In this document: piece after piece, positions 1 through 36,955 of the stretch | Position numbering within the stretch: the first letter of the stretch is position 1 | Layout of the letters: every line of letters starts with the position of its first letter | Virus record (IMG/VR): IMGVR_UViG_2681813166_000002 | Location: 1 to 36,955 of that record | Direction: 5' to 3' (one strand) | Origin: a virus | Lineage: Duplodnaviria > Heunggongvirae > Uroviricota > Caudoviricetes | Length of the DNA: 36,955 nt | The notes under the pieces: model-generated | What the model saw: the letters and a program-made list of their open reading frames with translations, nothing else | What the model was told of the DNA's origin: nothing | Database searches by the model: none | Translations under genes and position numbers: made by a program

Positions 1-333
1 ACTTTCGTCGCGATAGATGATCGGGGATTCAGTAACATTCACGCCGGAAGTAAACTCAAACAGGGCTCTGGCGTCATTCTCGTACTGTTTTCCCCAGGCC
101 AGCGCCTTAGCGTTAACTTCCGGAGCCACACCGGTGCAAATCTCAGCCAGCAGGGTGTGAAAGTAGGACATTTTCATGTCAGGCCACTTTTTACCGGAGC
201 GGGGTTTTGCTATCACATTGTGAACTTCTGAAGCCGTGATGACGCCGAGTCGTAATTTGTTCCACGCATCATCTCCCTGTTCGACAGCTCTCACGTCGAT
301 CCCGGTACGCTGCAGGATAATGTCCGGTGTCAT
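1..333 (-). CDS. exo: Lambda exonuclease (Red alpha), N-terminal 111 codons; C-terminus lies beyond the window start
   Basis: Reverse-strand translation begins [24 protein letters not shown]..., recognised as lambda Exo; its ATG overlaps the bet stop (GCATGA). Confidence 0.9.
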
Positions 334-1115
334 GCAGCCACCTTCTGCTCAGAGGCTTTCTGTTTCAGGAATCCAAGAGCTTTCACTGCTTCGGCCTGTG
401 TCAGTTCTGACGATGCGCGAATGTCGCGGCGAAATATCTGGGAACAGAGCGGCAATAAGTCGTCATCCCATGTTTTATCCAGGGCGATCAGCAGAGTGTT
501 AATCTCCTGCATGGTTTCATCGTTAACCGGAGTGATGTCGCGTTCCGGCTGACGTTCTGCAGTGTATGCGGTATTTTCGACAATGCGCTCGGCTTCATCC
601 TTGTCATAGATACCAGCAAATCCGAAGGCCAGACGGGCACACTGAATCATGGCTTTATGACGTAACATCCGTTTGGGATGCGACTGCCACGGCCCCGTGA
701 TTTCTCTGCCTTCGCGGGTTTTGAATGGTTCGCGGCGGCATTCATCCATCCACTCGGTAACGCAGATCGGATGATTACGGTCCTTGCGGTAAATCCGGCA
801 TGTGCAGGATTCATTGTCCTGCTCAAAGTCCATGCCATCAAACTGCTGGTTTTCATTGATGATACGGGACCAGCCATCAACGCCCACCACCGGAACGATG
901 CCGTTCTGCTTATCAGGGAAGGCGTAAATTTCTTTCGTCCACGGATTAAGGCCGTACTGGTTGGCGACGATCAACAATGCGATGAACTGCGCATCGCTGG
1001 CATCACCTTTAAATGCCGTCTGGCGAAGAGTGGTGATCAGTTCCTGTGGGTCGACAGAATCCATGCCGACACGTTCAGCCAGCTTCCCTGCCAGCGTTGC
1101 GAGTGCTGTACTCAT
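330..1115 (-). CDS. bet: Bet / Red beta single-strand annealing protein
   Basis: 261-aa [41 protein letters not shown]... matches my recollection of lambda Bet along its full length. Confidence 0.95.
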
Positions 1116-1120
1116 CCGTT

Positions 1121-1417
1121 TTATACCTCTGAATCAATATCAACCTGATGGTGAGCAATGGTTTCAACCATGTACCGGATGTGTTCTGCCATGCGCTCCT
1201 GAAACTCAACATCGTCATCAAACGCACGGGTAATGGCTTTTTTGCTGGCCCCGTGGCGTTGCAAATGATCGATGCATAGCGATTCAAACAGGTGCTGGGG
1301 CAGGCCTTTTTCCATGTCGTCTGCCAGTTCTGCCTCTTTCTCTTCACGGGCGATCTGCTGGTAGTGACGCGCCCAGCTCTGAGCCTCAAGACGATCCTGA
1401 ATGTAATAAGCGTTCAT
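1121..1417 (-). CDS. gam: Gam (RecBCD inhibitor), 98-aa short form
   Basis: [34 protein letters not shown]... recognised as lambda GamS; position immediately upstream of bet. Confidence 0.92.
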
Positions 1418-1492
1418 GGCTGAACTCCTGAAAATGGCTGTGAAAATATCGCCCGCGAAATGCCAGGCTGATTAGGAAAACAGGAAAGGGGA

Positions 1493-1699
1493 TTAGTGAT
1501 TCAGGCCGTTACCGCGTCCGTCGAGAAAAACTTCCACGAGCAAATCACGGGTATAAGTGCGCTCGATGCCGCGATGCAGATATAGCCGTCCGCGTAAATT
1601 AGCTGATGCTGTCCAGGTGCCATCTTTGTGCTTAACCAGCATTCCTGGCCGGACGGCACCGCGATTGACGGTCTGTGTGCCGTAATGTTGATGAACCAT
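1493..1699 (-). CDS. Small pL-operon protein in the kil/cIII position, function unassigned
   Basis: 68-aa ORF with AGGAG RBS 5 nt upstream of ATG; sits between pL and gam. Confidence 0.5.
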
Positions 1700-1739
1700 A
1701 AAAACTCCTGCCCGTAAGCTGGGCTGCTGAACATATGAA

Positions 1740-1978
1740 GACTTCTGCGCTTAATCTGGCGGTGGATGGCCGCCGTTAGTCATAACTAAGCCGCCTCGGT
1801 GAAGCGACTGAGGTATGAAGTGTTGAGTTGATTCCAGATGGTCACACCGACGTTCACACGTCCGTTTCACCCCTCGCACTCCCCGGAACCTGCTGAAATT
1901 CAAGCTGCGGATCTAAGCGGTCATCGCAACGGTGAAGCGGGTGAACTGGTGGTTGCCCCATCGCTGTGTCGTTGCGAT
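1740..1978 (-). other. Long GC-rich untranslated leader of the pL transcript with nested inverted repeats
   Basis: No ORF of useful size on the minus strand; stems such as CCATCGC...GCGATGG and ATCGCAAC...GTTGCGAT are visible. Confidence 0.3.
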
Positions 1979-1984
1979 GGAATG

Positions 1985-2060
1985 ATAATAGCTATTGCTA
2001 TTGGCTATATCAATACGTATTGTTATTGCTTGATGCGATTGGTTATTAAATCATTGATAG
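1985..2060 (-). promoter_or_regulatory. Candidate pL promoter and OL operators
   Basis: Minus strand reads TTGATA, 17-bp spacer, TATTAT (plus coordinates 2008-2013 and 1985-1990); motifs ATAGCTATTGCTATTGGCTAT and CGTATTGTTATTGCTTG recur in the OR region. Confidence 0.45.
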
Positions 2061-2154
2061 CAAAAAGAATTTATTTTGTGGTTTGCATCGCGTAGCGATA
2101 GCTGAAGTGAGATTGTGGTTGTTTTTTAGACGTTGAGTGTGTTGGGGAAGGGGG

Positions 2155-2186
2155 GAAGAAAACCCGGCGCGGTGGCCGGGTTATGG
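2155..2186 (-). terminator. Intrinsic terminator after the rex-position cassette
   Basis: Minus strand CCCGGC-caccgc-GCCGGG followed by TTTTCTT, immediately after the stop of the 130-aa ORF. Confidence 0.5.
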
Positions 2187-2573
2187 TTTTTTCATGTATA
2201 AATTTACGAGCAAAGTTATGACTGGCATTGCAACGGATAAGAGAAGAATTCCGAGCATCCAAGCCTTTAAATTACCTGTTTTTACTTCGACAAAATCCTT
2301 ACTTGCTTTATGAGATAACTTTTCGTCAATATCTACAAGTTTTTGAAGTATCGTAGAAACATCAGTTTTTATAGAAGAGGTAATTTTTGTCAGCTCTCTC
2401 ACATCCGCGCGAGTTTCCGCTAAGTTTATCTTGATGTTTTCAACGTCGGCTTCAAGTTTTGCAACTCTGACCTCGAGCATGCCATTCCCCCCACCATCAC
2501 TACCACCGTTTTTATGGTTATTTCTATCATCCCCCTCAGGGAAAAGAGGAGCAATATTATCAAAAGGATTCAT
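2181..2573 (-). CDS. Hypothetical membrane-anchored coiled-coil protein (Gly-rich N-terminus, C-terminal TM helix)
   Basis: 130-aa ORF in an AT-rich segment; heptad-like LEVRVAKLEADVENIKINLAETRADVREL; hydrophobic tail WMLGILLLSVAMPVITLLVNLYM. Confidence 0.6.
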   Translation of the reverse strand: MNPFDNIAPLFPEGDDRNNHKNGGSDGGGNGMLEVRVAKLEADVENIKINLAETRADVRELTKITSSIKTDVSTILQKLVDIDEKLSHKASKDFVEVKTGNLKAWMLGILLLSVAMPVITLLVNLYMKKP

Positions 2574-2593
2574 TTATTCTGGCCCGGATGTCA

Positions 2594-2992
2594 TTATTGG
2601 TCAACTTCGTTATTCTTTAGCCAGTAGAAAACAAGCCATGCCAAATAACTTGTAACGAATCCGCAATGTTTGCATATCACTCTAAACTCATAATCCATTA
2701 AGTTTTCTTTTGTCATATTCCATTGCTCATTACTATGTGGAGCATCAACCTTGTAAAGCCTTAAAACAGTATATTTTTCAATATTATTAAGATCTGTTTT
2801 CCCTTCCTTGCTGTTGAATTTATCCCAATGCCAGTCTTGCACTGCTATAAGTTCAGCCTTACCGCAAGATAAGCAGTTATGATTTGCCCCAACATGCTTT
2901 AAATATGCAGAAAATTGAGCGGTTGTAATATTTTTCACTTTATTATGAAAATCAGATACTTCATCACTTACAGATTTGTCATCATTACTCAT
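2594..2992 (-). CDS. Hypothetical zinc-ribbon protein with hydrophobic C-terminus
   Basis: 132-aa ORF in an AT-rich segment; two CxxC pairs (CLSCGK, CKHCGF); C-terminal YLAWLVFYWL. Confidence 0.6.
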   Translation of the reverse strand: MSNDDKSVSDEVSDFHNKVKNITTAQFSAYLKHVGANHNCLSCGKAELIAVQDWHWDKFNSKEGKTDLNNIEKYTVLRLYKVDAPHSNEQWNMTKENLMDYEFRVICKHCGFVTSYLAWLVFYWLKNNEVDQ

Positions 2993-3067
2993 TTTTGGTG
3001 CCTTATATCAAGTGATGCGTGGAGTTAATCAGGGGGCAGGTATTCATGAATATAAATAGCAAGATTT

Positions 3068-3760
3068 TTATCCATGCTTCCTGTACGTCTGCGGCATGCT
3101 CCCGATGACTTTCCCGAAGATGAACACTCGGTTCATCTCGTCTTTCTCGATCGGGTCCCACGGTGAGTAGCTCTTGTTATCAGAGATAACCAGCAGCTTA
3201 TCCTTCATCATTTGCAGACGTTTTACATGAGCGGTTTCGTCGTAGAGGAACGCATAAATCCCATCGCCGTCGAACGATTTGACGCTGATATCGACGAACA
3301 GCAGGTCACCTGGTTCGATCGTTCCTGACATGCTGTCGCCACGCACGTTAATAATGCGGATGTTTTCTGCTTTGCGGCCATCAAACATGTGACGCGCATC
3401 ATCATGGGAGTACTCAACCGATCGCAAAACTTCAACGAACTCACGGTTAATGACGCCTGGCCCTGCACTTACTTCCATATCAAGAACGTCAATCTTGAAG
3501 TATTTGGAAGAGCAGGTCGCCGGTTTTCCTGGCTGAACGCCATTATCCCTCATAGGGCCTATGCCTGAGGAAAGCCATTCAGTGCGAACCCCAAGTGCAT
3601 TAGCGATTTCGACAATTCTTGTAGATCCGCGTGCATTGCCGCTTGTCAGTCTCCAGATTGTGGGTTGAGCTACACCAGACGCCTTTGCAAGAGCGCCTTG
3701 AGACATTCCAGATTGTTCCATCGCTAGGTTTAAGCGATCAGCAAGAGTTTCTTTTTTCAT
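3068..3760 (-). CDS. cI: CI-type prophage repressor (HTH plus S24 LexA-like peptidase domain)
   Basis: HTH-like N-terminus (QGALAKASGVAQPTIWRL) and C-terminal S24-like segments (GDSMSGTIEPGDLLFVD, VKRL); start set at ATG 3760 (MKKETLADR...); the ORF track extends to a TTG at 3796. Confidence 0.88.
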   Translation of the reverse strand: MKKETLADRLNLAMEQSGMSQGALAKASGVAQPTIWRLTSGNARGSTRIVEIANALGVRTEWLSSGIGPMRDNGVQPGKPATCSSKYFKIDVLDMEVSAGPGVINREFVEVLRSVEYSHDDARHMFDGRKAENIRIINVRGDSMSGTIEPGDLLFVDISVKSFDGDGIYAFLYDETAHVKRLQMMKDKLLVISDNKSYSPWDPIEKDEMNRVFIFGKVIGSMPQTYRKHG

Positions 3761-3870
3761 AAGTTTTAATTTATACGCTTGCGTATCGATGGTCAAAACA
3801 CGTTTTGCTATTGCTATGCTTAATACGCATTGCTATTATTTGTTCATTGCAATACCAATAGGAATTGATA
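3761..3870. promoter_or_regulatory. OR region with divergent pRM (leftward) and pR (rightward) and repeated operator motifs
   Basis: pR: TTGCTA (3811-3816), 17-bp spacer, TATTAT (3834-3839). pRM on minus strand: TTGACC (3791-3796) and TATAAA (3770-3775). Repeated TTGCTATTGCTAT and CATTGCTATTAT motifs; ATTGCAAT palindrome. Confidence 0.55.
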
Positions 3871-4098
3871 ATGACAAATCAAACCATTCAACTCGCAATC
3901 AGTATTACAGGTAGTCAAAAACGACTGGCAGATCTATGCGGTGTAGCCCAACCCACTGTTTGGCGTTGGCTACACGGTGGCGGAATTGATGCCCGCTATG
4001 TAATGAAAATTGTCTCAGCCACTGGTGGAAAGATTAAACCAGCAGATATTCGTCCCGACCTCGCACCATTGTTTAACGCGAGTAATTCTGCCGCCTAA
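3871..4098 (+). CDS. cro: Cro-like HTH regulator
   Basis: 75-aa ORF divergent from cI; HTH-like QKRLADLCGVAQPTVWRW; AGGA RBS 7 nt upstream of ATG 3871. Confidence 0.75.
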   Translation: MTNQTIQLAISITGSQKRLADLCGVAQPTVWRWLHGGGIDARYVMKIVSATGGKIKPADIRPDLAPLFNASNSAA

Positions 4099-4122
4099 AC
4101 TGCGGCGTTAACTGATAAGGCA

Positions 4123-4668
4123 ATGACTATGCAACCACTTACATACCAACAGACTAGCGGATTTAGCCCGACTGCGGTGATAAATCGTTCTCAAACAAAA
4201 CAAGCTCCAGGCCACGAAAAAATCCGTGATGCCGTCCGCGCCTGGTCGGCTGCAGATAATCAGGATGTTGTTGCCGCACTCATTGTGAATGAGTATCGGG
4301 AGCAGGGCGGCGGCACCATCGATTTCCCTGATGATGTCAGCCGTGCACGCCAGAAGCTGTTCCGCTTCCTCGATAACAAATTCGATTCTGAAAAATACCG
4401 AAATAACGTGCGTGAACTGACCCCGGCAATTCTGGCGGTACTACCGCTGGAATATCGTGGTTACTTGGTTGAGCAGGATAGCTTCATGGCTAGGTTGGCT
4501 GAAATGGAAAAGGAACTCAGTGAGGCAAAACAGGCTGTCATTCTCAACGCACCACGCCACCAGAAACTGAAGGAGATGAGTGAAGGCATTGTGTCGATGT
4601 TTCGTGTGGACCCGGATTTGGCTGGTCCACTGATGGCGATGGTCACCACCATGCTGGGGGCAATATGA
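4123..4668 (+). CDS. Hypothetical protein in the cII position (181 aa), possibly a CII/YdaT-like regulator
   Basis: ORF between cro and O; not recognisable as lambda CII; function inferred from position only. Confidence 0.55.
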   Translation: MTMQPLTYQQTSGFSPTAVINRSQTKQAPGHEKIRDAVRAWSAADNQDVVAALIVNEYREQGGGTIDFPDDVSRARQKLFRFLDNKFDSEKYRNNVRELTPAILAVLPLEYRGYLVEQDSFMARLAEMEKELSEAKQAVILNAPRHQKLKEMSEGIVSMFRVDPDLAGPLMAMVTTMLGAI

Positions 4669-4754
4669 CAGGTTCAGAAATGGCGAAAGCCGGTCTGCGC
4701 GAACAGAACCGACTTTCAGGTGCAAATCGTAACACACTCATTGCGGGAGGAATT

Positions 4755-5684
4755 ATGGCAAACACTGCTGAGATATTCAATTTTCCAGTGCCGGATGAGG
4801 CACAAAAGGAGCGGCGCGTGGCAGATCTCGATGATGGTTATACGCGCATTGCAAATGAGTTGCTGGAAGCTGTAATGCTGGCAGGATTAACACAGCACCA
4901 GCTTCTGGTCTTCCTGGCTGTCATGCGCAAAACATATGGCTTTAATAAAAAACTGGATTGGGTGAGCAACGAGCAACTTTCCGAATTGACCGGGATATTG
5001 CCGCACAAGTGTTCTGCTGCAAAAAGCGTTCTGGTAAAGCGTGGGATTCTTATTCAGAGCGGGCGGAATATCGGCATCAATAATGTGGTCAGTGAATGGT
5101 CAACATTACCCGAATCAGGTAAGAAAAATAAAGTTTACCTGAAAGAGGTAAATTTACCTGAATCAGGTAAGAAAAGTTTACCCAAATCAGGTAAAGGCGT
5201 TTACCCGAATCAGGTAAACACAAAAGACAAACTAACAAAAGACAATATAAAACCTTTTTCGTCCGAGAATTCTGGCGAATCCTCTGACCAACCAGAAAAC
5301 GATCTTCCTGTGGTGAAACCAGATGCTGCAATTCAGAGCGGCAGCAAGTGGGGGACAGCAGAAGACCTGACCGCCGCAGAGTGGATGTTTGACATGGTGA
5401 AGACTATCGCACCATCAGCCAGAAAACCGAATTTTGCTGGGTGGGCTAACGATATCCGCCTGATGCGTGAACGTGACGGACGTAACCACCGCGACATGTG
5501 CGTGCTGTTCCGCTGGGCATGCCAGGACAACTTCTGGTCCGGTAACGTGCTGAGTCCGGCCAAACTCCGCGACAAGTGGACCCAGCTCGAAATCAACCGA
5601 AACAAGCAACAGGCTGGCGTGACAGCCGGCAAACCAAAACTCGACCTGACGAACACTGACTGGATTTACGGGGTGGATTTATGA
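4755..5684 (+). CDS. O: Replication initiator O
   Basis: MANTAEIFNFPVPDEAQKERRVADLDDGY... and a C-terminal half (ENSGESSDQPENDL...TNTDWIYGVDL) matching my recollection of lambda O; GGGAGG RBS; track ORF extends upstream to 4665. Confidence 0.92.
   Translation: MANTAEIFNFPVPDEAQKERRVADLDDGYTRIANELLEAVMLAGLTQHQLLVFLAVMRKTYGFNKKLDWVSNEQLSELTGILPHKCSAAKSVLVKRGILIQSGRNIGINNVVSEWSTLPESGKKNKVYLKEVNLPESGKKSLPKSGKGVYPNQVNTKDKLTKDNIKPFSSENSGESSDQPENDLPVVKPDAAIQSGSKWGTAEDLTAAEWMFDMVKTIAPSARKPNFAGWANDIRLMRERDGRNHRDMCVLFRWACQDNFWSGNVLSPAKLRDKWTQLEINRNKQQAGVTAGKPKLDLTNTDWIYGVDL
5105..5262. repeat. Replication origin: five ~19-bp palindromic iterons followed by an AT-rich tract, inside O
   Basis: ATTACCCGAATCAGGTAAG, TTTACCTGAAAGAGGTAAA, TTTACCTGAATCAGGTAAG, TTTACCCAAATCAGGTAAA, TTTACCCGAATCAGGTAAA, then ACAAAAGACAAACTAACAAAAGACAATATAAAACC. 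Confidence 0.8.
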
Positions 5685-6382
5685 AAAACATCGCCGCACA
5701 GATGGTTAACTTTGACCGTGAGCAGATGCGCCGGATCGCCAACAACATGCCGGAACAGTACGACGAAAAGCCGCAGGTACAGCAGGTAGCGCAGATCATC
5801 AATGGTGTGTTCAGCCAGTTACTGGCAACTTTCCCTGCGAGCCTGGCTAACCGGGATCAGAACGAACTGAACGAAATCCGCCGCCAGTGGGTTCTGGCTT
5901 TCCGGGAAAACGGGATCACCACAATGGAACAGGTTAACGCAGGAATGCGCGTAGCCCGTCGGCAGAATCGACCATTCCTGCCATCACCCGGGCAGTTTGT
6001 TGCCTGGTGCCGGGAAGAAGCATCCGTTACCGCCGGGCTGCCAAACGCCAGCGAGCTGGTTGATATGGTTTACGAGTATTGCCGGAAGCGTGGCCTGTAT
6101 CCGGACGCAGAGTCTTATCCATGGAAATCAAACGCGCACTACTGGCTGGTTACCAACCTGTACCAGAACATGCGGGCCAATGCGCTTACTGATGCGGAAT
6201 TACGGCGCAAGGCTGCCGATGAACTGTCCTGTATGACCGCGCGAATTAACCGTGGTGAGGCGATACCTGAACCAGTAAAACAGCTTCCTGTCATGGGCGG
6301 TAGACCTTTAAATCGTGCACAGGCTTTGGCGAAGATCGCAGAAATCAAAGCTAAGTTCGGACTGAAAGGAGCAAGTGTATGA
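5681..6382 (+). CDS. P: Replication protein P (DnaB helicase loader)
   Basis: 233-aa ORF MKNIAAQMVNFDREQMRRIANNMPEQYDEKPQ... matches my recollection of lambda P. Confidence 0.95.
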   Translation: MKNIAAQMVNFDREQMRRIANNMPEQYDEKPQVQQVAQIINGVFSQLLATFPASLANRDQNELNEIRRQWVLAFRENGITTMEQVNAGMRVARRQNRPFLPSPGQFVAWCREEASVTAGLPNASELVDMVYEYCRKRGLYPDAESYPWKSNAHYWLVTNLYQNMRANALTDAELRRKAADELSCMTARINRGEAIPEPVKQLPVMGGRPLNRAQALAKIAEIKAKFGLKGASV

Positions 6383-6666
6383 CGGGCAAAGAGGCAATTA
6401 TTCATTACCTGGGGACTCATAAGAACTTCTGTGCGCAGGACGTTGCCGCGGTAACAGGCGCAACCGTAACCAGTATAAATCAGGCTGCGGCTAAAATGGC
6501 GCGGGCAGGAATCCTGGTCGTTGATGGTAAGGTCTGGCGAACGGTGTATTACCGGTTCGCTACCAGAGAAGAACGGGAAGGAAAGGTGAGCACGAATCTG
6601 ATTTTTAAGGAGTGTCGTCAAAGTGCCGCGATGAAGCGGGTGTTGGCTTTATATGGAAGAGAGTAG
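6379..6666 (+). CDS. ren: Ren
   Basis: 95-aa ORF MTGKEAIIHYLGTHKNFCAQDVAAVTGATVTSINQAAAKMARAG... recognised as lambda Ren. Confidence 0.9.
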   Translation: MTGKEAIIHYLGTHKNFCAQDVAAVTGATVTSINQAAAKMARAGILVVDGKVWRTVYYRFATREEREGKVSTNLIFKECRQSAAMKRVLALYGRE

Positions 6667-6730
6667 GTATGAGCAATTATTGTTACTAATTTTAGTTTTA
6701 CGACATTCGTGATAACTAAATAATTGATGT

Positions 6731-6985
6731 GTGGAACTGAATTATAAAGGGGATGATGTTTTGGGAAATAAAGAAAATATCGATTGTAAGCACACAAGAA
6801 GCTCATGCTATAAAAACAAGCAGATGAAAGATGTTATTTATATTACATTGCCTAAACTCACTGAAGAAGAAGTAGAGATTTTTAAGGGACCAATGCATAA
6901 AGCATTGCTTGCAGGGGTAAATGTTACAAAAAAGGCAGTTTCTGATGCCCTGCTAAACAAAGGGATAAAAGTTGAATTTAAATAG
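6731..6985 (+). CDS. Hypothetical small protein in AT-rich insertion; start uncertain (GTG 6731 or ATG 6824)
   Basis: 84-aa ORF on the track; weak translation signals; convergent with the 472-aa gene. Confidence 0.3.
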   Translation: MELNYKGDDVLGNKENIDCKHTRSSCYKNKQMKDVIYITLPKLTEEEVEIFKGPMHKALLAGVNVTKKAVSDALLNKGIKVEFK

Positions 6986-6996
6986 AGTAATTCAGT

Positions 6997-7028
6997 GGCA
7001 ACAATAGCACTCATTTGTGAGTGCTGTT
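6997..7028. terminator. Hairpin between convergent genes; possible bidirectional terminator
   Basis: AGCACTCA-tttg-TGAGTGCT perfect 8-bp stem with flanking extension; no clear U-tract on either strand. Confidence 0.35.
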
Positions 7029-7036
7029 GAAATTTA

Positions 7037-8455
7037 TTAGAAAATAATGTTTGCTATATCCGAGATAGCATTTAAAGAACCTCTGTGGTCACTTCCTGTT
7101 TTAGGTAAAATATAGGAATATCGAGGGTCTTCATTATATGTTAACTTCCAGTGTTTTCCATCGCTTGACGCACTGAAACCTAAGTCCTTTAAATTTCTTT
7201 GTGTTGCGCTATCCATGCTTCTGTAACCTGTTAAAGTCCTTTTAAGTAATTGGCGGCGACTCTCGGTTTCTTTATTGTATTCATTATTGGCAATTAGGGA
7301 TGATAAGATATGGTAGCTTCTACCAAATTCATTTTTATTTTTTATGGCAGTTTTTAGTGCGTCAATAATTATATTTTTGATTTCTCCATCAAAAAAGTCA
7401 GTCTCTTCACCAGCATTAAGCACAATGCTTCCTTGGGCTGAAGCTTGTGATTGAAGAGTGCGTACTCTGTGCTCTAAAGAGGAGATCTTATGCTTAAGAT
7501 CTTCTATTTGGTCATCTTTCGCAACATTATCGGCTTCGTAAAGCGCCATCAGTTCGCGTGTGTATTCTCCTCTTTCTTTGAGTGAGTTAATAGAGTCTTT
7601 CGTTTTTCTGGTTTGTATCTCACTCCATCCACTATCTGAGACAGGAGCCATTGTAGTCGTAGCTCTTACAACATCATCAAATAACTCATCTTCAAATTCT
7701 TTTGCGGTTTTCTCACCACGGCGATAAAAACTGATATTTTGACCCCGTGGCCAATAGATACCAACAGCACCAGCATAGGCATTTTTAGCATTTGTCTCAT
7801 TTTTTAGCTTAATAGAAAATAGTCTATTGCTAGGCTCAATTAATACATGTGCTAATCCGCATACCTTTCTTGCAAGGCGTTCTGGGATGATATTGTGAGC
7901 ATGTTCATTAAAAAAATACTTGGAGCTAACGTATATTATTGGTAGTCTGTTGTCAGTTTCACCATTTATAACTTTAGCTGCTATATTTAAATGTTCATCA
8001 GTATCATCTAAGGAATGAGGTTCGACTGACACCTTGAAAATATCATCAAGACCACCAGAAAATTTATCAATCAATCTCATAACAACTAATGGTTTCTTAG
8101 GTTGCGGGGCTAGATAAGCTGCATCTTGGCTTACAACGCTAGATTCCACCTGAATCCACATGGTATCAGTTTTGAGATTTTTATTAATTGAAATATCTGT
8201 TACCCATTTGTGTGGCTCAGATATTTTCGAATACCTAAAACAGCCTAAACTAGTATCTTTGTTTTTATAAGTTATTATATCAATTCTTTCATTTTTAGAC
8301 TCTATGAAGTACTCCTCGCTTTTATAATCACATACTAATTGTGCTGGAATAAAAGTTGTATGTGGTGAGTCGTTTACCCAAGAAAAACATTCATTAAAGA
8401 TCTCAGCTAGAGATGTGGAGTTTGAAACATAAAAACCAGTTGAGAAATATTTCAT
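7037..8455 (-). CDS. Hypothetical 472-aa orphan protein, candidate accessory or defence gene
   Basis: Long intact ORF in markedly AT-rich DNA, opposite strand to flanking phage genes; AAGGAAA RBS 7 nt upstream of ATG; no motif I recognise. Confidence 0.75.
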   Translation of the reverse strand: MKYFSTGFYVSNSTSLAEIFNECFSWVNDSPHTTFIPAQLVCDYKSEEYFIESKNERIDIITYKNKDTSLGCFRYSKISEPHKWVTDISINKNLKTDTMWIQVESSVVSQDAAYLAPQPKKPLVVMRLIDKFSGGLDDIFKVSVEPHSLDDTDEHLNIAAKVINGETDNRLPIIYVSSKYFFNEHAHNIIPERLARKVCGLAHVLIEPSNRLFSIKLKNETNAKNAYAGAVGIYWPRGQNISFYRRGEKTAKEFEDELFDDVVRATTTMAPVSDSGWSEIQTRKTKDSINSLKERGEYTRELMALYEADNVAKDDQIEDLKHKISSLEHRVRTLQSQASAQGSIVLNAGEETDFFDGEIKNIIIDALKTAIKNKNEFGRSYHILSSLIANNEYNKETESRRQLLKRTLTGYRSMDSATQRNLKDLGFSASSDGKHWKLTYNEDPRYSYILPKTGSDHRGSLNAISDIANIIF

Positions 8456-8472
8456 GAAATTTCCTTATTAAA

Positions 8473-8490
8473 AATGAGATTAATCTCATT
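8473..8490. promoter_or_regulatory. Perfect 18-bp palindrome in the 5' region of the 472-aa gene; candidate operator
   Basis: AATGAGATTAATCTCATT is its own reverse complement and lies between a promoter-like region and the RBS. Confidence 0.3.
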
Positions 8491-8729
8491 GGCTATGATA
8501 ATTGTTACCCTCCTTTGGATCTAGTGTTCATTTGACATAAGAACCTATTGATTCATCATAATCAACTCGCCATAATCATGTCATCGGAGCCTGAACAACT
8601 CCGGTGACTTCTGCGCTAAACGGGGACGTTTATGCGCACATACAATCCAAACTCTCTTCTCCCTTCACAGATGCAGAGATGCACCTGCGATTTTTTGCAT
8701 CCAGCGTTTGACCTCTGCGGAGGTGAAGC

Positions 8730-9185
8730 GTGAACCTCCCACAAGACGGCATCAAATTGCATCGTGGTAACTTCACTGCTATCGGTCAGCAGATCCAGCC
8801 TTATCTGGAGGACGGCAAATGCTTTCGCATGGTGCTTAAACCGTGGCGCGAAAGACGCAGTCTTTCCCAGAATGCACTCAGCCACATGTGGTACAGCGAA
8901 ATCAGTGAGTACCTCATCAGCAGGGGGAAATCGTTCGCTACTGCAGCATGGGTAAAAGATGCTCTCAAACACACATACCTCGGTTATGAAACCAAGGACC
9001 TGGTTGATGTCGTAACCGGCGAAATCACTACGATCCAGTCGTTACGCCATACCTCCGATCTTGATACCGGAGAGATGTATGTCTTCCTGTGTAAGGTTGA
9101 AGCCTGGGCGATGAATATTGGCTGCCACCTGACTATTCCGCAGAGCTGCGAGTTCCAGCTGCTGCGCGACAAGCAGGAGGCGTAA
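8730..9185 (+). CDS. ninB: NinB/Orf-family recombination protein
   Basis: 151-aa ORF with [21 protein letters not shown] resembling the NinB RSLDQN region; position after ren; GTG start with GGAGG RBS. Confidence 0.75.
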
Positions 9186-9355
9186 TGGCTACACCGCTTA
9201 TTCGGGTCATGAACGGACACATCTACAGAGTACCAAATCGTCGTAAGCGTAAGCCTGAGCTGAAGCCATCCGAAATACCAACACTGCTAGGGTATACCGC
9301 CAGCCTGGTTGATAAAAAATGGTTGCGACTGGCAGCAAGGAGGAATCATGGCTGA
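9185..9355 (+). CDS. ninE: NinE-like small protein (56 aa)
   Basis: Translated by hand (below the track size cutoff): [56 protein letters not shown]; stop overlaps next start as ATGGCTGA. Confidence 0.5.
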   Translation: MATPLIRVMNGHIYRVPNRRKRKPELKPSEIPTLLGYTASLVDKKWLRLAARRNHG

Positions 9356-9638
9356 TTTGAGAAAAGCAGCGCGTGGTCGGGAATGCCAGGTAAGAATCCC
9401 TGGCATATGTAATGGCAACCCTGAAACGTCTGTACTGGCACATATCCGGCTGGCTGGATTGTGTGGCACCGGTACCAAACCGCCAGACCTGATTGCCACC
9501 ATTGCATGTTCTGCCTGTCACGATGAGATCGACCGTCGCACGCATTTTGTTGACGCTGGATATGCAAAAGAATGCGCGCTGGAAGGTATGGCGAGAACAC
9601 AGGTTATCTGGCTGAAAGAGGGGGTTATTAAGGCGTGA
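9348..9638 (+). CDS. ybcO: YbcO-like / DUF1364 cysteine-rich protein
   Basis: [42 protein letters not shown]...CSACHDEID; AAGGAGG RBS; DLP12-like order NinB-NinE-YbcO-RusA. Confidence 0.7.
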
Positions 9639-9997
9639 ATACCTACAGCATCACATTACCCTGGCCTCCGAGCAATAATCGCTATTACCGCCATAATCGC
9701 GGGCGCACGCACGTCAGCGCAGAGGGACAGGCATACCGCGATAACGTCGCTCAAATCATTAAAAACGCAATGCTGGATATCGGCCTGGCTATGCCAGTGA
9801 AAATCCGCATTGAGTGTCACATGCCGGATCGCCGTCGCCGTGACCTGGATAATCTACAAAAGGCCGCTTTTGACGCACTCACCAAAGCGGGTTTCTGGCT
9901 GGATGATGCTCAGGTCGTTGATTACCGCGTTGTGAAGATGCCCGTTACCAAAGGTGGAAAGCTGGAGCTGACCATCACTGAACTGGGAGATGAATGA
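9635..9997 (+). CDS. rusA: RusA Holliday junction resolvase
   Basis: 120-aa [40 protein letters not shown]... recognised as E. coli RusA. Confidence 0.93.
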
Positions 9998-10134
9998 TGT
10001 TTGAGTCTTATATGGCAGAACGTCTTCGCCACCGCTGGATGCGCCTGCGCTTATATCGTTTCCCCGGTTCTGTTTTGACCGATTACCGAATACTGAGGAA
10101 TTACGCCAAAACACTGAAAGGAGCTGCCGCATGA
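9994..10134 (+). CDS. ylcG: YlcG-like small protein (46 aa)
   Basis: Translated by hand: [46 protein letters not shown]; ATGA overlaps with both neighbours. Confidence 0.6.
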
Positions 10135-10820
10135 ATACCCAATATTTACAGTATGTCCGCGAGCAACTCATGGTGGCTACCGCTGACTTGAGCGGAGCAA
10201 CGAAAGGCCAGCTTGAAGCCTGGCTGGAGCATGCACAATTTGATACTGGTACATACAAACGAAAGAAGCGACGCATTCTGGATGAGGTAACTGGCAAGAT
10301 TATTATGCTGGATAATCCGCCGATTTCCGGTAAACAGTCGTACGCAAAAGGTTCATCTGTCGCCCTGATCAGTCCGGTCGAGTTTTCAACCTCTTCATGG
10401 CGCCGCGCTGTTCTGTCTCTCGATGAGCATCAGAAAGCATGGTTGCTGTGGAGTTACAGTGAAAATATTCGCTGGGAGCATCAGGTTGCCATAACGCAGT
10501 GGGCATGGAGCGAGTTTAAGACTCTGTTGGGTACCAGAAAAATTGCAGGTAAGACACTGGAACGCCTGAAGAAGTTGATCTGGCTGGCGGCACAGGATGT
10601 GAAGAGCGAACTGGCAGGGCGTGAGGCTTATGAATACCAGGAACTGGCGTCACTGGTGGGAGTGACATCAAAAAACTGGTCTGAGACATTCACTGAACGC
10701 TGGGTTGCAATGAAGCACATTTTTCTACAGCTTGATAGCGAAGCTTTATTGCTTCTAACGAGAACACGTTCAAAACAAAAGGCGACATTTTCACAGCAAA
10801 ATATTGCAAAGCTGGATTAA
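10131..10820 (+). CDS. Putative late-gene antiterminator Q-like protein (229 aa)
   Basis: Position between rusA/ylcG and the late promoter/lysis genes; no motif verified. Confidence 0.5.
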   Translation: MNTQYLQYVREQLMVATADLSGATKGQLEAWLEHAQFDTGTYKRKKRRILDEVTGKIIMLDNPPISGKQSYAKGSSVALISPVEFSTSSWRRAVLSLDEHQKAWLLWSYSENIRWEHQVAITQWAWSEFKTLLGTRKIAGKTLERLKKLIWLAAQDVKSELAGREAYEYQELASLVGVTSKNWSETFTERWVAMKHIFLQLDSEALLLLTRTRSKQKATFSQQNIAKLD

Positions 10821-11000
10821 AAAGCATATATTTCATATAAATCTGATATTTTGCCAATGTTGTACGCACTGGCAGTAATCCAAATTCAAGCTCGAGGTTT
10901 AAAGCCTTGGGCTTTTCTGTTTCTGGGCGGTGAGTATCCTTCCAACGTACCCCAGCCAGGGTGTCTTCAGCTGTTGAGTTGATATTGCTTAACCCTCTGT

Positions 11001-11026
11001 TGCCAGCTACATGCTGGCTTTTTTAT
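11001..11026 (+). terminator. Intrinsic terminator (tR'-like) in the late leader
   Basis: GCCAGC-tacat-GCTGGC followed by TTTTTTATT. Confidence 0.6.
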
Positions 11027-11141
11027 TCCAGGCTTGCGGGGAGCATCAACTCCGTGCTTTGTCGTTAAATTACCCCGTGAGCCTGATTTCTGACATTTAA
11101 CGTCCCGGCCTTTTGTCGGCGGCGAAACATTGGCTATTCAT

Positions 11142-11447
11142 ATGCACGAAAAAGAGAGCCTTGCCGGAGCGTTCTGGCTCGTTTTGCTGATCATCGCAGG
11201 TTGGGGCGGTCTGGTCCGCTACCTGATAGATGTGAAGCAGAGTAAAGCAACGTGGAGTTGGATAAATGCTCTGGCTCAGATAGTGGTATCAGGATTCACC
11301 GGTGTTATTGGTGGCCTGATCAGCATCGAAAGTGGATTCAGTATTTACATGATTCTCGCGACAGCGGGGATTAGTGGTGCGATGGGTTCGGTTGCACTGA
11401 CGTACTTCTGGGAACGACTGACAGGGGTGAAAAATGCAAAATCTTAA
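11142..11447 (+). CDS. Holin (three predicted TM segments)
   Basis: Hydrophobic segments AFWLVLLIIAGWGGLV, INALAQIVVSGFTGVIGGLISI, IYMILATAGISGAMGSVALTYF; immediately upstream of the endolysin; possible dual start (TTG 11130 / ATG 11142). Confidence 0.7.
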   Translation: MHEKESLAGAFWLVLLIIAGWGGLVRYLIDVKQSKATWSWINALAQIVVSGFTGVIGGLISIESGFSIYMILATAGISGAMGSVALTYFWERLTGVKNAKS

Positions 11448-11910
11448 TCCTCAGCGTAAGGCTTTCCTCGATATGGTGGCATGGTCAGAAGGAACGGATA
11501 ACGGACGGCAGAAAACCAGAAATCATGGTTATGACGTCATTGTAGGCGGAGAGCTATTTACTGATTACTCCGATCACCCTCGCAAACTTGTCACGCTAAA
11601 CCCAAAACTCAAATCAACAGCAGCCGGGCGCTACCAGCTTCTTTCCCGTTGGTGGGATTCCTATCGTAAGCAGCTTGGCCTGAAAGACTTCTCTCCGAAA
11701 AGCCAAGACGCTGTGGCATTGCAGCAGATTAAAGAGCGTGGCGCTTTACCGATGATTGATCGCGGCGATATCCGGCAGGCAATCGACCGTTGCAGTAATA
11801 TCTGGGCTTCTTTGCCGGGTGCTGGTTACGGTCAGTATGAACATAAAATCGGTGACCTGATTTCCCGGTTTAAAGAGGCTGGTGGGGTGGTAAATAAAGT
11901 TGAGCTATAA
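11434..11910 (+). CDS. R: Endolysin, lambda R-type lytic transglycosylase
   Basis: QRKAFLDMVAWSEGTDNGRQKTRNHGYDVIVGGELFTDYSDHPRKLVTLNPKLKST... matches my recollection of lambda R. Confidence 0.93.
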   Translation: MQNLNPQRKAFLDMVAWSEGTDNGRQKTRNHGYDVIVGGELFTDYSDHPRKLVTLNPKLKSTAAGRYQLLSRWWDSYRKQLGLKDFSPKSQDAVALQQIKERGALPMIDRGDIRQAIDRCSNIWASLPGAGYGQYEHKIGDLISRFKEAGGVVNKVEL

Positions 11911-12286
11911 GCTGGTTATCGCTGCATTCTTCTTTACTGTCATCGGTTCTTTCATCTGGTCTGCCAACCACTACTACAGCAAATATCAGCACGAAAAGAA
12001 ACGTGCTGATGAGGCTGTACAAAATGTTGAATCTGCAACAGCCATTACCCGTAACGTCCTGCAATCACTGCAAATCGTCAATACAGTTATAGAGGTTAAC
12101 CAGCATGCAAAACAGCAGATCGCACTGGAGTCACAGAGAACCCAGGAAGATATCAAAGTGGCTGTTGCGGATGATGATTGTGCTTCACGTCCTGTGCCTG
12201 CCGCCGCTGCTGACCGGTTGCGGAAGTACGCGGATAGTTTACGTGCCAGTTCCGGCGGTACCACTACCGGCGAACCTAACCGCTGA
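11900..12286 (+). CDS. Rz: Rz-like i-spanin (N-terminal TM, coiled coil); apparent TTG start
   Basis: N-terminal LVIAAFFFTVIGSFIW helix followed by a charged helical region; follows the endolysin. Confidence 0.6.
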   Translation: MSYKLVIAAFFFTVIGSFIWSANHYYSKYQHEKKRADEAVQNVESATAITRNVLQSLQIVNTVIEVNQHAKQQIALESQRTQEDIKVAVADDDCASRPVPAAAADRLRKYADSLRASSGGTTTGEPNR

Positions 12287-12428
12287 AACCCCTCAACCGG
12301 TTATTCCTGATCCATTGACCTACGGTGGAAGCTTGGATTTGAATGTGAGTCTGTTGTCGGCTCTGGCTGCCTGTAATAGGGATAAAGCTGATATTCATAA
12401 AATTGAGGCAGAGAGGAGCTGGCCATAA
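12171..12428 (+). CDS. Rz1: Rz1-like o-spanin lipoprotein in the +1 frame of Rz, extending past the Rz stop
   Basis: Signal plus lipobox MMIVLHVLCLPPLLTGC, proline-rich mature part. Confidence 0.55.
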   Translation: MMIVLHVLCLPPLLTGCGSTRIVYVPVPAVPLPANLTAETPQPVIPDPLTYGGSLDLNVSLLSALAACNRDKADIHKIEAERSWP

Positions 12429-12719
12429 AGCTGTAAAGCGGAAAGACCGCGGCAAGTAGTGCCAATGCAGCAGTAATTACGCTGCCCCGAATACCCAAAG
12501 TTGCTGGTAGCCAGTTTCAGGTAAAAAGCTGATAGCGCGCTGGTGAGGGTTAACGGGAAGAAGCGCGCTGGTGCCCCAGGTTGATCGCCGGTCAGCTTTC
12601 GGTTAGTGGTGAGGGATTCACGAGATACCTCTGACACATGGTTTCAAGGGCATGAGCGCGGCCACTGCGAGAGTGTGGCAGGCATTACAGCAGGCATTCA
12701 CCGAGTACCTGCGATAATG

Positions 12720-13115
12720 TTACGCAATGAGGCTACCAGCTAATGTACATAAATGCGGCCAGAGTGGCGTAAGAACAGTGACATGATCTGATAGTGATGA
12801 CATTAATTTAATGTATGAGTTTGAGGCGCTCTCTTTAGATGGAGCCGTTTTAATTTCGTCAAGTTTGTTATTAATTTCATTTTTTAATTTTTCATCAATG
12901 TTCAAGTTTAATAATTGAATTTTAGTTTGTTCTAACACAGTTAGCGCGTCTAAGCTGATAACTTGAACTGAAGAAAACTTATTATTGTAAGCTTCATCGA
13001 AGCGAATGCCTACGTCATATCCTACCGATGTTATGTTAGAAAGGTGATTTCCAAAACCCTTTTCAATATAAATCCCTGTAGAGGGCAGAGAAGGTGCATT
13101 TTTGTCTTTACTCAT
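12720..13115 (-). CDS. Hypothetical 131-aa protein (moron between lysis and packaging genes)
   Basis: Minus-strand ORF whose 5' two-thirds lie in AT-rich DNA with its own AT-rich upstream region; helical, charged repeats (IDEKLKNEINNKLDEIK). Confidence 0.45.
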   Translation of the reverse strand: MSKDKNAPSLPSTGIYIEKGFGNHLSNITSVGYDVGIRFDEAYNNKFSSVQVISLDALTVLEQTKIQLLNLNIDEKLKNEINNKLDEIKTAPSKESASNSYIKLMSSLSDHVTVLTPLWPHLCTLAGSLIA

Positions 13116-13256
13116 TTGATGTCCACCAATTTTAAGTTGATTTCAAAGTAACATTTACAACCTTAGGTTTGTGATGGTCAATCATTATCTATCCAGAATG
13201 AGATCTCATACAGGTCATTTGTTTATTGCATATACACTACCGAAGAGAATCTTACA

Positions 13257-13607
13257 ATGCCACCACGAACACCAAAAGCCTGCCGCGTCCGCGGTTGCCG
13301 CCATACCACGACTGACCCGTCAGGCTATTGCGAAAGCCACAAAAGTGAAGGCTGGAAGCAATACAAGCCGGGCCAGTCCCGCCATCAGCGTGGTTATGGT
13401 TCGAAGTGGGACGGTATCCGGGTGCGTGTCCTGAAGCGTGACAAAGGCCTGTGTCTGTTATGTCTGCGTGCTGGTGTGGCGCGTGAAGCGAAAACCGTTG
13501 ACCACATCATCCCTAAAGCACATGGCGGCACTGATGCCGACAGTAATCTGCAGAGTCTGTGCTGGCCGTGTCATAAGGCGAAGACGGCCCGTGAACGGCT
13601 TAAGTGA
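13257..13607 (+). CDS. HNH endonuclease (terminase-associated)
   Basis: 116-aa ORF with paired cysteines (CRVRGC...C; CLLC...CWPCH) and DHIIPKAHGGTD...N motif; immediately upstream of terminase. Confidence 0.85.
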   Translation: MPPRTPKACRVRGCRHTTTDPSGYCESHKSEGWKQYKPGQSRHQRGYGSKWDGIRVRVLKRDKGLCLLCLRAGVAREAKTVDHIIPKAHGGTDADSNLQSLCWPCHKAKTARERLK

Positions 13608-13632
13608 TAATAACTCTCAACTGTCTGAGGGG

Positions 13633-13692
13633 AGGGGCGGGTCAAATCTCTGTGACCTGACGTCTTCCGGACTGCCCGCCCCATCGTTTTTT
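13633..13692. promoter_or_regulatory. GC-rich inverted repeat with T-tract between HNH and terS; candidate cos region or terminator
   Basis: GGGGCGGG (13633-13640) and CCCGCCCC (13674-13681), then TTTTTTT. Confidence 0.3.
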
Positions 13693-13732
13693 TATACCCG
13701 CGAAAAATGAAATTTAACCAGGAGTGCCGCAT

Positions 13733-14227
13733 ATGGCTGGAACGGCGGGGCGTTCCGGGCGTCGCCCCAAGCCAACGGCGCGCAAGACGCTGGCCGGAAA
13801 CCCCGGCAAGCGAGCCCTGAACAAAGATGAACCTGTTTTTACGCCCATCAAAGGTGTTGAGCCACCAGAGTGGTTCGCTGAAGAAGATCTCCCTCTCGCC
13901 ACGATCATGTGGCAACTGACAACCAAAGAACTCTGCGGTCAGGGCCTGCTGTGCGTGACTGACCTGGCGGTACTTGAGCGGTGGTGCGTGGCCTATGAGT
14001 TCTGGCGACGTGCCGTGAAAAATATTGCCATACAGGGCAACACCATCACCGGTGCAATGGGCGGCAGGGTCAAAAATCCGGAGCTGACCGCCAAAAAAGA
14101 ACAGGAGTCCGAGATGAGCAGCACGGGGGCAATGCTCGGACTCGACCCCAGCAGCCGCCAGCGTCTGATTGGCCTGGCGGGGCAGAAGAAAGCCACTAAC
14201 CCGTTTCTGAAAATTATCGAATCATGA
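13733..14227 (+). CDS. Terminase small subunit
   Basis: Basic N-terminus [30 protein letters not shown] typical of P27/HK97-type TerS; GGAG RBS; ATGA overlap with terL. Confidence 0.8.
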
Positions 14228-15957
14228 GCCGGAAATCTTACCCCAACGTAAATGCTGCAAATCAGTATGCCCGGGATGTCGTGCGCGGAAAGATTGTTGC
14301 CTGCCAGTTTGTGATTCAGGCCTGCCAGCGCCATCTTGATGACCTGATGGCGGAAAAAAATAAGTCGTTTCGTTACCGCTTCGACAAGGACCTGGCTGAA
14401 CGGGCCGCCAAATTTATTCAGCTGTTGCCGCACACCAAGGGTGAGTGGGCATTTAAGAGGATGCCCATCACGCTGGAGCCGTGGCAGCTCTTTGTGATCT
14501 GCTGCGCGTTTGGCTGGGTCAATAAAGGTACCCGGCTGCGCCGCTTCCGTGAGGTGTATACCGAAATCCCACGTAAGAACGGCAAATCGGCAATCTCTGC
14601 CGGTGTCGCCCTGTATTGTTTTGCCTGTGATAACGAGTTCGGCGCGGAAGTGTATTCCGGTGCCACGACGGAGAAACAGGCATGGGAAGTCTTTCGTCCG
14701 GCAAGACTGATGTGTAAACGCACACCCATGCTGATGGAAGCGTTCGGGATTGAGGTTAACGCCTCAAACATGAACCGTCCGGAGGATGGTGCGCGTTTTG
14801 AACCGCTGATCGGTAACCCCGGTGATGGTTCATCACCCCACTGTGCGGTGGTGGATGAATATCACGAGCACGCCACAGATGCGCTTTACACCACGATGCT
14901 TACCGGGATGGGGGCGCGACGTCAGCCACTGATGTGGGCTATCACTACCGCCGGGTACAACATTGAGGGGCCGTGCTACGACAAACGGCGGGAAGTCATC
15001 GAGATGCTCAACGGCTCGGTGCCTAACGATGAACTGTTCGGGATCATCTATACCGTTGATGAAGGTGACGACTGGACCGACCCGCAGGTGCTGGAAAAAG
15101 CCAATCCAAATATTGGCGTGTCGGTTTATCGCGAATTTTTGTTAAGTCAGCAGCAGCGTGCGAAAAATAACGCCCGTCTGGCAAACGTCTTTAAAACAAA
15201 ACACCTCAATATCTGGGTGTCGGCGCGTTCGGCGTATTTCAACCTGGTGAGCTGGCAGAGCTGCGAGGATAAATCACTGACCCTTGAGCAGTTCGAGGGG
15301 CAGCCGTGCATTCTGGCCTTTGACCTGGCGCGTAAACTGGATATGAACAGCATGGCGCGACTTTATACCCGCGAGATTGACGGTAAAACGCATTACTACA
15401 GTGTGGCCCCGCGTTTCTGGGTACCGTATGACACGGTGTACAGCGTCGAGAAAAATGAAGATCGACGGACAGCCGAACGCTTTCAGAAATGGGTGGAAAT
15501 GGGCGTTCTGACCGTTACCGATGGTGCGGAGGTGGATTATCGCTACATCCTCGAGGAGGCCAAAGCGGCGAACAAAATCAGTCCGGTCAGTGAGTCACCC
15601 ATCGACCCCTTCGGGGCGACCGGGTTGTCACATGACCTTGCTGATGAAGACCTGAACCCCATCACTATCATTCAGAACTACACCAACATGTCCGACCCGA
15701 TGAAAGAGCTGGAAGCGGCAATTGAATCGGGGCGCTTTCATCATGATGGCAATCCCATCATGACCTGGTGTATCGGCAACGTGGTCGGCAAAACCATTCC
15801 GGGTAACGATGATGTGGTGAAGCCCGTCAAAGAGCAGGCGGAAAACAAAATTGACGGTGCAGTTGCGCTGATTATGGCGGTTGGCAGAGCCATGCTGTAC
15901 GAGAAAGAAGACACGCTGTCTGACCACATTGAGTCCTATGGGATCCGCTCGCTTTAA
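14224..15957 (+). CDS. Terminase large subunit
   Basis: 577-aa ORF with ATPase-like region ([11 protein letters not shown]) and C-terminal nuclease-type region; standard position. Confidence 0.9.
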
Positions 15958-15968
15958 CTGAGGTAATT

Positions 15969-16151
15969 ATGATCATGCTGATTCTCGCGCCTCTGGTGGG
16001 CGTGCTGGGGGCGCTTTTGCTGGCGTATGGTGCCTGGCTGATTTATCCCCCGGCGGGGTTTGTTGTTGCCGGGGCGTTGTGCCTGTTCTGGTCGTGGCTG
16101 GTGGCGCGATATCTCGACCGTACACAGCTGTCTGTTGGTGGAGGTAAATAG
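15969..16151 (+). CDS. Hypothetical small membrane protein (60 aa)
   Basis: Two hydrophobic helices; between terL and portal. Confidence 0.4.
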
Positions 16152-17392
16152 TGTTCTTTTCGGGATTATTTCAACGAAAAAGTGACGCACCGGTGACCAC
16201 GTCAGCAGAGCTGGCGGATGCCATCGGGTTGTCCTACGACACCTATACCGGAAAGCAGATCAGCAGTCAGCGGGCCATGCGACTGACGGCGGTTTTTTCC
16301 TGCGTCAGAGTGCTGGCAGAGTCGGTCGGGATGTTGCCCTGCAATCTGTATCACCTGAACGGCAGCCTGAAGCAGAGAGCCACCGGCGAACGTCTGCATA
16401 AACTGATCTCCACGCATCCCAATAGCTATATGACGCCGCAGGAGTTCTGGGAGCTGGTGGTCACCTGTCTGTGCCTGCGGGGAAATTTTTACGCCTACAA
16501 AGTGAAAGCATTTGGCGAAGTGGCTGAACTGCTGCCCGTCGATCCCGGTTGTGTGGTACCGAAGCTTAACAGTAGCTGGGAACCGGTTTACCAGGTCACA
16601 TTTCCGGACGGCTCCACGGATGTACTGAGCCAGGAAGATATCTGGCATGTGCGCACGCTGACGCTGGACGGTCTGGTGGGACTGAATCCCATCGCCTATG
16701 CCCGCGAGGCAATATCGCTGGCGGCAGCGACCGAAGAGCACGGGGCCAGACTGTTCAGCAATGGCGCGGTGACGTCGGGTGTGTTGCGTACAGAGCAGAC
16801 GCTGTCGGATCAGGCTTATGAGCGCCTGAAGAAAGATTTTGAGGAGCGTCACACCGGGCTTGGCAATGCTCACCGCCCGATGATCCTTGAGATGGGGCTG
16901 GACTGGAAGTCGATGGCGTTGAACGCAGAGGACAGCCAGTTCCTGGAAACCCGCAAGTTTCAGCTTGAAGAAATCTGTCGTCTGTTCCGGGTGCCATTGC
17001 ACATGGTGCAGAACACCGATCGCGCCACCTTCAACAATATCGAAGAACTGGGGCTCGGATTTATCAACTATTCACTGGTGCCGTATCTGACCCGCATCGA
17101 ACAGCGGATCAACACCGGACTGGTACGAAAAAGTAAGCAGGGCGTTTATTACGCCAAATTTAACGCCGGGGCGTTACTGCGCGGGGATATGAAGTCCCGT
17201 TTTGAAGCCTACGCCACCGGGATTAACTGGGGAATTTACTCTCCCAATGACTGCCGCGACCTGGAAGATATGAATCCGCGTCCCGGTGGGAATGTCTATC
17301 TCACACCGATGAACATGACCACGAAACCCTCCGATGGCAGTAAAGCCGGTAAGCAGAAGGATAACGCCAATGCAGACGAAACAACGTCTTGA
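16151..17392 (+). CDS. Portal protein (HK97 family)
   Basis: 413-aa ORF after terL; GTG start with GGAGG RBS; size and position typical. Confidence 0.88.
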   Translation: MFFSGLFQRKSDAPVTTSAELADAIGLSYDTYTGKQISSQRAMRLTAVFSCVRVLAESVGMLPCNLYHLNGSLKQRATGERLHKLISTHPNSYMTPQEFWELVVTCLCLRGNFYAYKVKAFGEVAELLPVDPGCVVPKLNSSWEPVYQVTFPDGSTDVLSQEDIWHVRTLTLDGLVGLNPIAYAREAISLAAATEEHGARLFSNGAVTSGVLRTEQTLSDQAYERLKKDFEERHTGLGNAHRPMILEMGLDWKSMALNAEDSQFLETRKFQLEEICRLFRVPLHMVQNTDRATFNNIEELGLGFINYSLVPYLTRIEQRINTGLVRKSKQGVYYAKFNAGALLRGDMKSRFEAYATGINWGIYSPNDCRDLEDMNPRPGGNVYLTPMNMTTKPSDGSKAGKQKDNANADETTS

Positions 17393-18020
17393 TGTACCGC
17401 TGAGTCTGAAATCTGTCAGTGACTCCGGTGAGTTTGAAGGGTATGGCTCCGTCTTTGGTGTAAAGGACAGCCACGATGATGTGGTGATGTCCGGGGCATT
17501 TGCTGCTTCCCTGCGGGCGTGGAGTGACAGAAAAGCGTTACCTGCGCTGCTCTGGCAGCACCGCATGGATGAACCCATCGGTGTTTACACCGAAATGAAG
17601 GAAGACGATGTCGGGCTTTACGTCAGGGGACGGTTGCTTATTGATGATGATCCCCTCGCAAAACGCGCACATGCACACATGAAGGCCGGTTCGTTAACCG
17701 GCCTTTCTATTGGGTACGTCCTGAAAGACTGGGAATACGACCGGAGCAAAGAAGCCTTTCTGCTGAAAGAAATCGACCTCTGGGAAGTCAGCCTGGTGAC
17801 GTTCCCGTCTAACGACGAGGCGCGGATCAGCGACGTCAAGAACGCACTGGCCCGCGGGGAAATCCCCGAACAGAAAAAAATCGAAAGAGTCCTGCGTGAT
17901 GTCGGACTCTCCCGTACCCAGGCCAAAGCATTCATGGCCGGGGGCTATGGCGCACTGTCCCTGCGCGACGCTGAGGATGTGGGCTCTGCACTGAATGCAC
18001 TGAAAAATCTGAACTTCTAA
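17370..18020 (+). CDS. Prohead protease (HK97 family)
   Basis: ORF after portal; start set at ATG 17370 with AAGGA RBS (track ORF begins at 17334, overlapping the portal). Confidence 0.85.
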   Translation: MQTKQRLDVPLSLKSVSDSGEFEGYGSVFGVKDSHDDVVMSGAFAASLRAWSDRKALPALLWQHRMDEPIGVYTEMKEDDVGLYVRGRLLIDDDPLAKRAHAHMKAGSLTGLSIGYVLKDWEYDRSKEAFLLKEIDLWEVSLVTFPSNDEARISDVKNALARGEIPEQKKIERVLRDVGLSRTQAKAFMAGGYGALSLRDAEDVGSALNALKNLNF

Positions 18021-18034
18021 TCAGGAGAAATACG

Positions 18035-19240
18035 ATGGCGGTTGATATTAAAGATGTCGAACAGGTCGCGCAGGAGCTGCAGCAGAAGTTTGACGACTTC
18101 AAAGCAAAGAACGACAAGCGCGTGGATGCGATTGAGCAGGAAAAAGGCAAACTTGCCGGGCAGGTGGAAACTCTGAACGGGAAACTCAGCGAGCTGGAAA
18201 ATCTCAAAAGCGACCTTGAAAAAGAGCTGCTTGAGCTGAAACGTCCGGCTGGTGGAGCGCAAAATAAACTGGCCACCGAGCATAAAGAGGCGTTTGTGGG
18301 CTTCCTGCGTAAAGGCCGTGAAGACGGTCTGCGCGATCTGGAGCGTAAGGCATTGCAGGTGGGTACCGATGAAGACGGTGGCTACGCCGTGCCGGAAGAA
18401 CTGGATCGCAACATTCTTAACCTGCTGAAAGATGAAGTGGTGATGCGTCAGGAAGCCACGGTGATCACCGTTGGCGGTTCCGACTACAAAAAACTGGTGA
18501 ATCTGGGCGGTACGGCTTCCGGATGGGTGGGGGAAACGGATACGCGATCCCAGACTGCCACCTCCAGACTGGAGCTGATTGAACCTCTCATGGGGGAAAT
18601 CTACGGCAACCCGCAGGCTACCCAGAAAATGCTGGACGATGCCTTCTTCAACGTGGAGGCCTGGATCAACAGCGAGCTGGCAACCGAATTTGCCGAACAG
18701 GAAGAAATTGCCTTTACCTCCGGCGATGGCACCAAGAAGCCGAAAGGGTTCCTGGCGTATGAATCCACGGATGAAACCGACAAGGTCCGGGCGTTTGGCA
18801 AACTTCAGCATATTGTATCCGGTGAAGCGACTGCGGTGACCGCTGATGCCATTATCAAACTGATTTACACGCTGCGTAAGGCACATCGCACCGGTGCGAA
18901 GTTCATGATGAACAACAACAGCCTGTTTGCCATTCGTCTGCTGAAAGACACCGAGGGTAACTATCTGTGGCGTCCTGGGCTGGAACTGGGGCAGCCATCC
19001 TCTCTGGCGGGTTACGGTATCGCTGAAAACGAGCAGATGCCGGATATCGCCGCGGATGCGAAAGCCATTGCATTTGGTAACTTCAAACGGGGTTACACCA
19101 TCGTTGACCGTATCGGTACCCGCATTCTTCGCGATCCGTACACCAATAAACCGTTTGTCGGTTTTTATACCACCAAGCGCACCGGCGGCATGCTGGTCGA
19201 TTCGCAGGCCATCAAACTGCTGAAGATTGCTGCGGCGTAA
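18035..19240 (+). CDS. Major capsid protein (HK97 fold, N-terminal coiled-coil delta domain)
   Basis: 401-aa ORF with coiled-coil N-terminus and capsid-like body; follows the protease. Confidence 0.9.
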   Translation: MAVDIKDVEQVAQELQQKFDDFKAKNDKRVDAIEQEKGKLAGQVETLNGKLSELENLKSDLEKELLELKRPAGGAQNKLATEHKEAFVGFLRKGREDGLRDLERKALQVGTDEDGGYAVPEELDRNILNLLKDEVVMRQEATVITVGGSDYKKLVNLGGTASGWVGETDTRSQTATSRLELIEPLMGEIYGNPQATQKMLDDAFFNVEAWINSELATEFAEQEEIAFTSGDGTKKPKGFLAYESTDETDKVRAFGKLQHIVSGEATAVTADAIIKLIYTLRKAHRTGAKFMMNNNSLFAIRLLKDTEGNYLWRPGLELGQPSSLAGYGIAENEQMPDIAADAKAIAFGNFKRGYTIVDRIGTRILRDPYTNKPFVGFYTTKRTGGMLVDSQAIKLLKIAAA

Positions 19241-19290
19241 TCATTCAGGGGCGCGGAACCGCGCCCCCTGTTCTGACAGGTGAAAGAATC

Positions 19291-19491
19291 ATGATCCTGA
19301 AACAAGATCTGAAATGGTCACCGGACGGTATGCGTGTTGAGGTCATTCGGGCCGGTGAGTATGGCGACGGGGCGCTTCCTGCCCGGGTGCAGGAGATTGC
19401 ACTTCAGGCCGGGTTAGCAGAACGCGGAACCAGTGCAAAAAGCAGTAAAGCGACAAAAGAGAAAAAAGCCACGACCAGTAAAGAGGGCTGA
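19291..19491 (+). CDS. Hypothetical small head-module protein (66 aa)
   Basis: ORF with lysine-rich C-terminus between capsid and connector genes. Confidence 0.4.
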   Translation: MILKQDLKWSPDGMRVEVIRAGEYGDGALPARVQEIALQAGLAERGTSAKSSKATKEKKATTSKEG

Positions 19492-19493
19492 GT

Positions 19494-19817
19494 ATGCTTC
19501 TGACAATGGAAGAGATTAAAGCCCAACTCCGGCTGGATGAGGATTTCGATGCTGATGACCGCCATCTGCAACTGCTGGCCTGTGCGGCGCAAAAGCGGAC
19601 GGAAACGTATCTGAACCGGAAGCTCTATGCACCGGATGAAACCATTCCGGACAGCGATCCGGACGGGCTGCACCTGCCGGATGATATTCGTCTGGGGATG
19701 CTGATGCTTATCAGCCATTTTTACGAAAACCGCTCGTCGGTTACGGAAGTGGAGAAACTCGACATGCCGCAGAGTTTTGGCTGGCTTGTCGGCCCGTACA
19801 GGTACTTTCCGCAATGA
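19494..19817 (+). CDS. Head-tail connector / DNA-packaging gp6-like protein
   Basis: 107-aa ORF; typical size and position after the major capsid. Confidence 0.7.
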   Translation: MLLTMEEIKAQLRLDEDFDADDRHLQLLACAAQKRTETYLNRKLYAPDETIPDSDPDGLHLPDDIRLGMLMLISHFYENRSSVTEVEKLDMPQSFGWLVGPYRYFPQ

Positions 19818-20224
19818 AAATTCGTCAGGCGCAGACCAGCGCAACCTACATTCTGCCGGACCCCGGTGAACTGAATAAACGCGTCCTGATCCGCCTGCGG
19901 GTGGATGTGCCTGCGGATAACTTTGGCGTGGAGCCTCAATACCCGGTTACGTTCCGGACATGGGCGAAGGTTATCCAGACCAGTGCCACCACCTGGCAGG
20001 AAACCGCGCAGACCGGGGACGCCATCACCCATTACATCACCATTCGTTATCGCCGGGGGATCACCGCTGATTATGAGGTGGTCTGCGGTGACAGTGTGTA
20101 CCGGGTGAAACGTCAGCGCGATCTGAACGGGGCGCGGCGCTTTCTGCTGCTGGAGTGTACGGAGCTGGGCGAATGTAGGCAGAGTCACGGAGGCAACAAT
20201 GACGACTTCCTTTTTGCACGTTGA
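19814..20224 (+). CDS. Head closure / head-tail adaptor protein
   Basis: 136-aa ORF coupled by ATGA overlap to the preceding gene; function inferred from position. Confidence 0.6.
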   Translation: MKIRQAQTSATYILPDPGELNKRVLIRLRVDVPADNFGVEPQYPVTFRTWAKVIQTSATTWQETAQTGDAITHYITIRYRRGITADYEVVCGDSVYRVKRQRDLNGARRFLLLECTELGECRQSHGGNNDDFLFAR

Positions 20225-20705
20225 TTTTCAGCAGCCCGCGGAGATGCGCTTTAACCGCGCCCGTGTCCGGCGGGCGTTTGTCACGATTGGTCAGCGTCAT
20301 ATGCGTGATGCCCGTCGGCTGGTGATGCGCCGTGCGCGGTCGACACCGGGTGAAAACCCCGGTTATCAGACCGGACGCCTGGCTCGTTCGATTGGTTACA
20401 TGGTACCCAGAGCCAGTAAAAAGCGAGCCGGTTTTATGACACGTATAGCCCCTAACCAGCGTAATGGAGAGGGAAACCGCCGTATCACCGGTGATTTTTA
20501 TCCGGCTTTTTTGTTCTATGGCGTGAGGCGATGGGCAAAGCGTCGTCGCAGCCATCATCGTGGTGCATCCGGTGGCAGCGGCTGGCGACTGGCTCCACGT
20601 AATAACTTCATGGTGGAAACGCTTGAAAAGAACCGCAGCTGGACACGCTATTTTCTGGCGCGGGAATTGCGTAAATCACTGAAGCCGGAGCGACGACACA
20701 GATGA
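20199..20705 (+). CDS. HK97 gp10-like tail-component protein
   Basis: 168-aa basic ORF in the neck module. Confidence 0.6.
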   Translation: MTTSFLHVDFQQPAEMRFNRARVRRAFVTIGQRHMRDARRLVMRRARSTPGENPGYQTGRLARSIGYMVPRASKKRAGFMTRIAPNQRNGEGNRRITGDFYPAFLFYGVRRWAKRRRSHHRGASGGSGWRLAPRNNFMVETLEKNRSWTRYFLARELRKSLKPERRHR

Positions 20706-21262
20706 AACTGACGCCTGTTATTGCTGCGCTGCGTGCCCGCTGCCCGTATTTTGAAAACCGGGTGGCAGGCGCGGCACAGTTCAAAAATCTGCCGGAGGTC
20801 GGAAAGCTGAGACTCCCGGCGGCGTATGTGGTACCGGGTGATGACTCTCCGGGAGAAAACAAAAGCCAGACCGACTACTGGCAGGAGCTGAAAGAGGGCT
20901 TCTCCGTGGTTGTCATACTGAGTAACGGGCGTGATGAGCGCGGTCAGTTTGCTTCGTATGATGTGGTGGACGATGTCCGGCAGATGCTCTTTAAGGCTCT
21001 GCTGGGCTGGAACCCGGAGGCGTGCGGTAACCCGATTACCTATGACGGCGGCACGCTGCTGGATCTGAATCGTCATGAGCTGATTTATCAGTTCGATTTT
21101 TCGGTCATCAGCGAGCTGACTGAAGACGATACCCGCCAGCAGGATGATCTGAACAGTCTGGATGAACTGCAAACGCTGGCGATTGATGTTGATTATCTCG
21201 AGCCCGGTAACGGGCCTGACGGCGATATCGAACATCACACCGAAATAACCCTTCCTTCCTGA
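20702..21262 (+). CDS. Tail completion / neck protein (function inferred from position)
   Basis: 186-aa acidic ORF between neck genes and sheath. Confidence 0.5.
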   Translation: MKLTPVIAALRARCPYFENRVAGAAQFKNLPEVGKLRLPAAYVVPGDDSPGENKSQTDYWQELKEGFSVVVILSNGRDERGQFASYDVVDDVRQMLFKALLGWNPEACGNPITYDGGTLLDLNRHELIYQFDFSVISELTEDDTRQQDDLNSLDELQTLAIDVDYLEPGNGPDGDIEHHTEITLPS

Positions 21263-21270
21263 GGATCCTC

Positions 21271-21441
21271 ATGTTTGTCAAACCTGTTAAAGGGCGGTCA
21301 GTTCCTGACCCTGCCCGCGGCGACCTTTTGCCCGCCGAAGGGCGAAATGTTGACGAGAACAACTACTGGCTGCGCCGTGAAGCAGCGGGTGATATCCGGC
21401 GCGTGAATAAAAAGGTGAATACCGATGACGATAAGTTTTAA
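21271..21441 (+). CDS. Small DUF2635-like protein preceding the sheath gene (56 aa)
   Basis: Translated by hand: MFVKPVKGRSVPDPARGDLLPAEGRNVDENNYWLRREAAGDIRRVNKKVNTDDDKF. Confidence 0.45.
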   Translation: MFVKPVKGRSVPDPARGDLLPAEGRNVDENNYWLRREAAGDIRRVNKKVNTDDDKF

Positions 21442-22921
21442 CACCATTCCGTCGAATACGCTGGTTCCGTTGTTTTATGCGGAAATGGATAACCAGGCGG
21501 CGAATACTGCACAGGACAGCGGAGCATCGCTGCTGATTGGTCATGCCAATAACGGTGCAGAAATTGTTGCCAACAGTCTGGTACTGATGCCGTCGGCAGA
21601 CTATGCCCGCCAGATTTGTGGTGCGGGAAGTCAGCTGGCGCGTATGGTCGAGGCTTATCGCCAGACTGACCCGTTTGGTGAACTGTATGTGATTGCCGTT
21701 CCTGAATCCACAGGCGCGGCGGCAACGGTTACGCTGACGGTGACCGGGGCGGCAACCGAAACCGGCACGGTGAATGTGTATGTGGGACGTACCCGCGTGC
21801 AGGCACCGGTGACTAACGGCGATAACGTCACGATGATTGCCAGTAGTATTCAGAATGCCATCAATGCCGTTCCGACCCTGCCGTTTACGGCTTCATCTTC
21901 GGCAGGCGTGGTCACACTGACCGCGCGTCATAAGGGGCTTTGCGGGAATGAAATTCCTGTCAGCCTCAATTACTACGGCTTTGGTGGGGGCGAAGTGCTG
22001 CCAGCGGGCGTACAGATTGCCGTGGCGACGGGTACCGCCGGAACGGGTGCTCCGGTTCTCACCGGCGCGGTGGCTGCAATGGCGGATGAGCCGTTTGATT
22101 ATATCGGCCTGCCGTTCAACGACACGGCCTCCGTTAACACGCTGGTGACCGAGATGAACGATACCAGCGGTCGCTGGAGCTATGCGCGTCAGCTGTATGG
22201 TCATGTGTATACGGCAAAGATCGGCACGCTGTCAGAACTGGTGACCGCAGGTGACCAGTTTAACCAGCAGCACATTACCCTGGCGGGGTACGAAAAAGAG
22301 ACCCAGACGCCTGCCGACGAACTGGCGGCAAGCCGTACCGCCCGCGCAGCGGTGTTTATTCGCAACGATCCGGCACGTCCCACGCAGACCGGTGAGCTGG
22401 TGGGTATGCTGCCTGCGCCGAAGGGGAAACGGTTCACGATGACCGAACAACAGACCCTGCTGTCTCATGGCGTGGCAACGGCGTATGTCGAAAGCGGGGT
22501 ACTGCGCATTCAGCGTGATGTCACCACGTACAGGAAAAACGCTTACGGGGTTGCGGATAACAGCTACCTCGACAGTGAGATACTGCATACCAGCGCGTAT
22601 GTACTGCGCAAACTGAAATCCGTCATTACCAGTAAGTACGGGCGTCACAAGCTTGCCAGTGACGGTACCCGCTTTGGTCCCGGTCAGGCGATTGTCACCC
22701 CGGCGGTGATCAAAGGGGAACTGCTGGCAACCTACCGTCAGCTTGAGCGTGCGGGGATCGTGGAAAACTACGAACTGTTTAAGCAGTACCTGGTTGTGGA
22801 GCGTGATGCCAGCGATCCGAACCGCCTGAACACGCTGTTCCCGCCTGACTATGTTAACCAGTTGCGTGTCTTTGCCGTGGTTAACCAGTTCCGTCTTCAG
22901 TATTCAGAGGAGTCTGCATAA
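21425..22921 (+). CDS. Contractile tail sheath protein
   Basis: 498-aa ORF followed directly by a ~118-aa tube gene, the standard myovirus arrangement. Confidence 0.85.
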   Translation: MTISFNTIPSNTLVPLFYAEMDNQAANTAQDSGASLLIGHANNGAEIVANSLVLMPSADYARQICGAGSQLARMVEAYRQTDPFGELYVIAVPESTGAAATVTLTVTGAATETGTVNVYVGRTRVQAPVTNGDNVTMIASSIQNAINAVPTLPFTASSSAGVVTLTARHKGLCGNEIPVSLNYYGFGGGEVLPAGVQIAVATGTAGTGAPVLTGAVAAMADEPFDYIGLPFNDTASVNTLVTEMNDTSGRWSYARQLYGHVYTAKIGTLSELVTAGDQFNQQHITLAGYEKETQTPADELAASRTARAAVFIRNDPARPTQTGELVGMLPAPKGKRFTMTEQQTLLSHGVATAYVESGVLRIQRDVTTYRKNAYGVADNSYLDSEILHTSAYVLRKLKSVITSKYGRHKLASDGTRFGPGQAIVTPAVIKGELLATYRQLERAGIVENYELFKQYLVVERDASDPNRLNTLFPPDYVNQLRVFAVVNQFRLQYSEESA

Positions 22922-23277
22922 TGGCCCGTATCGGGGGAACCTGTTATTTCAAAATTGACGGTCAGCAGCTATCGCTGACCGGCGGCATTGAGGTGCCCAT
23001 GAACAGGACGGTCAATGATGACATCATCGGCCTGGACGGTTCAGTGGACCGCAAGGAAACTCACCGTGCGCCCTATGTCAAAGGGACCTTCAAGGTGCCG
23101 AAGAATTTTCCGGTGAGCAAAATCACCTCGTCTGATGAGATGACCATCACTGCCGAGCTGGCGAACGGTCAGGTCTATGTACTGTCGTCTGCCTGGCTGC
23201 ACGGCGAAGCGAACCATAATGCCGAAGAAGGCACGGTTGATCTTGAGTTCCACGGTGAAGAAGGGGATTACCAGTAA
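22921..23277 (+). CDS. Tail tube protein
   Basis: 118-aa ORF directly after the sheath gene. Confidence 0.8.
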   Translation: MARIGGTCYFKIDGQQLSLTGGIEVPMNRTVNDDIIGLDGSVDRKETHRAPYVKGTFKVPKNFPVSKITSSDEMTITAELANGQVYVLSSAWLHGEANHNAEEGTVDLEFHGEEGDYQ

Positions 23278-23546
23278 TGAAAGAGCTTGAGTTAAAGAAA
23301 CCGATTACTGCTCATGGCGAGACACTCTCCGTACTTGAGTTTGATGAGCCCACCGGGAAAGATGTCCGCGAGCTGGGGTATCCCTACCAGATGAATCAGG
23401 ATGAGTCAGTCAGACTTCTGGCGCATGTGGTATCGAAATACATTGTGCGGCTGGCGAAAGTGCCGCAAAACTCTGTCGACCAGATGTCTCCGGCAGACCT
23501 GAATGCTGCGGCGTGGCTTGTGGCTGGTTTTTTCCTCCAGGCCTGA
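23277..23546 (+). CDS. Tail assembly chaperone (G-like)
   Basis: 89-aa ORF between tube and tape measure genes; overlapping -1 frame ORF downstream. Confidence 0.7.
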   Translation: MKELELKKPITAHGETLSVLEFDEPTGKDVRELGYPYQMNQDESVRLLAHVVSKYIVRLAKVPQNSVDQMSPADLNAAAWLVAGFFLQA

Positions 23547-23695
23547 CGGCTGAATACCTCACTGATCGCTTCTTTGACTGCGCCAGTTACTGGCGCATTA
23601 ATCCCTTCGAATTGCTGAATATGCCGATCAGTGAAATTCCCTTGCTGGTCAGTCAGGCAAACAGGATAGAGCAGGAGAAACGCACACATGGCTGA
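23528..23695 (+). CDS. Frameshift extension of the tail assembly chaperone (T-like, -1 frame)
   Basis: Slippery heptamer T_TTT_TTC at 23528-23534; the -1 frame stays open to 23695, overlapping the tape measure start. Confidence 0.55.
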   Translation, partial: FFPPGLTAEYLTDRFFDCASYWRINPFELLNMPISEIPLLVSQANRIEQEKRTHG

Positions 23696-25520
23696 ATTTG
23701 AGCTTAAGGCGTTGATCACCGGTGTCGACAGACTTTCTCCCGCGCTGTCGAAAATGCAAAAGAAAATCCGGGGATTTAAACGCCAGGCGGAAGAAGCATC
23801 ACAGGGTGGGCTGGCGCTTGGTGGCGGACTGGCAGCGGGTCTGACGCTTTCCCTGAAATCTTATGCCGATCAGGAAAACGCCGCCACCGGGCTGAAAGTC
23901 GCCATGATGGATGCGAACGGCGAGGTCGGAAAGAGCTTTCAGGACATCAATAAACTGGCTATTGGCCTGGGTAACCAGCTACCCGGTACAACGGCTGATT
24001 TCCAGAACATGATGCAGATGCTGGTGCGTCAGGGGATCCCGGCAGAAAATATTCTTGGCGGTGTGGGTAAAGCGACAGCTTATCTTGCGGTACAACTGAA
24101 AAAAACACCGGAAGCGGCTGCTGAGTTTGCTGCAAAGATGCAGGATGCTACCGGAACGGCGTCAGAAGACATGATGGGGCTGTTCGACACTATCCAGAAG
24201 GCGTTTTATCTGGGCGTTGACGATACCAACATGTTGTCCTTCTTCACTAAAACCAGTTCTGTTCTGAAGATGGTGAACAAGGACGGTCTTCAGGCTGCAC
24301 AGAGCCTTGCCCCCATCAGCGTCATGATGGATCAGATGGGGATGAACGGGGAGTCGGCAGGTAATGCCCTGCGAAAAGTTATCCAGTCCGGATTAAGCGT
24401 TAAGAAAATCAGGGACGTCAATAAAGTCATGGCCCGCCAGAAACTCGGAGTGCAGCTCGATTTTACTGACGGCAAAGGGAGTTTTGGCGGTCTTGATAAC
24501 ATGTTTAAGCAACTGGCAAAGCTGCGAAAACTGACCGACGTTAAGCGAACAGGTGTACTTAAGGCAATATTTGGTGATGATGCCGAAACCCTTCAGGTGG
24601 TCAATGCTCTGATCGATAAAGGAAAGGATGGTTACGATCAGATCCAGCAGAAGATGAATAAACAGGCCAGCCTGAATAAACGTGTTCAGGCACAGCTTGG
24701 TACGCTGTCCAACCTGTGGGAGGCAATGATGGGGACCGCAACTAACGGTCTTGCAGCTATTGGCGGCGCATTTTCTGGTGACGCTAAAAATATCACGCAA
24801 TGGCTGGGGGAGTTGGGGGAAAAATTCACGAAGTTTGCGGATGAAAATCCCCGGGTTATTCGCGGCGTCGTCGGGCTTGCTGCCGGTCTTGCGATTCTGA
24901 AACTGGGATTGATGGGCGTGGGCAGTGCCATCAGTATTGTCAGCAGGATCATGTCGATGACGCCGATTGGCATGATTGCGACGGCGATTGCTCTGGCTGC
25001 GGGATTAATTATCACTAACTGGGATGTAGTTGGACCTTATTTTAAGAAACTCTGGGAAACCATTGGTCCTTATTTTGAGGCTGGCTGGGAACTCCTTAAG
25101 AAAGTTTTTGCCTGGTCGCCGCTGGGGATGGTGATCAATAACTGGGGACCGGTTGTTAAGTGGTTTCAGGATATGTGGGATAAGCTGAAGCCGATTATTG
25201 AATGGTTTACCGACAGTTCCGGTGACACGGTCGATACCATTAACTCGGCGCAGTGGGGCGCGGGTGCTTATGATGCTTATGGGACGGGAATACCGGCACG
25301 GGGATACACTCCTTATCCGGCGGTGGATCCGGCTCAGGCAAACAACGCCTCCGATGCCACAGGCTCGAATCCCTTCATGATTAATAAAGCTACCGCGCCA
25401 AAAGTTGATGGTGAGATCAAGGTATCATTTATAAATATGCCACCAGGTATGCGGGTTACGGAAACACGCTCCAGTGGCATTGATATAAATCACGATGTTG
25501 GCTATACCCGATTTTGGTAG
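23688..25520 (+). CDS. Tail tape measure protein
   Basis: 610-aa ORF, Ala/Gly-rich helical with hydrophobic central segments. Confidence 0.85.
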   Translation: MAEFELKALITGVDRLSPALSKMQKKIRGFKRQAEEASQGGLALGGGLAAGLTLSLKSYADQENAATGLKVAMMDANGEVGKSFQDINKLAIGLGNQLPGTTADFQNMMQMLVRQGIPAENILGGVGKATAYLAVQLKKTPEAAAEFAAKMQDATGTASEDMMGLFDTIQKAFYLGVDDTNMLSFFTKTSSVLKMVNKDGLQAAQSLAPISVMMDQMGMNGESAGNALRKVIQSGLSVKKIRDVNKVMARQKLGVQLDFTDGKGSFGGLDNMFKQLAKLRKLTDVKRTGVLKAIFGDDAETLQVVNALIDKGKDGYDQIQQKMNKQASLNKRVQAQLGTLSNLWEAMMGTATNGLAAIGGAFSGDAKNITQWLGELGEKFTKFADENPRVIRGVVGLAAGLAILKLGLMGVGSAISIVSRIMSMTPIGMIATAIALAAGLIITNWDVVGPYFKKLWETIGPYFEAGWELLKKVFAWSPLGMVINNWGPVVKWFQDMWDKLKPIIEWFTDSSGDTVDTINSAQWGAGAYDAYGTGIPARGYTPYPAVDPAQANNASDATGSNPFMINKATAPKVDGEIKVSFINMPPGMRVTETRSSGIDINHDVGYTRFW

Positions 25521-25611
25521 CCAGAATTCCCCTCACATGTATTGCTGGTTGTAAGTCATAAATAGAGTGATAGAATTAATGCACATTTAGAAAAATGTTA
25601 ATAGGCGAAAA

Positions 25612-26142
25612 ATGAAAGGCTATATCACAGCAAGTGTAATTCTTGGAGTAGCGGCTATTTTTTCATCTCTCATAATCTCTGGCAACATCTCCTTTAAAGA
25701 TGAACATATTATTCAGTTATCTGGAGGAGCTATAAAACTTGGTGATGTTTATAAAGAAAATAAATTGATAAGTGCAAAGATTATTTTTCCAGATAATCAG
25801 GGTGAACAGATTCTTGTTGTCGACGGCAATCCTGAAAACTTTAAGGAGGATTTTCAGGAGAAATTAAATAAAGTAATAAAAACTTTAAATGCGTCAAAGA
25901 AAAAAGATGAAGAGAAAGTTAGCCTGGATAATTTAAGTGTTATTGAAGAGTCTAAACTAGAGCTCGTTTCTGCGGTGCGTTACTCTGCTCAGTATGTTCC
26001 TATGTTTACTCTGACGCTGGACAAAAAAGAAATTACCATGCCTAAAAATACGGTAATATTTCCATTTGCCAGCGATGAAACAGCTAAGTATTTAAATGAA
26101 CAACAGCAAAAGTATAAAGATTCGTTGTTTCTGACTCGCTAA
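25612..26142 (+). CDS. Hypothetical membrane-anchored moron protein (176 aa)
   Basis: AT-rich ORF with N-terminal TM/signal anchor ASVILGVAAIFSSLIISG, own RBS and own terminator, inserted between tail genes. Confidence 0.65.
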   Translation: MKGYITASVILGVAAIFSSLIISGNISFKDEHIIQLSGGAIKLGDVYKENKLISAKIIFPDNQGEQILVVDGNPENFKEDFQEKLNKVIKTLNASKKKDEEKVSLDNLSVIEESKLELVSAVRYSAQYVPMFTLTLDKKEITMPKNTVIFPFASDETAKYLNEQQQKYKDSLFLTR

Positions 26143-26159
26143 TTAATAAAATTCATTAC

Positions 26160-26190
26160 AAGGCCACCTTCTAATAGGTGGCTTTTTTAT
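26160..26190 (+). terminator. Intrinsic terminator after the moron
   Basis: GCCACCT-tctaat-AGGTGGC followed by TTTTTTATTTT. Confidence 0.65.
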
Positions 26191-26203
26191 TTTCGGAGTG
26201 TAT

Positions 26204-27532
26204 ATGACGTGGAAAGACAGGCTTCAGGATGCGTCATTTCGAGGTGTGCCGTTTAAGGTTGAAGAAGAAAGTGCGGGAACCGGCCGTCGTGTGGAAACAC
26301 ACGAATATCCGAACCGCGACAAACCCTATACCGAAGATCTGGGAAAAGTCACTTTCCGCCCGTCCATCACAGCTTATGTGGTGGGAGATGACTGCTTTGA
26401 CCAGCGCGATCGCCTGATTGAAGCGCTGAATAAACCCGGTCCCGGCACGCTTGTCCACCCGACATATGGTGAGCTGAAAGTCTGTGTTGACGGGGAAGTT
26501 CGGGTCAGCACATCGAAAAGTGAAGGGCGTATTGTCCGCTTTGACCTGAAGTTTGTCGAAGCGGGAGAACTCTCTTACCCCACATCAGGTGCGGCGACGG
26601 CGCAGACGCTGATGTCATCCTGTTCTGCACTGGATGACTGCATCAGTGACAGTTTCAGTGGTTTCAGTATCGATGGCGTGGCAGATTTTGTGCAGAACGA
26701 CGTCGTCGGTAATGCCGGCACAATGCTTGGGTATATTTCTGATGCGATGAAAGTGGTGGATTCTGCCGTATCGGATGCCGCCAGGCTGTTGCAGGGGGAT
26801 ATCTCGGTACTTCTGCCGCCGCCATCGTCAGGCAAAAATTTCGTTGAGCAGGTGCAGAAAATGTGGCGTACCGGGAAACGCCTTTATGGTAACGCCAGCG
26901 ACCTGGTCACCATGATCAAAACGCTTTCCGGTGTCAGCCTCGGCAGCGATCTGCAACCGCGCGGCGTCTGGAAAACGGACAGTAAAACCACCGCTACGGC
27001 GACGCAGCAGCGTAACGTGGTTGCCAGCACCCTTCGTACGACCGCAATCAGCGAAGCGGCGTATGCCGTCACCCGATTGCCTGCGCCAACAACTTCCGCG
27101 GTGATGCAGAATGCCGCAGTAGGGCAGGCAACAACAGCTGCGCAGAGCACCGGCTGGCCTTCCGTTACGCATCCGGCACTGAACAATGCACCGGCGGTGA
27201 AAAACACGGTTGATCTGTCGACGTGGGAAGAACTGACTGACATTCGCGACACACTGAATACGGCAATTGATAAGGAGTTGTCCCGTACAACCAGTGATGC
27301 GCTGTTTCTGGCGCTGCGCCGGGTGAAAGCAGATCTGAATGCGGATATCAACACGCGCCTTGAACAGTCTGCACGGATCATTCAGCGCACGCCGGATGAG
27401 GTTTTACCCGCGTTGGTGCTGGCGGCGACCTGGTTTGATAACGCGGCGCGTGACGCGGACATTATCCGGCGTAATGCCATTACGCATCCCGGCTTTGTGC
27501 CGGTGATCCCTCTGAAGGTGCCAGTGCAATGA
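26204..27532 (+). CDS. DNA circulation protein (Mu gp43-like)
   Basis: N-terminus MTWKDRLQDASFRGVPFKVEE, the characteristic motif of this family; GGAG RBS. Confidence 0.85.
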   Translation: MTWKDRLQDASFRGVPFKVEEESAGTGRRVETHEYPNRDKPYTEDLGKVTFRPSITAYVVGDDCFDQRDRLIEALNKPGPGTLVHPTYGELKVCVDGEVRVSTSKSEGRIVRFDLKFVEAGELSYPTSGAATAQTLMSSCSALDDCISDSFSGFSIDGVADFVQNDVVGNAGTMLGYISDAMKVVDSAVSDAARLLQGDISVLLPPPSSGKNFVEQVQKMWRTGKRLYGNASDLVTMIKTLSGVSLGSDLQPRGVWKTDSKTTATATQQRNVVASTLRTTAISEAAYAVTRLPAPTTSAVMQNAAVGQATTAAQSTGWPSVTHPALNNAPAVKNTVDLSTWEELTDIRDTLNTAIDKELSRTTSDALFLALRRVKADLNADINTRLEQSARIIQRTPDEVLPALVLAATWFDNAARDADIIRRNAITHPGFVPVIPLKVPVQ

Positions 27533-28608
27533 ACGATAACGTCACGCTACGGGTAAATGGCCGGGAGTGGAATGGCTGGACATCAGTGCGCATCGGTGCC
27601 GGTGTTGAACGACTGGCGCGGGATTTCAGTGTGGAGATCACCCGCCAGTGGCCGGGAGATGAGGGTATCACCACGCTTCAGCCGCGCATTAAAAACGGTT
27701 CAAAAGTGGAGGTGCTGATTGGTGATGAGCTGGTGATCACCGGCTGGGTGGAGGCGACGCCCGTTCGTTACGATGCCCGTTCGGTCAGCACCGGTATTGC
27801 CGGACGCAGTCTGACTGCTGACCTGATTGACTGTGCAGCCGAACCGACACAGTTTAACGGACGATCGCTGGTACAGATTGCGCAGGCGCTTGCTGCGCCT
27901 TTCGGCATTGAGGTGGTGAACAGCGGTGCGCCGTCGGGTGTTATTCCTGATGTCCAGCCTGATCACGGTGAAACGGTGATCGAGGTAATCAACAAAATAC
28001 TCGGTCAGCAGCAGGCGCTGGCTTATGACGACCCGCACGGCAGGCTGGTGATTGGCGGTATTGGCTCAACGCGGGCACATACCGCGCTGGTACTTGGGGA
28101 AAACATCCTTTCCTGTGATACGGAGAAGAGTATCCGGGAGCGGTTTTCAGTTTACCAGGTGGCGGGGCAGCGTGCCGGAAACGACGATGATTTCGGTGAG
28201 GCCACCACCACCGCGCTGCGGGCCCGCACAGAGGACGCATTTATTGCCCGTTACCGTCCGATGTATATCAGGCAGACAGGGCAGGCCACGGGGGCAGGCT
28301 GTATTGCGCGTGCTGACTTTGAAGCCCGACAACGGGCGGCGCGGACGGATGAAACCACCTATGTGGTGCAGGGCTGGCGACAGGGTAACGGTACGCTGTG
28401 GCAGCCCAACCAGCGGGTGATTGTCTTCGATCCGGTCTGTGGTTTCGACAATACCGAACTGCTTGTCTCGGAAGTCACGTTTACTCAGGACCAGAACGGC
28501 ACCCTGACGGAAATCCGTGTCGGCCCACCTGATGCTTATCTGCCTGAACCCGAAGCCCCCGGCGCGCGGAAAAAGAAAAAAGCCAGAGTACAGGAGGACC
28601 CGTTCTGA
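27529..28608 (+). CDS. Baseplate hub / tail protein (Mu gpP-like)
   Basis: 359-aa ORF in conserved order after the DNA circulation gene. Confidence 0.75.
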   Translation: MNDNVTLRVNGREWNGWTSVRIGAGVERLARDFSVEITRQWPGDEGITTLQPRIKNGSKVEVLIGDELVITGWVEATPVRYDARSVSTGIAGRSLTADLIDCAAEPTQFNGRSLVQIAQALAAPFGIEVVNSGAPSGVIPDVQPDHGETVIEVINKILGQQQALAYDDPHGRLVIGGIGSTRAHTALVLGENILSCDTEKSIRERFSVYQVAGQRAGNDDDFGEATTTALRARTEDAFIARYRPMYIRQTGQATGAGCIARADFEARQRAARTDETTYVVQGWRQGNGTLWQPNQRVIVFDPVCGFDNTELLVSEVTFTQDQNGTLTEIRVGPPDAYLPEPEAPGARKKKKARVQEDPF

Positions 28609-29156
28609 TGAGGACGATTGAAGCCATGCAGCGACAACTCCTCGGCCTGATTGGGCGGGCAGTGGTGAAAAGCATCAGTGCCGCCACGAAATGTCAGACC
28701 GTGGATGTGTCCCTGATTGCCGGTGAACCCAAAGCCGGGGTTGAACATCTTGAACCCTACGGTTTTACCGCAAGGGCAAACAGCGGTGCGGAAGCGGTGG
28801 TGTTGTTTCCGGATGGTGACCGTTCTCATGCGGTGGTTGTTACGGTGTCGGACCGGCGCTACCGCCTGAAAGGGCTGCAGACGGGTGAGGTGGCGGTCTA
28901 TGACGATCAGGGGCAGTCCGTGACGCTGACCCGGGAGGGGATCGTGGTGGACGGTGCAGGTAAAACGATCACGTTTCGCAATTCACTTAAAGCACGTTTT
29001 GAAATGGACCTGGAAGTGACAGGACAGGTGAAAGACCTGTGCGACTCTACCGGCACCACCATGTCAGCGATGCGGCTTGCCTATAACGGGCATCGTCACA
29101 GAGAGAACGGTCAGGGCAGTAACACCGACAAACCTGATAAAGCGATGGAGGCATGA
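28608..29156 (+). CDS. Baseplate assembly protein V-like (spike)
   Basis: 182-aa ORF in conserved order. Confidence 0.7.
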   Translation: MRTIEAMQRQLLGLIGRAVVKSISAATKCQTVDVSLIAGEPKAGVEHLEPYGFTARANSGAEAVVLFPDGDRSHAVVVTVSDRRYRLKGLQTGEVAVYDDQGQSVTLTREGIVVDGAGKTITFRNSLKARFEMDLEVTGQVKDLCDSTGTTMSAMRLAYNGHRHRENGQGSNTDKPDKAMEA

Positions 29157-29581
29157 TGGAACTGTGGCTGACGGTGAACGGTAAACGCACCTGCGCCAGC
29201 GCACCGCTGGATCCGCTGACCCGCGCCGTGGTGATTTCCCTGTTCACCTGGCGGCGGGCGGAGCCTGATGACAATGCCGACGTCCCGATGGGATGGTGGG
29301 GGGATACCTGGCCTGCGGTACAGAATGACCGTTACGGCTCCCGACTGTGGCTGCTTCAGCGCAGCAAACTGACCAATCAGCTGGTGCAGACGGTAAGGGG
29401 GTATATCCGCGAATGCCTGCAATGGATGATTGATGACGGCGTGGTGTCCCGTATTGATCTGGATATCCGCCGCACCGGGATTAATGTGCTGGGTAACAGT
29501 ATCACCCTCTGGCGTCGTGATGGACCAGTAATGATTTCTTTTGATGATCTGTGGAGTGCGATAACGCATGGCGGACAGTGA
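29153..29581 (+). CDS. Baseplate protein (Mu gp46 / gpW-like)
   Basis: 142-aa ORF in conserved order. Confidence 0.7.
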   Translation: MMELWLTVNGKRTCASAPLDPLTRAVVISLFTWRRAEPDDNADVPMGWWGDTWPAVQNDRYGSRLWLLQRSKLTNQLVQTVRGYIRECLQWMIDDGVVSRIDLDIRRTGINVLGNSITLWRRDGPVMISFDDLWSAITHGGQ

Positions 29582-30626
29582 ATTTCAGCGCCCGACGCTG
29601 GCAGAAAATATCAGTATGCTCCGTAACGATTTATTCGCCAGGCTGGACGTCAGCGACACGCTCCGGCGCATGGATGAAGACGTGCGGGCAAAGGTGTATG
29701 CGGCGGCGCTGCATACGGTTTACGGGTACATCGATTATCTGGCATTGAACATGCTGCCTGACCTGTGCGATGAGTCCTGGCTGGCGCGACATGCTGCGAT
29801 GAAACGGTGTTCGCGCAAGGGGGCCACGACTGCCAGCGGGTATATGCGCTGGGAAGGCGTCAGCGATGGCCTGAAGGTGACCGCCGGGAGTGTTATTCAG
29901 CGCGATGACCTGGTTCAGTACACGGCAACTGCCGATGCAACCAGCGCCGGTGGTGTCCTGCGCGTGCCGATCGCCTGCTCAAGTGCAGGCGCGGTCGGTA
30001 ACGCTGACGACGGTACAGCATTAATCCTGGTCACGCCGGTGAATGGTCTGCCGTCTTCCGGCGTGGCAGATACCCTGACAGGTGGATTTGATACTGAAGA
30101 GCTGGAAACGTGGCGCGCCCGCGTCATTGAGCGGTATTACTGGACGCCGCAGGGCGGGGCTGACGGGGACTATGTCGTCTGGGCTAAAGAAGTGCCCGGC
30201 ATTACCCGCGCATGGACATACCGTCACTGGATGGGAACGGGAACTGTCGGTGTGATGATTGCCAGCAGTGACCTGATTAATCCCATTCCGGAAGAATCAA
30301 CGGAAACGGCGGCAAGACAACATATCGAGCCACTGGCCCCGGTGGCAGGCTCTGATTTGTATGTATTCAGGCCGGTGGCGCATACGGTGGATTTTCATAT
30401 CCGCGTGATGCCGGACACACCGGAAATACGGGCTGCCATCACCGCGGAGTTGCGTTCGTTTCTTCTGCGTGATGGTTATCCGCAGGGAGAACTGAAGGTA
30501 TCGCGTATCAGTGAGGCGATTTCCGGTGCGAACGGGGAATATAGCCATCAGTTGCTTGCACCGGCAGACAATATCTCCATTGCGAAAAATGAACTGGCGG
30601 TTCTGGGGACGATTTCATGGACGTGA
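29568..30626 (+). CDS. Baseplate J-like protein (Mu gp47-like)
   Basis: 352-aa ORF in conserved order. Confidence 0.8.
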
Positions 30627-31201
30627 CAAACGATGATTACATCCGTCTGTTGTCGGCACTGTTGCCCCCCGGTCCGGCGTGGTCAGCCGGCGATCCGGCG
30701 ATTGCCGGTGCGGCACCGTCATTAACCCGCGTTCATCAGCGTGCGGATGCCCTGATGCGGGAGCTGGATCCGCGCACAACCACCGAACTGATAAACCGCT
30801 GGGAGCGTCTGTGCGGCCTGCCGGATGAATGTATTCCGGCAGGGACGCAGACCCTTCGCCAGCGTCAGCAACGGCTGGATGCGAAGGTTAATCTGGCGGG
30901 CGGCATCAATGAGGATTTTTACCTTGCACAGCTTGCTGCCCTGGGCAGACCAGACGCCACCATCACGCGATACGACAAAAGCACGTTCACCTGCTCATCT
31001 GCCTGTACTGACGCGGTGAATGCGCCGGAATGGCGGTATTACTGGCAGGTCAACATGCCAGCCGCCACCAACACCACCTGGATGACATGTGGCGATCCCT
31101 GTGATTCCGCACTGCGTATCTGGGGGGACACCGTTGTCGAGTGCGTGCTTAACAAACTCTGCCCGTCGCATACCTACGTAATTTTTAAATATCCGGAGTA
31201 A
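30617..31201 (+). CDS. Tail protein (Mu gp48-like)
   Basis: 194-aa ORF in conserved order preceding the fibre gene. Confidence 0.7.
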
Positions 31202-31204
31202 TCC

Positions 31205-31996
31205 ATGCATCGTATAGACACGAAAACCGCGCAGAAGGATAAGTTCGGCGCGGGTAAAAACGGTTTTACCCGTGGTAACCCCCAGACCGGCACACCTGCC
31301 ACCGATCTTGATGATGACTACTTTGATATGTTGCAGGAAGAACTCTGCAGCGTGGTGGAGGCATCCGGTGCCAGCCTGGAGAAGGGGCGGCATGACCAGC
31401 TGCTTACCGCGCTTCGTGCGCTGCTGTTAAGCCGCAAGAATCCGTTTGGCGATATCAAATCGGATGGCACGGTGAAAACGGCTCTCGAAAACCTTGGTTT
31501 GGGAGAAGGCTCTGCATTACCTGTTGGTGTGCCTGTTCCATGGCCTTCAGCCACACCGCCAACAGGCTGGCTGAAATGCAACGGTGCAGCTTTTTCTGCT
31601 GAAGAATACCCGGAACTGGCAAAGGCTTACCCGACAAATAAATTGCCTGATTTACGCGGTGAATTTATTCGTGGCTGGGATGACGGGCGTGGTATTGATG
31701 CTGTACGTGCCTTGCTAAGTCTTCAGAATGGAGGAGTGGAATCACACACCCACCAAGGGCAGCTCTTCAGAGTTAGTGATTATCGTACAAAAGAAATACC
31801 AGCATCAGAAGTTATGGGAAGAGGATATATTGCAAGCCTGACGCCGGGTGCTGATAGCCCACTTGATTTTGATGATTATTCTGTATCTTCTAATCCAAAT
31901 GGATATTTTGTCGGGAATCAGAGAACAACAGCATATGGGATAAATGAAACCCGTCCACGGAATATTGCATTTAACTATATCGTGAGGGCTGCATAA
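31205..31996 (+). CDS. Tail fibre protein: constant N-terminal part fused to variable C-terminal part in its current orientation
   Basis: 263-aa ORF with a tail-collar-like segment ([22 protein letters not shown]); recombination site inside the gene at ~31482-31507. Confidence 0.8.
31482..31507. promoter_or_regulatory. Left crossover site of the invertible segment (gix/hix-like)
   Basis: CTCTCGAAAACC-TT-GGTTTGGGAGAA, a 26-bp imperfect palindrome resembling the hixL/gixL consensus as I recall it. Confidence 0.6.
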
Positions 31997-32598
31997 TGGA
32001 TAACGCTGTATTAAATAGCGAGTTTATTGCTACAAAGGCGGGGAATATTACCGTCTATAACTATGATGGCGAAACACGGGAATATATTTCCACATCAACT
32101 GAATATCTTGCCGTTGGTGTCGGTATCCCTGCATATTCCTGTTTAGATGCCCCTAGCATACATAAGGCGGGTTATGCTATCTGCCGTTCGATGGATTTAA
32201 ACTCATGGGAATATGTGCCAGACCATCGCAGTGAAATTGTCTATAGCACCGAAACGGGAGATACCAAAGAAATCACAGCTCCGGGTGATTACCCTGAAAA
32301 TACAACCACTATCGCACCGTTAACGCCATACGATAAATGGGATGGTGAGAAATGGGTGACAGATACTGAGGCACAACACGGTGCTGCAGTAGAAGTGGCA
32401 GAAGCACAACGCCAGTCACTGATTGATACAGCAATGGCTTCCATTAGTCTGATTCAGCTGAAATTACAGGCCGGACGGAAGTTGACGCAGGCAGAAACAA
32501 CCCGACTTAGCGCCGTGCTGGATTACATTGACGCGGTGGCGGCAACAGATACCAGCACCGCGCCGGATGTCATCTGGCCTGAACTGCCGGAGGTGTAG
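31996..32598 (+). CDS. Tail fibre assembly protein (U-like), expressed orientation
   Basis: 200-aa ORF directly after the fibre gene with ATG overlap. Confidence 0.75.
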   Translation: MDNAVLNSEFIATKAGNITVYNYDGETREYISTSTEYLAVGVGIPAYSCLDAPSIHKAGYAICRSMDLNSWEYVPDHRSEIVYSTETGDTKEITAPGDYPENTTTIAPLTPYDKWDGEKWVTDTEAQHGAAVEVAEAQRQSLIDTAMASISLIQLKLQAGRKLTQAETTRLSAVLDYIDAVAATDTSTAPDVIWPELPEV

Positions 32599-33007
32599 GC
32601 CATTCAATATCTGGCGCACCGGTAGTATCGACTAGCTCCAGTGCGTCCAGATAATCCAGCCACGAATTATATTGCGCCAGTTCCTCGCCTTTCAGACGAC
32701 CAATAGCGGCTTTACCGGGCCATTGTTTACTGTTCATGTATTCGTTGGCCTGATTAAGCAATAATTGCCTTTCTGATTCTGCCTGTTGAATAAGTTCTTC
32801 ATGTGATGGTGGAGGTATTAGTGCCCATGTGGGTAATCCATTTTTTCCTGCAACACGAATTTTGTCATCTGGAGGCGTATTGATTGCAAATTCATTATAA
32901 ACATCATCACTGACAGCCAGAGCATCATCTGGCCATGAATTTGCATTAATGTAATCATCCTTAAGTGCAGGATTCACAAAAATGTTTAAAGATGGACTAT
33001 AAAACAT
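32570..33007 (-). CDS. Alternative tail fibre assembly protein (U'-like), opposite orientation
   Basis: 145-aa minus-strand ORF, convergent with U and sharing the C-terminal motif (APDIEWPTPP versus APDVIWPELP). Confidence 0.7.
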   Translation of the reverse strand: MFYSPSLNIFVNPALKDDYINANSWPDDALAVSDDVYNEFAINTPPDDKIRVAGKNGLPTWALIPPPSHEELIQQAESERQLLLNQANEYMNSKQWPGKAAIGRLKGEELAQYNSWLDYLDALELVDTTGAPDIEWPTPPAVQAR

Positions 33008-33008
33008 A

Positions 33009-33398
33009 TTACACCCCTATAGCGATATAACGACCTAATACAGCGTTTGCAGCAGTCGCTATGCTTGAAAAACCGCGGAACTGATTTGATGTAATTGCAG
33101 AAGCCGACAGGATTCCTGCGCCTGAAGGTGTATGCCCCACATGACTAACTATCATTCCATAACATGCTGACGGAAAGGCAAAAGGAAAATCGTTAAGATA
33201 TCCGGCATCTTCACCACCAGACCCACCAAATCTCGCCTGCCCCCACTGAATAATCAGTGTTCTCCGGGAACCTGAAATAATTAACGGGATCGTTACATAC
33301 CCATTCAGGCCAATGACACCCGATGCAGTGCCAGCCAGAGATAATTCTCCCAAACCAACGTTTATGAAAATGTAGAAATAACGAGCAAATGGCATCAT
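33009..33398 (-). CDS. Alternative tail-fibre C-terminal segment (Sv'-like); no promoter or start of its own in this orientation
   Basis: Minus-strand ORF contains the right crossover site in frame (…NVGLGELSLAG… versus …[11 protein letters not shown]… in the expressed fibre). Confidence 0.65.
   Translation of the reverse strand: MMPFARYFYIFINVGLGELSLAGTASGVIGLNGYVTIPLIISGSRRTLIIQWGQARFGGSGGEDAGYLNDFPFAFPSACYGMIVSHVGHTPSGAGILSASAITSNQFRGFSSIATAANAVLGRYIAIGV
33345..33370. promoter_or_regulatory. Right crossover site of the invertible segment, partly degenerate
   Basis: TTCTCCCAAACC-AA-CGTTTATGAAAA; its left arm is identical to the reverse complement of the left site's right arm; the outer arm is degenerate. 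Confidence 0.5.
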
Positions 33399-33424
33399 TC
33401 CTGCTTTTGTCAGGGAGATCCACC

Positions 33425-33515
33425 ATGCTTATTGGCTACGTACGCGTATCAACAAATGACCAGAACACCGCTCTGCAACGTAATTCGTTGAACTGTGCAG
33501 AATGTGAGTTGATTT
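33425..33515 (+). pseudogene. Truncated Gin/Hin/Pin-family serine DNA invertase (first ~30 codons only)
   Basis: MLIGYVRVSTNDQNTALQRNSLNCAECELI matches the invertase N-terminus including the catalytic serine region, then diverges into AT-rich sequence with an early stop. Confidence 0.8.
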
Positions 33516-33699
33516 TGAAGATAAAATCAGTGGCACAAAGTTCAATAAAAATATACCTGACACATTATACGAAGAAGATTTTATGGTTTTTTCTGTTGAT
33601 TTTTTAACATGGCTGCATGGATACAGATATGACGAAGGTAATGTAGAGTAGTAAGAACATAAATAGGCTGACAAAAGTTCAGCCTACAGTCTTTTCATC

Positions 33700-34584
33700 T
33701 TATCTTACAGCTGGTGTTTGAGGTGGCTTCGTTTTCGTTTTTTTCACGCCCTTGTTTTTTACTATTTCCAGTGCCCTTTTCTGAAGGTCTACTCCTGATG
33801 GATAGAGCACGTTGAGAATGTGCTCAGTCAGTCGGTACGCATCAAACAGATCACTTTGAGTTAAACCTGATGCTGCGTGACTCCCTTCATTACCTAACCA
33901 CTTAACAGCAAATAAAAGTCCATCTAACTTTCCAAATGTTTTTTTTCTATGTGCAGCTATGGTAATTCGTTCATGAAGAGACATGAGGCACCGCTCGCGC
34001 TTGGACTTACCCTTCCGCTTAATTAATTTGTATTTTGGTATATTGTATTCAGATAAAAGATTCTCTATTGCCATTCTAACCTTGTTTGCTGCTGAGCTTG
34101 GCGAAAGTAGTGTCAGTGAAAATGCTTCTTGCAAATTCTCATATACTTCAGATGGACATGTTGTGGGGATATCTATGTACTGTAGCGGAGGGATAAATAC
34201 TTTGGGGATGTAATAGCTAAAGTACTCCTGTATCTGTTCATCTCGATCATTTACAGTAATATCCATCTCAACATAACCAGTGCCTGAGCAGACGACAACT
34301 TCCTCGCATTCATGATTTTCGCATACCAGAACCGCAGTAAAAACCTCTTTAATCAGTTCTGTATCGGAGCCGAGAATCTCAATAAGATTATGTGATTCAC
34401 TAGTTACCTTTGCATAAAATTTTTCTTTATTTAATTTCAAACTGCTTCTTCCGCAACTTGGGCACGGGTATGTCACGTAGTCATTTACTTTGAAAGGTTT
34501 ACCAATTGAAAACTTATCCATTTTTCTCTCGTTAATTTCTCTATGAATGGTTGCTACTGAGTTTACCAACACTGTGTTTTGCAT
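33700..34584 (-). CDS. Hypothetical 294-aa protein: N-terminal zinc ribbon plus C-terminal helical domain with an R-x5-H motif
   Basis: AT-rich ORF; CPSCGR...CENHECEE cysteine cluster; C-terminal ERITIAAHRKK and KWLGNEGSHAAS. Confidence 0.7.
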   Translation of the reverse strand: MQNTVLVNSVATIHREINERKMDKFSIGKPFKVNDYVTYPCPSCGRSSLKLNKEKFYAKVTSESHNLIEILGSDTELIKEVFTAVLVCENHECEEVVVCSGTGYVEMDITVNDRDEQIQEYFSYYIPKVFIPPLQYIDIPTTCPSEVYENLQEAFSLTLLSPSSAANKVRMAIENLLSEYNIPKYKLIKRKGKSKRERCLMSLHERITIAAHRKKTFGKLDGLLFAVKWLGNEGSHAASGLTQSDLFDAYRLTEHILNVLYPSGVDLQKRALEIVKNKGVKKTKTKPPQTPAVR

Positions 34585-34807
34585 GCAATTTGCATGGAGT
34601 AGAATAAAAAAATCGGAAGTTGTCCGCTATCTCACAAATTTCCGCAAGCAATAACATCGCTAGCTTTAATACTTTAGCTCTCTCGATTTCTTGTTAATAG
34701 GAGTATGGGATTAATAATCCATACTCCTCGTTTTAAGGCAGCTAATAGACGCCTTTTGATGGGGTTAATAATATCATAAAAGAATTTAAAAATAACTTCA
34801 TTGTCTA

Positions 34808-35248
34808 TTAGTAACTAATGGTTATCGTAAACATAAATGTAGTTAGTTGACAAAAACCTACGACTGATAACATTATTTTTATCCAGAAAAAAAATAAGGC
34901 GGGGTAATTTATACAATTTGGTGGTTCTTTTAAATTATGTGTTTTTTTATCAAGTCCATTTTCCTCAAGATATTTTTCTCTTCTACGACCAAGCATTCCC
35001 CAAATAATAGTGGTTGCAGCATATTGCAGAAAATCCATTATTAAAGACATAACCAAGAACACTAATGACCAATATAGTGTATTGGGAAATAATAGAATTG
35101 TCTCAGACGAAGATCCTACTGAACTATTACTTATACTTCCCTTGAATAACCATATCAATGCAATCCCACCTAGACATGATTGCCTGTTAATATTTGATAG
35201 TGAACCGCTCGCATCATAGTATGCTTGCTGTATTTTATCTAAAAGCAT
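34808..35248 (-). CDS. Hypothetical integral membrane protein (146 aa)
   Basis: Several hydrophobic helices; start overlaps the stop of the upstream small gene. Confidence 0.6.
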   Translation of the reverse strand: MLLDKIQQAYYDASGSLSNINRQSCLGGIALIWLFKGSISNSSVGSSSETILLFPNTLYWSLVFLVMSLIMDFLQYAATTIIWGMLGRRREKYLEENGLDKKTHNLKEPPNCINYPALFFFWIKIMLSVVGFCQLTTFMFTITISY

Positions 35249-35535
35249 TACAGTACCTTCTTAATATTTGCACGTTTAGGCCCTGTACTGGTAGTCATTT
35301 TAGGCACATTTTCGGGGATGAGAATATTTTCGCTTGAAATTATTGCCCAGTTGCCTTTTTTTATTTGTCTGGTATTTAAATATGCTCGCCCATTTTTTAT
35401 AGTAATAAACCTTGAGTTTATAGAAACTCTTCTCGTCCTGTCAGGATTATCTTTTTTGGCTAATGTAATGCTGACTCTGGTAATCTTTGGATTTGATATA
35501 TGCATATGTACACGTAAGCCACGACTTTTTTTCAT
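35248..35535 (-). CDS. Hypothetical small basic protein (95 aa), first gene of a two-gene operon
   Basis: GAGGGG RBS 6 nt upstream of ATG (MKKSRGLRVHMHISNPK...); the track ORF extends further upstream without an RBS. Confidence 0.5.
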   Translation of the reverse strand: MKKSRGLRVHMHISNPKITRVSITLAKKDNPDRTRRVSINSRFITIKNGRAYLNTRQIKKGNWAIISSENILIPENVPKMTTSTGPKRANIKKVL

Positions 35536-36208
35536 TATCCCCTCACTGATACTAGCTTTAACACTGTGATACAATAACTTATATTTATGAATAAAATCAA
35601 TTGATAAATTGTAGCATTTCGGTGGCATGGAAGTTACTGTCACTACAAGCAGGTAACAACACACTCTCCTTGTTTATAACAGTAACGCACTTCAATCATG
35701 TCAAATATATGGCGGTCGAGAAATAAAGTGGCCTATAGCTATTCACTCGGGAACTGCGGCTCCTTTGCGTATCCTTTTTTGTCTCTTCACCTTCTGGTCG
35801 GTGTCTTGCTGAGATTTATAACTTCCTGTTTTTGTTGGTGTTGTCCTTACACCCTCCAATCATGATTGGCTGGCGGTAGTTGAACCCGCAGACACGTCGT
35901 ATGCAAGGACTTGCTGCGGCTGGATGGTGGACTTTCGATAGTGCGAGTATTGAATGATTTCCATCTATTATAGATTTTACCGTATTTCGGCATGAATGAA
36001 ATTGAATATCCTCCCACCGACCCTCCATGACTTTACACCACTGTCTCTGGGGCTGCTATGTGCCAAAAGCTGACATCTTCATTTTCGATGAATTTGTCAG
36101 CTACATATTATGACGCTTTCATATTTTGATGCTTTTCCCTAAATAATACTAACCCAATTCTCATCTATTTCGCTATCAATCTTAATCGTATTTAATAACT
36201 TGCAGTCA

Positions 36209-36955
36209 CTATCTATATAGCCTTTTTGCTAATGGTTCTATGGATGATGAATAGCAAAACTCTCTATTCATATTGTCTATCAATTCAAAAACTTGATCTT
36301 CAACCTCATAGTAATCATTTCTAGGCAATCGAGGATGGATTATTCCAAAATTTCGAAGCAAATTTGTGATGTTATTTTGATGTCTTACGTAAGAGAAAGA
36401 ACCTGATTTGGCTAGTGAACATGCAGTATTTGAGTCACTTATAGCACTGTTTAATTTTACAATCAGATTGCAGTAGTCTTGAGATATGGATGTAGAGCCA
36501 GAACGAGACTTATTAAAAATGATGTTATACCATTTGAATATATCAAATGAAGATGCGGATAGACGATCTCTTTTATTTATTTCGTATGATAAGTACTCTT
36601 GAAATATCTTAAAGTGTGATATATGGTTGCCAAGAGCTGACACGCTGACACTATTAGTATACCCAAGCAACGCAACAACTATTCCACCTATGCTAGCGAC
36701 TAACCCCAACAATATGAAAGTTGCTTGCAATATTAATATTGATTGTGAGTAACCTTTAGTAAAATTTGAAATGCAGGTATTATTGAAACAAAAACTCCGA
36801 TTAAAAAAACCTTCTTGCATTCCAGTTAAAATAAATGAAGTTACAAAAAGCATTATGCCTAGTGTAACAATAGTAATCAAACATAGAAGCAAGATTCTAA
36901 GAGAGTGTGAGTCTATTTTTTTTAGAAGGATATAACTTTTAAAAAAGTTTTTCAT
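36209..36955 (-). CDS. Hypothetical protein with two N-terminal TM helices and a soluble C-terminal domain (248 aa; start at window edge)
   Basis: AT-rich ORF; hydrophobic segments ILLLCLITIVTLGIMLFVTSFIL and ILILQATFILLGLVASIGGIVVALLGY; the ATG is the last three bases of the window, so the true start could lie beyond. Confidence 0.55.
   Translation of the reverse strand: MKNFFKSYILLKKIDSHSLRILLLCLITIVTLGIMLFVTSFILTGMQEGFFNRSFCFNNTCISNFTKGYSQSILILQATFILLGLVASIGGIVVALLGYTNSVSVSALGNHISHFKIFQEYLSYEINKRDRLSASSFDIFKWYNIIFNKSRSGSTSISQDYCNLIVKLNSAISDSNTACSLAKSGSFSYVRHQNNITNLLRNFGIIHPRLPRNDYYEVEDQVFELIDNMNREFCYSSSIEPLAKRLYR

Follow-up and report, generated by a model that had tools for sequence, protein, structure and literature searches.

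A candidate cis-acting antiterminator RNA in the pL leader slot of put and nut sites in lambdoid phages

The untranslated leader of the early-left operon in a lambdoid phage contains a conserved 84-nt element, here named X, that may represent a new sequence class of processive antiterminator RNAs, cis-acting like put; this is our preferred reading, with a probability of about one half. It rests on position, conservation and analogy. The initial annotation had suggested RNA-based antitermination in cis, as with put-type elements. The comparative evidence favours this suggestion in its general form; the element involved, however, would be X and not the inverted repeats pointed out at the time, and it falls outside the put family. 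Somewhat more tentatively, X could be a second polymerase-binding RNA, unrelated to put in sequence, which provides protein-free resistance to terminators and is interchangeable with put and with nut/N, and the neighbouring post-terminator element (PTE) could be an undescribed module marking the start of the delayed-early (post-tL1) region. To our knowledge, put is the only well-characterised phage RNA that reprograms RNA polymerase by itself. If the proposal is true, modifying the polymerase by means of RNA is a solution that recurs, put being no isolated case, X offers a natural comparison for nascent-RNA control of elongation, and N-free early-left expression in a very common family of E. 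coli prophages is explained.

The analysed stretch of DNA, hereafter the window, is 36,955 nucleotides long (IMG/VR record IMGVR_UViG_2681813166_000002, positions 1 to 36,955). It represents a lambdoid (pro)phage with the early-left operon on the minus strand. The list of open reading frames and the family scan place cI at 3068-3760 (minus strand), cro at 3871-4098 and a cII-like gene at 4123-4668 (both plus strand), then O, P and ren, and a Q-like gene at 10131-10820. The pL promoter (1985-2013, minus strand) has a -35 box TTGATA (2013-2008), a 17-nt spacer and a -10 box TATTAT (1990-1985), a 10/12 match. It is set within OL operator-like repeats resembling those at pR (3811-3839). The distance from pL to the motif CCATCG does not differ between the window, the OL region of phi80 and HK639, where pL is annotated. 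Judging by the promoter spacing, transcription would start at about A1978. A strong GC-rich hairpin (AACCCGGCGCGGTGGCCGGGTT, 2161-2182) separates OL from the two minus-strand genes in the rex position (2594-2992 and 2181-2573). Its plus strand carries a T-run and its minus strand TTTTCTT, and it probably terminates the transcript of the cI operon just upstream of pL.

The leader occupies about 279 nt of the minus strand between the pL start and kil (1699). The initial annotation had described a pL-like promoter followed by about 280 nt with no ORF of useful size, and indeed no credible ORF is present. It had also called this region GC-rich and structured. The GC-richness is modest (54.7% in the leader vs 49.4% in the window). 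The folding energy of the whole leader is not better than that of shuffled sequences (z = -1.2), and the word "structured" appears to be justified by comparative evidence, not by folding energy. Set against the leaders of 16 GenBank phages and of about 200 loci in IMG/VR (individual loci are numbered L below), the leader looks like a composite of three independently conserved RNA modules, namely a 5'-terminal hairpin, X and PTE.

X (1836-1919, minus strand) spans approximately positions +60 to +143 of the pL transcript. RNAalifold predicts two adjacent imperfect stem-loop domains. Domain I consists of the helix 1919-1917/1877-1875 and the helix Ha (1910-1901/1892-1883); the domain I loop AAUUUCAG is nearly invariant. 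Domain II consists of the helix 1874-1869/1842-1836 and the helix Hb (1865-1859/1852-1846). The junction (G)GAATCAACTCAACACTT (1818-1835, minus strand) leads from X to PTE; its homologue in L021, TAATCAAACGACTTT, comes after putL.

The structure and covariance analysis of homologous leaders, which had been recommended in the initial annotation, yields a conserved fold. It comprises 23 pairs, with 97.7% pairing over 15 distinct sequences vs at most 38% in slid-partner controls, and 5 of the pairs show compensatory changes, this covariation being drawn from only about four lineages. One position, for instance, has A-U, C-G and G-U, and a second one has A-U, G-U and G-C. One U.G pair is invariant and several further pairs are G.U, which puts the X RNA on the pL-sense strand. 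The folding energy of X is unremarkable (z = -1.4). On the whole, the structural evidence for X is moderate to good. The X covariance model (R2) scores 128.8 bits at 1934-1822.

The X segment is almost invariant across at least 33 distinct sequences with several immunity types. It is found downstream of pL-type promoters of at least nine operator (immunity) types, in Escherichia phages and in one Scandinavium genome. L120 has a homologue with 82% identity. Further variants came from a pattern scan, from L202 (the Scandinavium genome) and from two additional IMG/VR loci, L351 and L358; L202 was found with a 17-mer scan, the remaining matches of which are almost all chance ones in GC-rich genomes.

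Alignment of the leaders shows X to be a cassette alternating with putL and nutL in a single leader slot. Firstly, HK639 (with its annotated putL), L120 and L256 (X) and phi80 (nutL) have an identical 5' leader, here called scaffold A: the first 57 alignment columns are the same in HK639, L120 and L256, and about 51 in phi80. The 3' flank of about 50 nt is also identical in HK639, L120 and L256, and the leaders of these three differ only in the cassette. The nutL region of phi80 holds the boxA-like sequence TGCTTTTTAACAA. Secondly, in another leader type (scaffold B), L021 has pL, the 5' hairpin, putL, the AATCAA junction and PTE, and the window has the same order with X in the place of putL. 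Thirdly, a scan for scaffold A anchored on the common 5' flank gave 121 loci, 118 of them long enough to be classified; 105 of these sampled leaders contain put, 13 contain X, and none is without a cassette. Finally, four identical 50-nt promoter/operator windows were found with either put or X, and the phi80 promoter occurs with nutL in phi80 itself and with X in L255 and L256. The existence of identical promoters and flanks with put or with X amounts to a natural swap.

Canonical intrinsic terminators, one to three in number, are present between X and kil in all nine X-containing phages outside the window's group for which enough sequence is available, an example being ACCCGCTCCGGCGGGT-T5 in the L120-type phages. 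Their position is that of the terminator located after putL and two genes in HK639 and after gene N in phi80. Searches with the put profile and covariance model found no put in these non-group phages, and the PHROG scan found no N-family member among the genes between X and the terminator in the relatives. These genes vary from phage to phage (HNH, TerB-like, cysteine-rich and acidic small proteins). Directly after X there may be kil, an HNH gene, a TerB-like gene, a cysteine-rich ORF or non-coding sequence, and no gene is conserved in linkage with X. In the window's group X abuts PTE, and there is no terminator between X and kil. In the record identical to the window, traR/xis/int are preceded within the pL operon by the intergenic terminator AGGGAGCTACAGGCTCCTT-TTTTATTATT; in phage 4A7, the same core hairpin is followed by a T-run.

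In the proposed mechanism, X would fold co-transcriptionally into its two adjacent stem-loops as RNA polymerase leaves pL. [quoted passage not shown] No phage-encoded N-like protein would take part. X would do the job of putL in HK022 and HK639, and that of nutL and N in other lambdoid phages.

Several X-containing phages (L251, L202, L257, L252, L255, L258, L262) have, about 60-520 nt downstream of X, a strong Shine-Dalgarno box, a three-codon ORF ATGAAGCACTAA (MKH*) and a GC-rich stretch of about 400 nt with no convincing ORF before the next gene. A non-coding region of about 340 nt is also seen in phi80 between nutL and the gene annotated as N (L009, 2340-2685). Neither the GC-rich stretches nor the phi80 gap match Rfam families. 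These regions could be further structured leader RNAs. The 98-aa product annotated as N in phi80 (L009, 2685-2981) belongs to phrog_25091, a family of unknown function, and has no arginine-rich N-terminus; in L255 and L256, which have phi80 immunity and X in the place of nutL, this gene is replaced by unrelated ones. In loci with neither put nor X, the gene just upstream of PTE was considered as a candidate N and rejected, being variable cargo and uninformative.

The put RNAs (putL and putR of HK022, putL of HK639) are cis-acting, bind the zinc-binding domain of the RNA polymerase beta' subunit and suppress pausing and termination without a phage protein (PMC9378689). A covariance model built from 11 put sequences (R1) scores the known puts at 58-107 bits. 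In the window it finds nothing in the leader, the best match (E = 0.11) being inside cI, and a put profile (nhmmer) finds nothing in the window at E<=1. The window's X lacks the put motifs that are invariant, CGAACGG and CGGCAAU among them. The motifs CGGCAAUGG and CGUCGG, partly common to put and some X subtypes, were rejected as signs of homology, as they are not conserved across X subtypes. On sequence grounds, X is not a member of the put family; since there is no similarity at the level of sequence or covariance model, functional equivalence is not arguable from homology. Rfam, at the gathering threshold, has no match in the window or in ten related loci, and a permissive search of 1400-2250 gave only sub-threshold matches (E>=2.5). 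The HK022 put sites themselves scored nothing, and thus Rfam holds no put model.

The put antiterminators act in cis with RNA polymerase alone and are blocked by mutations in the beta' zinc-binding domain. X resembles them in its slot in the pL leader, with identical flanks in HK639-type scaffolds, in its two adjacent imperfect stem-loops (84 nt in X, about 73 nt in put), in the lack of a linked antiterminator protein and in the strong intrinsic terminators downstream. Of the features characteristic of put, the stem-loops downstream of pL and the downstream terminators are found with X, and the sequence match and the second copy are not. HK022 has a second copy, putR, whereas no second copy of X or of the leader was found in the window, the 4A7 genome or six other loci (blastn-short, nhmmer and R2 with filters off). 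X is single-copy and on the pL side only, as put apparently is in HK639: no putR was found there in the region searched, 29084-46000 (from the early region to just past Q), and therefore a second copy at pR may not be obligatory. We count against the antiterminator reading the missing match to the put covariance model, the small number of lineages (about four), the unremarkable folding energy, the lack of a pR-side copy and the lack of a terminator between X and kil in the window's group.

Searches of the window and of 4A7 gave no antiterminator on the pR side, yet in both phages the pR operon includes terminator-like sites and, ahead of Q, an island in reverse orientation. In the window this is an AT-rich island (6690-8600, between ren and ninB) that the pR transcript must cross on its way to Q. 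It contains a 12-bp hairpin (7002-7029) and a 472-aa minus-strand gene (7037-8455), whose product matches a function-unknown PHROG only weakly and at the C-terminus. An analogous gene in reverse orientation is also present in phage 4A7, where strong terminators occur at 39589 and 41663.

The oop RNA of lambda and the M3 RNA of phi80 are small antisense RNAs encoded beside cII. They are relevant to the pR side only, being neither located in the pL leader nor antiterminators. An "M3-like RNA" is annotated after cII in HK639; it was considered as a pR antiterminator and rejected, as it looks like a small RNA of the oop/M3 type. The window has a matching promoter and hairpin in the same place. The candidate oop/M3-like antisense RNA (4669-4780, minus strand) has a promoter TTGAAT-17-(TG)CATAAT (4780-4752) and a hairpin GTCGGTTCTG/CAGACCGGC (about 4714-4690) with a weak T-run, just after the stop codon of the cII-like gene. 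The PHROG profile of O begins at residue 31 of the longer ORF, and hence the O gene probably starts at ATG 4756 (Shine-Dalgarno GGGAGG) and not at 4665.

The remaining part of the leader (1817-1700, minus strand) is PTE, a conserved structured leader module. Its 5' part (1758-1817) includes CATACC (1817-1812) and TTATGA (1785-1780), a possible closing helix CATA/TATG (1817-1814 with 1784-1781), hairpin 1 formed by AGTCGC/GCGGCT (1809-1804 with 1794-1789) with the loop TTCACCGAG, and hairpin 2, GGCGG-CCATCCA-CCGCC (1774-1758). The 3' part (1700-1757) contains the motif GCGCAGAAGTCTT as well as GTTCAG and closes with hairpin 3, GCCC-agcttac-GGGC (1724-1710), immediately before the Shine-Dalgarno box of kil, AGGAG (1709-1705). 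PTE is a second unannotated RNA element, and its covariation is of the textbook kind. All six pairs of hairpin 1 covary, with as many as five pair types at a position, and pairing reaches 96% vs at most 57.5% in slid controls. The stem of hairpin 3 varies as GCCC/GGGC, GCGC/GCGC and GCC/GGC, as judged from an informal reading of the sequences.

The PTE core of about 60 nt is far more widely conserved than the rest of the leader. It was found in HK225, phi80, HK639, Klebsiella phage KO-TP1, Enterobacter phage ENT1, Salmonella P22-like phages and at least 120 IMG/VR loci. In the relatives PTE almost always starts directly after the U-tract of an intrinsic terminator, and its third hairpin adjoins the Shine-Dalgarno box of the next gene, which may be kil, a cIII-like gene or another one. 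PTE would be a separate module that travels with the kil/recombination module. Its probable role is a post-transcriptional effect, via translation or mRNA processing, on whichever gene comes first downstream. In the window this gene is kil (1493-1699, minus strand; phrog_294, E 5.6e-37), the first gene of the pL operon with a family match, followed on the same strand by gam (1417-1121) and bet (1115-330) in synteny with phage 4A7.

PTE contains a mini-ORF (1751-1783, minus strand; ATG ACT AAC GGC GGC CAT CCA CCG CCA GAT TAA), encoding MTNGGHPPPD*, whose ATG comes after the loop GAGG. The distance from this ATG to hairpin 2 is 6, 4, 3 and 5 nt in 46, 5, 4 and 2 of the 57 distinct variants. The ATG and hairpin 2 were fixed by the search pattern, and their invariance is partly circular. 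The frame is broken in 7 of the 57 variants, and the ORF can be as short as 10 aa or read through into kil. Given the variable spacing, the frame breaks and the erratic length, the 10-aa product was rejected as a conserved peptide; the conserved object is probably the RNA. In L033, L101, L089 and HK639 (L008, 4024-4052) a run of 5-8 T residues follows hairpin 2 after a few nucleotides. This hairpin is annotated as a terminator in HK639, and the T-run is missing in most phages, including the window. PTE may double as a terminator in a subset of phages.

It is unlikely, although quite conceivable, that X is a structured leader serving another purpose, for instance to stabilise or process the mRNA, to control translation, or to bind a small molecule or a host factor. 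The common slot would then reflect nothing but a recombination-prone mosaic joint, and the phage would do without early antitermination. The absence of both a terminator between pL and kil-gam-bet-exo in the window's group and a pR-side copy of X agrees with such a function. Moreover, lambdoid leaders are mosaic, and PTE demonstrates that conserved structured leader modules of this sort exist here. On the other hand, a put or X cassette is present in every one of the 118 scaffolds sampled, the X-containing phages outside the group have strong terminators between X and kil or the recombination genes and no other known way through them, and those occupants of the slot that are understood from experiments are all antitermination signals.

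It is rather improbable that X is a nut-like site recruiting a trans-acting antiterminator, either an unrecognised phage protein or the host Nus complex, as rrn boxA does. The nutL of phi80 fills the same slot, and the promoter and 5' leader of phi80 are unchanged when X is present. In addition, the near-invariant CGCTTAGA at the start of X, with a hairpin after it, has a faint resemblance to boxA. However, CGCTTAGA differs from the lambda boxA CGCTCTTA at 3 of 8 positions, and the hairpin after it, with 9 predicted pairs and an 8-nt loop, is unlike the 5-bp boxB. Reading the leader sequence revealed no boxA (CGCTCTTA or TGCTCTTTAACA) followed by a short boxB hairpin. X measures 84 nt and has two long stem-loops, several times the size of a nut site and far beyond boxA-boxB. 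Rho-dependent termination is the main target of rrn-type Nus complexes, but the terminators downstream of X are intrinsic.

No protein partner for such a site was found either, and no conserved gene is linked to X. The PHROG scan found no N-family protein among the 38 ORFs of the window, none is annotated in the complete genome of phage 4A7, and none was seen among the genes beside X in the relatives. The statement of the initial annotation that no N-like gene occupies the lambda N position is thus correct, no ORF between pL and kil having a family match, and the possibility it had named as a refutation, that N is encoded elsewhere, gives a negative result within the window and in 4A7.

The initial annotation had also noticed mutually exclusive inverted repeats, from which it derived the possibility of a terminator/antiterminator switch. 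The repeats are real and involve the 5'-terminal stem-loop of the pL transcript (1923-1980, minus strand), for which there are two competing pairings. In the local pairing, CCATCGC (1980-1974) pairs with GCGATGG (1964-1958). In the other one, ATCGCAAC (1978-1971) pairs with GTTGCGAT (1930-1923), and this helix extends to 10 bp as CATCGCAACG/CGTTGCGATG (1979-1970 with 1932-1923). Both pairings use one common 5' arm and are therefore mutually exclusive. The leader contains more perfect 7-mer inverted repeats than expected by chance, five vs 0.84 +/- 1.2 in dinucleotide shuffles, a number attained in only 15 of 1000 shuffles.

The local hairpin, ATCGC-N9-GCGAT, is at an equal distance from the -10 box in phi80, HK639, L120 and L202, and it covaries between ATCGA/TCGAT and ATCGC/GCGAT among phi80, HK639 and L120. 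The long helix CATCGCAACG/CGTTGCGATG is specific to the window's group; it is kept in the 4A7 group, with A-U replaced by G.U. An attenuator in which these exclusive repeats switch a terminator is nevertheless very improbable: there is no hairpin with a U-tract on the sense strand in 1980-1700 for either pairing, the repeats are at the extreme 5' end, the local hairpin is only weak (3-4 bp) in 4A7-type relatives, and the long helix is absent from L120- and L202-type leaders.

Thus the repeats form only a 5'-terminal hairpin and not a switch. This hairpin probably protects the 5' end of the transcript. Stem-loops at the 5' terminus stabilise bacterial mRNAs, e.g. in the 5' UTR of ompA. Like the stabilising stem-loops of the ompA type, the hairpin begins within a few nucleotides of the presumed +1 and is conserved with covariation; unlike them, in the window's group it competes with a second, longer helix, and the stabilising role is only inferred.

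The last explanation suggested initially, a decayed remnant of a deleted N gene with no function, is suggested by the location at the lambda N position and by a 50-aa TTG-initiated ORF with an arginine-rich N-terminus (RFRGVRGVKR), but hardly any weight can be given to it, as the X region is near-invariant in at least 33 distinct sequences, occurs downstream of promoters of at least nine immunity types and has compensatory changes, L120, a diverged homologue, has stops in all frames, and the leader has no similarity to the genes at the same position in other phages. That ORF (1903-1751) and a 35-aa one starting with ATG (1961-1854) are the only two on the sense strand of the leader. Neither has a family match in the PHROG scan. 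The ATG of the 35-aa ORF is missing in the relatives, where indels of 5 nt and 1 nt occur, and frame-breaking indels are present in the leaders of L072, L112 and L080. Given the lack of family matches, the non-conserved starts and these indels, both ORFs were rejected as real genes.

The 113-nt X region is present at 90% or higher identity in 2210 of 5426 complete E. coli genomes (about 40%), and it is unannotated in all 25 matches listed. In the one chromosomal context considered, it belongs to a lambdoid prophage with ybcK, emrE, ren, P, O, a cII-like gene, cro and cI on one side of X, and kil, gam, bet, exo and further genes up to int on the other. From the gene set of this one context, the X-bearing E. 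coli prophage would be DLP12-like. Full-text literature searches with the X and PTE sequences retrieved nothing; an earlier description of X may nevertheless exist. The record identical to the window over this 113-nt region (100% at positions 1822-1934) is NZ_AP023208.1 (L266), deposited as a 70-kb "plasmid", pMTY18781-3. This record has tRNA-Thr and proA beside a phage integrase and looks like an excised or mis-assembled prophage with a chromosomal flank.

Follow-up and report, generated by a model that had tools for sequence, protein, structure and literature searches.

A two-gene cassette between a prophage repressor gene and pL is one member of a widespread modular family and a candidate for phage exclusion

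Introduction

P22 SieB/Esc is encoded by one gene that yields two in-frame products from two starts, one of which modulates the other, and RexB of phage lambda has four membrane helices. SieA is an inner-membrane exclusion protein, expressed from the prophage, with three predicted membrane helices. Among the genes that follow a prophage repressor are those of RexAB and BstA. The interval between cI and N is a mosaic hotspot in which rexAB and bstA are found, and RexAB is still poorly understood after more than 60 years of study (PMC8585504).

Here we analyze two genes, A and B, that occupy the rex position in a 36,955-nt stretch of viral DNA (the window). A sequence-only reading had proposed them as an exclusion or abortive-infection pair. 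Far from being unique, the pair represents a modular family of wide distribution, much more common than the window alone would suggest. Literature searches by accession, gene name and concept found no functional study of any family member.

Results

Position and transcription of the cassette

The sequence-only reading had placed two small genes on the cI strand between the repressor gene and pL, followed by a terminator. Both ORFs were found as described, and the cassette is AT-rich, as had been noted, with a GC content of 33–41% against ≈ 51% in the flanking DNA. The main features of the locus are as follows.

3768–3796, minus strand: pRM-like promoter, TTGACC-17-TAAATT (consensus scan 9/12, by itself not above chance)
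3068–3760, minus strand: cI-type repressor gene (HTH_3 and Peptidase_S24; Pfam, PHROG, RefSeq)
2993–3067, minus strand: cI–A spacer, 75 nt, with a near-palindrome, GTATTCATGAATAT, at 3040–3053
2594–2992, minus strand: gene A, 132 aa, soluble zinc-ribbon protein with four invariant cysteines
2181–2573, minus strand: gene B in its 130-aa long form; a TAA stands in frame immediately 5' of the ATG
2161–2182, no strand assigned: GC-rich hairpin of 8 bp that overlaps the B stop codon (terminator scan)
1985–2026, minus strand: pL with OL operator repeats, the boundary of the slot (-35/-10 at 2013–1985)

The repressor matched Peptidase_S24 (E = 1e-17) and HTH_3 (E = 1e-6) of Pfam and the transcriptional repressor family phrog_4 (E = 8e-68). 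Its ORF (3068–3796) extends upstream as far as a TTG at 3796; an identical locus is present in E. coli LR-50, where RefSeq annotates the repressor with a start at the ATG that corresponds to 3760. The pRM-like site lies within the OR operator cluster, and transcription from it would begin approximately at the cI ATG, so that the message would lack a leader, as it does in lambda. At the other end of the slot, pL is sigma-70-like (TTGATA-17-TATTAT, 10/12 in the consensus scan) and is surrounded by operator-like near-palindromes that are also found in the OR region. An Rfam scan of the whole window found no RNA family.

A terminator scan of the minus strand found no terminator-like site in the cI–A spacer, and a promoter scan called no promoter there. 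Synteny, together with this absence of a terminator, suggests that cI, A and B are co-transcribed and expressed in the lysogen. The near-palindrome in the spacer is similar to operator half-sites, so A and B could also be regulated separately, which counts against co-transcription. The sole promoter call inside the cassette (2604–2576, at the end of gene A, 9/12) mirrors the position of lambda pLit and is within chance expectation. The scan called the hairpin at 2161–2182 on the plus strand, where its T-run is better than on the transcribed (minus) strand; in the latter direction the sequence TTCTTCC comes next. HK544 and VT1-Sakai have annotated Timm-type terminators at the equivalent place, and the hairpin is likely the terminator of the cI–A–B transcript, at the position of Timm. 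The assignment to the rex position was upheld by HK544, which has lambda immunity and carries a B-family pair exactly at the place of lambda rexAB, ending at the annotated Timm.

Where cI is closely related (≈ 87–89% nucleotide identity), phages fill the same slot with other cassettes: the PADLOC candidates PDC-M63 or PDC-M11, or another cassette; in PhiR34_1 it is empty. PDC-M63 and PDC-M11 resemble the window pair in being two-gene cassettes on the cI strand in the identical slot (PhiR30_1, 4A7), but their proteins are unrelated to A and B (DUF6932 with a 310-aa partner; an ASCH domain protein with a 353-aa partner). Their presence indicates that the slot collects defense-type cargo, and they are relevant in that respect only.

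Gene A encodes a soluble zinc-ribbon protein

A and B are real genes, since dN/dS against diverged homologues was 0.11 for A and 0.14–0.18 for B; synonymous sites were near saturation for both. The four invariant cysteines of A (C40, C43, C107 and C110) form two knuckles, each in invariant columns of alignments A2 and A3.

2864–2875, minus strand: first CxxC knuckle of A, C40-L-S-C43
2663–2674, minus strand: second CxxC knuckle of A, C107-K-H-C110

The earlier description of A as a 132-aa zinc ribbon thus stands, whereas the hydrophobic C-terminus ascribed to it does not: the modeled C-terminal helix (residues 118–127) is short and amphipathic. The maximum Kyte–Doolittle value of A, 1.29, rules out a membrane segment. 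The structure model was built from 12 sequences and is of moderate confidence (pLDDT 66); a sensing function cannot be read from its fold. A sequence search of A against solved structures returned nothing (best E = 0.32). We propose that A is a partner or specificity subunit of B.

Gene B encodes a tail-anchored coiled-coil protein

B matched phrog_3556 (E = 8e-39); a sequence search of its profile against solved structures gave nothing (best E = 0.21). From its N-terminus, the protein consists of a disordered, variable tail, a glycine run, the near-invariant segment MLEARVAKLEADVENIK and a coiled coil that ends in a C-terminal membrane helix.

2535–2570, minus strand: tail motif of B, N-P-F-D-N-I-A-P-L-F-P-E, the proposed docking site for A
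2487–2495, minus strand: internal Shine–Dalgarno-like run of Gly codons, GGTGGGGGG, last G 6 nt before the Met32 ATG
2181–2480, minus strand: predicted short form of B, 99 aa, tail-less, starting at the near-invariant Met32 (ATG 2478–2480)
2205–2261, minus strand: C-terminal membrane helix of B, residues 105–123 (Kyte–Doolittle 19-residue maximum 2.40)

In the AF2 model, residues 1–29 are of low confidence (helix only at 3–6) and residues 30–127 form one helix. A single heptad register runs over residues 32–100, with L, I, V or M at 14 of the 20 a/d positions. Residues 105–123 are the only membrane-grade segment; they belong to the continuous helix and are followed by just seven residues. These results bear out the architecture previously given for B, a 130-aa protein with a Gly-rich N-terminus, a coiled coil and a C-terminal membrane anchor. 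With this layout B would be almost wholly cytoplasmic, and it offers no direct clue to a route of membrane damage, which speaks against an abortive mechanism. One B-like variant carries a long (PA)n extension beyond the membrane helix, which could extend into the periplasm.

Synonymous sites inside the invariant 17-mer of B vary freely, so the constraint on this segment acts at the protein level; a cause at the DNA level (recent recombination or an RNA element) is thereby ruled out. The tail motif is kept as NPFDNITPLFPD in a 68%-identical pair (L003) despite four synonymous codon changes. Tails that accompany distant zinc-ribbon A proteins have related motifs (LFP[EQ]E, VVPF and FGDFP), and zinc-ribbon proteins only 26–36% identical to A of the window are still partnered by LFP[EQ]E tails. 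On the basis of this conservation, we propose the tail motif as a docking site for A.

A predicted internal start in gene B

Of 50 unique contexts, 44 have GGAGG or GGGGG exactly 7 nt 5' of the invariant Met32 ATG. At -4, the Gly codon was GGA or GGG in 45 of 49, compared with a background frequency of 0.31. Met32 itself is invariant across 34–35 aligned homologues and lies outside the heptad core positions. The conserved internal Shine–Dalgarno sequence together with Met32 predicts a second, tail-less B isoform of 99 aa, and some public records annotate B as a 99-aa version. The start of B-long has no clear Shine–Dalgarno sequence and is located 20 nt past the A stop codon. Translation of B probably begins at two sites, Met32 in addition to the first ATG. 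A conserved in-gene Shine–Dalgarno sequence, written by the choice of rare glycine codons, would be a clean case of overlapping coding and translation signals even if the cassette had no role in defense.

The pair belongs to a modular family

The comparative work was based on a search of viral contigs, which gave 139 confirmed matches, 80 of which were taken; a scan of genome contigs with narrow patterns gave 10 loci. The A–B pair recurs in 69 distinct contexts in Enterobacterales prophages, and B homologues form 87 clusters at 90% identity. Family members include the Stx1 phage VT1-Sakai, HK544 and Salmonella P22-like phages. The window pair has all the traits by which the family is defined: a B protein with the glycine run, the M-[LI]-E-x-R-V-A-K-L-E segment, a coiled coil and a C-terminal membrane helix, and a small partner gene just upstream. 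The gene directly upstream of the pair is repressor-like in 48 of the 69 contexts; other settings include P22 immI, a place among the tail genes and one following an integrase.

Two of these settings bear on the possibility that the pair mediates superinfection exclusion without cell death, the B assembly and A blocking phage DNA entry in the manner of SieA, HK97 gp15 or T4 Imm. In P22-like phages such as UPF_BP1, the order is Mnt, A, B in the mnt-to-gene-16 interval, so that the pair occupies the interval that holds sieA in P22. Some pairs (L019, L069) are extra genes among tail genes, and gp15 of HK97 is likewise described as a moron element. The (PA)n extension mentioned above could reach the periplasm. 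Against an entry block, the seven residues after the helix leave almost none of window B in the periplasm, where injection conduits assemble, and a soluble zinc-binding partner placed at the far tip of a cytoplasmic stalk does not readily suit a pure block of entry. A and B also lack sequence similarity to the SieA, gp15 and Imm families. We consider such a block unlikely.

At least four unrelated protein classes occupy the A position. One of them (class 0) is paired with five membrane types of B, and the zinc-ribbon class with three. Tail similarity tracked A similarity (Spearman 0.14; nominal p 1e-7, the pairs not being phylogenetically independent), whereas similarity of the B core did not (Spearman -0.05). 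Thus, the B tail covaries with the A class, and the membrane module of B assorts independently. The correlation is modest and could reflect mere linkage, the tail adjoining A and the Gly-codon run serving as a recombination joint.

The gaps between A and B are tiny or negative, with overlaps (-1 to -14 nt) in many contexts and +20 nt in the window. This tight spacing, the order of a soluble followed by a membrane component and the A–tail covariation resemble the layout of type II toxin–antitoxin loci, with B as a membrane toxin, A as an upstream antitoxin that binds the tail, and the prophage stabilized by addiction. Yet the conserved internal start would produce a tail-less B beyond neutralization by A. 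A has no recognizable DNA-binding antitoxin domain, no toxin–antitoxin family in Pfam or NCBIfam matched A or B, and placement in one operon after the repressor is atypical of autoregulated toxin–antitoxin loci. We regard an addiction function as very improbable.

Family, defense and lysis searches

Scans of A and B against Pfam, NCBIfam, PADLOC and PHROG returned just PHROGs of unknown function and coiled-coil noise. With PADLOC 2.0, A had no match, B had coiled-coil noise only (PbeC, E = 0.0026; LmuB, E = 0.021), and the other A classes and B variants had no match. The profile and structure searches proposed along with the sequence-only reading thus gave no match to a known defense family, a Pfam or NCBIfam family or a solved structure. 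Since no PADLOC 2.0 model matched, it is position that suggests a role in defense.

The lack of homology to characterized defense proteins would also suit lysogenic-conversion cargo unrelated to phages, acting for example in host envelope physiology or stress tolerance, or products without current function; prophage accessory genes in such slots may have many roles. This sits poorly with the strong purifying selection on both genes, with their repeated placement in the RexAB and SieA slots, and with the shuffling of modules and hypervariable specificity parts that are typical of conflict systems. We regard it as quite improbable.

B had also been likened to XhlA-type membrane proteins. The likeness holds for the architecture, a coiled coil with one C-terminal membrane helix, and fails for the sequence. 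Window B did not match Pfam XhlA at E ≤ 1. Three of 35 B family members matched it at E ≥ 0.008, the best sister variant scoring 19.3 bits compared with a gathering threshold of 34.7. The profile phrog_937 (XhlA/'hemolysin', holin/antiholin profiles) matched four of the 35, with a best E of 7e-6. Membership of B in XhlA is ruled out by the scores below the Pfam threshold, despite a sister variant being named 'hemolysin XhlA' in public records. Among the 69 contexts, not all of whose neighbors are annotated, no pair was observed in a lysis cassette with a holin or endolysin. Homology to a lysis or other late function, which would have spoken against exclusion, was thus looked for and not found, the XhlA and holin matches being below threshold.

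These data also bear on a service to the prophage's own cycle, in induction, the lysis–lysogeny switch or the timing of lysis, B being an XhlA-like holin accessory or the pair exerting a RexA-like bias. The weak XhlA/holin-type similarity and the public name are in line with this, the dual start is reminiscent of holin/antiholin pairs, and a role of RexA in the lambda switch is documented. The sub-threshold scores, the neighbors (usually a repressor-like gene, and no holin or endolysin observed) and the empty slot of PhiR34_1, by which close relatives manage without the cassette, argue against it. Moreover, the diversity of A and of the tails suits an arms race better than phage housekeeping. 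A function of this kind is unlikely.

Discussion

The case for phage exclusion comes from position and architecture. Our preferred reading, which we hold tentatively and at a little under an even chance, is that A and B form an accessory module of the prophage that is co-expressed with the repressor in the lysogen and acts at the inner membrane against superinfecting phages. The pRM transcript would run through cI, A and B to the hairpin at 2161–2182. B would be inserted through its C-terminal helix, with a coiled-coil stalk of ≈ 70 residues remaining in the cytoplasm. It would be made in two forms, B-long (130 aa) and B-short (99 aa, from Met32 with its strong internal Shine–Dalgarno sequence). 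The tail would be present on B-long only, where its PLFPE-type motif may draw A, the zinc-ribbon protein, to the stalk tip. A and the tail would then be an exchangeable specificity part, and the coiled coil and membrane helix an exchangeable output part. The two would meet at the near-invariant MLEARVAKLEADVENIK, where oligomerization is probably nucleated. A cue from the infecting phage, sensed via A, might alter the assembly of B such that the membrane is compromised, an abortive infection with Rex-like logic. The ratio of B-long to B-short could set a threshold or shield the prophage, as Esc of P22 does for SieB and excess RexB for Rex.

A broader reading, possible though doubtful, is that the family is a large class of hitherto unrecognized immunity modules of prophages. 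Each would combine two freely interchangeable halves, joined at a near-invariant 17-residue junction, and would be regulated by the tail-less isoform. If so, the specificity unit would be a small protein, from at least four that are unrelated, with its matching docking tail, and the output unit a coiled-coil stalk that varies in length, with one of at least five membrane helices. Such modules would constitute a natural plug-and-play sensor–effector system, residing in the lambda-like rex slot and in the P22-like sieA interval. The modular design provides experimental handles, namely swappable modules, an internal start that can be removed synonymously and a tail motif that can be mutated, and these could reveal how sensing is coupled to output.

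Comparison with known systems

XhlA (PF10779) and DUF2951, from the lysis regions of Bacillus and Staphylococcus phages, consist like B of a cytoplasmic coiled coil (≈ 60–90 residues) and one C-terminal membrane helix, and some B variants have weak scores with these models, far under the family cut-off. B differs from them in its tail, glycine run, internal start and upstream partner, and in having repressor rather than holin or endolysin neighbors.

The two in-frame starts predicted for B-long and B-short have parallels, as an analogy only, in SieB/Esc and in the S107/S105 products of lambda; the dual product 13/13' is annotated in the P22 record. The holin forms differ by a charged residue or two, whereas the starts of B, each with its ATG and the internal one with a Shine–Dalgarno sequence, are 31 codons apart, the extra part is a putative partner-docking tail, and the gene lies outside a lysis cassette. 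B has no similarity to SieB.

The mnt–gene 16 interval holds orf59a and sieA in P22, and in UPF_BP1 the relatives of the window pair. SieA is unlike A–B in being a single protein with three helices, no partner and no coiled coil, and no SieA-type family was among the PHROG or Pfam matches of A or B.

No RexA or RexB family was found among the Pfam, PHROG, PADLOC and NCBIfam matches of A or B, in agreement with the earlier view that the genes are unrelated to Rex. RexB is polytopic, with its four helices, whereas in B a long coiled coil precedes the only membrane helix, at the C-terminus; A, a 132-aa zinc ribbon, is unlike the DNA-binding RexA. The layout of rexAB is nevertheless that of A–B: two genes after cI and before pL, the soluble component first and the membrane component second, with a Timm-type terminator and presumably a pRM transcript.

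HK544c104/HK544c103, which are ECs2991/ECs2992 of E. coli O157 Sakai (VT1-Sakai H0053), bear no annotation beyond conserved hypothetical or 'membrane protein'. Their partner protein differs from A of the window in belonging to another class (≈ 94 aa, no cysteine knuckles), and their B has a 70-residue N-terminal domain in place of the short tail. They are true members of the family: their B has the glycine run, M-E-x-R-h-A-x-L-E and the membrane helix type in common with window B, they are located in the rex slot with a small partner gene upstream, and in VT1-Sakai H0053 precedes the annotated pRM terminator.

The cassette and its surroundings

The window is a lambda-like E. coli prophage. Its host-chromosome match is E. 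coli strain LR-50 (100% identity over the cassette), where the prophage adjoins proA and a tRNA-Thr gene. The cassette comprises gene A and gene B.

Features around the cassette, in window positions
3068-3760, minus: repressor gene (HTH_3 and Peptidase_S24)
2993-3067, minus: 75-nt spacer, repressor gene to A
2594-2992, minus: gene A, 132 aa
2574-2593, minus: 20-nt spacer, A to B
2181-2573, minus: gene B, 130 aa
2161-2182: GC-rich hairpin overlapping the B stop codon
2013..1985, minus: pL, TTGATA-17-TATTAT (10/12)
from 1699 leftward, minus: kil, gam and bet

Operator-like repeats surround pL and recur at OR. The cassette has a GC content of 33-41%, compared with about 51% in its surroundings, confirming the sequence-only reading of two AT-rich genes on the cI strand between repressor and pL. 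That they occupy the rex position was borne out by the wild lambda-immunity phage HK544, which carries a B-family pair (HK544c104 and HK544c103, terminating at the annotated Timm) exactly at the lambda rexAB site. The HK544 record is reportedly associated with Degnan et al. 2007. The HK544 genes correspond to ECs2991/ECs2992 of the O157 Sakai Stx1 prophage (H0053 in VT1-Sakai), and family members have been annotated as hypothetical proteins since the VT1-Sakai and HK544 annotation.

Mosaic diversity is concentrated in the cI-N interval, a hotspot that holds rexAB and bstA (BstA paper, PMC8585504, citing Degnan et al. 2007). Among phages whose cI is about 87-89% DNA-identical to that of the window, the slot contains PADLOC candidate PDC-M63 (A and B) in PhiR30_1 (L001:3284-4638), PDC-M11 (A and B) in phage 4A7 (L108:1503-2919) and an unclassified two-gene cassette (341-aa and 149-aa pair) in PhiR68_2; in PhiR34_1 it is empty.

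Several further elements were seen nearby. The hairpin is bidirectional, with a better T-run on the plus strand (ATGGTTTTTT) than on the cI-A-B strand (TTCTTCC). In the cI-A spacer (3040-3062), the near-palindrome GTATTCATGAATAT and the AATAGCAAG that comes after it resemble the operator half-sites TATTG/CAATA of OL and OR; the repressor may bind here, or A and B may be controlled separately. A promoter-like TTGACC-17-CAGAAT (2576-2604, minus; 9/12, within chance expectation) overlaps the A stop just before B, mirroring the position of lambda pLit before rexB. A pRM-like -10 ends 7-8 nt ahead of the cI ATG (3760-3796), so that the cI message would be leaderless, as it is in lambda; the repressor ORF extends back to a TTG at 3796, a start that probably goes unused. 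The pL leader (1700-1985, minus; roughly 280 nt) has no N-like gene between pL and kil and no Rfam match; phages of the 4A7 and PhiR types keep it at about 89-90% conservation, most of their records having no annotation there. The pL transcript could fold its first 110 nt into two adjacent stem-loops (z-score only -1.5), and the leader might be an RNA-based antitermination element. A second AT-rich island (6600-8500, 33-37% GC) follows the ren gene; its 472-aa ORF (7037-8455, minus) weakly matches PADLOC candidate HEC-07 (E=1e-9) and may add a further accessory or defence gene.

Proteins A and B

Purifying selection acts on both genes: dN/dS was 0.11 when A was compared with a 68%-identical homologue, and 0.14-0.18 when B was compared with homologues whose synonymous sites approach saturation. 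Protein A had been read as a zinc ribbon with a hydrophobic C-terminus. The ribbon stands, with two CxxC knuckles that are separated by about 63 residues and whose four cysteines are all invariant; the C-terminus is instead a short amphipathic helix, and hydropathy analysis found no membrane-grade stretch in A. A has few relatives, a search of 1.8 billion proteins giving 13 representatives at E<=1e-3, and its one profile match is PHROG 4293, a function-unknown family. The AF2 model of A (pLDDT 66, moderate) had no significant neighbour in PDB or among viral models.

In the AF2 model of B, residues 1-29 are of low confidence and residues 30-127 form a single continuous helix. The heptad register is unbroken from residue 32 to 100, and the sole membrane segment (105-123) is followed by seven residues, in agreement with the proposed Gly-rich N-terminus, coiled coil and C-terminal anchor. 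With such an ending, B is a tail-anchored protein, most of which should lie on the cytoplasmic side.

A modular family with fixed addresses

B homologues form 87 clusters, in Enterobacter, Klebsiella, Citrobacter, Serratia, Yersinia, Salmonella and others. They are built of four parts: a tail of 20-70 residues, completely different between lineages; a glycine-rich run; a near-invariant segment, M-L-E-A-R-V-A-K-L-E-A-D-V-E-N-I-K; and a coiled coil of variable length, sometimes extended by tandem repeats, that ends in a membrane helix, of which there are at least five unrelated types. Photorhabdus/Xenorhabdus-type B proteins (L017:4890-5774; L011:5001-5447; L056:4866-5435) reach 148-294 aa through many copies of the repeat ARLTKSENRFDSKLTEVExKFD, making stalk length a variable feature. 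In two loci (L104:3877-4431, L105:3877-4407), a distant zinc-ribbon A is paired with a B-like protein whose membrane helix is followed by a (Pro-Ala) repeat, variable in length, that should be periplasmic.

A scan of viral contigs gave 139 confirmed matches, and 80 of these were retrieved. Their layout is constant (divergent cro-like gene, repressor, small gene in the A position, B), the A-B gaps being tiny or the genes overlapping, and the gene directly upstream resembles a Pfam-supported repressor in 48 of 69 unique contexts. One Klebsiella- or Enterobacter-type locus (L033:3364-4344) has a minus-strand ORF of 326 aa between repressor and pair, which may be an insertion sequence. One element carries the pair after the integrase at the prophage end, and a few pairs are extra genes among tail genes. 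Few complete E. coli genomes have the window's version (10 of 5,426), and among sequenced phages none carries it at high identity.

P22-like phages carry the pair in immI, just after the Mnt repressor and within the mnt-to-gene-16 interval that orf59a and sieA occupy in P22 itself. This location in the sieA interval, together with the proline-alanine extension of one variant, would fit a block of phage entry (superinfection exclusion). However, B should lie almost entirely, and A entirely, in the cytoplasm; we therefore regard a periplasmic entry block as rather unlikely and favour a Rex-like abortive logic. Homology to a lysis or other late function, which would have spoken against exclusion, did not emerge. 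XhlA and holin matches were below threshold, and among the annotated neighbours of the pairs none was a holin or endolysin gene. It is unlikely that the pair acts in lysis or in the prophage's own switch, a role for which sub-threshold XhlA/holin similarities and database names are the sole support.

Linkage between A and the B tail

At least four unrelated protein classes occupy the A position.

Proteins in the A position
Beta-rich (class 0), 132-172 aa: commonest
Zinc-ribbon: the window's own
Two further classes: about 90-105 aa each
A single further CxxC protein: outside all clusters

The B tail tracks the A class, whereas the membrane module assorts freely, beta-rich A pairing with five membrane types and zinc-ribbon A with three. 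Pairwise similarity of B tails followed that of A (Spearman 0.14) and that of B cores did not (-0.05). Zinc-ribbon partners 26-36% identical to the window's A accompany B-like tails with LLFPEE or YLFPQE, echoing PLFPE of the window's B. NPFDNI(A/T)PLFP is kept between the window and the 68%-identical relative although four of its codons have changed synonymously, so the tail must be translated and constrained as protein. The simplest reading of these patterns is that A binds the B tail. Since the tail adjoins A, recombination at the conserved junction alone would also hold the two together. Class-0 A proteins (e.g. L007:4578-4994) share an N-terminal motif, K-I-[AS]-F-x-[FY]-P, and their B tails start with a short alternating hydrophobic stretch; these pairs might dock by strand addition.

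A conserved, predicted internal start in B

Met32 is invariant in 34-35 aligned homologues, is absent only from L085 among the retrieved loci, and lies outside the heptad core positions. GGAGG or GGGGG stands exactly 7 nt before its ATG in 44 of 50 unique DNA contexts; the window has a longer run, GGTGGGGGG, ending 6 nt upstream. The glycine codon at -4 is GGA/GGG in 45 of 49 cases and never GGT (against a 31% share for GGA/GGG among the glycine codons of long genes nearby), and that at -5 is GGC/GGT in 30 of 33. This is what selection for an in-gene Shine-Dalgarno should look like. A very distant member retains the arrangement; the B-like protein of L104/L105 does not have the GGAGG-ATG start. 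Third codon positions vary freely within the invariant 17-mer, ruling out recent DNA exchange as the cause of its conservation.

This pattern predicts a tail-less B of 99 residues (B-short) besides the 130-residue form (B-long). The B-long start has no clear Shine-Dalgarno in the window and overlaps the A stop codon in many relatives, which suggests that B-long is made in step with A.

Proposed function and comparison with known systems

We classify the pair as a putative prophage-encoded, repressor-linked membrane exclusion cassette. That it acts as an exclusion module expressed in the lysogen is the leading but tentative reading, assigned from its position. B would oligomerise through the junction and coiled coil while anchored in the inner membrane, and B-long would display its tail at the cytoplasmic tip, recruiting A. 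A and the tail would form an exchangeable recognition unit, with stalk and membrane helix as output, and the B-long/B-short ratio could set sensitivity or provide self-protection. P22 Esc plays this role for SieB, as does excess RexB for Rex. A RexB dosage effect is also noted in PMC8585504. It is improbable that the pair is conversion cargo unrelated to phages, and still more so that it is a toxin-antitoxin-like stabiliser.

Literature searches turned up no work on the function of any member of the family, and a PADLOC 2.0 search with the pair gave no match. Of the proposal of an exclusion pair in the rex slot, the position, the architectures and the candidate status hold; the modular family and the probable dual start had been missed. 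New here are the recognition of a family with fixed addresses, its two-module build, the tail-partner link and the conserved, predicted internal start. The cassette is real, widespread and experimentally tractable.

The likeness of B to XhlA-type proteins that had been suggested extends to overall build only, B falling below the XhlA family threshold. With SieA, a slot is shared only through relatives of the pair. With RexAB, the pair has position and two-gene logic in common and neither sequence nor topology, and is, as had been proposed, a different system.

Follow-up and report, generated by a model that had tools for sequence, protein, structure and literature searches.

The window, i.e., the whole analyzed stretch of 36,955 nucleotides from a tailed phage (Caudoviricetes; IMG/VR record IMGVR_UViG_2681813166_000002), carries a block of AT-rich DNA between ren and a ninB-like gene. 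One long gene on the minus strand occupies most of this block, and the region is organized as follows:

6379–6666, plus strand: ren, the left backbone flank (ORF list, homology, and RefSeq annotation)
6658–8537: AT-rich cargo segment of 1,880 bp with a GC content of 0.348, delimited by breaks in composition and homology
6731–6985, plus strand: 84-aa ORF with a GTG start, which accompanies the cassette in E. coli
7002–7029: inverted repeat with a 12-bp stem and a 4-nt loop, between the two convergent ORFs
7037–8455, minus strand: 472-aa gene, an allele of DS-10 (see below), from the ORF list; RefSeq WP_042028685, “hypothetical protein”
8462–8466, minus strand: ribosome-binding site AAGGA, 6 nt before the ATG at 8455, read from the sequence
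8538–8729, plus strand: conserved leader of the nin region, part of the backbone, including an annotated 33-aa ORF at approximately 8632–8733
8555–8584, minus strand: best sigma-70-like promoter match (ATGACA-18-TATGAT), agreeing at 10 of 12 consensus positions
8730–9185, plus strand: ybcN (NinB-like, 151 aa), the right backbone flank (ORF, Pfam, and RefSeq)

The composition of the block bears out the original prediction of AT-rich foreign DNA between ren and a ninB-like gene: the GC content is 0.348 in the segment and 0.357 in the 472-aa gene, vs. 0.510 and 0.501 in the two flanks and 0.494 in the window. The NinB family of Pfam matches ybcN with an E-value of 1.4e-4, just under the cut-off, and RefSeq names the product “DNA base-flipping protein YbcN.” Homology to other phages and prophages ends at approximately 6657, nine nucleotides before the ren stop codon, and restarts at approximately 8538–8560. 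The insert had been drawn from 6667 to 8729. The left break lies at approximately 6657, and the right end has to be moved back to approximately 8538–8560, because 8538–8729 is conserved backbone, with over 2,800 E. coli records containing it.

In other prophages, the same ren/ybcN breakpoints enclose either nothing or one of at least five further cargoes. For example, there is nothing between the two genes in SfI, and PA28 has an HNH gene with three ORFs; elsewhere the interval contains an acyltransferase with a lipoprotein, DUF4145 with theta, TagO, or RecT. Of 5,426 complete genomes of E. coli, 24 have the cassette with the 472-aa gene, and its alleles in these 24 genomes are 97–100% identical at the DNA level. 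Variable content between conserved breakpoints, together with an atypical GC content, is what characterizes a moron in an insertion hotspot, and the block can be regarded as such a horizontally acquired moron, as had been proposed. An Rfam scan of 6300–9000 found no known RNA. The ren–nin junction of lambdoid prophages behaves as a cargo slot that is worth mining for further genes.

The 472-aa ORF is intact, retains all of the residues invariant in its family, and is the sole long ORF in the block. A promoter-like region of its own and a ribosome-binding site had been assigned to it; the AAGGA element is confirmed, and the promoter amounts to a 10/12 match to the consensus. Promoter-like matches are enriched in AT-rich DNA (15 observed vs. 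7.9 ± 3.3 expected), and since they are so common there, the match at 8584–8555 alone proves nothing. Convergence with a small plus-strand ORF across a hairpin was recovered with both elements. The hairpin at 7002–7029 has a predicted RNA folding energy of −12.9 kcal/mol (z = −3.2), and it is possibly a bidirectional terminator with a weak T-tract.

The product of this gene has the same length, 472 aa, as DS-10 (WP_087897267.1), and the two proteins are identical at 395 of the first 399 residues, which are those printed in Table S8 of the source study (residues 400–472 are not printed there). The four differing positions in the window allele are T62N, V124I, S133P, and I215T. DS-10, with the working ID ZAPB, comes from the DefensePredictor study (bioRxiv 2025; Science 2026, PMC13092281; Tables S7, S8, and S11). 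It is listed there as validated: a low-copy plasmid, pCV1-ZAPB, that carried just this gene under its native promoter lowered plating of Bas1 on MG1655 from 3e6 to 30 PFU (−log(EOP) = 5), and plaques of Bas3 and lambda became smaller (PMC13092281). The native upstream DNA of this near-identical allele gave expression sufficient for defense on a plasmid (PMC13092281). The reverse cloning primer of DS-10 matches the window exactly at 6937–6958, and the forward primer is missing from the window, so that the far-upstream flank differs from the cloned fragment.

Judged by its sequence, the 472-aa gene is already known as an allele of DS-10, a published and validated defense gene. The two share the HicA-like domain at 416–471, the one-gene organization, and the downstream DNA, whereas the window allele has the four substitutions and the different far-upstream flank, and the phenotype is published for the DS-10 allele only. 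The original guess of a single-gene anti-phage function was right, because a 99%-identical copy, cloned alone, had already been validated experimentally; by the same token the gene is not new, and finding it in a further lambdoid prophage is no surprise. In the DefensePredictor study, DS-10 was filed as a “predicted novel defense gene,” and not grouped with the structural or remote homologs of known systems; the main text does not comment on it, and the strain list includes no catalytic mutant of it (PMC13092281). A literature search with the RefSeq accession of the 472-aa gene gave no match.

Furthermore, the gene is no orphan, and the statement that its product cannot be matched to any family has to be revised. 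There are 75 homologs in the word index, and at E ≤ 1e-3 the family comprises 3,463 representative clusters; a PADLOC model matches the protein, and profile searches point to a HicA-like C-terminus on a scaffold like that of HEC-07 (see below). Homologs in Salmonella/E. coli, Pseudomonas, Caulobacter, and one metagenome-assembled genome have no conserved neighbor. A 77%-identical paralog, to which DNA similarity is restricted to the ORF, adjoins the integrase of P4-like satellites at no fewer than two chromosomal sites; a Pseudomonas homolog adjoins a prophage integrase, and some homologs lie in plain chromosomal contexts. The DS-10-type gene is a single-gene unit, being solitary in all of the contexts examined and cloned without an intact 84-aa ORF.

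This 84-aa ORF lies outside the defense unit. Its role as a partner or antitoxin was considered and rejected, since it is missing beside more distant homologs and truncated in the active DS-10 clone, which starts at the equivalent of window position 6937 and so holds just its last 49 nt. Scans with Pfam, PADLOC, PHROGs, and NCBIfam gave no family match, and the only relatives are near-identical proteins of 84–88 aa. On these grounds the idea of a phospholipase-D remnant was also discarded. A RefSeq label “phospholipase D-like” is attached to the ORF in one genome, and none of the scans supports it.

The 472-aa protein consists of five parts, all encoded on the minus strand:

8111–8455: N-terminal alpha/beta domain, aa ~1–115, with one helix on a six-stranded antiparallel sheet
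7646–8098: thioredoxin-fold domain without CxxC, aa ~120–270
7445–7627: long coiled-coil-like helices, aa 277–337 (helices 277–294 and 300–337 in the AF2 model)
7232–7384: helical linker domain, aa 358–408 (AF2 model)
7040–7210: C-terminal HicA-like domain, aa 416–472, predicted as alpha-beta-beta-beta-alpha, the presumed RNase effector
7151–7153: codon of His435 within the last domain, invariant in the family and aligned to HicA His23

Conserved positions in the thioredoxin-fold domain are P172, Y175, S177, G200-x-A202-H203-V204, E207, P208, and P236. The long helices bear an LYE-x-(D/E)-N motif that is common to HEC-07 in the alignment, and the linker has two residues, E358 and R379, that are invariant in 149 diverse relatives. 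As noted originally, there is no Walker A motif, and a motif check found no CxxC either. No Pfam or NCBIfam family was assigned by full-length scans: Pfam, NCBIfam, and PHROGs returned nothing beyond spurious coiled-coil matches and, at the C-terminus, a 72-position PHROG without an assigned function. The full-family profile found coiled-coil proteins only among PDB sequences, and aa 277–337 had only coiled-coil-type matches in Pfam and PDB.

In the C-terminal domain, His435 is invariant in 149 relatives of 23–39% identity and is the single invariant residue of this domain in 142–149 relatives, while G433 is at least 90% conserved. In profile–profile alignment, His435 falls on the catalytic His23 of E. 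coli HicA, and G433 stands two residues upstream, like the G22/H24 pair of B. pseudomallei HicA; this histidine is needed for HicA RNase activity or toxicity (PMC11594946). The similarity is at the profile level only. Pfam HicA_toxin (PF07927/COG1724) does not match the window protein, and it matches 15 of 142 relatives at E ≤ 0.05 (best 8.3e-4). Fold searches with the isolated domain gave no significant match; no HicA turned up in the PDB with a C-terminal profile of 23 sequences, and a profile of 142 sequences had HicA 6hpb_A as its sole match, at E = 1. A published HHpred assignment of DS-10 to HicA has a probability of 0.91 (PMC13092281). Together these data suggest a divergent HicA-like domain with a putative dsRBD fold, whose RNase role is presumed. 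Like HicA toxins (E. coli HicA, PDB 6HPB), it has the aligned G-x-H motif; unlike them, it is fused to a 415-residue N-terminal region and lacks a HicB antitoxin, since neither a HicB-like domain nor a neighboring hicB gene was seen in any context examined. Gerdes (2024) distinguishes 14 HicA contexts, of which class 13 is largely helical and class 14 represents an SMC fusion, and none of them corresponds to the DS-10 architecture; the HicA and RelE surveys of Gerdes do not describe it, nor do they mention HEC-07.

The remaining part of the protein has a relative among the known defense proteins. The PADLOC model of HEC-07 (PDLC04161) matches residues 83–334 with an E-value of 1e-9, at profile positions 107–366 of 553, and it matches all 43 of 43 relatives (best 1.9e-14). 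Comparison of the family with HEC-07 by hhalign gave Prob 97.7% and E 1.5e-12 over residues 8–367, at an identity of ~16%, and on this profile evidence residues 8–367 are homologous to HEC-07. HEC-07 (WP_033943166.1) is a validated single-gene defense of P. aeruginosa (Payne et al., 2024, bioRxiv 10.1101/2024.01.29.577857). Homology extends over the N-terminal domain, the thioredoxin-like domain, which lacks CxxC in both, and the coiled coil, in this order, and the two proteins also have in common the GxAHV and LYE-x-DN motifs and a small C-terminal domain of mRNA-interferase type with a conserved His. They differ in length (549 aa in HEC-07 vs. 472 aa here), in the type of the C-terminus, which is RelE/ParE-like in HEC-07 (H543) and HicA-like here (H435), and in the setting: HEC-07 is embedded in Hma (helicase–methylase–ATPase) systems, whereas the present gene occupies a cargo slot of a prophage, and its relatives are found in satellites, prophages, or plain chromosome. 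The C-terminal ~100 residues are not aligned with HEC-07 (Prob 1.3% for the C-terminus profile against HEC-07), and the RelE-type motif of HEC-07, RLYFFWDDE...VVVGWLPSH543, is missing from the 472-aa protein. A resemblance of the two C-termini in the form H-x-K...R-[YF] was rejected on the same hhalign value. Pfam finds no RelE domain in HEC-07 proteins, so that their “RelE-like” designation rests on the structural comparison by Payne et al. and on the visible motif.

It is rather probable, though well short of certain, that DS-10 and HEC-07 are members of a single superfamily that combines a common phage-sensing scaffold with interchangeable mRNA-interferase effectors, HicA-like or RelE-like. 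The scaffold would comprise the N-terminal alpha/beta domain, a redox-dead thioredoxin fold with the invariant histidine of GxAHV, and the coiled coil. If this is true, the scaffold is the sensor and the effector is a swappable cassette. The link appears to be previously unreported, given the category in which DefensePredictor placed DS-10.

How does such a protein work? With good confidence, we consider the DS-10-allele moron of this lambda-like prophage to be a stand-alone defense in which a sensor scaffold is fused to a HicA-like effector. Transcription of the gene would run opposite to the early-right operon and probably start at a promoter of its own, so that a lysogen could express it. 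In the protein, the N-terminal domain, the redox-dead thioredoxin fold, and the coiled coil would form the HEC-07-homologous scaffold, which is connected by the helical linker to the HicA-like domain. The scaffold, probably in the form of a coiled-coil dimer, may hold this putative RNase in check and release it upon sensing a component of an infecting phage. Then the HicA domain would cleave RNA via His435, independently of the ribosome, and translation would stop; phage production would be blocked, probably with growth arrest of the infected cell. The starting points are the near-identity with DS-10 and the DS-10 phenotype, the homology to the HEC-07 scaffold, the solitary gene, and the cargo slot, each documented here or in the literature; from them we infer the RNase activity, auto-inhibition, trigger, and abortive outcome. 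By analogy, the protein may be compared with CapRel(SJ46), a single polypeptide whose sensor/antitoxin part restrains a translation-targeting toxin until a phage protein is sensed. The two have no relation in sequence or fold, and CapRel(SJ46) pyrophosphorylates tRNA whereas a putative RNase is assumed here.

Among the alternatives, the one deserving most attention, although unlikely, is that the DS-10 allele defends the cell while its HicA-like domain only binds RNA or has a regulatory role, with the active site elsewhere, e.g., at H203/E207 of the thioredoxin fold. Indeed, there is little or no variation at H203, E207, D137, and P172, the GxAHV motif recurs in HEC-07 whose C-terminus differs, and the structural support for HicA is weak. 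However, this thioredoxin fold is without any known catalytic motif, and the one invariant C-terminal residue coincides with the HicA catalytic His; moreover, both sister families end in a domain of mRNA-interferase type, which fits a swapped effector on a common sensor. The protein could also be viewed chiefly as a fused toxin–antitoxin addiction module that stabilizes the prophage or satellite, defense being a side effect, since HicA domains belong to the classical type II toxins, a TA-like character has been ascribed to monocistronic proteins with a fused HicA (PMC10865869), and the gene resides on mobile elements in both satellite and prophage contexts. This is improbable in view of the missing HicB-like domain or neighboring gene, the homologs in ordinary chromosomal contexts, and the measured phenotype, which is a 5-log drop in phage plating caused by a plasmid clone.

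Still less credit can be given to two further readings. The PADLOC and hhalign matches could make the protein a simple member of HEC-07, the RelE-type RNase defense of Payne et al.; yet the alignment ends at residue 367, the last ~100 residues stay unmatched, and the RelE-type motif is missing at an overall identity as low as that given above. Equally hard to accept is an inert, hitch-hiking or decaying gene in this prophage: four substitutions do separate the window allele from the tested DS-10, but the ORF and the ribosome-binding site are intact, the family-invariant residues are kept, and the alleles of the 24 genomes have hardly diverged.

The reading as a sensor scaffold fused to a HicA-like effector offers some points of entry. 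His435 and Gly433 of the HicA-like domain provide a precise test of the mechanism of DS-10. DS-10 and HEC-07 form a natural domain-swap pair, with a common 360-residue scaffold and a swapped RNase, by which the part that senses the phage may be found. Besides the ren–nin junction, the same gene family also occupies the integrase-proximal hotspot of P4-like satellites.

The AT-rich DNA between ren and ybcN holds, as the original prediction had it, an intact minus-strand ORF for a 472-aa protein, which is recovered by an ORF search. The GC content is 0.348 at 6658-8537 and 0.357 in the gene, against 0.510 and 0.501 in the 2-kb flanks and 0.494 over the whole window. The features of this region are as follows:

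6379-6666, plus strand, ren (left flank)
6731-6985, plus strand, 84-aa ORF convergent with the 472-aa gene
7002-7029, hairpin with a 12-bp stem, between these two
7037-8455, minus strand, 472-aa ORF
6 nt upstream of its ATG, minus strand, ribosome-binding site AAGGA, read from the sequence
8584-8555, minus strand, best promoter-like (consensus) match upstream of the 472-aa gene
8730-9185, plus strand, ybcN by its RefSeq name, 151 aa, Pfam NinB score just below the cut-off (right flank)

The ribosome-binding site, promoter-like region and convergent ORF across a hairpin had all been predicted, and each was found; promoter-like matches are, however, over-represented throughout this AT-rich stretch (15 observed, 7.9 +/- 3.3 expected). 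The insert had been drawn as far as 8729, which is too long: by comparison with other phages and prophages, foreign DNA stops at about 8538-8560, and 8538-8729 is nin-leader backbone conserved in thousands of E. coli prophages. At the left end, homology of ren to other phages breaks 9 nt ahead of its stop codon (6658-6666), so that the final residues of this 95-aa Ren come from the arriving cargo sequence.

Scans of the 472-aa protein against Pfam, NCBIfam and PHROGs were uninformative, a motif search found neither CxxC nor, as predicted, Walker A, and PADLOC returned a partial match to the single-gene defence HEC-07 (E 1e-9). The protein is no orphan, as had been supposed. Among 5.8 billion proteins searched, 75 full-length relatives were found, each about 470 aa long, and they come from Enterobacterales, Pseudomonas and Caulobacter. 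An exhaustive profile search collected 3,463 representative clusters with E ≤ 1e-3 (1,038 of them with E ≤ 1e-30); of the 150 listed proteins that scored best, nearly all measure 460-480 aa.

One of the family is DS-10, a one-gene system of E. coli GCF_003334705.1 (working ID ZAPB; protein WP_087897267.1, likewise 472 aa), according to the DefensePredictor supplement (PMC13092281). Over the 399 residues printed there, 395 are identical in the window protein, the differences being T62N, V124I, S133P and I215T; the feature is therefore already known, as DS-10, and its novelty is low. The DS-10 reverse cloning primer matches 6937-6958 exactly, which puts the start of the tested clone 79 bp past the stop codon, across the hairpin, and leaves it just the final 49 nt of the 84-aa ORF. 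The forward primer has no match anywhere in the window; its site in E. coli LR-50 lies just upstream of the ybcN leader, which suggests, short of proof, that the 472-aa gene of the DS-10 source also sits at the ren-ybcN junction, with a variant leader.

In the published experiments, MG1655 carried each transcription unit, under its predicted native promoter, on a low-copy plasmid and was infected with a panel of 24 phages (PMC13092281). In Table S7, DS-10 lowers the PFU of Bas1 from 3e6 (reference) to 30 (-log(EOP) 5, plaque size not flagged) and that of Lambda from 6e7 to 1.1e7 (-log(EOP) 0.74, smaller plaques), and leaves Bas3 at 1e8 (-log(EOP) 0) with smaller plaques. These results on a 99%-identical protein support the proposal of an acquired moron with a single-gene anti-phage function. 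The main text of the study says no more than that "a HicA mRNA interferase" domain has newly been validated in defence, and its strain list contains no DS-10 mutants (PMC13092281).

An AlphaFold2 model of the 472-aa protein, built with 43 homologs as input (mean pLDDT 82), has the following parts:

aa 1 to ~115, N-terminal alpha/beta domain
aa 277-337, long helices, which account for coiled-coil-type noise matches in Pfam and PDB searches
aa 358-408, helical region
aa 416-472, C-terminal alpha-beta-beta-beta-alpha unit

Among 149 representatives with just 23-39% identity to the window protein, five residues are invariant (D137, P172, E358, R379 and H435) and 30 further positions are at least 90% conserved, including G200, A202, H203, V204, E207 and P208. 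Pfam HicA_toxin is the commonest family among the relatives (5/23 and 15/142, best E 8.3e-4), and of 43 relatives scanned with PADLOC, 6 are matched by its HicA-like model (best 2.6e-5). With hhalign, a profile of 142 C-terminal sequences aligns with E. coli HicA, its sequence verified as PDB 6hpb_A, at Prob 84% and E 7.5e-6. The invariant His435 falls on HicA His23 with G433 two residues ahead, the same spacing as the Gly22/His24 pair of B. pseudomallei HicA (PMC11594946). The sole PDB sequence retrieved by the C-terminal profile at E ≤ 10 is HicA (E = 1), and residues 416-471 of DS-10 were assigned to HicA (6HPB_C, prob 0.91) by HHpred in the DefensePredictor study (PMC13092281). The several lines are independent and each weak alone; together they make a HicA-like C-terminal domain probable.

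HEC-07 was validated as a defence by Payne et al. (10.1101/2024.01.29.577857), who described three parts: at the N-terminus an AdoMetDC-like domain, then a thioredoxin-like domain that lacks CxxC, and at the C-terminus a RelE-like RNase whose H543 is conserved. The 549-aa protein that they tested was recovered with its relatives, and the two family profiles align at Prob 97.7% (E 1.5e-12, 16% identity), residues 8-367 of the query with 30-423 of HEC-07. Within this span GxAHV is aligned, H203 corresponding to invariant H219 of HEC-07, and an LYE-x-DN motif is aligned in both families. The alignment leaves out the final ~100 residues, a profile of the 472-aa family's C-terminus finds no match in HEC-07 (Prob 1.3%), and the RelE/ParE-type motif RLYFFWDDE...VVVGWLPSH543 of the HEC-07 tail is missing from the 472-aa protein. 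DS-10 and HEC-07 thus have a common scaffold and different effectors. Since DS-10 is filed as a "predicted novel defense gene", this relationship appears to be unreported, judging from the tables and text available (PMC13092281). The remaining interest lies in the mechanism of DS-10 and in this effector swap.

The best-supported model, an inferred one, is a sensor and effector in a single chain; what has been shown is how the near-identical allele acts against phages, together with the homologies and the pattern of conservation. In this model the HEC-07-like scaffold, whose coiled coil suggests a dimer, would sense infection and then free the HicA-like RNase, leading to RNA cleavage and a halt of translation. 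No HicB-like antitoxin was found in domain scans of the protein or in the homolog contexts examined, so that any restraint must be intramolecular; the same has been suggested for HicA fusion proteins, with CapRel(SJ46) as the analogue (PMC10865869). The main rival reading, in favour of which stands the conservation of the GxAHV histidine in both families, is that catalysis lies not in the HicA-like domain but with the thioredoxin-fold domain and its conserved His/Glu; the invariance of His435 and its place on HicA His23 speak for the sensor-effector with a HicA-like RNase.

The 472-aa gene travels alone. A 77%-identical paralog, on hundreds of contigs, adjoins the integrase in P4-like satellites, which carry a DUF927 primase, at two or more chromosomal sites; a Pseudomonas homolog, with HipA_C-like and HIRAN genes beside it, adjoins a prophage integrase; the Caulobacter and metagenome-derived homologs lie in ordinary chromosome. 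No conserved neighbour was found across these contexts, and when the window is compared with the paralog loci, the DNA is similar within the ORF alone. The two genes directly upstream of the Pseudomonas donghuensis homolog (4094-5813 of that locus, prophage end, weak HipA_C/HIRAN matches) may be a further pair of defence genes occupying that integrase-proximal slot. The 84-aa ORF, a putative gene, is outside the defence unit: it has no match in Pfam, NCBIfam, PADLOC or PHROGs, only near-identical relatives of 84-88 aa, is missing beside distant homologs of the 472-aa gene, and is cut short in the DS-10 clone that gave protection. Its "phospholipase D-like" label in one RefSeq genome is unsupported by any family match.

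Comparison of the junction across prophages, as the original prediction had proposed, shows a cargo-hotspot pattern, with the cassette in only 24 of 5,426 complete E. coli genomes. The same ren-ybcN breakpoints hold:

SfI, no cargo, order ren-ninA-ninB
PA28, homing endonuclease and three small ORFs
PhiR30_1 and several genomes, acyltransferase and lipoprotein
other genomes, DUF4145 protein and theta, or TagO, or RecT
LR-50, the 472-aa gene's cassette and further cargo

The extra cargo of LR-50 (4790-7475 of its locus) comprises two hypothetical proteins, a protein with a P22AR C-terminal domain and a theta subunit gene with a frameshift. The stretch of ~260 bp upstream of its defence gene matches the window leader (8456-8715) and its ybcN has its own partial leader ORF ahead, which points to a duplicated or recombined leader flanking the added cargo.

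Elsewhere in the prophage, ORFs of 130 and 132 aa (2181-2573 and 2594-2992, both minus), without Pfam or PADLOC match, lie directly downstream of a cI-like repressor (3068-3796, minus, S24 peptidase and HTH), the slot of rexAB in lambda. In strain MB20 a DUF6932 protein and a hypothetical protein of 310 aa take this place, and because of this different content the slot counts as a second variable site for cargo, with genes that may serve in defence. A 181-aa YdaT_toxin-domain protein (4123-4668, plus, E 1.5e-29) occupies the cII position, likewise in MB20 and LR-50. The late region (13700-32600, plus) is not lambda-like in appearance, with a 577-aa terminase, a sheath-sized 498-aa ORF (21425-22921), a tape-measure-sized 610-aa ORF and others of baseplate size; on these ORF sizes and a match to SfI, the prophage seems to be a mosaic, its early region of lambda type and its late genes of myovirus type (SfI/P27-like). 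Past the tail genes, a 294-aa ORF with a DUF4145 domain (33700-34584, minus, E 2.4e-10) is a candidate further moron; a DUF4145 protein is also among the ren-ybcN cargoes, in strain 19M19.

Follow-up and report, generated by a model that had tools for sequence, protein, structure and literature searches.

The window analysed here, a stretch of 36,955 nucleotides, is an E. coli lambdoid prophage whose genes run in the order S24 repressor, cro-like gene, YdaT-domain gene, O/P, ren, orf33/ybcN/ninE/rusA/Q, lysis genes and structural genes. Between the end of ren (6666) and the start of the conserved nin region (~8548) lies a low-GC insert (33–38% G+C), which is carried by only 24 of 5426 complete E. 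coli genomes. The insert holds a small rightward open reading frame (ORF; 6731–6985, plus strand; 84 aa as annotated) and a gene for a protein of 472 aa (7037–8455, minus strand), which sits as a cargo gene between ren and orf33/ybcN, is convergent to the small ORF and lies antisense to the rightward early phage transcription. A strong, terminator-like hairpin with a 12-bp stem (7002–7029) separates the two convergent genes, directly behind the stop codon of the longer one. In E. coli UID2309220033 (L004), an extra segment (2760–4690 of that locus), encoding a protein with a P22AR C-terminal domain (antirepressor-like) and a hypothetical protein, is found between the right flank of the cassette and orf33/ybcN, so that the ren–nin junction appears to be a recurrent insertion point. 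Other low-GC islands of the prophage (32–40% G+C; 2000–3000, 25500–26000 and 33500–36955), the ORFs of which are mostly on the minus strand, are likely to be additional cargo or moron genes.

The 472-aa protein belongs to a family of 75 clusters of ~470 aa, distributed over Enterobacterales, Pseudomonas, many other bacteria and a few archaeal bins, and no Pfam or NCBIfam family was found for it. Its predicted structural model (pLDDT 83) comprises a START/Bet v 1-like N-terminal domain, a thioredoxin-like domain, the fold of which was confirmed, a long coiled coil and a small C-terminal alpha-beta-beta-beta-alpha domain. The thioredoxin-like region matches the PADLOC candidate HEC-07 (E = 1e-9), with an alignment confined to residues 83–334. 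As described in the accessible part of the preprint (Payne et al., bioRxiv 2024.01.29.577857), HEC-07 combines an N-terminal and a thioredoxin-like domain with a RelE-type RNase that has a conserved His, and this part gives no defence phenotype for it. Compared to HEC-07, the N-terminal domain of the 472-aa protein looks START/Bet v 1-like rather than AdoMetDC-like, and its small C-terminal domain was not identified as RelE. This mini-domain (residues 411–472) matches only phrog_2053 (E = 9e-8), which has no assigned function there. It has four invariant residues (H435, D443, R445 and Y446) and five nearly invariant ones (K452, S455, D456, R458 and G459), and its modelled layout resembles that of small RNase toxins (HicA- or RelE-like); in a BLASTP comparison, it did not align with a HicA sequence.

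A defence role for the 472-aa gene is plausible, and we consider it a candidate anti-phage gene. Its relatives in P4-like satellites occupy the integrase-proximal cargo end, and those in P2-like phages the gpA-side/portal and Ogr-side positions; Rousset and colleagues reportedly described these sites as defence hotspots in 2022. The cassette may include the small ORF as an optional second component. Its conserved part is the C-terminal ~53 aa, and it accompanies the 472-aa gene in several contexts, with tblastn matches in L049/L050, L177, L082, L179 and L009 (the C-terminal part is conserved beside the gene in Edwardsiella, L177, L082, L179 and L009). In L010, L080, L065 and L068, the 800 nt that follow the gene contain no comparable small ORF; the L062 contig ends 536 nt after the gene. 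Searches with the small ORF against Pfam, PHROG and NCBIfam gave no match, and one RefSeq record labels it ‘phospholipase D-like domain-containing’.

Immediately upstream of the 472-aa gene, a perfect 18-bp palindrome, AATGAGATTAATCTCATT, occupies positions 8473–8490, with 7-nt arms (AATGAGA/TCTCATT) and a 4-nt centre (TTAA); its 14-bp core, TGAGATTAATCTCA (TGAGA-TTAA-TCTCA), spans 8475–8488. This confirms the first-pass annotation, which had noted an exact 18-bp palindrome within 8456–8500 that ends 17 nt (8456–8472) from the ATG at 8455. The window contains no other perfect palindrome of 16 or 18 bp, nor a further copy of this one when up to three mismatches are allowed. Among 300 dinucleotide-preserving shuffles of the window, 17% nevertheless contained at least one perfect 18-bp palindrome, so that rarity is weak evidence and, since chance palindromes are not negligible, the case for a function must rest on the comparison with homologous loci. 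The same figure fits an explanation without regulatory function, in which the palindrome is a chance product of AT-rich DNA or, together with a T-run, forms a weak hairpin that insulates the gene from upstream leftward transcription; the region is indeed AT-rich, and on the coding strand of the window TTTTT comes directly after the right arm.

Promoter-like and ribosome-binding elements, all on the minus strand, flank the palindrome. A Shine–Dalgarno sequence, AAGGA (8462–8466), lies 6 nt upstream of the ATG and is conserved in relatives. On the other side of the palindrome, a −10-like hexamer TATCAT (8495–8500; five of six positions identical to TATAAT) ends 4 nt upstream of it, and is preceded, across a 17-nt spacer, by a −35-like hexamer TAGATC (8518–8523) in the conserved ACTAGAT block (8519–8525). 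TAGATC agrees with TTGACA at only three of six positions, which makes its −35 role a putative one. Counting from the −10-like hexamer, transcription is predicted to start at ~8487–8490, on the first bases of the palindrome. The palindrome had initially been placed between promoter and ribosome-binding site. It does lie upstream of the ribosome-binding site; it is not, however, clear of the promoter, because TATCAT ends so close to it that the palindrome covers the predicted start.

The spacing of these elements was compared in relatives. A −10-like hexamer (TATCAT, TATTAT or TACCAT) is present at the same 4-nt distance in L009, L064, L080 and L050, and the CTAGA block keeps a fixed 28-nt distance to the palindrome in the window, L009, L064 and L080, the sequence of the spacer having diverged. 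The distance from the palindrome to the Shine–Dalgarno sequence, on the other hand, varies among relatives from 3 to 7 nt. Since the distances to the promoter blocks are fixed and that to the Shine–Dalgarno sequence is variable, the palindrome is tied to the core promoter and not to the ribosome-binding site. From their sequence and spacing, the conserved blocks are the predicted footprint of a sigma-70-type promoter with a good −10, a weak −35 and a 17-nt spacing. A second promoter layout was found in the loci that we refer to as Pantoea-type (L105, L010 and L106), where the −10 of a conserved TTGCCT-17-(TGn)TAAATG overlaps the left arm of the palindrome.

We compared 112 distinct regions upstream of genes for relatives of the 472-aa protein. 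In the near-identical E. coli copies the palindrome is unchanged, and the flanking bases vary on both sides. Relatives with 68–100% protein identity share a module composed of ACTAGAT, 18 nt, TATCAT, 4 nt, AATGAGA-N4-TCTCATT and the ribosome-binding site. The palindrome-bearing loci come from E. coli, Siccibacter, Pantoea, Klebsiella aerogenes and Scandinavium and represent at least four contexts: the lambdoid nin region, two P2-like positions, the end of a Klebsiella prophage and a D5-primase element. The P2-like loci either follow the gpA replication gene and adjoin the portal gene (L059/L080) or follow the portal and Ogr genes (L062/L064), the Pantoea element carries a D5-type primase (L065/L105), and L068 lies at the end of a prophage of Klebsiella aerogenes. 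Relatives in these differing contexts share 68–76% protein identity. Their elements read AATGAGA-aaac-TCTCATT (L009, Siccibacter), AATGAGG-atag-TCTCATT (L064), AATGGGA-ataa-TCTCATT (L080), AATGAGA-atat-TCTTATA (L105), AATGAGA-atag-TCTTATT (L010/L106, Pantoea), TATAGGA-aaca-TCTTATT (L068) and AATAAGA-tttt-TCCCATA (L082, Scandinavium). The centre of the element is 24–27 nt from the ATG in relatives, and 23 nt in L064, the core of which has one mismatch.

Thus, across these loci the arms are maintained, the four central nucleotides vary freely and the surrounding bases outside the motifs have diverged. Retention of the arms down to 68% protein identity argues against the explanation without function raised above, as does the T-run, which is replaced by TTATC in VCSW7 and UID2309220033 and by TATAAT in L105; the stem, moreover, has only two G–C pairs and was not called by a terminator scan. 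A palindrome that arose by chance or serves as an insulator is therefore very unlikely in our judgement. An intrinsic terminator or attenuator was rejected on the same grounds, the AT-rich stem being passed over by the scan and the U-run not being conserved. Judging from its conservation in homologous loci, the palindrome is more than a chance occurrence, and the comparison identifies it as a putative conserved control element at the predicted transcription start of a mobile prophage gene.

This conservation has clear boundaries. The first-pass annotation had held that absence of the palindrome from homologous loci would speak against a function, and here the comparison gave a divided answer: the element is present in one enterobacterial sub-clade and absent from other members of the family. 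It is missing from the Edwardsiella relative (81% identity), the closest one outside E. coli, which has the same promoter and a different sequence in place of the palindrome. It is likewise absent from the relatives borne by P4 satellites (77%), from L177, L178 and L179, from all relatives below 62% identity among the 112 regions, and from the Pseudomonas-group and more distant relatives. Since the Edwardsiella relative and many members of the family do without the box, it is dispensable.

Two further observations concern the wider distribution of such motifs. A scan of viral contigs with TATYAT-N4-AATGAGA-N4-TCTCATT, aimed at the same module on other genes, returned only the E. coli prophage lineage and L191, an unrelated AT-rich viral contig with TATTAT-tcat-AATGAGA-aact-TCTCATT at 290–317 and no homologue of the 472-aa gene after it; the latter occurrence is probably due to chance or unrelated, and the scan thus gave no sign that the module serves other genes. 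Relatives of the Pseudomonas group (37–42% identity; L086, L087, L089, L115, L116 and L118) share an upstream motif of their own, TATGATGTCAAAATGATAGC, which contains a direct ATGAT repeat, lies ~30–55 nt upstream of the start and points to a separate regulatory solution in this clade.

A conserved inverted repeat on a transcript start could act as DNA or as RNA, and the first-pass annotation had offered both an operator for a dimeric regulator and an mRNA hairpin occluding the ribosome-binding site. The second proposal did not hold: the stem (8473–8490) ends 6 nt before the Shine–Dalgarno sequence and does not pair with it, the two being unpaired with each other in both minimum-energy and centroid folds, and an occluding hairpin was rejected. 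The hairpin is weak, with a predicted energy of about −5 kcal/mol, and it is the minimum-energy fold in only four of nine variants. In L082 the RNA stem has two A·C mismatches in the sense strand. Although 92% of the stem cells in the alignment are pairable, this was likewise so in 371 of 500 column shuffles, and no covariation beyond that of the column shuffles was found, the one double change being no more than shuffles give. A conserved RNA structure was consequently rejected, given this lack of covariation and the lack of an Rfam match in a search of 6600–8800.

A different RNA-level explanation deserves more weight, namely that the 5′ end of the mRNA folds into a 7-bp stem capped by a tetraloop, which shields the transcript from 5′-end-dependent decay or tunes translation. 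With TATCAT as the −10, transcription would start on the first bases of the left arm and leave the hairpin 5′-terminal in the window, L009, L064 and L080, where it is the minimum-energy fold (−4.4 to −5.5 kcal/mol). In addition to the high share of pairable cells, several single changes convert to G–U pairs in the sense strand, and L068 has one double change from G–C to A–U. Emory, Bouvet and Belasco reportedly showed in 1992 that 5′-terminal stem-loops of the ompA type stabilise mRNAs. The palindrome hairpin resembles this type in being located at the extreme 5′ end, upstream of the Shine–Dalgarno sequence and excluding it; unlike the ompA type, it is weak, is not kept in all relatives and lacks covariation. 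On this evidence we regard a stabilising or tuning hairpin as unlikely, if still the strongest of the competing explanations.

The operator proposal fared better. Besides the conserved arms, free centre and fixed promoter spacing described above, the half-site centres are 11 bp apart, an anatomy that would suit a dimeric regulator, and the core fits exactly a published box. From crystal structures and electrophoretic mobility shift assays (EMSA), the box of the RcsB homodimer was defined as TN(G/A)GAN4TC(T/C)NA (Huesa et al. 2021, PMC7913699), that is, two inverted (G/A)GA motifs with half-sites 4 bp apart (PMC7913699). TGAGATTAATCTCA fits this consensus at every specified position and is its sole match in the window. 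By itself the exact match means little, because the consensus carries little information and 1.66 matches are expected in the window by chance; furthermore, the fit was noticed after the palindrome had been compared with many regulator motifs, so that a look-elsewhere effect has to be allowed for.

More telling is the pattern of substitution among relatives. The invariant columns of the alignment (T17, G20, T26, C27 and A30) are five of the six specified consensus positions, and the sixth (column 21, A) changes in L064 only. The variable columns coincide with the N, R, Y and N positions of the consensus, the R columns holding purines and the Y columns pyrimidines throughout. In total, eight of the nine arm substitutions are allowed by the RcsB consensus, for which a binomial estimate gave P = 2e-4 to 1.5e-2, according to how independent the events are taken to be and to the transition bias. 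The single violating variant, that of L064, has AGG for AGA, a change that, at the flhDC site, reduces binding when it affects the first motif and is tolerated when it affects the second (PMC7913699). Two variants, TAAGATTTTTCCCA of L082 and that of L068 (reverse complement TAAGATGTTTCCTA), share 13 of 14 positions with the flhD site of Salmonella, TAAGATTTTTCCTA. This site is located at +4 to +18 of a down-regulated gene (PMC7913699), which is also where the present element is predicted to lie. Overall, an RcsB box occurs in 15 of the 112 upstream regions against 0.83 expected, most of these being homologous copies. Every host named for a palindrome-bearing locus belongs to the Enterobacterales, the order to which the Rcs phosphorelay is restricted (PMC7913699, PMC9942566).

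Boxes outside the conserved palindrome were also encountered. In L179 (66% identity), the upstream region of which is unrelated, an independent site, TAAGAATAATCCTA, is found at −54 and agrees at 13 of 14 positions with the RcsAB box consensus as quoted in PMC12388358. It lies at ~436–449, 54 nt upstream of the gene start at 497, and abuts a −35-like TAGACT, a position that would be activating rather than repressing. The distant relatives L120 and L176 have a consensus match 21 nt from the ATG that is unrelated to the palindrome.

Taking the conservation, the substitution pattern and the position together, we put at roughly one half the probability that the palindrome is an RcsB (or RcsAB) box over the predicted transcription start of a portable promoter, most likely a repressive one. 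Of ten known RcsB sites downstream of transcription starts, seven repress (PMC7913699). The sign of regulation is nonetheless uncertain, since in yggB and psiF sites at similar positions go along with increased expression (PMC7913699).

The same anatomy and conservation would fit an operator for another protein, such as UvrY/SirA or a further member of the NarL/FixJ family, some other host factor or a product of the cassette itself. The UvrY site TGTGAGAGATCTCTTACA has the same TGAGA-N4-TCTYA core, and the conserved flanking A and T of the palindrome (AAT...ATT) extend past the published RcsB consensus, which leaves them unexplained. Yet UvrY sites have TGT...ACA as outer bases, where the palindrome has invariant A/T, and act from far upstream, whereas the palindrome lies at the predicted start; for these two reasons the UvrY/SirA (GacA-type) box, an 18-nt inverted repeat TGTGAGA..TCTTACA, was rejected. 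Within the cassette, the model of the 472-aa protein has no recognisable DNA-binding fold, and the small convergent ORF was rejected as cognate regulator, because its co-occurrence with the palindrome is inconsistent, several palindrome-bearing loci lacking a comparable ORF after the gene. A different regulator is thus an unlikely answer, though not as unlikely as the absence of any function.

Several specific candidates were also discarded. An immunity operator of the CI/Cro type of the prophage was rejected for want of any other copy in the window with up to three mismatches. The YdaT box, TTGATT-N6-AATCAA, was rejected since the palindrome has ATGAGA half-sites and N4 spacing; YdaT, the CII-analogue of Rac/CP-933P-type prophages, is a prophage factor that has been reported to bind within an RcsAB box. 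Fur, ArgR, CRP/FNR, LexA, P22 c2, Lrp, IHF and Fis did not fit in half-site or spacing, as judged by a comparison with their generally cited consensus sites.

Returning to RcsB as the preferred candidate, the palindrome would be a DNA operator in a portable promoter–operator–ribosome-binding-site module that travels with the 472-aa cargo gene. The operator would cover about +1 to +18 after the −10 TATCAT, and would overlap the −10 in the Pantoea-type layout. Its predicted binder is a dimer of RcsB, the NarL/FixJ-family regulator of the Rcs envelope-stress phosphorelay, or possibly RcsA–RcsB. Bound at the start, the dimer may occlude or roadblock RNA polymerase, such that in a lysogen the 472-aa gene would be transcribed from its own moderate promoter and turned down when Rcs is active. 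Default expression with repression under Rcs activity would be the more likely consequence of an RcsB site at this place, rather than the repressed state with induction by a signal such as infection that the first-pass annotation had suggested.

The closest parallel is the leader box of flhDC, a 14-bp pseudo-palindrome TNRGA-N4-TCYNA just downstream of the start of P1flhDC in Salmonella and E. coli, through which expression is repressed when Rcs is active (PMC7913699). Unlike that box, the putative site described here is a perfect 18-bp palindrome, with TGAGA in both half-sites, and it belongs to a horizontally mobile prophage cargo gene instead of a core host operon. RcsB also represses csgD, where its footprint, from −31 to +53, extends over the core promoter and the transcription start (PMC12388358). 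The known csgD system, however, involves several degenerate motifs in an extended region and co-repression by H-NS, in contrast to the single perfect site found here. In Serratia, Rcs inversely controls surface defence and CRISPR-Cas, according to the passages of PMC10810281 that cite Smith et al. 2021. The Serratia case concerns CRISPR-Cas operons, whereas the present one is a single-gene prophage cargo with a predicted, sequence-based link; in those same passages on the Serratia work, no RcsB box on single-gene prophage cargo is described (PMC10810281).

On a broader reading, which we advance as a tentative one and consider doubtful as a whole, the insert would be a single-gene, probably RNase-type abortive-infection cassette with a portable promoter and a perfect RcsB operator, spreading among lambdoid and P2-like prophages of Enterobacterales, with Rcs directly gating a mobile, intracellular anti-phage effector. 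For many prophage cargo and defence genes, the usual assumption is constitutive expression or silencing by H-NS. If confirmed, an operator of a host two-component system within a mobile cassette would mean that such genes come already coupled to a conserved stress signal of the host, and would extend the Serratia Rcs switch of ‘surface versus intracellular immunity’ to defence genes acquired by horizontal transfer. Envelope damage is a consequence of phage adsorption and of lysis, and the module would offer a simple, testable link from such damage to the expression of an intracellular defence candidate. In this sense the palindrome suggests a new target for an already known kind of operator, the interest of which lies in the wiring of a mobile, defence-type gene to envelope stress, and it provides a defined 14–18-bp target for mutagenesis together with a candidate regulator for an unannotated 472-aa family.

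The neighbouring phage backbone carries operator-like sequences of its own. A perfect YdaT box (TTGATT-CATCAT-AATCAA) is located at 8548–8565, at the edge of the backbone and 58 bp from the palindrome; this box is the operator of the CII-analogue YdaT (PMC11879457). The prophage itself encodes a YdaT-domain protein (4123–4668, plus strand), and a one-mismatch YdaT box is present in the cI–cro intergenic region (3865–3882). The box at 8548–8565 overlaps the putative −35 annotated for the orf33/ybcN promoter of phage 82, which carries a perfect YdaT box of its own, TTGATTttgggaAATCAA. This arrangement suggests YdaT control at the entry of the nin region. Upstream of orf33, an inverted repeat, TCATCGGAG-N9-CTCCGGTGA, spans 8580–8608, and record X92588 of phage 82 labels the corresponding segment a ‘possible regulator-binding site’.

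Follow-up and report, generated by a model that had tools for sequence, protein, structure and literature searches.

What is a single AT-rich gene, read against the direction of the late operon, doing between the lysis and packaging genes of an E. coli lambdoid prophage? We addressed this question in a 36,955-nt stretch of Caudoviricetes DNA (IMG/VR record IMGVR_UViG_2681813166_000002), referred to below as the window. The ORF call places a 131-aa protein-coding gene on the minus strand at 12720-13115, with its ATG at 13115-13113 and its end, stop codon included, at 12720. Genes for a holin (11130-11447), an endolysin (11434-11910), Rz (11900-12286) and Rz1/LysC (12105-12428, overlapping Rz) lie on the 5' side of the region, and those for an HNH endonuclease (13257-13607; Pfam HNH 5.6e-15 and RefSeq annotation), a P27-family small terminase subunit, terS (13724-14227; Pfam Terminase_4 3.9e-20), and terL (14224-15957) follow it. 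All of these flanking genes are on the plus strand. An earlier note on this DNA had reported a 131-aa minus-strand ORF opposing the late operon within 12700-13160, an interval that encloses the gene, and had described the 5' two-thirds of the ORF and its upstream region as AT-rich. Composition bears this description out: GC content is 36.5% in codons 1-53, 30.5% in codons 54-100 and 32.6% in the 5' intergenic region (13116-13256), compared with a whole-window mean of 49.4%. The last section of the ORF (codons 101-131 and the stop) reaches 39.6%, and the ORF as a whole has 35.1% GC with a GC3 of 30.3%. Measured in 200-nt windows, the GC fraction was 0.29-0.365 over 12700-13199 and 0.51-0.585 to both sides; 12700-13199 is the most AT-rich stretch locally.

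Judged by its codon comparisons and conservation, the ORF is a real gene under purifying selection. Stops make up ~7% of codons at the composition of the ORF, and base-frequency arithmetic gives p ~6e-5 for an open run of 131 codons. A word-indexed protein search found a homologue of equal length and 60% identity in Pseudescherichia vulneris, and the codon comparison of the two genes yielded a dN/dS of 0.22 (dN ~0.28; dS ~1.26, which is near-saturated). Codons 101-131 differ by 13 synonymous and four non-synonymous changes (dN/dS 0.057). The start codon can be taken as fixed, because the N-terminal MxKDKN is conserved between the two proteins and a Shine-Dalgarno-like GGTGGA stands at 13127-13122, 6 nt ahead of the ATG. 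Also recovered by this search was a 99% cluster, which maps to 105 index blocks of the assembly collection. Among the E. coli isolates with the gene are bovine, avian and human ones, and strains UTAK-5 and a7 have the prophage in a 99%-identical copy. Two of 5426 complete E. coli genomes carry the gene, both with the RefSeq annotation 'hypothetical protein' (WP_054627256.1). This rarity, together with the lack of any database annotation for the product, is what a spurious or decaying ORF without function would lead one to expect. Such an ORF would hardly have full-length homologues across Enterobacterales, the substitution pattern just described or a confident AlphaFold2 model once the family alignment is supplied, nor would it be kept whole in an IS1-truncated prophage remnant, where the gene is still intact. 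The conservation pattern rules this reading out, and we leave it next to no probability.

The limits of the inserted DNA were set by alignment with sister prophages, which delimits a cassette of 578 bp at 12679-13256, with 35.6% GC against 51-58% in its flanks. Homology to the sister E. coli prophage L002 (APEC E19025), at ~92% identity, stops at 12678 and resumes at the HNH start codon (13257), the right boundary of the cassette; between the same flanks, L002 has unrelated DNA with a 93-aa minus-strand ORF. The left flank is common to L002 and two further prophages (L038 and L039), with other genes from 12679 to the packaging genes, and the HNH gene, the right anchor of the slot, is also common to L002 and L039. 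In strain C3728, the same junction is occupied by an S1-family peptidase with a 3.6e-102 match to PDC-S45, a single-gene defence candidate in PADLOC, and in SC418 the slot holds two other plus-strand hypothetical genes, before a Nu1-type terminase. The left anchor lies outside the cassette and is a conserved non-coding element of ~250 nt (12430-12678, plus strand). It is 87-92% identical in E. coli prophages with other cargo, has a sharp end at ...GAGAGTGTGG, and contains one hairpin for which three compensatory pairs were seen in L040. An Rfam search of 12200-13800 gave no match at E<=1, and ARAGORN detected no tRNA or tmRNA in the window.

The cassette recurs in a different phage background. 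A P. vulneris prophage shares the gene, ~100 nt upstream of it and 41 nt past its stop, and no further; its terminase module is unrelated, and the gene again lies antisense between the lysis genes and terS. At the left end of the cassette (12679-12717, plus strand), translation and comparison with the related viral contig L025 revealed that the final 13 codons (QALQQAFTEYLR, ending in the stop) of a late-strand gene survive as a remnant; in L025 this gene is intact and encodes 74 aa (6399-6623, minus strand; C-terminus ...KALQQAFSECLQ, then stop). On this comparison, the remnant marks a recombination scar from a donor phage, and because it derives from the neighbouring gene of that donor, we read it as direct evidence that the cassette came by recombination. 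A moron is defined as independently expressed cargo inserted into a phage operon (as quoted in PMC2629481). At this junction the gene is replaced in close relatives (L002, L038 and L039), and its base composition is unlike that of the surrounding operon. Together, the alignments support 12679-13256 as a horizontally exchanged single-gene cargo cassette, i.e., a moron, occupying a variable slot between the lysis and HNH-terminase genes of an E. coli lambdoid prophage. An accessory cassette of this kind at the lysis/packaging junction is what the earlier note had proposed, and the proposal is supported by the other cargo in sister prophages and by the recurrence of the cassette itself in P. vulneris.

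The position of the gene proved to be shared well beyond the sister prophages. In seven of the eight enterobacterial prophage lineages examined, a family gene lies antisense between the lysis and terminase genes, and in most of the seven its immediate neighbour is terS or the HNH partner of terS. These lineages are the E. coli type of the window (P0001), seen with three different holin/endolysin sets; the P. vulneris prophage (60% identity, Terminase_2/6); L025 (54%, HNH/P27); L026 (53%), in which ~2.4 kb of other DNA precedes HNH and terL; E. coli P0088 (39%, Terminase_2/3); L027 (37%), in which the gene is convergent with Rz; and Klebsiella P0016 (32%, DUF2280/Terminase_3). The eighth, Serratia P0008, is likewise prophage-borne and antisense, and its gene lies between methylase and nin-type genes. 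The terminase types found beside family genes were P27/TerL, Terminase_2/6, Terminase_2/3 and DUF2280/Terminase_3. Address and orientation recur in seven lineages with varied packaging modules and are therefore a property of the family, not of one phage.

Candidate signals for separate expression were sought on the minus strand around the gene. The AT-rich 5' region of the cassette (13116-13256, minus strand) holds the Shine-Dalgarno-like motif, a weak promoter candidate and a palindrome. Between the 131-aa ORF and the HNH gene, a consensus scan turned up no good promoter on the minus strand; by eye, a weak sigma-70-like candidate can be picked out, with TTGACC at 13181-13176, a spacer of 17 nt and GTAAAT at 13158-13153. 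In the P. vulneris and L025 cassettes, the block at its -10 position is retained as TTTAAT, and ~100 nt 5' of the ATG align with both of these cassettes, including an AGG(T/C)T(G/T)T(A/T)AATG block. Just upstream of the promoter candidate is a perfect 12-bp palindrome, ATGAGATCTCAT, at 13198-13209. On the 3' side, RNA folding predicted a hairpin of 13-15 bp (12683-12719, minus strand) that starts at the first base 3' of the stop codon and has no U-tract. Its sequence is 90-95% conserved in P. vulneris and L025, and the differences fall at unpaired positions or change U-G to C-G. The hairpin is possibly a terminator or an RNA-stabilising element of the minus-strand transcript. Independent expression of the gene from these candidate signals is plausible.

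Searches with the window protein itself yielded nothing significant in Pfam, PHROG, NCBIfam or PADLOC. Matches to HEAT_ECM29, NheB/C and MnuA were far below cutoffs and were dismissed, and a sequence-profile search of the PDB gave spurious repeat and RecA matches only. Structure prediction was more informative: AlphaFold2 reached a mean pLDDT of 81 with the family alignment, compared with 65 from three sequences. The model has beta-strands at residues 13-18, 24-31, 35-40 and 46-53 and helices at residues 55-70, 75-89, 94-109 and 112-130. The strands at 13-53 are predicted to form two coils of a right-handed parallel beta-helix, and residues 55-130 are predicted to form a four-helix bundle. The protein had earlier been described as helical and free of any recognisable domain. 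The first description fits residues 55-130 and fails for the four strands at 13-53; the second holds for the window protein in the databases just named and fails for its relatives, 7 of 31 of which match Pfam Beta_helix/NosD (best E 2.5e-7).

The protein is most likely cytoplasmic, because hydropathy analysis indicated neither a hydrophobic N-terminus nor a confident membrane segment; signal peptide and lipobox are likewise missing. The N-terminus (MSKDKNAPSLPSTG) is hydrophilic, the mean hydropathy of the first 20 residues is -0.7, and the only Cys is residue 123. The maximum 19-residue hydropathy is 1.35, in the C-terminal segment (family median 1.12). A tail-anchored membrane protein was rejected as the primary reading: besides this value, several homologues have charged residues in that segment, and AlphaFold2 packs it as helix 4 of the bundle.

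A HMMER profile was searched exhaustively against 1.84 billion representative proteins. There were 31 matches at E<=1e-3, eight of them at E<=1e-10; one, the LRR protein P0017, was judged spurious. The family comprises about 30 clusters of ~130-aa proteins, nearly all 117-138 aa long and aligned end to end. Named sources are Enterobacter, Serratia, Rahnella, Klebsiella, Hafnia, E. coli, Shewanella and Photobacterium, all annotated 'hypothetical', and E. coli holds a second, 39%-identical type. Beyond the Beta_helix/NosD matches, P0018 scored 30.7 bits against TIGR03804 (cutoff 19.45), and four members matched phrog_16834, a family of unknown function. The C-terminal four-helix bundle carries the signature Y-x9-H-x-T-x3-P-x2-P-x-L. 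Of 94 relatives, short and long forms together, 93 retain Tyr101 and 90 retain His111. On the alignment and the predicted fold, the window protein belongs to an uncharacterised family of ~130-aa, probably cytoplasmic proteins that combine beta-helix coils with a Tyr/His bundle. The earlier note had made its proposal depend on the ORF being conserved in at least some related element, and it is: the gene is under purifying selection and has a family. That family was found only in prophages, IMG/VR contigs and bacterial islands. A tblastn search with three members gave no match in 50,697 deposited phage genomes, an absence that says nothing on function.

Distant relatives were examined for their architecture and genomic context. 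In Shewanella, the family gene lies 3 nt downstream of a 134-aa gene encoding an N-terminal domain and further beta-helix coils, and the Shewanella member P0024 adjoins Hachiman HamA with its helicase and a Gp49/HTH pair. A similar two-gene pair in Photobacterium adjoins a prophage integrase, and P0023 and P0012 have both halves in one polypeptide. The C-terminal bundle also ends 190-270-aa proteins with an unrelated N-terminal domain. One of these relatives (P0042) lies between a restriction-modification system and genes for TIR, RelA_SpoT, DUF4238 and trypsin proteins. Another (P0055) is part of a ParAB element that also bears ThsB_TIR, AbiEi and a TacA toxin-antitoxin pair; P0061 adjoins a caspase-WD40 protein, and P0046 is near an integrase and a CHAT protease. 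In P0065, which is encoded beside an AAA_15/21 ATPase, an N-terminal AbiTii domain (2e-27) precedes the same bundle; AbiTii has been described as an N-terminal module fused ahead of effector (HEPN) domains in abortive-infection proteins (PMC3710099). Weak colinear matches to PDC-M14B, a two-gene defence candidate from a 'guilt-by-embedding' screen (bioRxiv 10.1101/2024.01.29.577857), were obtained for P0018 (1e-5), P0011 and P0033 (1e-5 to 0.08 over the three). A literature search returned no paper on WP_054627256 or on PDC-M14. Taken as guilt by association, these contexts, about six hand-inspected cases of distant relatives, tentatively suggest a role of the family in phage-host conflict, and we put the defence reading at somewhat under an even chance.

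The reading that we prefer is phage exclusion by a prophage product, exerted through its conserved C-terminal domain, a reading to which the contexts of the relatives lend a probability not far short of even. Under this reading, the weak promoter of the AT-rich region would drive the gene in the lysogen, and the product would act as a prophage-encoded phage-exclusion or abortive-infection-type factor. We propose the C-terminal bundle as the working module, be it an effector or a partner-binding domain; the same module ends larger defence-island proteins with varied N-terminal domains, AbiTii among them. The short beta-helix part may serve target recognition or oligomerisation. A more far-reaching version would make the ~130-aa proteins the minimal form of an unnamed single-gene anti-phage family, in which the Tyr/His four-helix domain is an undescribed effector, coupled elsewhere to sensors (AbiTii, SH3-like) and parked antisense in enterobacterial prophages to protect lysogens. 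We consider this version possible but doubtful.

Phage exclusion has to be weighed against functions that serve the phage itself. The ~130-aa protein could be a truncated anti-defence decoy that titrates or poisons long host relatives (P0023-like or PDC-M14B-like, ~270 aa), or convergent transcription of the gene could tune read-through of the late operon from lysis to packaging. In favour of a phage-side role are P0023 and P0012, long forms that share the C-terminal half but start with an additional N-terminal domain and further coils, the split two-gene versions in Shewanella and Photobacterium, the consistent lack of that N-terminal part in the enterobacterial prophage forms, and the location of the gene within the late operon, where in L027 it converges with Rz. 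Anti-defence proteins, however, are usually needed early in infection, and among the matches listed there is no long-form family member in E. coli. The antisense orientation and the separate upstream region point instead to expression outside the late programme, and strong purifying selection shows that the product matters and not merely the act of transcription. We therefore rate a phage-side function as unlikely.

Lysogenic conversion and RNA cleavage are the other two alternatives. A Bor-like change of host physiology or virulence (serum resistance, surface properties), unrelated to phage defence, would fit the position and orientation shared with lambda bor, the bovine, avian and human origin of the E. 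coli carriers, and the AT-rich, foreign composition typical of conversion genes. It is harder to reconcile with a protein that has no similarity to Bor (BLASTP E=10) and whose N-terminus and hydropathy make a surface role unlikely, or with relatives in environmental Shewanella, Photobacterium, Serratia and Rahnella and in soil metagenomes, a range that is not pathogen-specific; we regard conversion as quite improbable. The bundle might alternatively be a divergent HEPN-type RNase of the c2405-like kind (His kept, Arg absent, AbiTii-fused), which would make the protein an RNA-cleaving Abi toxin. In c2405-like HEPN proteins, the conserved His of the four-helix bundle closes helix 3 or falls in the loop that joins it to helix 4 (PMC3710099). 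The AlphaFold2 model matches this arrangement, being a four-helix up-down bundle with the near-invariant H111 (90/94) exactly in the loop between helix 3 (94-109) and helix 4 (112-130), and P0065 supplies the AbiTii fusion. Neither the arginine of the Rx4-6H motif nor detectable profile similarity to a HEPN family was found, and membership was not supported: comparison by hhalign with c2405, located in CFT073, showed no similarity. An RNase of this type is accordingly very improbable in our estimate, and phage exclusion remains the preferred reading.

Prophage cargo genes are a main reservoir of undiscovered anti-phage and host-modifying functions. With this analysis, an orphan 'hypothetical protein' gains a family, a predicted fold and two near-invariant residues, and its gene gains exact cassette boundaries and a recurring genomic address. 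Should the protein prove protective against phages, the defence repertoire would gain a new effector domain, and the lysis/packaging junction of lambdoid prophages would be worth mining; if it is not protective, the gene is an ordinary moron of unknown role.

Finally, we compared the gene and its product with known systems. The N-terminal 40 residues of the window protein resemble two PbH1 coils of parallel beta-helix proteins (Beta_helix/NosD, TIGR03804). These families usually have seven or more coils, whereas the window protein has two, and its helical C-terminal domain has no counterpart in them; the window sequence itself gave no significant Beta_helix/NosD/TIGR03804 match. AbiTii proteins (Pfam PF18864) are mirrored in the architecture of P0065, as AbiTii is likewise set N-terminal to an effector domain (PMC3710099). 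The window protein has no PF18864 match and no adjacent partner gene was found in the window, and AbiT membership is not indicated. With PDC-M14B, the likeness resides in the C-terminal ~100 positions of its 261-275-position profiles, which three family members match in-register from the final beta-helix coils through the helical bundle. PDC-M14B has roughly double the length and a partner gene A, whereas the window gene is solitary: the window protein had no PADLOC match to PDC-M14B at E<=0.1, and no PDC-M14A partner gene is adjacent.

The closest positional parallel is lambda bor, which is expressed from the lambda prophage. It is likewise a minus-strand single gene right after Rz/Rz1 and before the packaging genes, so that the earlier note was correct in placing the window gene where lambda carries bor. 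The likeness does not extend to the products: unlike the lipoprotein Bor, the window protein lacks a signal sequence and a lipoprotein-type N-terminus and is predicted to be soluble, and homology to Bor was rejected. What the cassette shares with lambdoid morons in general is their pattern of occurrence and composition: like them, it occurs in some phages, is missing or exchanged in their close relatives, and is foreign in base composition.

To the left of the 131-aa gene, the flank of the cargo slot is a conserved element of ~250 nt on the plus strand, apparently non-coding, that extends from the LysC stop codon to the slot (12430-12678). In five prophages, each with different cargo downstream, the element had the same sharp end at ...GAGAGTGTGG. 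Indel lengths in its most divergent copy were not multiples of three, and three consecutive compensatory base-pair changes were observed in one hairpin (~12578-12598). No Rfam match for the element was obtained when positions 12200-13800 of the window were searched (E ≤ 1). Phage mEp237 and E. coli BE2-5 carry the same element at a different place, where it is flanked by the Q antiterminator gene and by a cargo gene of 213 aa located upstream of the holin gene. The element may act in the late transcript as a structured RNA, or it may anchor the exchange of cargo.

The terminal 35-43 nt of the element, CATGGTTTCAAGGGCATGAGCGCGGCCACTGCGAGAGTGTGG (12636-12678, plus strand), were detected at 90-97% identity in unannotated regions of widely differing phages, namely Klebsiella phage phiKO2, RothC/D, Providencia phage PSTCR7lys, Hafnia phage yong1, mEp213, and Stx2c phages. 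The phiKO2 copy lies immediately 5' of an annotated putative terminator, and the mEp213 copy lies within the pL operon, ~110 nt ahead of an N-like gene. These positions suggest that the sequence is a transcription-control or recombination signal. On the other side of the 131-aa ORF, its AT-rich upstream region includes a perfect 12-bp palindrome, ATGAGATCTCAT (13198-13209), with a GATC Dam site inside. The AGATCT centre of this palindrome is kept in the cassette of the Pseudescherichia vulneris prophage. The palindrome could serve as an operator or as a site sensitive to methylation.

In two of the related loci, those of Shewanella (L005:7593-8396) and Photobacterium (L008:2417-3217), a gene of 125-134 aa directly precedes the family gene on its 5' side, with gaps of 3 and 30 nt, respectively. 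The product of this preceding gene consists of an N-terminal 'NIHELYD..PNPF.W' domain followed by additional beta-helix coils. Fused versions of the pair were represented by the family members P0023 (268 aa) and P0012 (189 aa). The pair represents either one gene that has been split or a system of two genes.

The E. coli UTAK-5 prophage is truncated (chromosome 1572330-1581230): IS1, which adjoins a disrupted yejO, is located immediately upstream of the endolysin gene. This prophage lacks the holin gene and the early genes, yet its 131-aa gene and packaging genes are intact. In the window, a second, larger minus-strand ORF of 472 aa (7037-8455) interrupts the plus-strand early-right region and may be another cargo gene. 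The P. vulneris prophage that encodes the 60% homologue possesses a 495-aa reverse transcriptase (Pfam RVT_1; L003:14383-15870) beside its nin-region genes. The reverse transcriptase gene may have a defence role of the retron or Abi type.

Other cargo was also observed at the lysis/terminase slot. Several homologous prophages carried extra small genes there that are antisense like the family gene (loci L004:7095-7520, L027:4788-5961, and L032:6542-6802). One of them encodes a DUF6530 protein (9.3e-46), and others are ORFs with lengths of 71, 83, 86, and 89 aa. Several cargo genes can thus accumulate at this site. In the sister prophage of E. coli C3728, an S1-family peptidase gene (L039:2874-3671) fills the slot, with the ~250-nt element on one side and the HNH gene on the other. 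The peptidase matched PADLOC PDC-S45, a single-gene defence candidate, with an E-value of 3.6e-102.

What the first reader, a model, noticed from the sequence alone, without database searches (positions are those of the whole stretch)
25540..26195. Membrane-anchored moron between tape measure and DNA circulation genes
An AT-rich 176-aa gene with its own RBS and strong terminator is inserted into an otherwise tightly packed tail operon. The protein has an N-terminal signal anchor and a charged, probably periplasmic domain. Morons at this kind of position in other siphoviruses and myoviruses encode superinfection exclusion proteins that block DNA entry, or lysogenic-conversion factors.
Basis: partly seen in the sequence, partly recalled or inferred. 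Interest (0 to 1): 0.55.

Follow-up and report, generated by a model that had tools for sequence, protein, structure and literature searches.

The report
Exported accessory gene in phage tail operon
A small foreign gene, inserted into a swap-prone slot of an SfV-type prophage's tail operon, encodes a membrane-tethered periplasmic protein of an uncharacterised family that most likely keeps other phages out, though nobody has tested its function.

Summary
ORF 25612-26142 (176 aa, GC 0.34 against about 0.55 in the flanks) lies between the tape measure and DNA circularization genes of an SfV/SfI/SfII-type prophage. It has one N-terminal hydrophobic anchor and a folded domain of about 150 aa.

It is dispensable cargo, not a tail part:
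- SfI, SfII, SfV and O157 prophages have an empty 60-bp slot.
- Other E. coli prophages carry four unrelated genes there. Three of those are also exported, and one matches a PHROG labelled "Sie-like".
- Distant homologs sit in another myovirus baseplate operon, in Pseudomonas integrative elements, alone in a decayed Lelliottia prophage, and as a lipoprotein in a virulent Pseudomonas phage.

The gene is under purifying selection.

The gene's own promoter is plausible but unproven.

The family has no Pfam, NCBIfam, PADLOC or PDB relative, and PHROG 5485 lists it as "unknown function". The best reading is a moron encoding a periplasmic superinfection-exclusion protein. I put the moron part at about 0.9 and the exclusion function at about 0.45. 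It is a new member of a known kind, of moderate interest.

The parts
25509..25520 (+). Left junction of the cassette: the last codons and stop of the tape measure gene
   Evidence: The tape measure C-terminal residues change with the cargo type...GYTRFW* here...GYTRFGR* in the empty slot...GYTHIGR* with the bPH cargo and ...GYTRFR* with the OB cargo. Homology between slot variants breaks here. The coordinates are approximate.
25521..25611 (+). AT-rich 91-nt upstream spacer (GC 0.33)
   Evidence: Spacers of 65-126 nt precede every homolog in the same slot.
25549..25576 (+). Promoter-like site TTGTAA-16 nt-TAGAAT with an extended -10 TG. Candidate own promoter, not proven.
   Evidence: It is the only + strand site with TG in the whole late operon. 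It scores 10/13, which 3% of shuffles of the spacer reach. A comparable or better site exists in L106, moderate ones in L010 and L014, and none in L006, L011 or L109.
25603..25605 (+). SD-like AGG, 6 nt upstream of the ATG
   Evidence: GAG, AGG or AAGGA elements lie at the same distance in homologs.
25612..26142 (+). Gene X: 176-aa protein, member of PHROG 5485 (unknown function), identical to WP_000679479.1-type 'hypothetical protein'
   Evidence: Purifying selection is shown.
25624..25680 (+). Codons 5-23: N-terminal hydrophobic segment, either a signal anchor or an uncleaved or cleaved export signal
   Evidence: The 19-residue window has Kyte-Doolittle 2.23 and is the only hydrophobic segment. 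It is conserved in essentially all full-length family members. In the ventosus homolog it is replaced by a lipobox signal.
25690..26139 (+). Codons 27-176: predicted periplasmic alpha/beta domain (four N-terminal strands, helix, beta-hairpin, C-terminal helix)
26160..26193 (+). Intrinsic-terminator-like hairpin (26160-26185) with a T-run. It is a backbone element of the slot and marks the right junction of the cassette.
   Evidence: Homology with empty slots resumes in the 3' arm at about 26177. Equivalent hairpins with different stems occur in the empty slot, the bPH slot, and the Leclercia, Edwardsiella, Lelliottia and L109 loci.
26195..26206 (+). GGAG Shine-Dalgarno and ATG (26204) of the DNA circularization gene, conserved phage backbone

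Best explanation
Gene X is a moron. It is a horizontally acquired, self-contained accessory gene sitting in a cargo hotspot between the tape measure stop codon and a conserved intrinsic terminator in the late operon of an SfV/SfI/SfII-type temperate phage with a Mu-like contractile tail.

Its product is exported by an N-terminal hydrophobic segment and stays tethered to the inner membrane. A compact alpha/beta domain of about 150 aa sits directly on the periplasmic face.

The most likely role (inferred, not shown) is superinfection exclusion. The periplasmic domain would interfere with an incoming phage after adsorption, at the stage where the tail tip, tape measure protein or ejection conduit crosses the periplasm and inner membrane. 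Alternatively it would act on a periplasm-exposed host factor needed for that step.

Transcription would come from a sigma-70 promoter in the upstream spacer during lysogeny (inferred). It would also come from Q-antiterminated late transcription, which reads through the terminator, during lytic growth (inferred from gene orientation and the presence of a Q gene).

Shown: insertion and dispensability, foreign composition, selection, export signal, fold model, and occurrence in several kinds of mobile element. Inferred: topology, timing of expression, and the exclusion function.
For: Cargo, not structure:
- SfI, SfII and SfV are functional phages with about 97% identical head, tail and tape measure DNA, and they have an empty 60-bp slot. 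So do O157 and other prophages.
- Of about 1,068 of 5,426 E. coli genomes with this tail type, 175 carry X. Four unrelated cargoes occupy the same slot in others: hyp162 in 101, hyp164 in about 85, OB-fold in about 71 and bPH in about 26.
- GC3 is 0.29 against 0.55-0.66.

Autonomy:
- Distant homologs lie in a different myovirus baseplate operon, again as an AT-rich insert followed by a hairpin.
- Others lie in Pseudomonas integrative elements without tail genes.
- One lies in a 770-bp remnant next to icd in Lelliottia, where only X survives intact and is still under purifying selection.

Extracytoplasmic location:
- There is a single N-terminal hydrophobic segment, conserved family-wide.
- The remote homolog in virulent phage ventosus has a lipobox in its place. 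Support is Foldseek E 3.8e-6 and TM about 0.6, profile hit E 1.2e-6, and hhalign E 1.7e-4.

Exclusion-type role:
- Four of five cargo types in the slot are exported or anchored.
- The OB-fold cargo matches phrog_8545 'superinfection exclusion Sie-like' at 2.8e-49.
- A homolog in a virulent phage argues for a phage-centred benefit over a host-centred one.
- Precedents exist: the HK97 gp15 moron next to the tape measure gene (PMC3594210), and P22 SieA, Tuc2009 and TP-J34 Sie proteins whose blocks are overcome by changes in tape measure or ejection proteins (PMC10883804).

Expression:
- A Q antiterminator gene lies at 10131-10820.
- An extended -10 promoter-like site lies at 25549-25576.
Against: - The promoter-like site is not conserved in all homologs, and the pattern scans are not enriched over shuffles. 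Lysogenic expression is therefore unproven.
- The 'Sie-like' label of the neighbouring cargo type is an annotation, not an experiment. Its closest hits in sequenced phages are unannotated.
- Cleavage of the signal could not be predicted. The protein might be released as a soluble periplasmic protein and not anchored.
- Retention in a decayed prophage and in islands fits any host-beneficial function, not only exclusion.
Confidence: 0.45

Rival explanations
1. A lysogenic-conversion or host-fitness factor unrelated to phage exclusion. A periplasmic, membrane-tethered protein would change envelope physiology, stress tolerance, colonisation or resistance to host factors, in the way lambda Bor and Lom do from the outer membrane.
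For: X is retained intact and under purifying selection after the rest of the prophage has decayed in Lelliottia. Homologs occur in non-phage integrative elements of Pseudomonas. X is the commonest cargo of the slot in E. coli from humans, pigs, cattle and the environment. Morons with such roles are well known (PMC3594210).
Against: A remote homolog is encoded by a virulent 97-kb phage that never lysogenises, where a host-fitness role makes little sense. The family recurs inside contractile-tail gene clusters of two unrelated designs. No similarity to any known virulence or envelope factor was found.
Confidence: 0.2
2. A late-expressed helper of the phage's own lytic cycle. It would be made only from the Q-antiterminated late transcript and act in the periplasm of the dying cell. 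One possible role is to stop progeny from adsorbing to or injecting into lysing cells and debris, as T5 Llp does. Another is to modulate lysis.
For: X is co-oriented with and embedded in the late operon, so it must be transcribed late. Several homologs lack any convincing promoter upstream (L006, L011, L109). A homolog occurs in a virulent phage.
Against: The orphan copy in Lelliottia and the copies in Pseudomonas islands have no late operon to ride on and are still maintained. This lineage has a good extended -10 promoter-like site. The slot also accepts cargo on the opposite strand, which must be independently transcribed. This reading overlaps mechanistically with exclusion.
Confidence: 0.15
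3. Protection against non-phage envelope attack. X would be a periplasmic immunity or entry-exclusion protein against colicins, tailocins, contact-dependent or type VI effectors, or conjative DNA entry.
For: Small periplasm-facing, membrane-tethered proteins carried on mobile elements are the typical format of such immunity proteins (general knowledge). The Pseudomonas homologs sit among resolvase and nuclease cargo of integrative elements.
Against: No cognate toxin gene is adjacent in any of the contexts. There is no match to known immunity families. Placement in tail operons has no obvious link to these threats.
Confidence: 0.1
4. A tail or baseplate structural or assembly protein of this phage, such as a tape measure chaperone or baseplate accessory.
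For: The position between the tape measure and baseplate-hub genes is the same in E. coli, Leclercia and Edwardsiella phages despite 40-55% identity. A distant homolog lies next to the spike gene of another myovirus.
Against: SfI, SfII and SfV make infectious virions without it. About 84% of E. coli prophages with this tail type lack it. An export signal places the domain outside the cytoplasm, where tails are not assembled. Homologs exist where there are no tail genes. Its composition is foreign.
Confidence: 0.03

Closest known systems
HK97 gp15 moron (YebO-like inner-membrane superinfection exclusion protein)
   Same: Both are foreign-composition single-gene inserts in the tail operon next to the tape measure gene of a temperate coliphage. 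Both products are small membrane proteins, and both genes are absent from close relatives (PMC3594210). gp15 blocks DNA entry in a way that depends on the incoming phage's tail tube and tape measure region (PMC10883804).
   Different: There is no sequence relationship: no shared Pfam or PHROG family. By my own knowledge, gp15 is much smaller and mostly membrane-embedded, whereas X has a 150-aa folded periplasmic domain. gp15 lies upstream of the tape measure gene in a siphovirus, while X lies downstream in a myovirus. X's function is untested.
T4 Sp (spackle) and Imm
   Same: By my own knowledge, Sp is an N-terminally anchored protein with a periplasmic domain that acts on the incoming tail tip by inhibiting gp5 lysozyme. 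That is the same topology proposed for X, with the same compartment of action. The review cited lists Imm and Sp as DNA-injection inhibitors.
   Different: No homology was detected. T4 is virulent and expresses these genes early. No tail lysozyme domain was detected in the tape measure, circularization or gpP proteins scanned here.
P22 SieA
   Same: It is a prophage-expressed inner-membrane protein of about 160 aa that blocks DNA injection by relatives. Three sequence types under 30% identical perform the same job, showing how divergent such proteins can be (PMC10883804).
   Different: SieA has three predicted TM helices and no large periplasmic domain, whereas X has one anchor and a folded domain. 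No homology was found. SieA has a different genomic location and belongs to a short-tailed phage.
T5 Llp and Cor-type lipoproteins (receptor blockers)
   Same: They are small exported phage proteins tethered to a membrane. By my own knowledge, Llp is made by a virulent phage. The ventosus homolog of X is likewise a lipoprotein of a virulent phage.
   Different: X itself has no Cys and therefore no lipobox. No homology was found, and no receptor is known.
phrog_8545 'superinfection exclusion Sie-like' OB-fold (PF12869) proteins
   Same: They occupy exactly the same slot in sister prophages and have the same architecture of an N-terminal anchor plus an exported domain of about 120 aa. They are AT-rich.
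   Different: The fold and sequence are unrelated. They are encoded on the opposite strand. The label is an annotation whose experimental basis I could not trace.
Cargo hotspots of P2-like phages and P4-like satellites
   Same: The concept is the same: a fixed position in an otherwise conserved prophage backbone where unrelated accessory genes replace one another (PMC9122126, listed).
   Different: This is a different phage type and position, inside the tail operon. The cargoes here are single small, mostly exported proteins and not multi-gene cytoplasmic defence systems. None matches PADLOC.

Membership tests
Moron (Juhala/Hendrix sense, as defined in PMC3594210) | Extra DNA present in one phage and absent at the same place in close relatives | tested here: met
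   The slot is an empty 60 bp in SfI, SfII, SfV and O157 prophages, whose flanks are about 97% identical.
Moron (Juhala/Hendrix sense, as defined in PMC3594210) | Base composition different from the surrounding genes | tested here: met
   GC is 0.339 and GC3 0.294, against 0.51-0.59 and 0.55-0.66. X is the only AT-rich island in the structural operon.
Moron (Juhala/Hendrix sense, as defined in PMC3594210) | Own promoter | tested here: inconclusive
   The site TTGTAA-16-TGaTAGAAT lies at 25549-25576 and its score is reached by 3% of shuffles. A good site exists in L106, moderate ones in L010 and L014, and none in L006, L011 or L109. The whole-operon scan is not enriched.
Moron (Juhala/Hendrix sense, as defined in PMC3594210) | Own terminator immediately downstream | tested here: met
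   The hairpin at 26160-26185 with its T-run has dG -15.6 and z -4.55. Caveat: an equivalent terminator is already present in the empty slot, so it belongs to the backbone and is not cargo-specific.
Moron (Juhala/Hendrix sense, as defined in PMC3594210) | Expressed from the repressed prophage | not testable with these tools
   This needs RNA-seq, 5'RACE or proteomics of an uninduced lysogen.
Injection-blocking superinfection exclusion proteins (HK97 gp15, P22 SieA, T4 Imm/Sp, Sie2009, Ltp) | Sequence or structural homology to a characterised member | tested here: not met
Injection-blocking superinfection exclusion proteins (HK97 gp15, P22 SieA, T4 Imm/Sp, Sie2009, Ltp) | Located in or on the cytoplasmic membrane, facing the periplasm | tested here: met
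   This is by prediction only. It rests on a single N-terminal hydrophobic segment, conserved across the family and interchangeable with a lipoprotein signal in a remote homolog.
Injection-blocking superinfection exclusion proteins (HK97 gp15, P22 SieA, T4 Imm/Sp, Sie2009, Ltp) | Blocks phage DNA entry after normal adsorption | not testable with these tools
   This needs efficiency-of-plating, adsorption, and K+ efflux or labelled-DNA entry assays.
Receptor-blocking phage lipoproteins (Cor, Llp) | Lipobox with an invariant Cys | tested here: not met
   X contains no cysteine. Only the remote ventosus homolog has the lipobox LLTGC.
Mu-type tail or baseplate structural proteins | Present in all phages that build this tail | tested here: not met
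   X is absent from SfI, SfII, SfV and ST64B and from most E. coli prophages with this tail type.
Mu-type tail or baseplate structural proteins | Cytoplasmic protein able to join tail assembly | tested here: not met
   An export signal or anchor is predicted.
PHROG 5485 (unknown function) | Full-length match to the family profile | tested here: met
   E is 6e-108 over 1-176 of 176. Distant members also hit it: P0040, P0031, P0057, P0070 and P0077.
Known anti-phage defence systems (PADLOC-DB 2.0) | Match to any defence protein model | tested here: not met
   X, two distant homologs and all alternative cargoes gave no hit at E <= 0.1.

The most novel reading that the evidence does not exclude
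X is the founding member of a previously unrecognised family of periplasmic superinfection-exclusion proteins with a fold that has no solved relative. The family is tethered by either a TM helix or a lipid. It acts on the envelope-crossing step of phage DNA delivery and is traded among temperate myoviruses, integrative elements and virulent phages. The slot between the tape measure and DNA circularization genes of SfV-type phages would then be an undescribed hotspot dedicated to envelope-acting exclusion genes, with at least five unrelated cargo families.
Probability: 0.35. Interest if true: 0.6.

Novelty: new member of a known kind. Interest (0 to 1): 0.42.

Why it matters
SfV/SfI/SfII-type prophages are present in about a fifth of complete E. 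coli genomes and are the serotype-converting phages of Shigella. A swap-prone slot in their tail operon that carries mostly exported proteins would be a compact, easily screened source of envelope-level anti-phage functions. Current defence catalogues such as PADLOC do not cover these functions. That matters for predicting phage host range and choosing phages for therapy. X is the commonest cargo of that slot. It belongs to a family with no annotated function and no structural relative, so a single expression and plating experiment could assign a function to a whole PHROG. If no phenotype is found, it remains an ordinary uncharacterised moron.

Tried and rejected
- Family and defence libraries. 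Pfam, NCBIfam and PADLOC scans of X and of 65 family members gave nothing meaningful.
- Solved structures by sequence. The profile search against PDB sequences returned only noise.
- AFDB50. The Foldseek library was not available.
- Sequenced phages. tblastn of X and of the Pseudomonas homolog against 50,697 phage genomes found nothing.
- Locus searches. The search for related loci with broad alignments failed for lack of conserved stretches. Single-protein scans with P0031 and P0027 found nothing.
- Remote homology between cargoes. Homology between X and the other cargoes of the slot, or the upstream neighbour in Pseudomonas, was rejected by hmmsearch, blastp and hhalign.
- Transposition. It was considered as the insertion mechanism and rejected, because no flanking direct or inverted repeats exist.
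- L088 insert. The extra 745 bp in L088 looked like a second stacked cassette but is an IS200-family element.
- RNA elements. A known RNA element in the region was rejected; there are only sub-threshold leader-like hits on the hairpin.
- Literature. Searches for the protein accession and for this hotspot found nothing.
- Cluster names. All members are named 'hypothetical protein'.

Full report
**1. What is in the sequence**

The window is a prophage of the SfV/SfI/SfII type. Its head-to-tape-measure DNA is 96-98% identical to those Shigella and E. coli phages. It has lambdoid control genes: a CI-like repressor at 3068-3796, an O protein, and a Q antiterminator at 10131-10820. It also has a large terminase and a Mu-like contractile tail.

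At 25612-26142 (+) there is a 176-aa ORF, here called X. It lies between the tape measure gene (23688-25520, PF10145) and the DNA circularization gene (PF07157, probable start ATG 26204). X has GC 0.339 and GC3 0.294, whereas the seven surrounding tail genes have GC 0.51-0.59 and GC3 0.55-0.66. It is the only AT-rich island within the ~19-kb structural operon.

The neighbouring tail genes overlap or abut. X is set off by a 91-nt spacer upstream and 61 nt downstream. The downstream stretch contains a 10-bp GC-rich hairpin followed by a T-run (dG -15.6 kcal/mol, z -4.55). An SD-like AGG lies 6 nt before the ATG.

**2. It is a real gene**

Homologs of 40-58% identity exist in Leclercia, Lelliottia, Edwardsiella and metagenomes. 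Synonymous sites between them are saturated (pS 0.57-0.96) while pN is 0.08-0.31. For the least diverged pair, omega is 0.08. An exhaustive profile search widens the family to 77 clusters at 50% identity, almost all 165-195 aa.

All full-length members share the same plan:
- a short basic N-terminus;
- a hydrophobic segment of about 18-20 residues;
- immediately after it, a motif N-[IV]-[IL]-x4-G-x-[VI]-[KR]-L-G-x-V-Y-x-E;
- further conserved positions at N93, Y124 and L134.

**3. It is cargo, not a tail part**

- The functional phages SfI, SfII and SfV have nothing in this position but a 60-bp spacer. The same empty slot is found in O157:H7 and other strains.
- About 1,068 of 5,426 complete E. 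coli genomes carry this tail type, and 175 of them carry X.
- In other genomes the same slot holds different genes. These are a bacterial PH-domain protein (PF08000, about 26 genomes), a membrane-anchored OB-fold protein on the opposite strand (PF12869, about 71 genomes), and two hypothetical proteins of 164 and 162 aa with classical Sec signal peptides (about 85 and 101 genomes).
- All five cargoes are AT-rich (GC 0.31-0.39) and unrelated to each other.
- The left junction falls in the last few codons of the tape measure gene. The right junction falls in the 3' arm of the hairpin. No flanking repeats suggest transposition.

**4. Correction about the terminator**

The empty 60-bp spacer already contains a hairpin with a T-run just upstream of the GGAG-ATG of the circularization gene. 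It is identical in SfI, SfII and the O157 prophage and nearly identical in SfV. SfII's authors annotated it as a rho-independent terminator. Hairpins with different stems but the same position and T-run follow the PH-domain cargo, every X homolog, and the tape measure gene of Salmonella ST64B.

The terminator is therefore a conserved backbone element, and cargo is inserted upstream of it. With a Q antiterminator present, late transcription would read through it. That is inference from established lambdoid biology.

**5. The family travels on its own**

- In Leclercia, Edwardsiella and 76 of 80 viral contigs, X sits in the same slot.
- A 28%-identical homolog is an AT-rich insert in a different myovirus baseplate operon. 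It lies between hub-like genes and the gpV-type spike and is again followed by hairpin, T-run, GGAG and ATG.
- Homologs of 24% identity lie among the recombinase, resolvase, nuclease and primase genes of small integrative elements in Pseudomonas, with no tail genes nearby.
- In Lelliottia amnigena, a 770-bp remnant next to icd is all that is left of a prophage. It comprises the last ~31 tape measure codons, the spacer, an intact X and the hairpin. That copy still shows the signature of purifying selection.
- A remote homolog is encoded in the non-structural part of the virulent 97-kb Pseudomonas phage ventosus.

**6. Where the protein goes and what it looks like**

X has a single hydrophobic segment (residues 5-23, Kyte-Doolittle 2.23) and no cysteine. 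The rest of the protein is charge-balanced, with 22 K+R and 24 D+E.

The ventosus homolog has a textbook lipobox (LLTGC) in place of the anchor, followed by the family motif. Since a TM helix and a lipid anchor are interchangeable, the conserved domain must work outside the cytoplasm, tethered close to a membrane. Whether X's segment is cleaved could not be determined with the tools available.

Pfam, NCBIfam, PADLOC and PDB sequence searches are empty. The family corresponds to PHROG 5485, 'unknown function'.

**7. Most likely mechanism**

The following is shown: X is an autonomous, selected accessory gene of mobile elements, and its product is exported. A virion role is excluded by dispensability, by the export signal and by occurrence without tail genes.

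The functional assignment is inference. I favour superinfection exclusion acting in the periplasm or at the inner-membrane surface on the DNA-delivery step of incoming phages. The reasons are as follows.
- Four of the five cargo types in this slot are envelope-targeted.
- One of them matches a PHROG annotated 'superinfection exclusion Sie-like'.
- A homolog in a virulent phage argues for a benefit to the phage and against a benefit to the host's lifestyle.
- There are close precedents. The HK97 gp15 moron lies beside the tape measure gene. Membrane Sie proteins of P22, Tuc2009 and TP-J34 have blocks that are escaped by changes in tape measure or ejection proteins. T4 Sp acts on the tail tip from the periplasmic side (and my own knowledge).

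Expression in the lysogen is plausible. The site TTGTAA-16-TGaTAGAAT at 25549-25576 is the only + strand site with an extended -10 in the late operon, and its score is reached by 3% of shuffles of the spacer. But the signal is absent upstream of some homologs, so a purely late role cannot be excluded.

**8. Rivals**

- A host-fitness conversion factor fits the orphan copy and the island copies, but not the virulent-phage homolog.
- A late helper that protects progeny or modulates lysis fits the orientation and the promoter-less homologs, but not the orphan and island copies.
- Immunity against non-phage envelope attack has no supporting neighbour genes.
- A tail structural role is contradicted.

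**9. Comparison and novelty**

As a genetic unit, X meets the defining features of a moron, except that its promoter is unproven and its terminator is shared with the backbone. It works like, but is not a member of, the known injection-blocking Sie families. Homology was tested and not found.

I found no paper describing this protein, its family or this hotspot.

It is a new member of a known kind. The concept is ordinary, the family and fold are uncharacterised, and the slot with at least five alternative, mostly exported cargoes is a modest new observation.

Noticed in passing
window 25509-26193 and loci L002, L003, L004, L021, L023: The position between the tape measure and DNA circularization genes of SfV-type prophages is a cargo hotspot. 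It holds at least five unrelated AT-rich genes: X, bPH_1, a tRNA_anti-like OB-fold on the opposite strand, and two Sec-signal proteins of 164 and 162 aa. Four of the five are exported. The OB-fold copy in L004 is 5'-truncated.
   Followed up: partly
L088 4575-5275: In one IMG/VR contig an IS200-family element is inserted exactly in the T-run of the terminator downstream of X. Its transposase reads ...HTRWNCKYHIVFAPKYRR....
   Followed up: yes
window 36209-36955 (-): A 248-aa ORF at the right end matches the PADLOC model 2TM_IV at E 1.9e-82, which suggests part of a defence system running off the window. The whole right arm, 32.7-36.9 kb, is AT-rich and encoded on the minus strand. It includes a DUF4145 protein at 33700-34584.
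   Followed up: partly
window 7037-8455 (-): A 472-aa ORF lies in an AT-rich island (6.6-8.7 kb, GC about 0.30) of the early region, on the opposite strand to its neighbours. It has no Pfam hit and a weak PADLOC hit to the candidate system HEC-07 (E 1e-9).
   Followed up: partly
window 12720-13115 (-) and 2181-2992 (-): There are two further AT-rich islands with small minus-strand ORFs. One (131 aa) lies between the lysis genes and the terminase. The other has two ORFs (130 and 132 aa) next to the repressor. These may be more moron-like cargo.
   Followed up: no
window 23277-23695: The tail assembly chaperone ORF (23277-23546) is followed by an overlapping ORF in another frame (23513-23695) that runs up to the tape measure start. 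This is the usual arrangement for a programmed-frameshift chaperone pair.
   Followed up: no
L006 8013-9808, L007, L008, L014: The Leclercia-type relatives carry two extra genes, of about 505 aa and 94 aa with no Pfam hits, between the DNA circularization gene and the gpP baseplate gene. The window and the E. coli phages lack them. This is a second variable position in the same tail operon.
   Followed up: no
window 26198-26206: The mechanical ORF list starts the DNA circularization gene at GTG 26198. RefSeq and the conserved GGAG (26195-26198) point to ATG 26204.
   Followed up: yes
E. coli MS 69-1 records NZ_CP146678.1 (64 kb) and NZ_CP146675.1: The same X-bearing region is present both on the chromosome and on a 64-kb record labelled as a separate replicon. 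In all, 13 matching places lie on plasmid records. This could reflect an excised or episomal prophage, or an assembly artefact.
   Followed up: no
L015 5401-5943 and L018 5774-5974: In the Pseudomonas integrative elements the X homolog is preceded, on the same strand, by another small exported or membrane protein. In one element it is 180 aa with a Sec signal peptide, in the other 66 aa and strongly hydrophobic. It is unrelated to X.
   Followed up: partly

Follow-up and report, generated by a model that had tools for sequence, protein, structure and literature searches.

Gene content of the tail-fibre region

The window, by which we mean the whole stretch of 36,955 nucleotides that was analyzed, is a prophage. 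It has a lambdoid early region (RecT, CI-like repressor, O, P and Q), and its late genes share 97% identity with those of the Shigella/E. coli myoviruses SfI, SfII, SfIV, SfV and vB_EcoM-689R6. The counterpart prophage in EC6563 is integrated at tRNA-Thr beside proA. The baseplate operon ends with a ymfQ-like gene, which is directly followed by the tail-fibre gene, two tail-fibre assembly genes, an alternative fibre tip on the opposite strand and what is left of an invertase gene (Table 1). This gene order corresponds to the stfP-tfaP-tfaE-stfE-pinE layout of the e14 element in Escherichia coli K-12.

The expressed fibre consists of a constant N-terminal part, which extends up to a crossover point at 31494/31495 and ends in the residues LGLGE, and a variable C-terminal tip of the Collar type. 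The protein is 70% identical to the K-12 e14 StfP2 chimera, which we assembled in silico. The chaperone gene following it, whose orthologue is annotated as tfaE in RefSeq, belongs to the Collar-type tip, while the second chaperone gene belongs to a Gp53-like tip and is convergent with the first, the ends of the two overlapping. An identical 145-aa Tfa protein is encoded in P2-like prophages that possess an intact invertase. The alternative tip itself resides in a silent slot as part of a 129-aa open reading frame that starts with a short leader (MMPFARYFYIFINVGLGE) outside the invertible segment. By position, this open reading frame corresponds to K-12 StfE2, also built in silico, to which it shows 44% identity. 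All four reading frames of the cassette are intact and have strong Pfam matches. A promoter scan in the vicinity of the slot reading frame and the start of pin gave no signal above shuffle expectation.

Table 1. Position and support of the features at the fibre locus, in window coordinates
Feature	Position	Strand	Size	Support or remark
ymfQ-like gene	30617-31201			end of baseplate operon, directly before fibre gene
Tail-fibre gene, expressed copy	31205-31996	+	263 aa	open reading frame; Pfam Collar 1.2e-15
pixL site, within fibre gene	31482-31507	-	26 bp	TTCTCCCAAACCAAGGTTTTCGAGAG; 26/26 to published pixL; central dinucleotide 31494-31495
Invertible P-type segment	31495-33357	.	1863 bp between crossover points	in-silico inversion regenerates sites and frames
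TfaE-like tail-fibre assembly chaperone for Collar-type tip	31996-32598	+	200 aa	Pfam Caudo_TAP 4.9e-31
Second tail-fibre assembly chaperone for Gp53-like tip	32570-33007	-	145 aa	Pfam Caudo_TAP 1e-32
Alternative fibre tip in silent slot	33009-33398	-	129 aa	Pfam Gp53-like_C 1.3e-12
pixR site	33345-33370	+	26 bp	TTCTCCCAAACCAACGTTTATGAAAA; 26/26 to published pixR
pinE-type invertase gene remnant	33425-33541	+		DNA alignment with intact pin genes
Putative Fis-dependent recombinational enhancer	33447-33509	.		homology to hin
AT-rich cargo island replacing rest of pin	33542-36955	.		GC 32-41%
DUF4145 gene in island	33700-34584	-		Pfam DUF4145 2.4e-10
Small island reading frame	34808-35248	-		no family match
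Small island reading frame	35248-35664	-		no family match
Retron Ec48 2TM effector in island	36209-36955	-		PADLOC 2TM_IV 1.9e-82

Recombination sites and the invertible segment

Two 26-bp sites flank the variable region. They agree in every position with the pixL and pixR sequences given in Table 3 of PMC3241671, and an exact-match search found both 26-mers in e14 of E. coli K-12 (L004) as well. The pixR sequence of the window moreover adjoins intact invertase genes in K-12 e14, in G4/9 and in P2-like prophages. An earlier note on this DNA had described the site within the fibre gene as matching the hix/gix pattern. This stands in so far as a 26-bp site of the Din family is concerned, but the sequence is of the pix type and not gix, cix or hix. 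The inverted partner that the same note placed in the opposite-strand alternative fibre does reside there, in the form of a perfect pixR. Comparison with the published sequences identifies both sites as base-perfect copies of functional pixL and pixR.

The two sites are imperfect palindromes and inverted relative to each other, and the central dinucleotide on the site strand is AA in both. The 37-kb window contains their common inner 14-mer, TTCTCCCAAACCAA, in exactly two places, without mismatch and in inverted orientation, while shuffled controls yielded a mean of 0.26 matches with two mismatches allowed. A repeat search of the window returned the pixL/pixR pair as the top inverted repeat, with a length of about 14-19 bp. 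A chance inverted repeat can be ruled out on the basis of the exact 26-mer matches and the shuffle counts. In the right site, the outer arm CGTTTATGAAAA had been regarded as degenerate. It is in fact the arm that pixR natively has in e14, a switch whose inversion has been measured experimentally (PMC12529663), and there is therefore no sign of decay.

Inversion was performed in silico with cuts between 31494 and 31495 and between 33357 and 33358. It regenerated both sites and kept both reading frames. By this operation the 263-aa Collar-tipped fibre A is converted into a 212-aa fibre B with a Gp53-like tip, using the same start codon and the same LGLGE junction, while the reading frame beginning with the leader grows from 129 to 180 aa. 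The proposed in-frame fusion of the constant N-terminus with the alternative C-terminus at LGLGE is thus reproduced, and the postulated segment of about 1.86 kb with two convergent fibre-assembly genes is recovered as 1863 bp enclosing two Caudo_TAP genes. Alternative C-termini that join a common N-terminus in frame, each accompanied by its own chaperone, are features of host-range switches of the S/U-S'/U' type known from Mu. The GC content of the segment amounts to about 45-46%, compared with 55-58% in the baseplate genes. In its present state, the window corresponds to the inverted StfP2/StfE2 configuration of K-12. In every cis feature tested the locus is a Din-family tail-fibre switch of the Pin/pix type and of the e14 class, which confirms the former assignment to the Gin/Hin-type invertible tail-fibre switches and specifies it further.

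The invertase remnant and the adjoining cargo island

The start codon of the pin remnant is located at 33425. Upon alignment with the intact pin genes from G4/9, K-12 and P2-like prophages, homology to pinE ends at about 33541-33546, i.e. around nucleotide 118 of the gene. Even this short stretch is disrupted by a -1 frameshift, in which a run of five T is reduced to four at 33513-33516, and the open frame continues into foreign sequence until it reaches a stop at 33607. The Pfam Resolvase match covers residues 3-30 only and scores 21.7 bits compared with a curated cut-off of 23.3 bits; in tblastn and blastp searches with PinE against the window only residues 1-34 were covered. No other serine recombinase is encoded within the window. 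An intact gene of this family encodes a small serine invertase with a Resolvase catalytic domain and an HTH_7 domain. The resident invertase gene is therefore dead, in full agreement with the truncation that had been noticed before. RefSeq labels the orthologue as 'frameshifted; incomplete; missing C-terminus'.

The remainder of pin is replaced by an AT-rich island that encodes a DUF4145 protein, two small proteins and a retron Ec48 effector. The reverse transcriptase of the retron is outside the window and is seen in EC6563 according to its RefSeq annotation. Remnants of pin in various relatives are of different length, with about 39 codons for the allele present in the window and 63 and 122 codons for others; the 63-aa remnant adjoins GmrSD in a relative. 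Defence cargo next to pin varies among relatives: DUF4145 and the retron Ec48 effector are present here, and GmrSD, a LEM-3-like GIY-YIG protein or McrA occur in relatives.

Orientation of the cassette in relatives with the same remnant

The same remnant, including the frameshift and the junction GGCACAAAGTTCAATA, is shared by the window, PSUO2 (L001), EC6563 (L002), L006-L008, L010, L033, L034, L039 and L040. The common frameshift and junction point at a single truncation that spread afterwards. When L006 was inverted in silico between the pix centres, it exhibited no difference to L010 over 10,014 nt and none to L007 from position 2672 to the end; L006 and L010 are separate assemblies. Among 24 DUF4145-carrying contigs examined, twelve were of the L006 kind and eight of the flipped L007 kind. 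L034 and L039 constitute a second flipped pair, with a different cassette of 1596 bp, and in both of them a 360-bp stretch that starts at pixR, crosses the remnant and enters the island matches the window at 100% identity. As one and the same remnant allele is present in both orientations, the flips postdate the truncation: inversion has occurred at the pix sites after the loss of pin, on cis DNA identical to that of the window. The view expressed in the earlier note that the switch is frozen can consequently not be upheld for the class, as exemplified by L006 versus L010/L007 and L034 versus L039. The exception that it allowed for, another invertase acting in trans, proves to be the one that applies.

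EC6563 and L040 likewise have the cassette in the orientation opposite to that of the window. At first sight (99.5% identity), EC6563 appeared to be a clonal flip. Its structural genes are, however, 97% identical, its cassette has diverged and its early genes are not the same, and for this reason we do not use it as proof of inversion. Exact-protein look-ups with the 145-aa Tfa, the 263-aa fibre and the retron effector retrieved P2-like prophages, relatives with an intact or differently truncated pin and relatives with other cassettes, and among these no flipped twin combining the window's own cassette with the truncated pin. The competence of this very locus therefore rests on the identical cis DNA in its relatives.

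A putative Fis enhancer in the remnant

Din-family invertases require a Fis-bound enhancer in cis. Starting from the hin sequence and the positions of its Fis cores, we mapped two putative cores of 15 bp onto pin, one at 33447-33461 (TATCAACAAATGACC) and the other at 33495-33509 (GTGCAGAATGTGAGT). The two cores precede both the frameshift and the point of truncation. They are spaced 48 bp centre to centre, with about 96 bp separating the first from the centre of pixR, and the distal core carries a T at +7 where the consensus has C. This arrangement agrees with the geometry described for hin, in which the 65-bp enhancer has a Fis site at each end, the proximal one situated about 100 bp from hixL, with ATTTA and TAATG tracts in the DNA between the two (PMC3798978). 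In the case of Mu, the title of Kahmann et al. (1985), as cited in PMC3798978, places the element within the invertase gene. By analogy, the pin remnant probably still holds a Fis enhancer, the survival of which would account for the continued flipping of the orphan cassette. The location of the enhancer may also bear on the reported locking of the K-12 segment by full deletion of pinE.

Candidate invertase donors

Which enzymes could serve the orphan cassette? Plausible candidates are the invertases of co-resident P2-like prophages with an exact pixR, those of other e14-like prophages and PinQ/PinR. The P2-like prophages contain an intact invertase, 86% identical to PinE, beside an exact pixR and they were seen in both orientations (L011-L020). 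Of 5426 complete E. coli genomes, the majority contain PinE-type 3' gene sequence. PinQ, which is 38% identical to PinE, has been demonstrated experimentally to flip the e14 P segment in trans (PMC12529663). The same work reports that the segment was locked upon deletion of pinE in K-12 although pinQ and pinR are present on the chromosome. The native level of a distant invertase may be too low in this case, or the enhancer of the deleted gene may be required.

Donor loci were counted in six RefSeq genomes carrying the remnant with a chimeric query composed of the unique island and the 3' part of the invertase gene, the counts referring to chromosome records only. By this count, EC6563, in which the cassette is flipped, possesses three further pinE-like and two pinR-like loci, and one or two such invertase-like loci are found in FDAARGOS_1267, AST216 and OZ547033. 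The chromosome records of PSUO2 and B1172 contain neither a pinE-like nor a pinR-like gene, and both have the cassette in the window's orientation. Some hosts may be truly locked. Given the perfect sites and the occurrence of the same allele in both orientations, locking would at most be a property of the prophage complement of a particular host and not of the locus.

Proposed mode of switching

We propose, with a probability of roughly 0.8, that the locus is an orphan P cassette of the e14 type in an SfI/SfII/SfV-like myovirus prophage, which is not frozen but relies on an invertase borrowed from elsewhere. A serine invertase of the Din family would bind to pixL in the fibre gene and to pixR, cleave at the central AA/TT dinucleotides and rotate the 1863-bp segment. 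Either the Collar-type or the Gp53-like tip, together with its own chaperone, would thereby be set in frame behind the constant N-terminus, and the tip fused to the leader of the silent slot would be switched at the same time. The island with the defence genes for DUF4145 and the retron Ec48 effector replaced pin beyond nucleotide ~118 and destroyed the gene. Both 26-bp sites outlasted this event in exact form, and the Fis enhancer very probably did so too, in the part of the 5' end that remains. Such an orphan switch would not flip by itself but only when a co-resident element supplies a compatible invertase.

The cassette could instead be a frozen relic, permanently locked with the Collar-type tip expressed and with the second tip and its chaperone as decaying passengers. 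A dead pin gene without any further serine recombinase in the window would fit, as would the orientation of PSUO2 and B1172 with their donor-free chromosome records and the reported locking of K-12 lacking pinE (PMC12529663). We nevertheless consider a relic unlikely: both sites are base-perfect, the four cassette reading frames are intact and the same remnant allele is found in both orientations in otherwise identical DNA and with two types of cassette. Exchange between prophages does occur, as is evident from cassettes of five lengths (1863, 1848, 1893, 1837 and 1596 bp) adjoining the same remnant, from the location of 55 of the 58 SNPs between L006 and L008 inside the segment and from the window's Tfa being common to P2-like prophages, but the idea that homologous recombination or cassette replacement caused the different orientations, which would then be silent on switch function, is highly improbable because an inverted repeat of only about 14-19 bp is too short for efficient RecA recombination, because L006 is distinguished from L010/L007 by nothing other than an inversion whose ends coincide exactly with the pix centres and because a flipped cassette acquired from another prophage would not show 100% identity both inside and outside the segment.

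If the cassette depends on a borrowed invertase, the orphan state might even be maintained rather than accidental, although we regard this extension as rather doubtful. Recurrent clipping of pin by cargo swaps would then generate a 'slave' switch in which both the fibre tip and the StfE2-like protein of leader and tip are set by the invertases of other prophages, with each clipped remnant keeping pixR and the putatively enhancer-bearing 5' end. If true, host range or a receptor-masking defence resembling that of StfE2 would be coupled to the other prophages of the cell.

A truncated invertase gene beside an invertible cassette with intact cis sites should not be taken as indicating a locked switch, because Din-family invertases act in trans and E. 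coli genomes usually harbor several of them. We suggest annotating the locus as a P segment of the e14 type that is accompanied by an invertase pseudogene. It illustrates, in a natural setting, a fibre switch that is governed by the other prophages present in the cell. The mechanism as well as trans-complementation among Din invertases are already known and no new question is raised; the main value of the analysis lies in the corrected annotation and not in a follow-up programme.

Comparison with known invertible systems

The closest resemblance is to the P segment and PinE of K-12 e14. Both 26-mers and the LGLGE junction are identical, the fibre N-terminus is nearly so, and ymfQ, the fibre gene, two convergent tfa genes, the inverted alternative tip and pin follow each other in the same order. 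In contrast to the window with its ~118 nt of frameshifted sequence, the invertase gene is intact in K-12, where it is followed by mcrA instead of DUF4145 and the retron Ec48 effector. The tip alleles share 44-72% identity. Furthermore, e14 is a 15-kb remnant, whereas the phage in the window looks like a complete SfI/SfII-like prophage. StfE2 has been reported to block adsorption of T2 (PMC12529663). The reading frame in the silent slot, comprising leader and Gp53-like tip, is the counterpart of K-12 StfE2; with an identity of only 44%, however, an anti-T2 role cannot be assumed for it.

A pair of inverted sites, each of 26 bp and with a core of 2 bp, is common to the window and the G/Gin, C/Cin and Hin systems of Mu, P1 and Salmonella (family table in PMC3241671), and in Mu and P1 it is also the C-termini of tail fibres and the chaperones that are exchanged. 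Gin, Cin and Hin act on sites of their own (gix, cix and hix) and not on pix, and their enhancer occupies the 5' end of the invertase gene at a distance of about 100 bp to the closest site, a position at which the window has a putative counterpart. Unlike in these systems, the invertase must come from elsewhere. This latter trait has a parallel in the action of PinQ/PinR on the e14 P segment, where a cassette between pix sites is inverted by the enzyme of a different prophage (Kirigo et al., 2025; PMC12529663). There, PinE of K-12 is intact, whereas reliance on an outside enzyme is obligatory for the window.

P2-like prophages with an invertible tip of the H gene (L011-L020) share with the window the exact pixR, the inner arm of the left site and a 100% identical 145-aa Tfa. 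They differ by an intact invertase of 197 aa, by a baseplate and a constant fibre region of the P2 type and by the outer arm of the left site, which reads GGTATGTGAGAA.

Mosaic structure and movement of the island

The prophage in the window is a mosaic. Its identity with the related prophage of E. coli strain EC6563 is 99.6% in the right-hand island and ~97% in the structural genes. The sole megablast match of the whole early region (1-13257) is one 511-bp stretch of 89% identity. The module made up of the island and the remnant of the e14-type invertase gene pin has moved between prophage backgrounds. The island itself (33542-36955) is AT-rich (32-41% GC) and took the place of the 3' part of pin. 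In three relatives sharing the pin remnant and its junction (L006-L008), the DUF4145 gene and both small ORFs of the island are present and the retron is absent; these three genes may therefore form a module apart from the retron, possibly one serving defence.

Four further loci (L023, L029, L025 and L031) encode exactly the fibre protein of the window, but their pin genes are cut at other points and adjoin other cargo. Cargo exchange appears to clip pin repeatedly from the 3' side.

Features of the window and clipped pin genes of relatives
Feature	Position	Strand	Remarks
472-aa ORF	7037-8455	-	opposite strand, between replication genes and Q; Pfam: no match
176-aa ORF	25612-26142	+	no family match; between tape-measure and DNA-circulation genes
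Silent-slot ORF, 129 aa	33009-33398	-	leader and Gp53-like tip; K-12 StfE2 counterpart by position
DUF4145 gene	33700-34584	-	AT-rich island
Small ORF 1	34808-35248	-	island; Pfam/PADLOC: no match
Small ORF 2	35248-35664	-	island; Pfam/PADLOC: no match
Retron Ec48 2TM effector	36209-36955	-	PADLOC 2TM_IV, 1.9e-82
pin remnant, 63 aa	L023 8270-8461; L029 8231-8422		adjoins GmrSD type IV restriction gene
pin remnant, 122 aa	L025 8217-8585; L031 8217-8585		adjoins other genes

Exchange of fibre tips

Both homologous recombination and inversion operate on the fibre tips. In the otherwise identical loci L006 and L008, 55 of the 58 SNPs lie inside 1 kb of the invertible segment (locus positions 9000-9999); this cluster marks a patch of recombination within the tip of the fibre. 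Cassettes of 1596-1893 bp lie next to the same pin remnant, so tips are swapped by homologous recombination besides being inverted. K-12 StfE2 has been reported to block T2 adsorption (2025 paper, PMC12529663), but the silent-slot protein of the window is only 44% identical to it, and a promoter scan around its gene and the pin start found no convincing promoter.

Further variable positions

The 472-aa ORF, with a weak PADLOC match to HEC-07 (1e-9), may represent prophage-borne defence cargo. At the position of the 176-aa ORF, EC6563 has merely ~40 bp between the two flanking genes and other relatives carry different small genes (tRNA_anti-like, bPH_1 and others). This interval looks like a moron hot spot within the tail operon.

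Follow-up and report, generated by a model that had tools for sequence, protein, structure and literature searches.

A probable two-slot cargo region, including a retron Ec48 effector gene, between a truncated tail-fibre invertase gene and the attachment site of a temperate prophage

The window analysed here is the whole 36,955-nt stretch of the IMG/VR virus record IMGVR_UViG_2681813166_000002 (Caudoviricetes). An earlier note on this DNA described its right end as AT-rich up to the window end, with four genes on the minus strand. The open reading frame list contains these four genes (33700-34521, 34808-35248, 35248-35535 and 36209-36955). GC content is 0.356 at 33542-35742 and 0.315 at 36066-36955, compared with 0.543 in the structural genes (13000-31200) and 0.494 in the whole window. 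The AT-rich character (0.32-0.36 vs 0.54) is thus confirmed for these two intervals, but does not extend to the 320-bp segment between them (35743-36065), with a GC content of 0.471. The intervals are called slot 1 and slot 2 below, slot 2 being cut by the window end; both carry their genes on the minus strand. An Rfam search of 33000-36955 at E ≤ 1 gave no match, a scan for tRNA and tmRNA genes found none in the window or in three loci, and a promoter and terminator scan did not exceed the expectation from shuffled sequence.

The left border of slot 1 is formed by the remnant of a pin/gin-type serine invertase gene (33426-33546, plus strand). It follows an invertible tail-fibre segment flanked by a pix/gix-like crossover site (31489-31507) and its inverted repeat (33345-33363), the latter located just upstream of the remnant; the 19-nt arms, AAACCTTGGTTTGGGAGAA and TTCTCCCAAACCAACGTTT, are 95% complementary. 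The segment lies in the opposite orientation in E. coli EC6563, and in all related prophages homology to the window restarts at 33345. Of the 184 codons, the remnant retains the first 40; at ~33512 one nucleotide is missing, a run of five T being shortened to four, which gives a -1 frameshift. No full-length invertase (catalytic domain and C-terminal HTH, ~184-190 aa) was found here beyond codons 1-40, while pinE of K-12 e14 is intact (184 aa, 555 nt). Judged by its sequence, the remnant is non-functional, and NCBI annotates its counterpart in the twin locus of EC6563 as [quoted passage not shown]. Truncation of the invertase had been proposed earlier, with a breakpoint at ~33512. The truncation holds, but alignment to the full-length pin genes of loci L005 and L006, to other related prophages and to K-12 e14 revealed nucleotide homology persisting to 33541-33546 (codon 40 of 184). 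Position 33512 was accordingly dropped as a recombination junction, being a frameshift within continuing pin homology. In the relatives with an intact invertase (L005, L006 and K-12 e14), pin coding sequence, rather than window-like DNA, continues where the window diverges. Independent pin truncations were observed in L008 (237 nt), L007 (288 nt) and phage phi458 (279 nt), with different cargo in each.

The first gene of slot 1 (33700-34521, minus strand), with a terminator-like hairpin (33663-33687, minus strand) just 3' of it, encodes a 273-aa protein, its start taken at M22 of a 294-aa ORF. Pfam detects a DUF4145 domain above threshold, and the protein combines an N-terminal Cys4 zinc ribbon, split by a β-rich insertion, with this C-terminal domain of HEPN fold. 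Among 18 homologues, C88 and C93 are invariant, and C41 and C44 nearly so (294-aa numbering); H236 is also invariant. In Yersinia and Providencia prophages, homologues stand on their own. In L005 and L006, a 231-aa DUF4145 protein follows the full-length pin; it has no detectable similarity to the window protein, RAZR or any PADLOC model, and the two genes are therefore not alleles.

Like RAZR (PD-T7-4), the window protein is the product of a single gene and has an N-terminal Cys4 ribbon and a C-terminal DUF4145 HEPN-like domain. RAZR is a ring-activated zinc-finger RNase, activated by assembling around ring-shaped phage proteins (Zhang et al., Nature 2026, PMC13017515). The window protein also shares with RAZR a G-N-x-G-x-H motif and the eight-residue spacing of the catalytic dyad (R-x7-H; R146/H154 in RAZR). 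It differs in being ~55 residues longer, with the β-rich insertion inside the zinc-ribbon domain, and in having a lysine (K228) at the position of the dyad arginine, where only 3 of the 18 homologues have arginine. The sequence relationship is marginal, with a weak partial match to the PD-T7-4 HMM (E 0.0036), a model matched by 13 of the 18 homologues (best 1.2e-6). Comparison of the protein profile with the RAZR structure 9y9c was not significant (E 0.44), yet the alignment was colinear including the linker; the HEPN structures 7ae2 and 5yep were also matched, and a phmmer search of the PDB with the protein gave no match. From these comparisons the protein reads as a distant sister subfamily of RAZR/PD-T7-4 rather than a member. 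By analogy with RAZR, it would bind a multimeric phage protein via its zinc ribbon, oligomerise and cleave RNA, leading to abortive infection.

The remaining genes of slot 1 encode p95 (35248-35535, minus strand), a strongly basic 95-aa protein with a pI of 11.9, and p146 (34808-35248, minus strand), a 146-aa membrane protein with two to three hydrophobic segments. The stop codon of p95 and the start codon of p146 share nucleotides (TAATG). Neither protein has a match in Pfam, NCBIfam, PHROGs or PADLOC. p146 belongs to a large unannotated family of 1122 clusters at 50% identity (clusters taken at E ≤ 1e-3), with invariant residues W33, D72, Y76 and K124; a weak DUF7420 signal was detected in 6 of 49 p146 relatives, and a literature search found no paper naming DUF7420. 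p95 is conserved over its full length within enterobacteria (75-81% identity), and its AlphaFold model is poor (pLDDT 51). Its C-terminus, ...TTSTGPKRANIKKVL, ends in TSTGPKR. At all nine loci examined, the ORF upstream of the membrane gene ends in (S/T)STGP(K/R), 5-29 nt before the membrane gene start, and the synonymous codons used for the motif vary between loci. In two distant pairs (L028 and L029), the small ORF is conserved solely in the C-terminal STGP(K/R), its N-terminal part being unrelated.

The p95/p146 pair is found without other window cargo in Serratia, Enterobacter and other genera, and recurs at classic moron sites in lambda-like and P2-like prophages, including the P2 S-V/orf30 variable site (L020 and L021; PMC3091744). 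In other loci it adjoins AbiC/HNH_2 and AAA_21+RloB genes. In a lambdoid prophage (L018), a homologous pair lies downstream of the repressor gene, the place of rexAB in lambda. RexB is a 144-aa membrane protein, and RexA/RexB and p95/p146 are alike, in working principle only, as two-gene prophage modules in which the second gene encodes a small multi-pass membrane protein. In contrast to Rex, p95 has 95 aa against 279 aa for the corresponding partner, the pair has no detected sequence similarity to any annotated family, and we know of no Rex counterpart of the conserved STGP(K/R) tail. We propose that, of the translationally coupled pair, p95 may be a sensor or regulator and p146 a membrane effector. 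It is possible, although we hold this only tentatively, that temperate phages share a large two-gene system, not described before, of which this pair is the first member to be noticed. In such a system, the small protein would sense infection, or gate translation through ribosome arrest at Gly-Pro, and the 3-TM protein would then kill or close the cell, following a Rex-like logic with unrelated parts. Should this be so, the action of the 3-TM protein would amount to abortive infection or superinfection exclusion.

Alternatively, the DUF4145 gene and p95/p146 might not be anti-phage genes, and might instead have toxin-antitoxin, lysogenic-conversion or regulatory roles, which we consider unlikely. 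p95, for example, could be a translational-arrest leader (xxGP, cf. SecM RAGP) controlling a membrane protein for phage lysis or entry control. Conservation of the tail alone, as in L028 and L029, is typical of leader and arrest peptides, and the stop-start coupling of p95 and p146 also fits such an arrangement; the full-length conservation of p95 in enterobacteria, however, suggests a folded protein and not a mere leader. The lack of PADLOC matches for p95/p146 is likewise set against the recurrence of these modules where exclusion and defence genes sit. HEPN proteins are also frequent toxins of toxin-antitoxin systems, in line with the matches to 7ae2 and 5yep, whereas the PD-T7-4 model, which most of the DUF4145 homologues match, is a validated one.

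Between the slots lies a conserved non-coding segment (35743-36065), the relic of an ssrA (tmRNA) attachment junction. Positions 35743-35866 resemble the DNA immediately 3' of ssrA in most E. coli, positions 35867-35889 (minus strand) repeat the final 28 nt of ssrA in degenerate form (5 nt deleted, one substituted), and positions 35890-36065 correspond to a phage-type arm. The exact 28-nt ssrA 3' end is present in the same segment in L003, L007 and L008, and the Rfam tmRNA 3' end was matched in the twin locus. Homology of the window to other pin prophages, which ends at 33541, resumes over this segment, and the segment is conserved at the ends of prophages in E. coli in thousands of cases. No simple history accounts for the orientation of the relic, a point that we count against the accessory-arm reading given below.

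The sole gene of slot 2 within the window (36209-36955, minus strand), with a hairpin downstream of it (36068-36102), encodes the complete 248-aa 2TM effector of retron Ec48 (type IV; also Retron-Eco6), 100% identical to WP_129467586.1 from EC6563. It contains two strong hydrophobic segments and matches the curated equivalog model NF038235 over its full length (7e-68; 228.5 bits with a cut-off of 65; profile positions 2-218 of 219), as well as PADLOC 2TM_IV (1.9e-82). The four genes had been called uncharacterised, which is incorrect for at least this one and, at the domain level, for the DUF4145 gene. The window ends exactly on the effector ATG, so that the reverse transcriptase (RT) lies outside it and was hidden from the earlier note.

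E. coli EC6563 matches 33345-36955 at 99.6%, and is the only genome in which the RT, ncRNA region and attR of this locus were seen, outside the window. Past the position of the window end, a 407-aa RT (PADLOC RT_IV 2.4e-163), ending 16 nt before the effector start, is followed by a long non-coding stretch between the RT start codon and the attR arm, a 46-nt repeat of the thrW 3' end, and then yagP'-paoD. The order of putative ncRNA region, RT and effector is that of Ec48; for msr/msd, no Rfam family matched at E ≤ 1. This retron copy is rare, occurring in 5 of 5426 complete E. coli genomes. The Ec48 RT-msDNA complex is described as guarding RecBCD, with inhibition of RecBCD by a phage freeing the 2TM effector and leading to abortive infection (Millman et al. 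2020, as cited in bioRxiv 10.1101/2022.08.27.505566). The slot 2 retron would be expected to work in the same way, its RT-msDNA guarding RecBCD and its 2TM effector being released upon phage inhibition. The window copy differs from retron Ec48 as known in occupying a phage slot beside attP(thrW), a context for which a literature search found no description.

In EC6563, thrW and the integrase gene lie at the opposite prophage end. Flanking repeats or att-like sequence had been suggested as a check, and the thrW 3' end repeat supplies the att sequence past the window, while terminal inverted or direct repeats at the slot boundaries are limited to short matches at chance level. Window-type homology resumes again ~300 bp before attR, and this arm is common to thrW prophages with differing slot 2 cargo, as expected of an attP arm. 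The deposited complete genome of phage phi458 contains, in order, a truncated pin, the conserved segment, a slot 2 gene and the thrW attP core, demonstrating that the region is located inside a phage genome.

These observations bear on the suggestion that the prophage does not include the AT-rich DNA (or not the retron at least), which would then be a chromosomal island or prophage remnant of its own, in tandem at thrW. Such an origin is improbable. It would suit thrW, which is known to harbour islands (vat in L002), the likeness of the ssrA-junction relic to an old element boundary, and strain NS-NP030, where the retron and attR arm adjoin a quite different, lambdoid prophage. However, the thrW core is absent from the window, leaving no copy between pin and the retron effector, and the sole thrW repeat in EC6563 sits past the RT; the contiguous order in phi458 and the arm shared by thrW prophages with varied slot 2 cargo argue in the same direction. 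Probably, 33542-36955 instead forms the accessory arm of a temperate prophage whose tail is of the e14/Mu type, between the invertase gene and the att site. An accessory arm between the tail-fibre genes and attP is normal for this phage group, and by analogy the arm appears comparable to the lambda b region.

Comparison of related prophages demonstrates the variability of both slots. At least six different contents were found between the conserved flanks of slot 1 (including L005-L008, L016 and L022), and many between the two constant flanks of slot 2. Alternative cargo includes McrA (K-12 e14), RnlAB, HEC-08 and HNH, and AbiTii with DUF6650; conserved flanks with unrelated content, and known defence systems within that content, mark the region as a hotspot. 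The earlier note's view of it as an obvious place for defence genes is borne out by the retron Ec48 effector and by McrA, RnlAB, HEC-08 and AbiTii. One slot 2 cargo consists of a DMT transporter and an aminotransferase, which are not defence genes, and thus the slots are not exclusively defensive. The modules are also distributed independently: FDAARGOS_1267 and four or more further strains carry the DUF4145, p95 and p146 block but not the retron, and NS-NP030 has the retron without the block.

The idea of a secondary insertion or replacement therefore survives in part, since replacement destroyed the invertase and delivered defence-type cargo, but a single insertion does not agree with modules that are independently distributed. 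Entry into pin of one mobile element, whether an IS, a transposon or an integrative island, bringing all four genes together would fit the abrupt composition shift and loss of pin homology at 33541, but is already largely refuted and very improbable, as 33542-36955 contains no transposase or integrase ORF (ORF list, Pfam), its boundaries have no terminal repeats beyond short chance matches, it is interrupted by the segment conserved in thousands of prophage ends, and its parts are found separately in other genomes. The stretch very probably comprises two exchangeable cargo slots and three conserved anchors: the pin 5' end, the 320-bp ssrA-junction relic and the thrW attR arm beyond the window. 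The feature is real and mostly of known kinds, with one promising unknown.

In the proposed pathway, related prophages would swap cargo by recombination in the anchors, and illegitimate exchange at one end would have deleted the 3' part of pin, in this case everything past codon 40. The cargo consists of independent modules transcribed leftward, and the prophage most likely expresses them against other phages. Similar variable, AT-rich, non-essential regions between phage genes and att are present in e14 (pinE-mcrA-attR), the lambda b region and the P2/P4 hotspots (Rousset et al., bioRxiv 10.1101/2021.01.21.427644; Vassallo et al., bioRxiv 10.1101/2022.05.12.491691), likewise with defence genes that differ between otherwise homologous prophages. 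The present region differs from these in having two adjacent slots parted by a fossil ssrA attachment junction, and in that turnover has repeatedly eroded the neighbouring invertase at different points. No account of a hotspot between pin and att came up in literature searches.

The region from invertase to att thus represents a two-slot exchange site for defence genes in e14/Mu-tail-type and some lambdoid prophages, and the anchors offer a simple means of seeking new systems across thousands of E. coli genomes. Retron Ec48 is thereby placed beside attP(thrW) as cargo borne by a phage. The same prophage encodes lambda Gam, which belongs to the class of proteins that trigger Ec48, providing a testable conflict within one prophage. 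The divergent RAZR-like protein, with its enlarged zinc-ribbon domain, offers a natural test of how this domain sets trigger specificity, and p95/p146 represents a two-gene membrane module of wide distribution, as yet unnamed in databases, in which a peptide motif is sharply conserved.

The GC content drops from 0.54–0.60 in the tail and baseplate genes to 0.31–0.43 from about position 33400 to the end of the window, and this right end holds four ORFs of substantial size, every one on the minus strand, so that base composition and ORF calls agree with an earlier note describing an AT-rich right end with four minus-strand genes. By feature, GC is 0.356 at 33542–35742 and 0.315 at 36066–36955, with a value of 0.471 for the intervening 320-bp stretch. 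Position 33426 is the start of a pin/gin-type invertase gene (MLIGYVRVSTNDQNT...), whose reading frame is broken at ~33512. Alignment with related prophages revealed that this break is a 1-nt deletion within a T run, and that nucleotide homology to pin persists to 33541–33546 (...EDKISGTK, codon 40 of 184). An identical pin pseudogene is listed in the NCBI annotation of the near-identical right end of Escherichia coli EC6563. The invertase is therefore truncated as proposed, while the breakpoint had been placed ~30 nt too early. The proposal that cargo replaced the 3' end of the invertase also holds in substance; that of a single inserted island does not.

Homology shared with many other pin-carrying prophages starts at 33345, where the invertible tail-fibre segment has its right-hand crossover site (inverted repeats at 31489–31507 and 33345–33363), ends at 33541, and restarts at 35743–36065; a second shared block comprises the ~300 bp that adjoin attR within the phage. 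These blocks thus delimit two exchangeable regions, slot 1 at 33542–35742 and slot 2 from 36066 to ~1.8 kb beyond the window end. In both the window and EC6563, pin is cut at codon 40, slot 1 carries genes for a DUF4145 protein, a 146-aa membrane protein (p146) and a 95-aa basic protein (p95), and slot 2 carries retron Ec48. FDAARGOS_1267 has the same slot-1 block with a DMT transporter and an aminotransferase in slot 2, and the lambdoid prophage of NS-NP030 has retron Ec48 in slot 2 and a slot 1 without the window's block. In 5CRE51, pin is cut at 288 nt and followed by RnlAB, with a 379-aa protein in slot 2; in GPEC1035, it is cut at 237 nt and followed by a 365-aa protein, with no slot-2 entry. 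DETEC-P61 and OZ038590 have a full-length (frameshifted) pin followed by a 231-aa DUF4145 protein unrelated to that of the window, and slot 2 of DETEC-P61 holds HEC-08 and HNH. K-12 e14 has an intact pinE followed by mcrA and attR, with no slot-2 entry. The slot-2 flanks enclose different cargo in many further genomes, and the window-type retron was found in only 5 of 5426. Transposase, integrase and terminal repeats were sought at the slot boundaries, and none was found. The HEC-08 of such thrW prophages is a candidate defence gene (PADLOC 1e-173), accompanied in slot 2 by the HNH protein (comparison locus L005, 7837–8937 and 10147–11514); others have an AbiTii and DUF6650 pair there (records H142/H143).

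The segment at 35743–36065 is a conserved homology anchor, kept in prophages whose integration sites are thrW, dusA and prfC. In relatives, it reproduces the final 28 nt of ssrA (tmRNA) exactly; the window has a degenerate copy at 35867–35889 (minus strand), with a 5-nt deletion and one substitution relative to them. The portion at 35743–35866 is ~90% identical to the sequence that directly follows ssrA in most E. coli, and also matches the distal end of the K-12 ssrA island. Given the ssrA 3'-end copy and the likeness to ssrA-downstream sequence, the segment appears to be a fossil ssrA attachment junction with a host-derived flank of ~120 nt. A ~100-nt piece of it (35883–35980) recurs at ~81–88% identity in three other places, a chromosomal ykgJ–ecpE intergenic region, a second prophage site of NS-NP030 and the tfa–attP interval of the lambdoid HK106 (comparison loci L001 24663–24749, L003 5470–5567 and L017 3001–3100). 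A search of Rfam with this dispersed non-coding element gave no match.

The corresponding region of EC6563 (NZ_CP095856.1) is 99.6% identical to window positions 33345–36955; the DUF4145 protein, p95 and the product of the last ORF are identical, and p146 has two residue differences. The EC6563 prophage is located at the tRNA-Thr gene thrW, after proA, with its integrase adjoining the tRNA. The window terminates exactly at the start codon of its last gene. Past this point, EC6563 contains a gene for a 407-aa reverse transcriptase, a non-coding stretch and a 46-nt repeat of the thrW 3' end (attR), followed outside attR by a truncated LysR gene and paoD. Neither a tRNA nor the thrW core was found in a search across the window. 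The left end of the window (bet, exo, gam) is unlike EC6563, and the window therefore comes from a related, non-identical prophage. In the deposited complete genome of phage phi458, the order is truncated pin, conserved segment, slot-2 gene and thrW core, placing the slots inside the phage genome, adjoining attP. In the same phage (host E. coli MC1061; locus L016), the tail-fibre region contains a copy of IS1 and pin is cut down to 279 nt, features reported at 2588–3285 and 3793–4071; a phage of this group can evidently do without the invertase.

The invertible tail-fibre segment at 31508–33344 is reversed in EC6563 (L001 10135–12000), and the dead pin remnant is identical in the two (33345–33600, 100%). 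Opposite orientations despite an identical dead pin suggest inversion by a pin-family invertase acting in trans. The query, whose matches include pin 5' ends and the ssrA-relic segment, hit a median of 2 places in a genome and at most 10. An alternative to a trans-acting invertase is that the opposite orientation arose through cassette exchange by recombination.

The slot-2 gene in the window (36209–36955, minus strand) encodes the 2TM effector of retron Ec48, and the module boundary downstream of the gene has a hairpin (36068–36102). The reverse transcriptase of the EC6563 locus is of type RT_IV. Since the effector stands alone in the window and the retron has three parts, the window holds one third of a known system. 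Ec48 is reported to act as a guard of RecBCD, with phage inhibitors of that complex as its trigger (Millman et al. 2020, as cited in bioRxiv 10.1101/2022.08.27.505566). The window also encodes a full-length RecBCD inhibitor, a lambda-type Gam, at 1121–1417 (minus strand; Pfam PF06064, 3.4e-65), adjoining the Bet/RecT and Exo genes. Because Gam belongs to the reported trigger class, induction of the prophage might set off the retron that it carries. The early region of EC6563 differs from that of the window and is without gam.

The first slot-1 gene (33700–34521, minus strand) encodes the DUF4145 protein, its start being assigned to M22 of a 294-aa ORF because all homologues begin there and the EC6563 locus is annotated likewise. 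The protein contains a conserved Cys4 zinc ribbon, interrupted by a β-rich insertion, and a C-terminal DUF4145 domain (Pfam 2.4e-10) with an invariant G-N-x-G-S-H. The same architecture is found in PD-T7-4 (RAZR, a ring-activated zinc-finger RNase), which assembles around ring-shaped phage proteins and then cuts RNA (PMC13017515). The PD-T7-4 HMM matched the window protein at an E value of 0.0036 only, and matched 13 of its 18 homologues (best 1.2e-6); alignment of the family profile with the RAZR structure 9y9c was weak but colinear. The slot-1 protein has a lysine where the RAZR dyad has an arginine. These comparisons indicate a distant relationship between the two proteins. In Yersinia and Providencia prophages, homologues occupy accessory positions by themselves, and the gene is thus a single-gene module. 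We infer that it encodes a putative RAZR-like abortive-infection RNase, whose trigger, expected among portal or other ring-forming proteins, probably differs from that of RAZR.

The remaining slot-1 genes encode p95 (35248–35535), which is strongly basic (pI 11.9), and p146 (34808–35248), which has 2–3 hydrophobic segments and a start overlapping the p95 stop codon (TAATG). Close relatives are few and enterobacterial, and the two genes move as a pair, unaccompanied by the DUF4145 gene. When 1.84 billion representatives were searched with a profile, 1122 clusters related to p146 were found, mostly of 125–150 aa with full-length matches; across 49 sampled members, W33, D72, Y76 and K124 do not vary. 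Searches of Pfam and PADLOC with p146 gave no applicable family. In all nine loci inspected, including distant metagenomic ones where the small ORF is otherwise unrelated to p95, the ORF directly upstream of the membrane gene ends in (S/T)STGP(K/R), 5–29 nt before it. The motif is encoded by varying sets of synonymous codons, showing that selection acts at the peptide level. In one representative (P0163), p95 and p146 are apparently fused. In a lambdoid prophage, the pair lies downstream of the repressor gene, at the position of rexAB in lambda. Its other contexts are an e14-like int–icd end in Serratia and neighbourhoods with AbiC, HNH_2 and AAA_21+RloB genes, as well as the P2 S–V/orf30 variable site (PMC3091744). 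Our best guess is that p95 and p146 are a putative sensor or regulator and a membrane effector, acting in exclusion or abortive infection; that p95 is instead a translational-arrest leader is a live alternative. At comparison locus L029 (~3790–4000), which holds a distant pair, the small partner upstream of the p146 homologue is not basic and ends in a GSTGPRV tail, preceded by what resembles, judged by eye only, a cold-shock/OB-type sequence (...GQGQIQNNAGVFAFQSG...). This likeness may hint that the small partners are nucleic-acid binders.

Further AT-rich patches (GC 0.37–0.41) lie within the prophage at 2001–3000, 7001–9000 and 25001–26000, one of them containing a 472-aa ORF (7037–8455, minus strand) without a match in Pfam. 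In EC6563, genes for a cytosine methyltransferase and an ATP-dependent nuclease come directly after the antiterminator Q gene, on the opposite strand. This may be an additional cargo slot.

The AT-rich feature is real, and its content is mostly of known kinds, namely a prophage defence hotspot, retron Ec48 and a RAZR-like HEPN protein. As far as the literature could be searched, the new elements comprise the arrangement of two slots about an ssrA-junction relic, pin erosion that has recurred at differing points, the phage-borne Ec48 beside attP(thrW), and the p95/p146 family, marked by an STGP(K/R) signature. A systematic catalogue of slot 2 would probably give more defence candidates.
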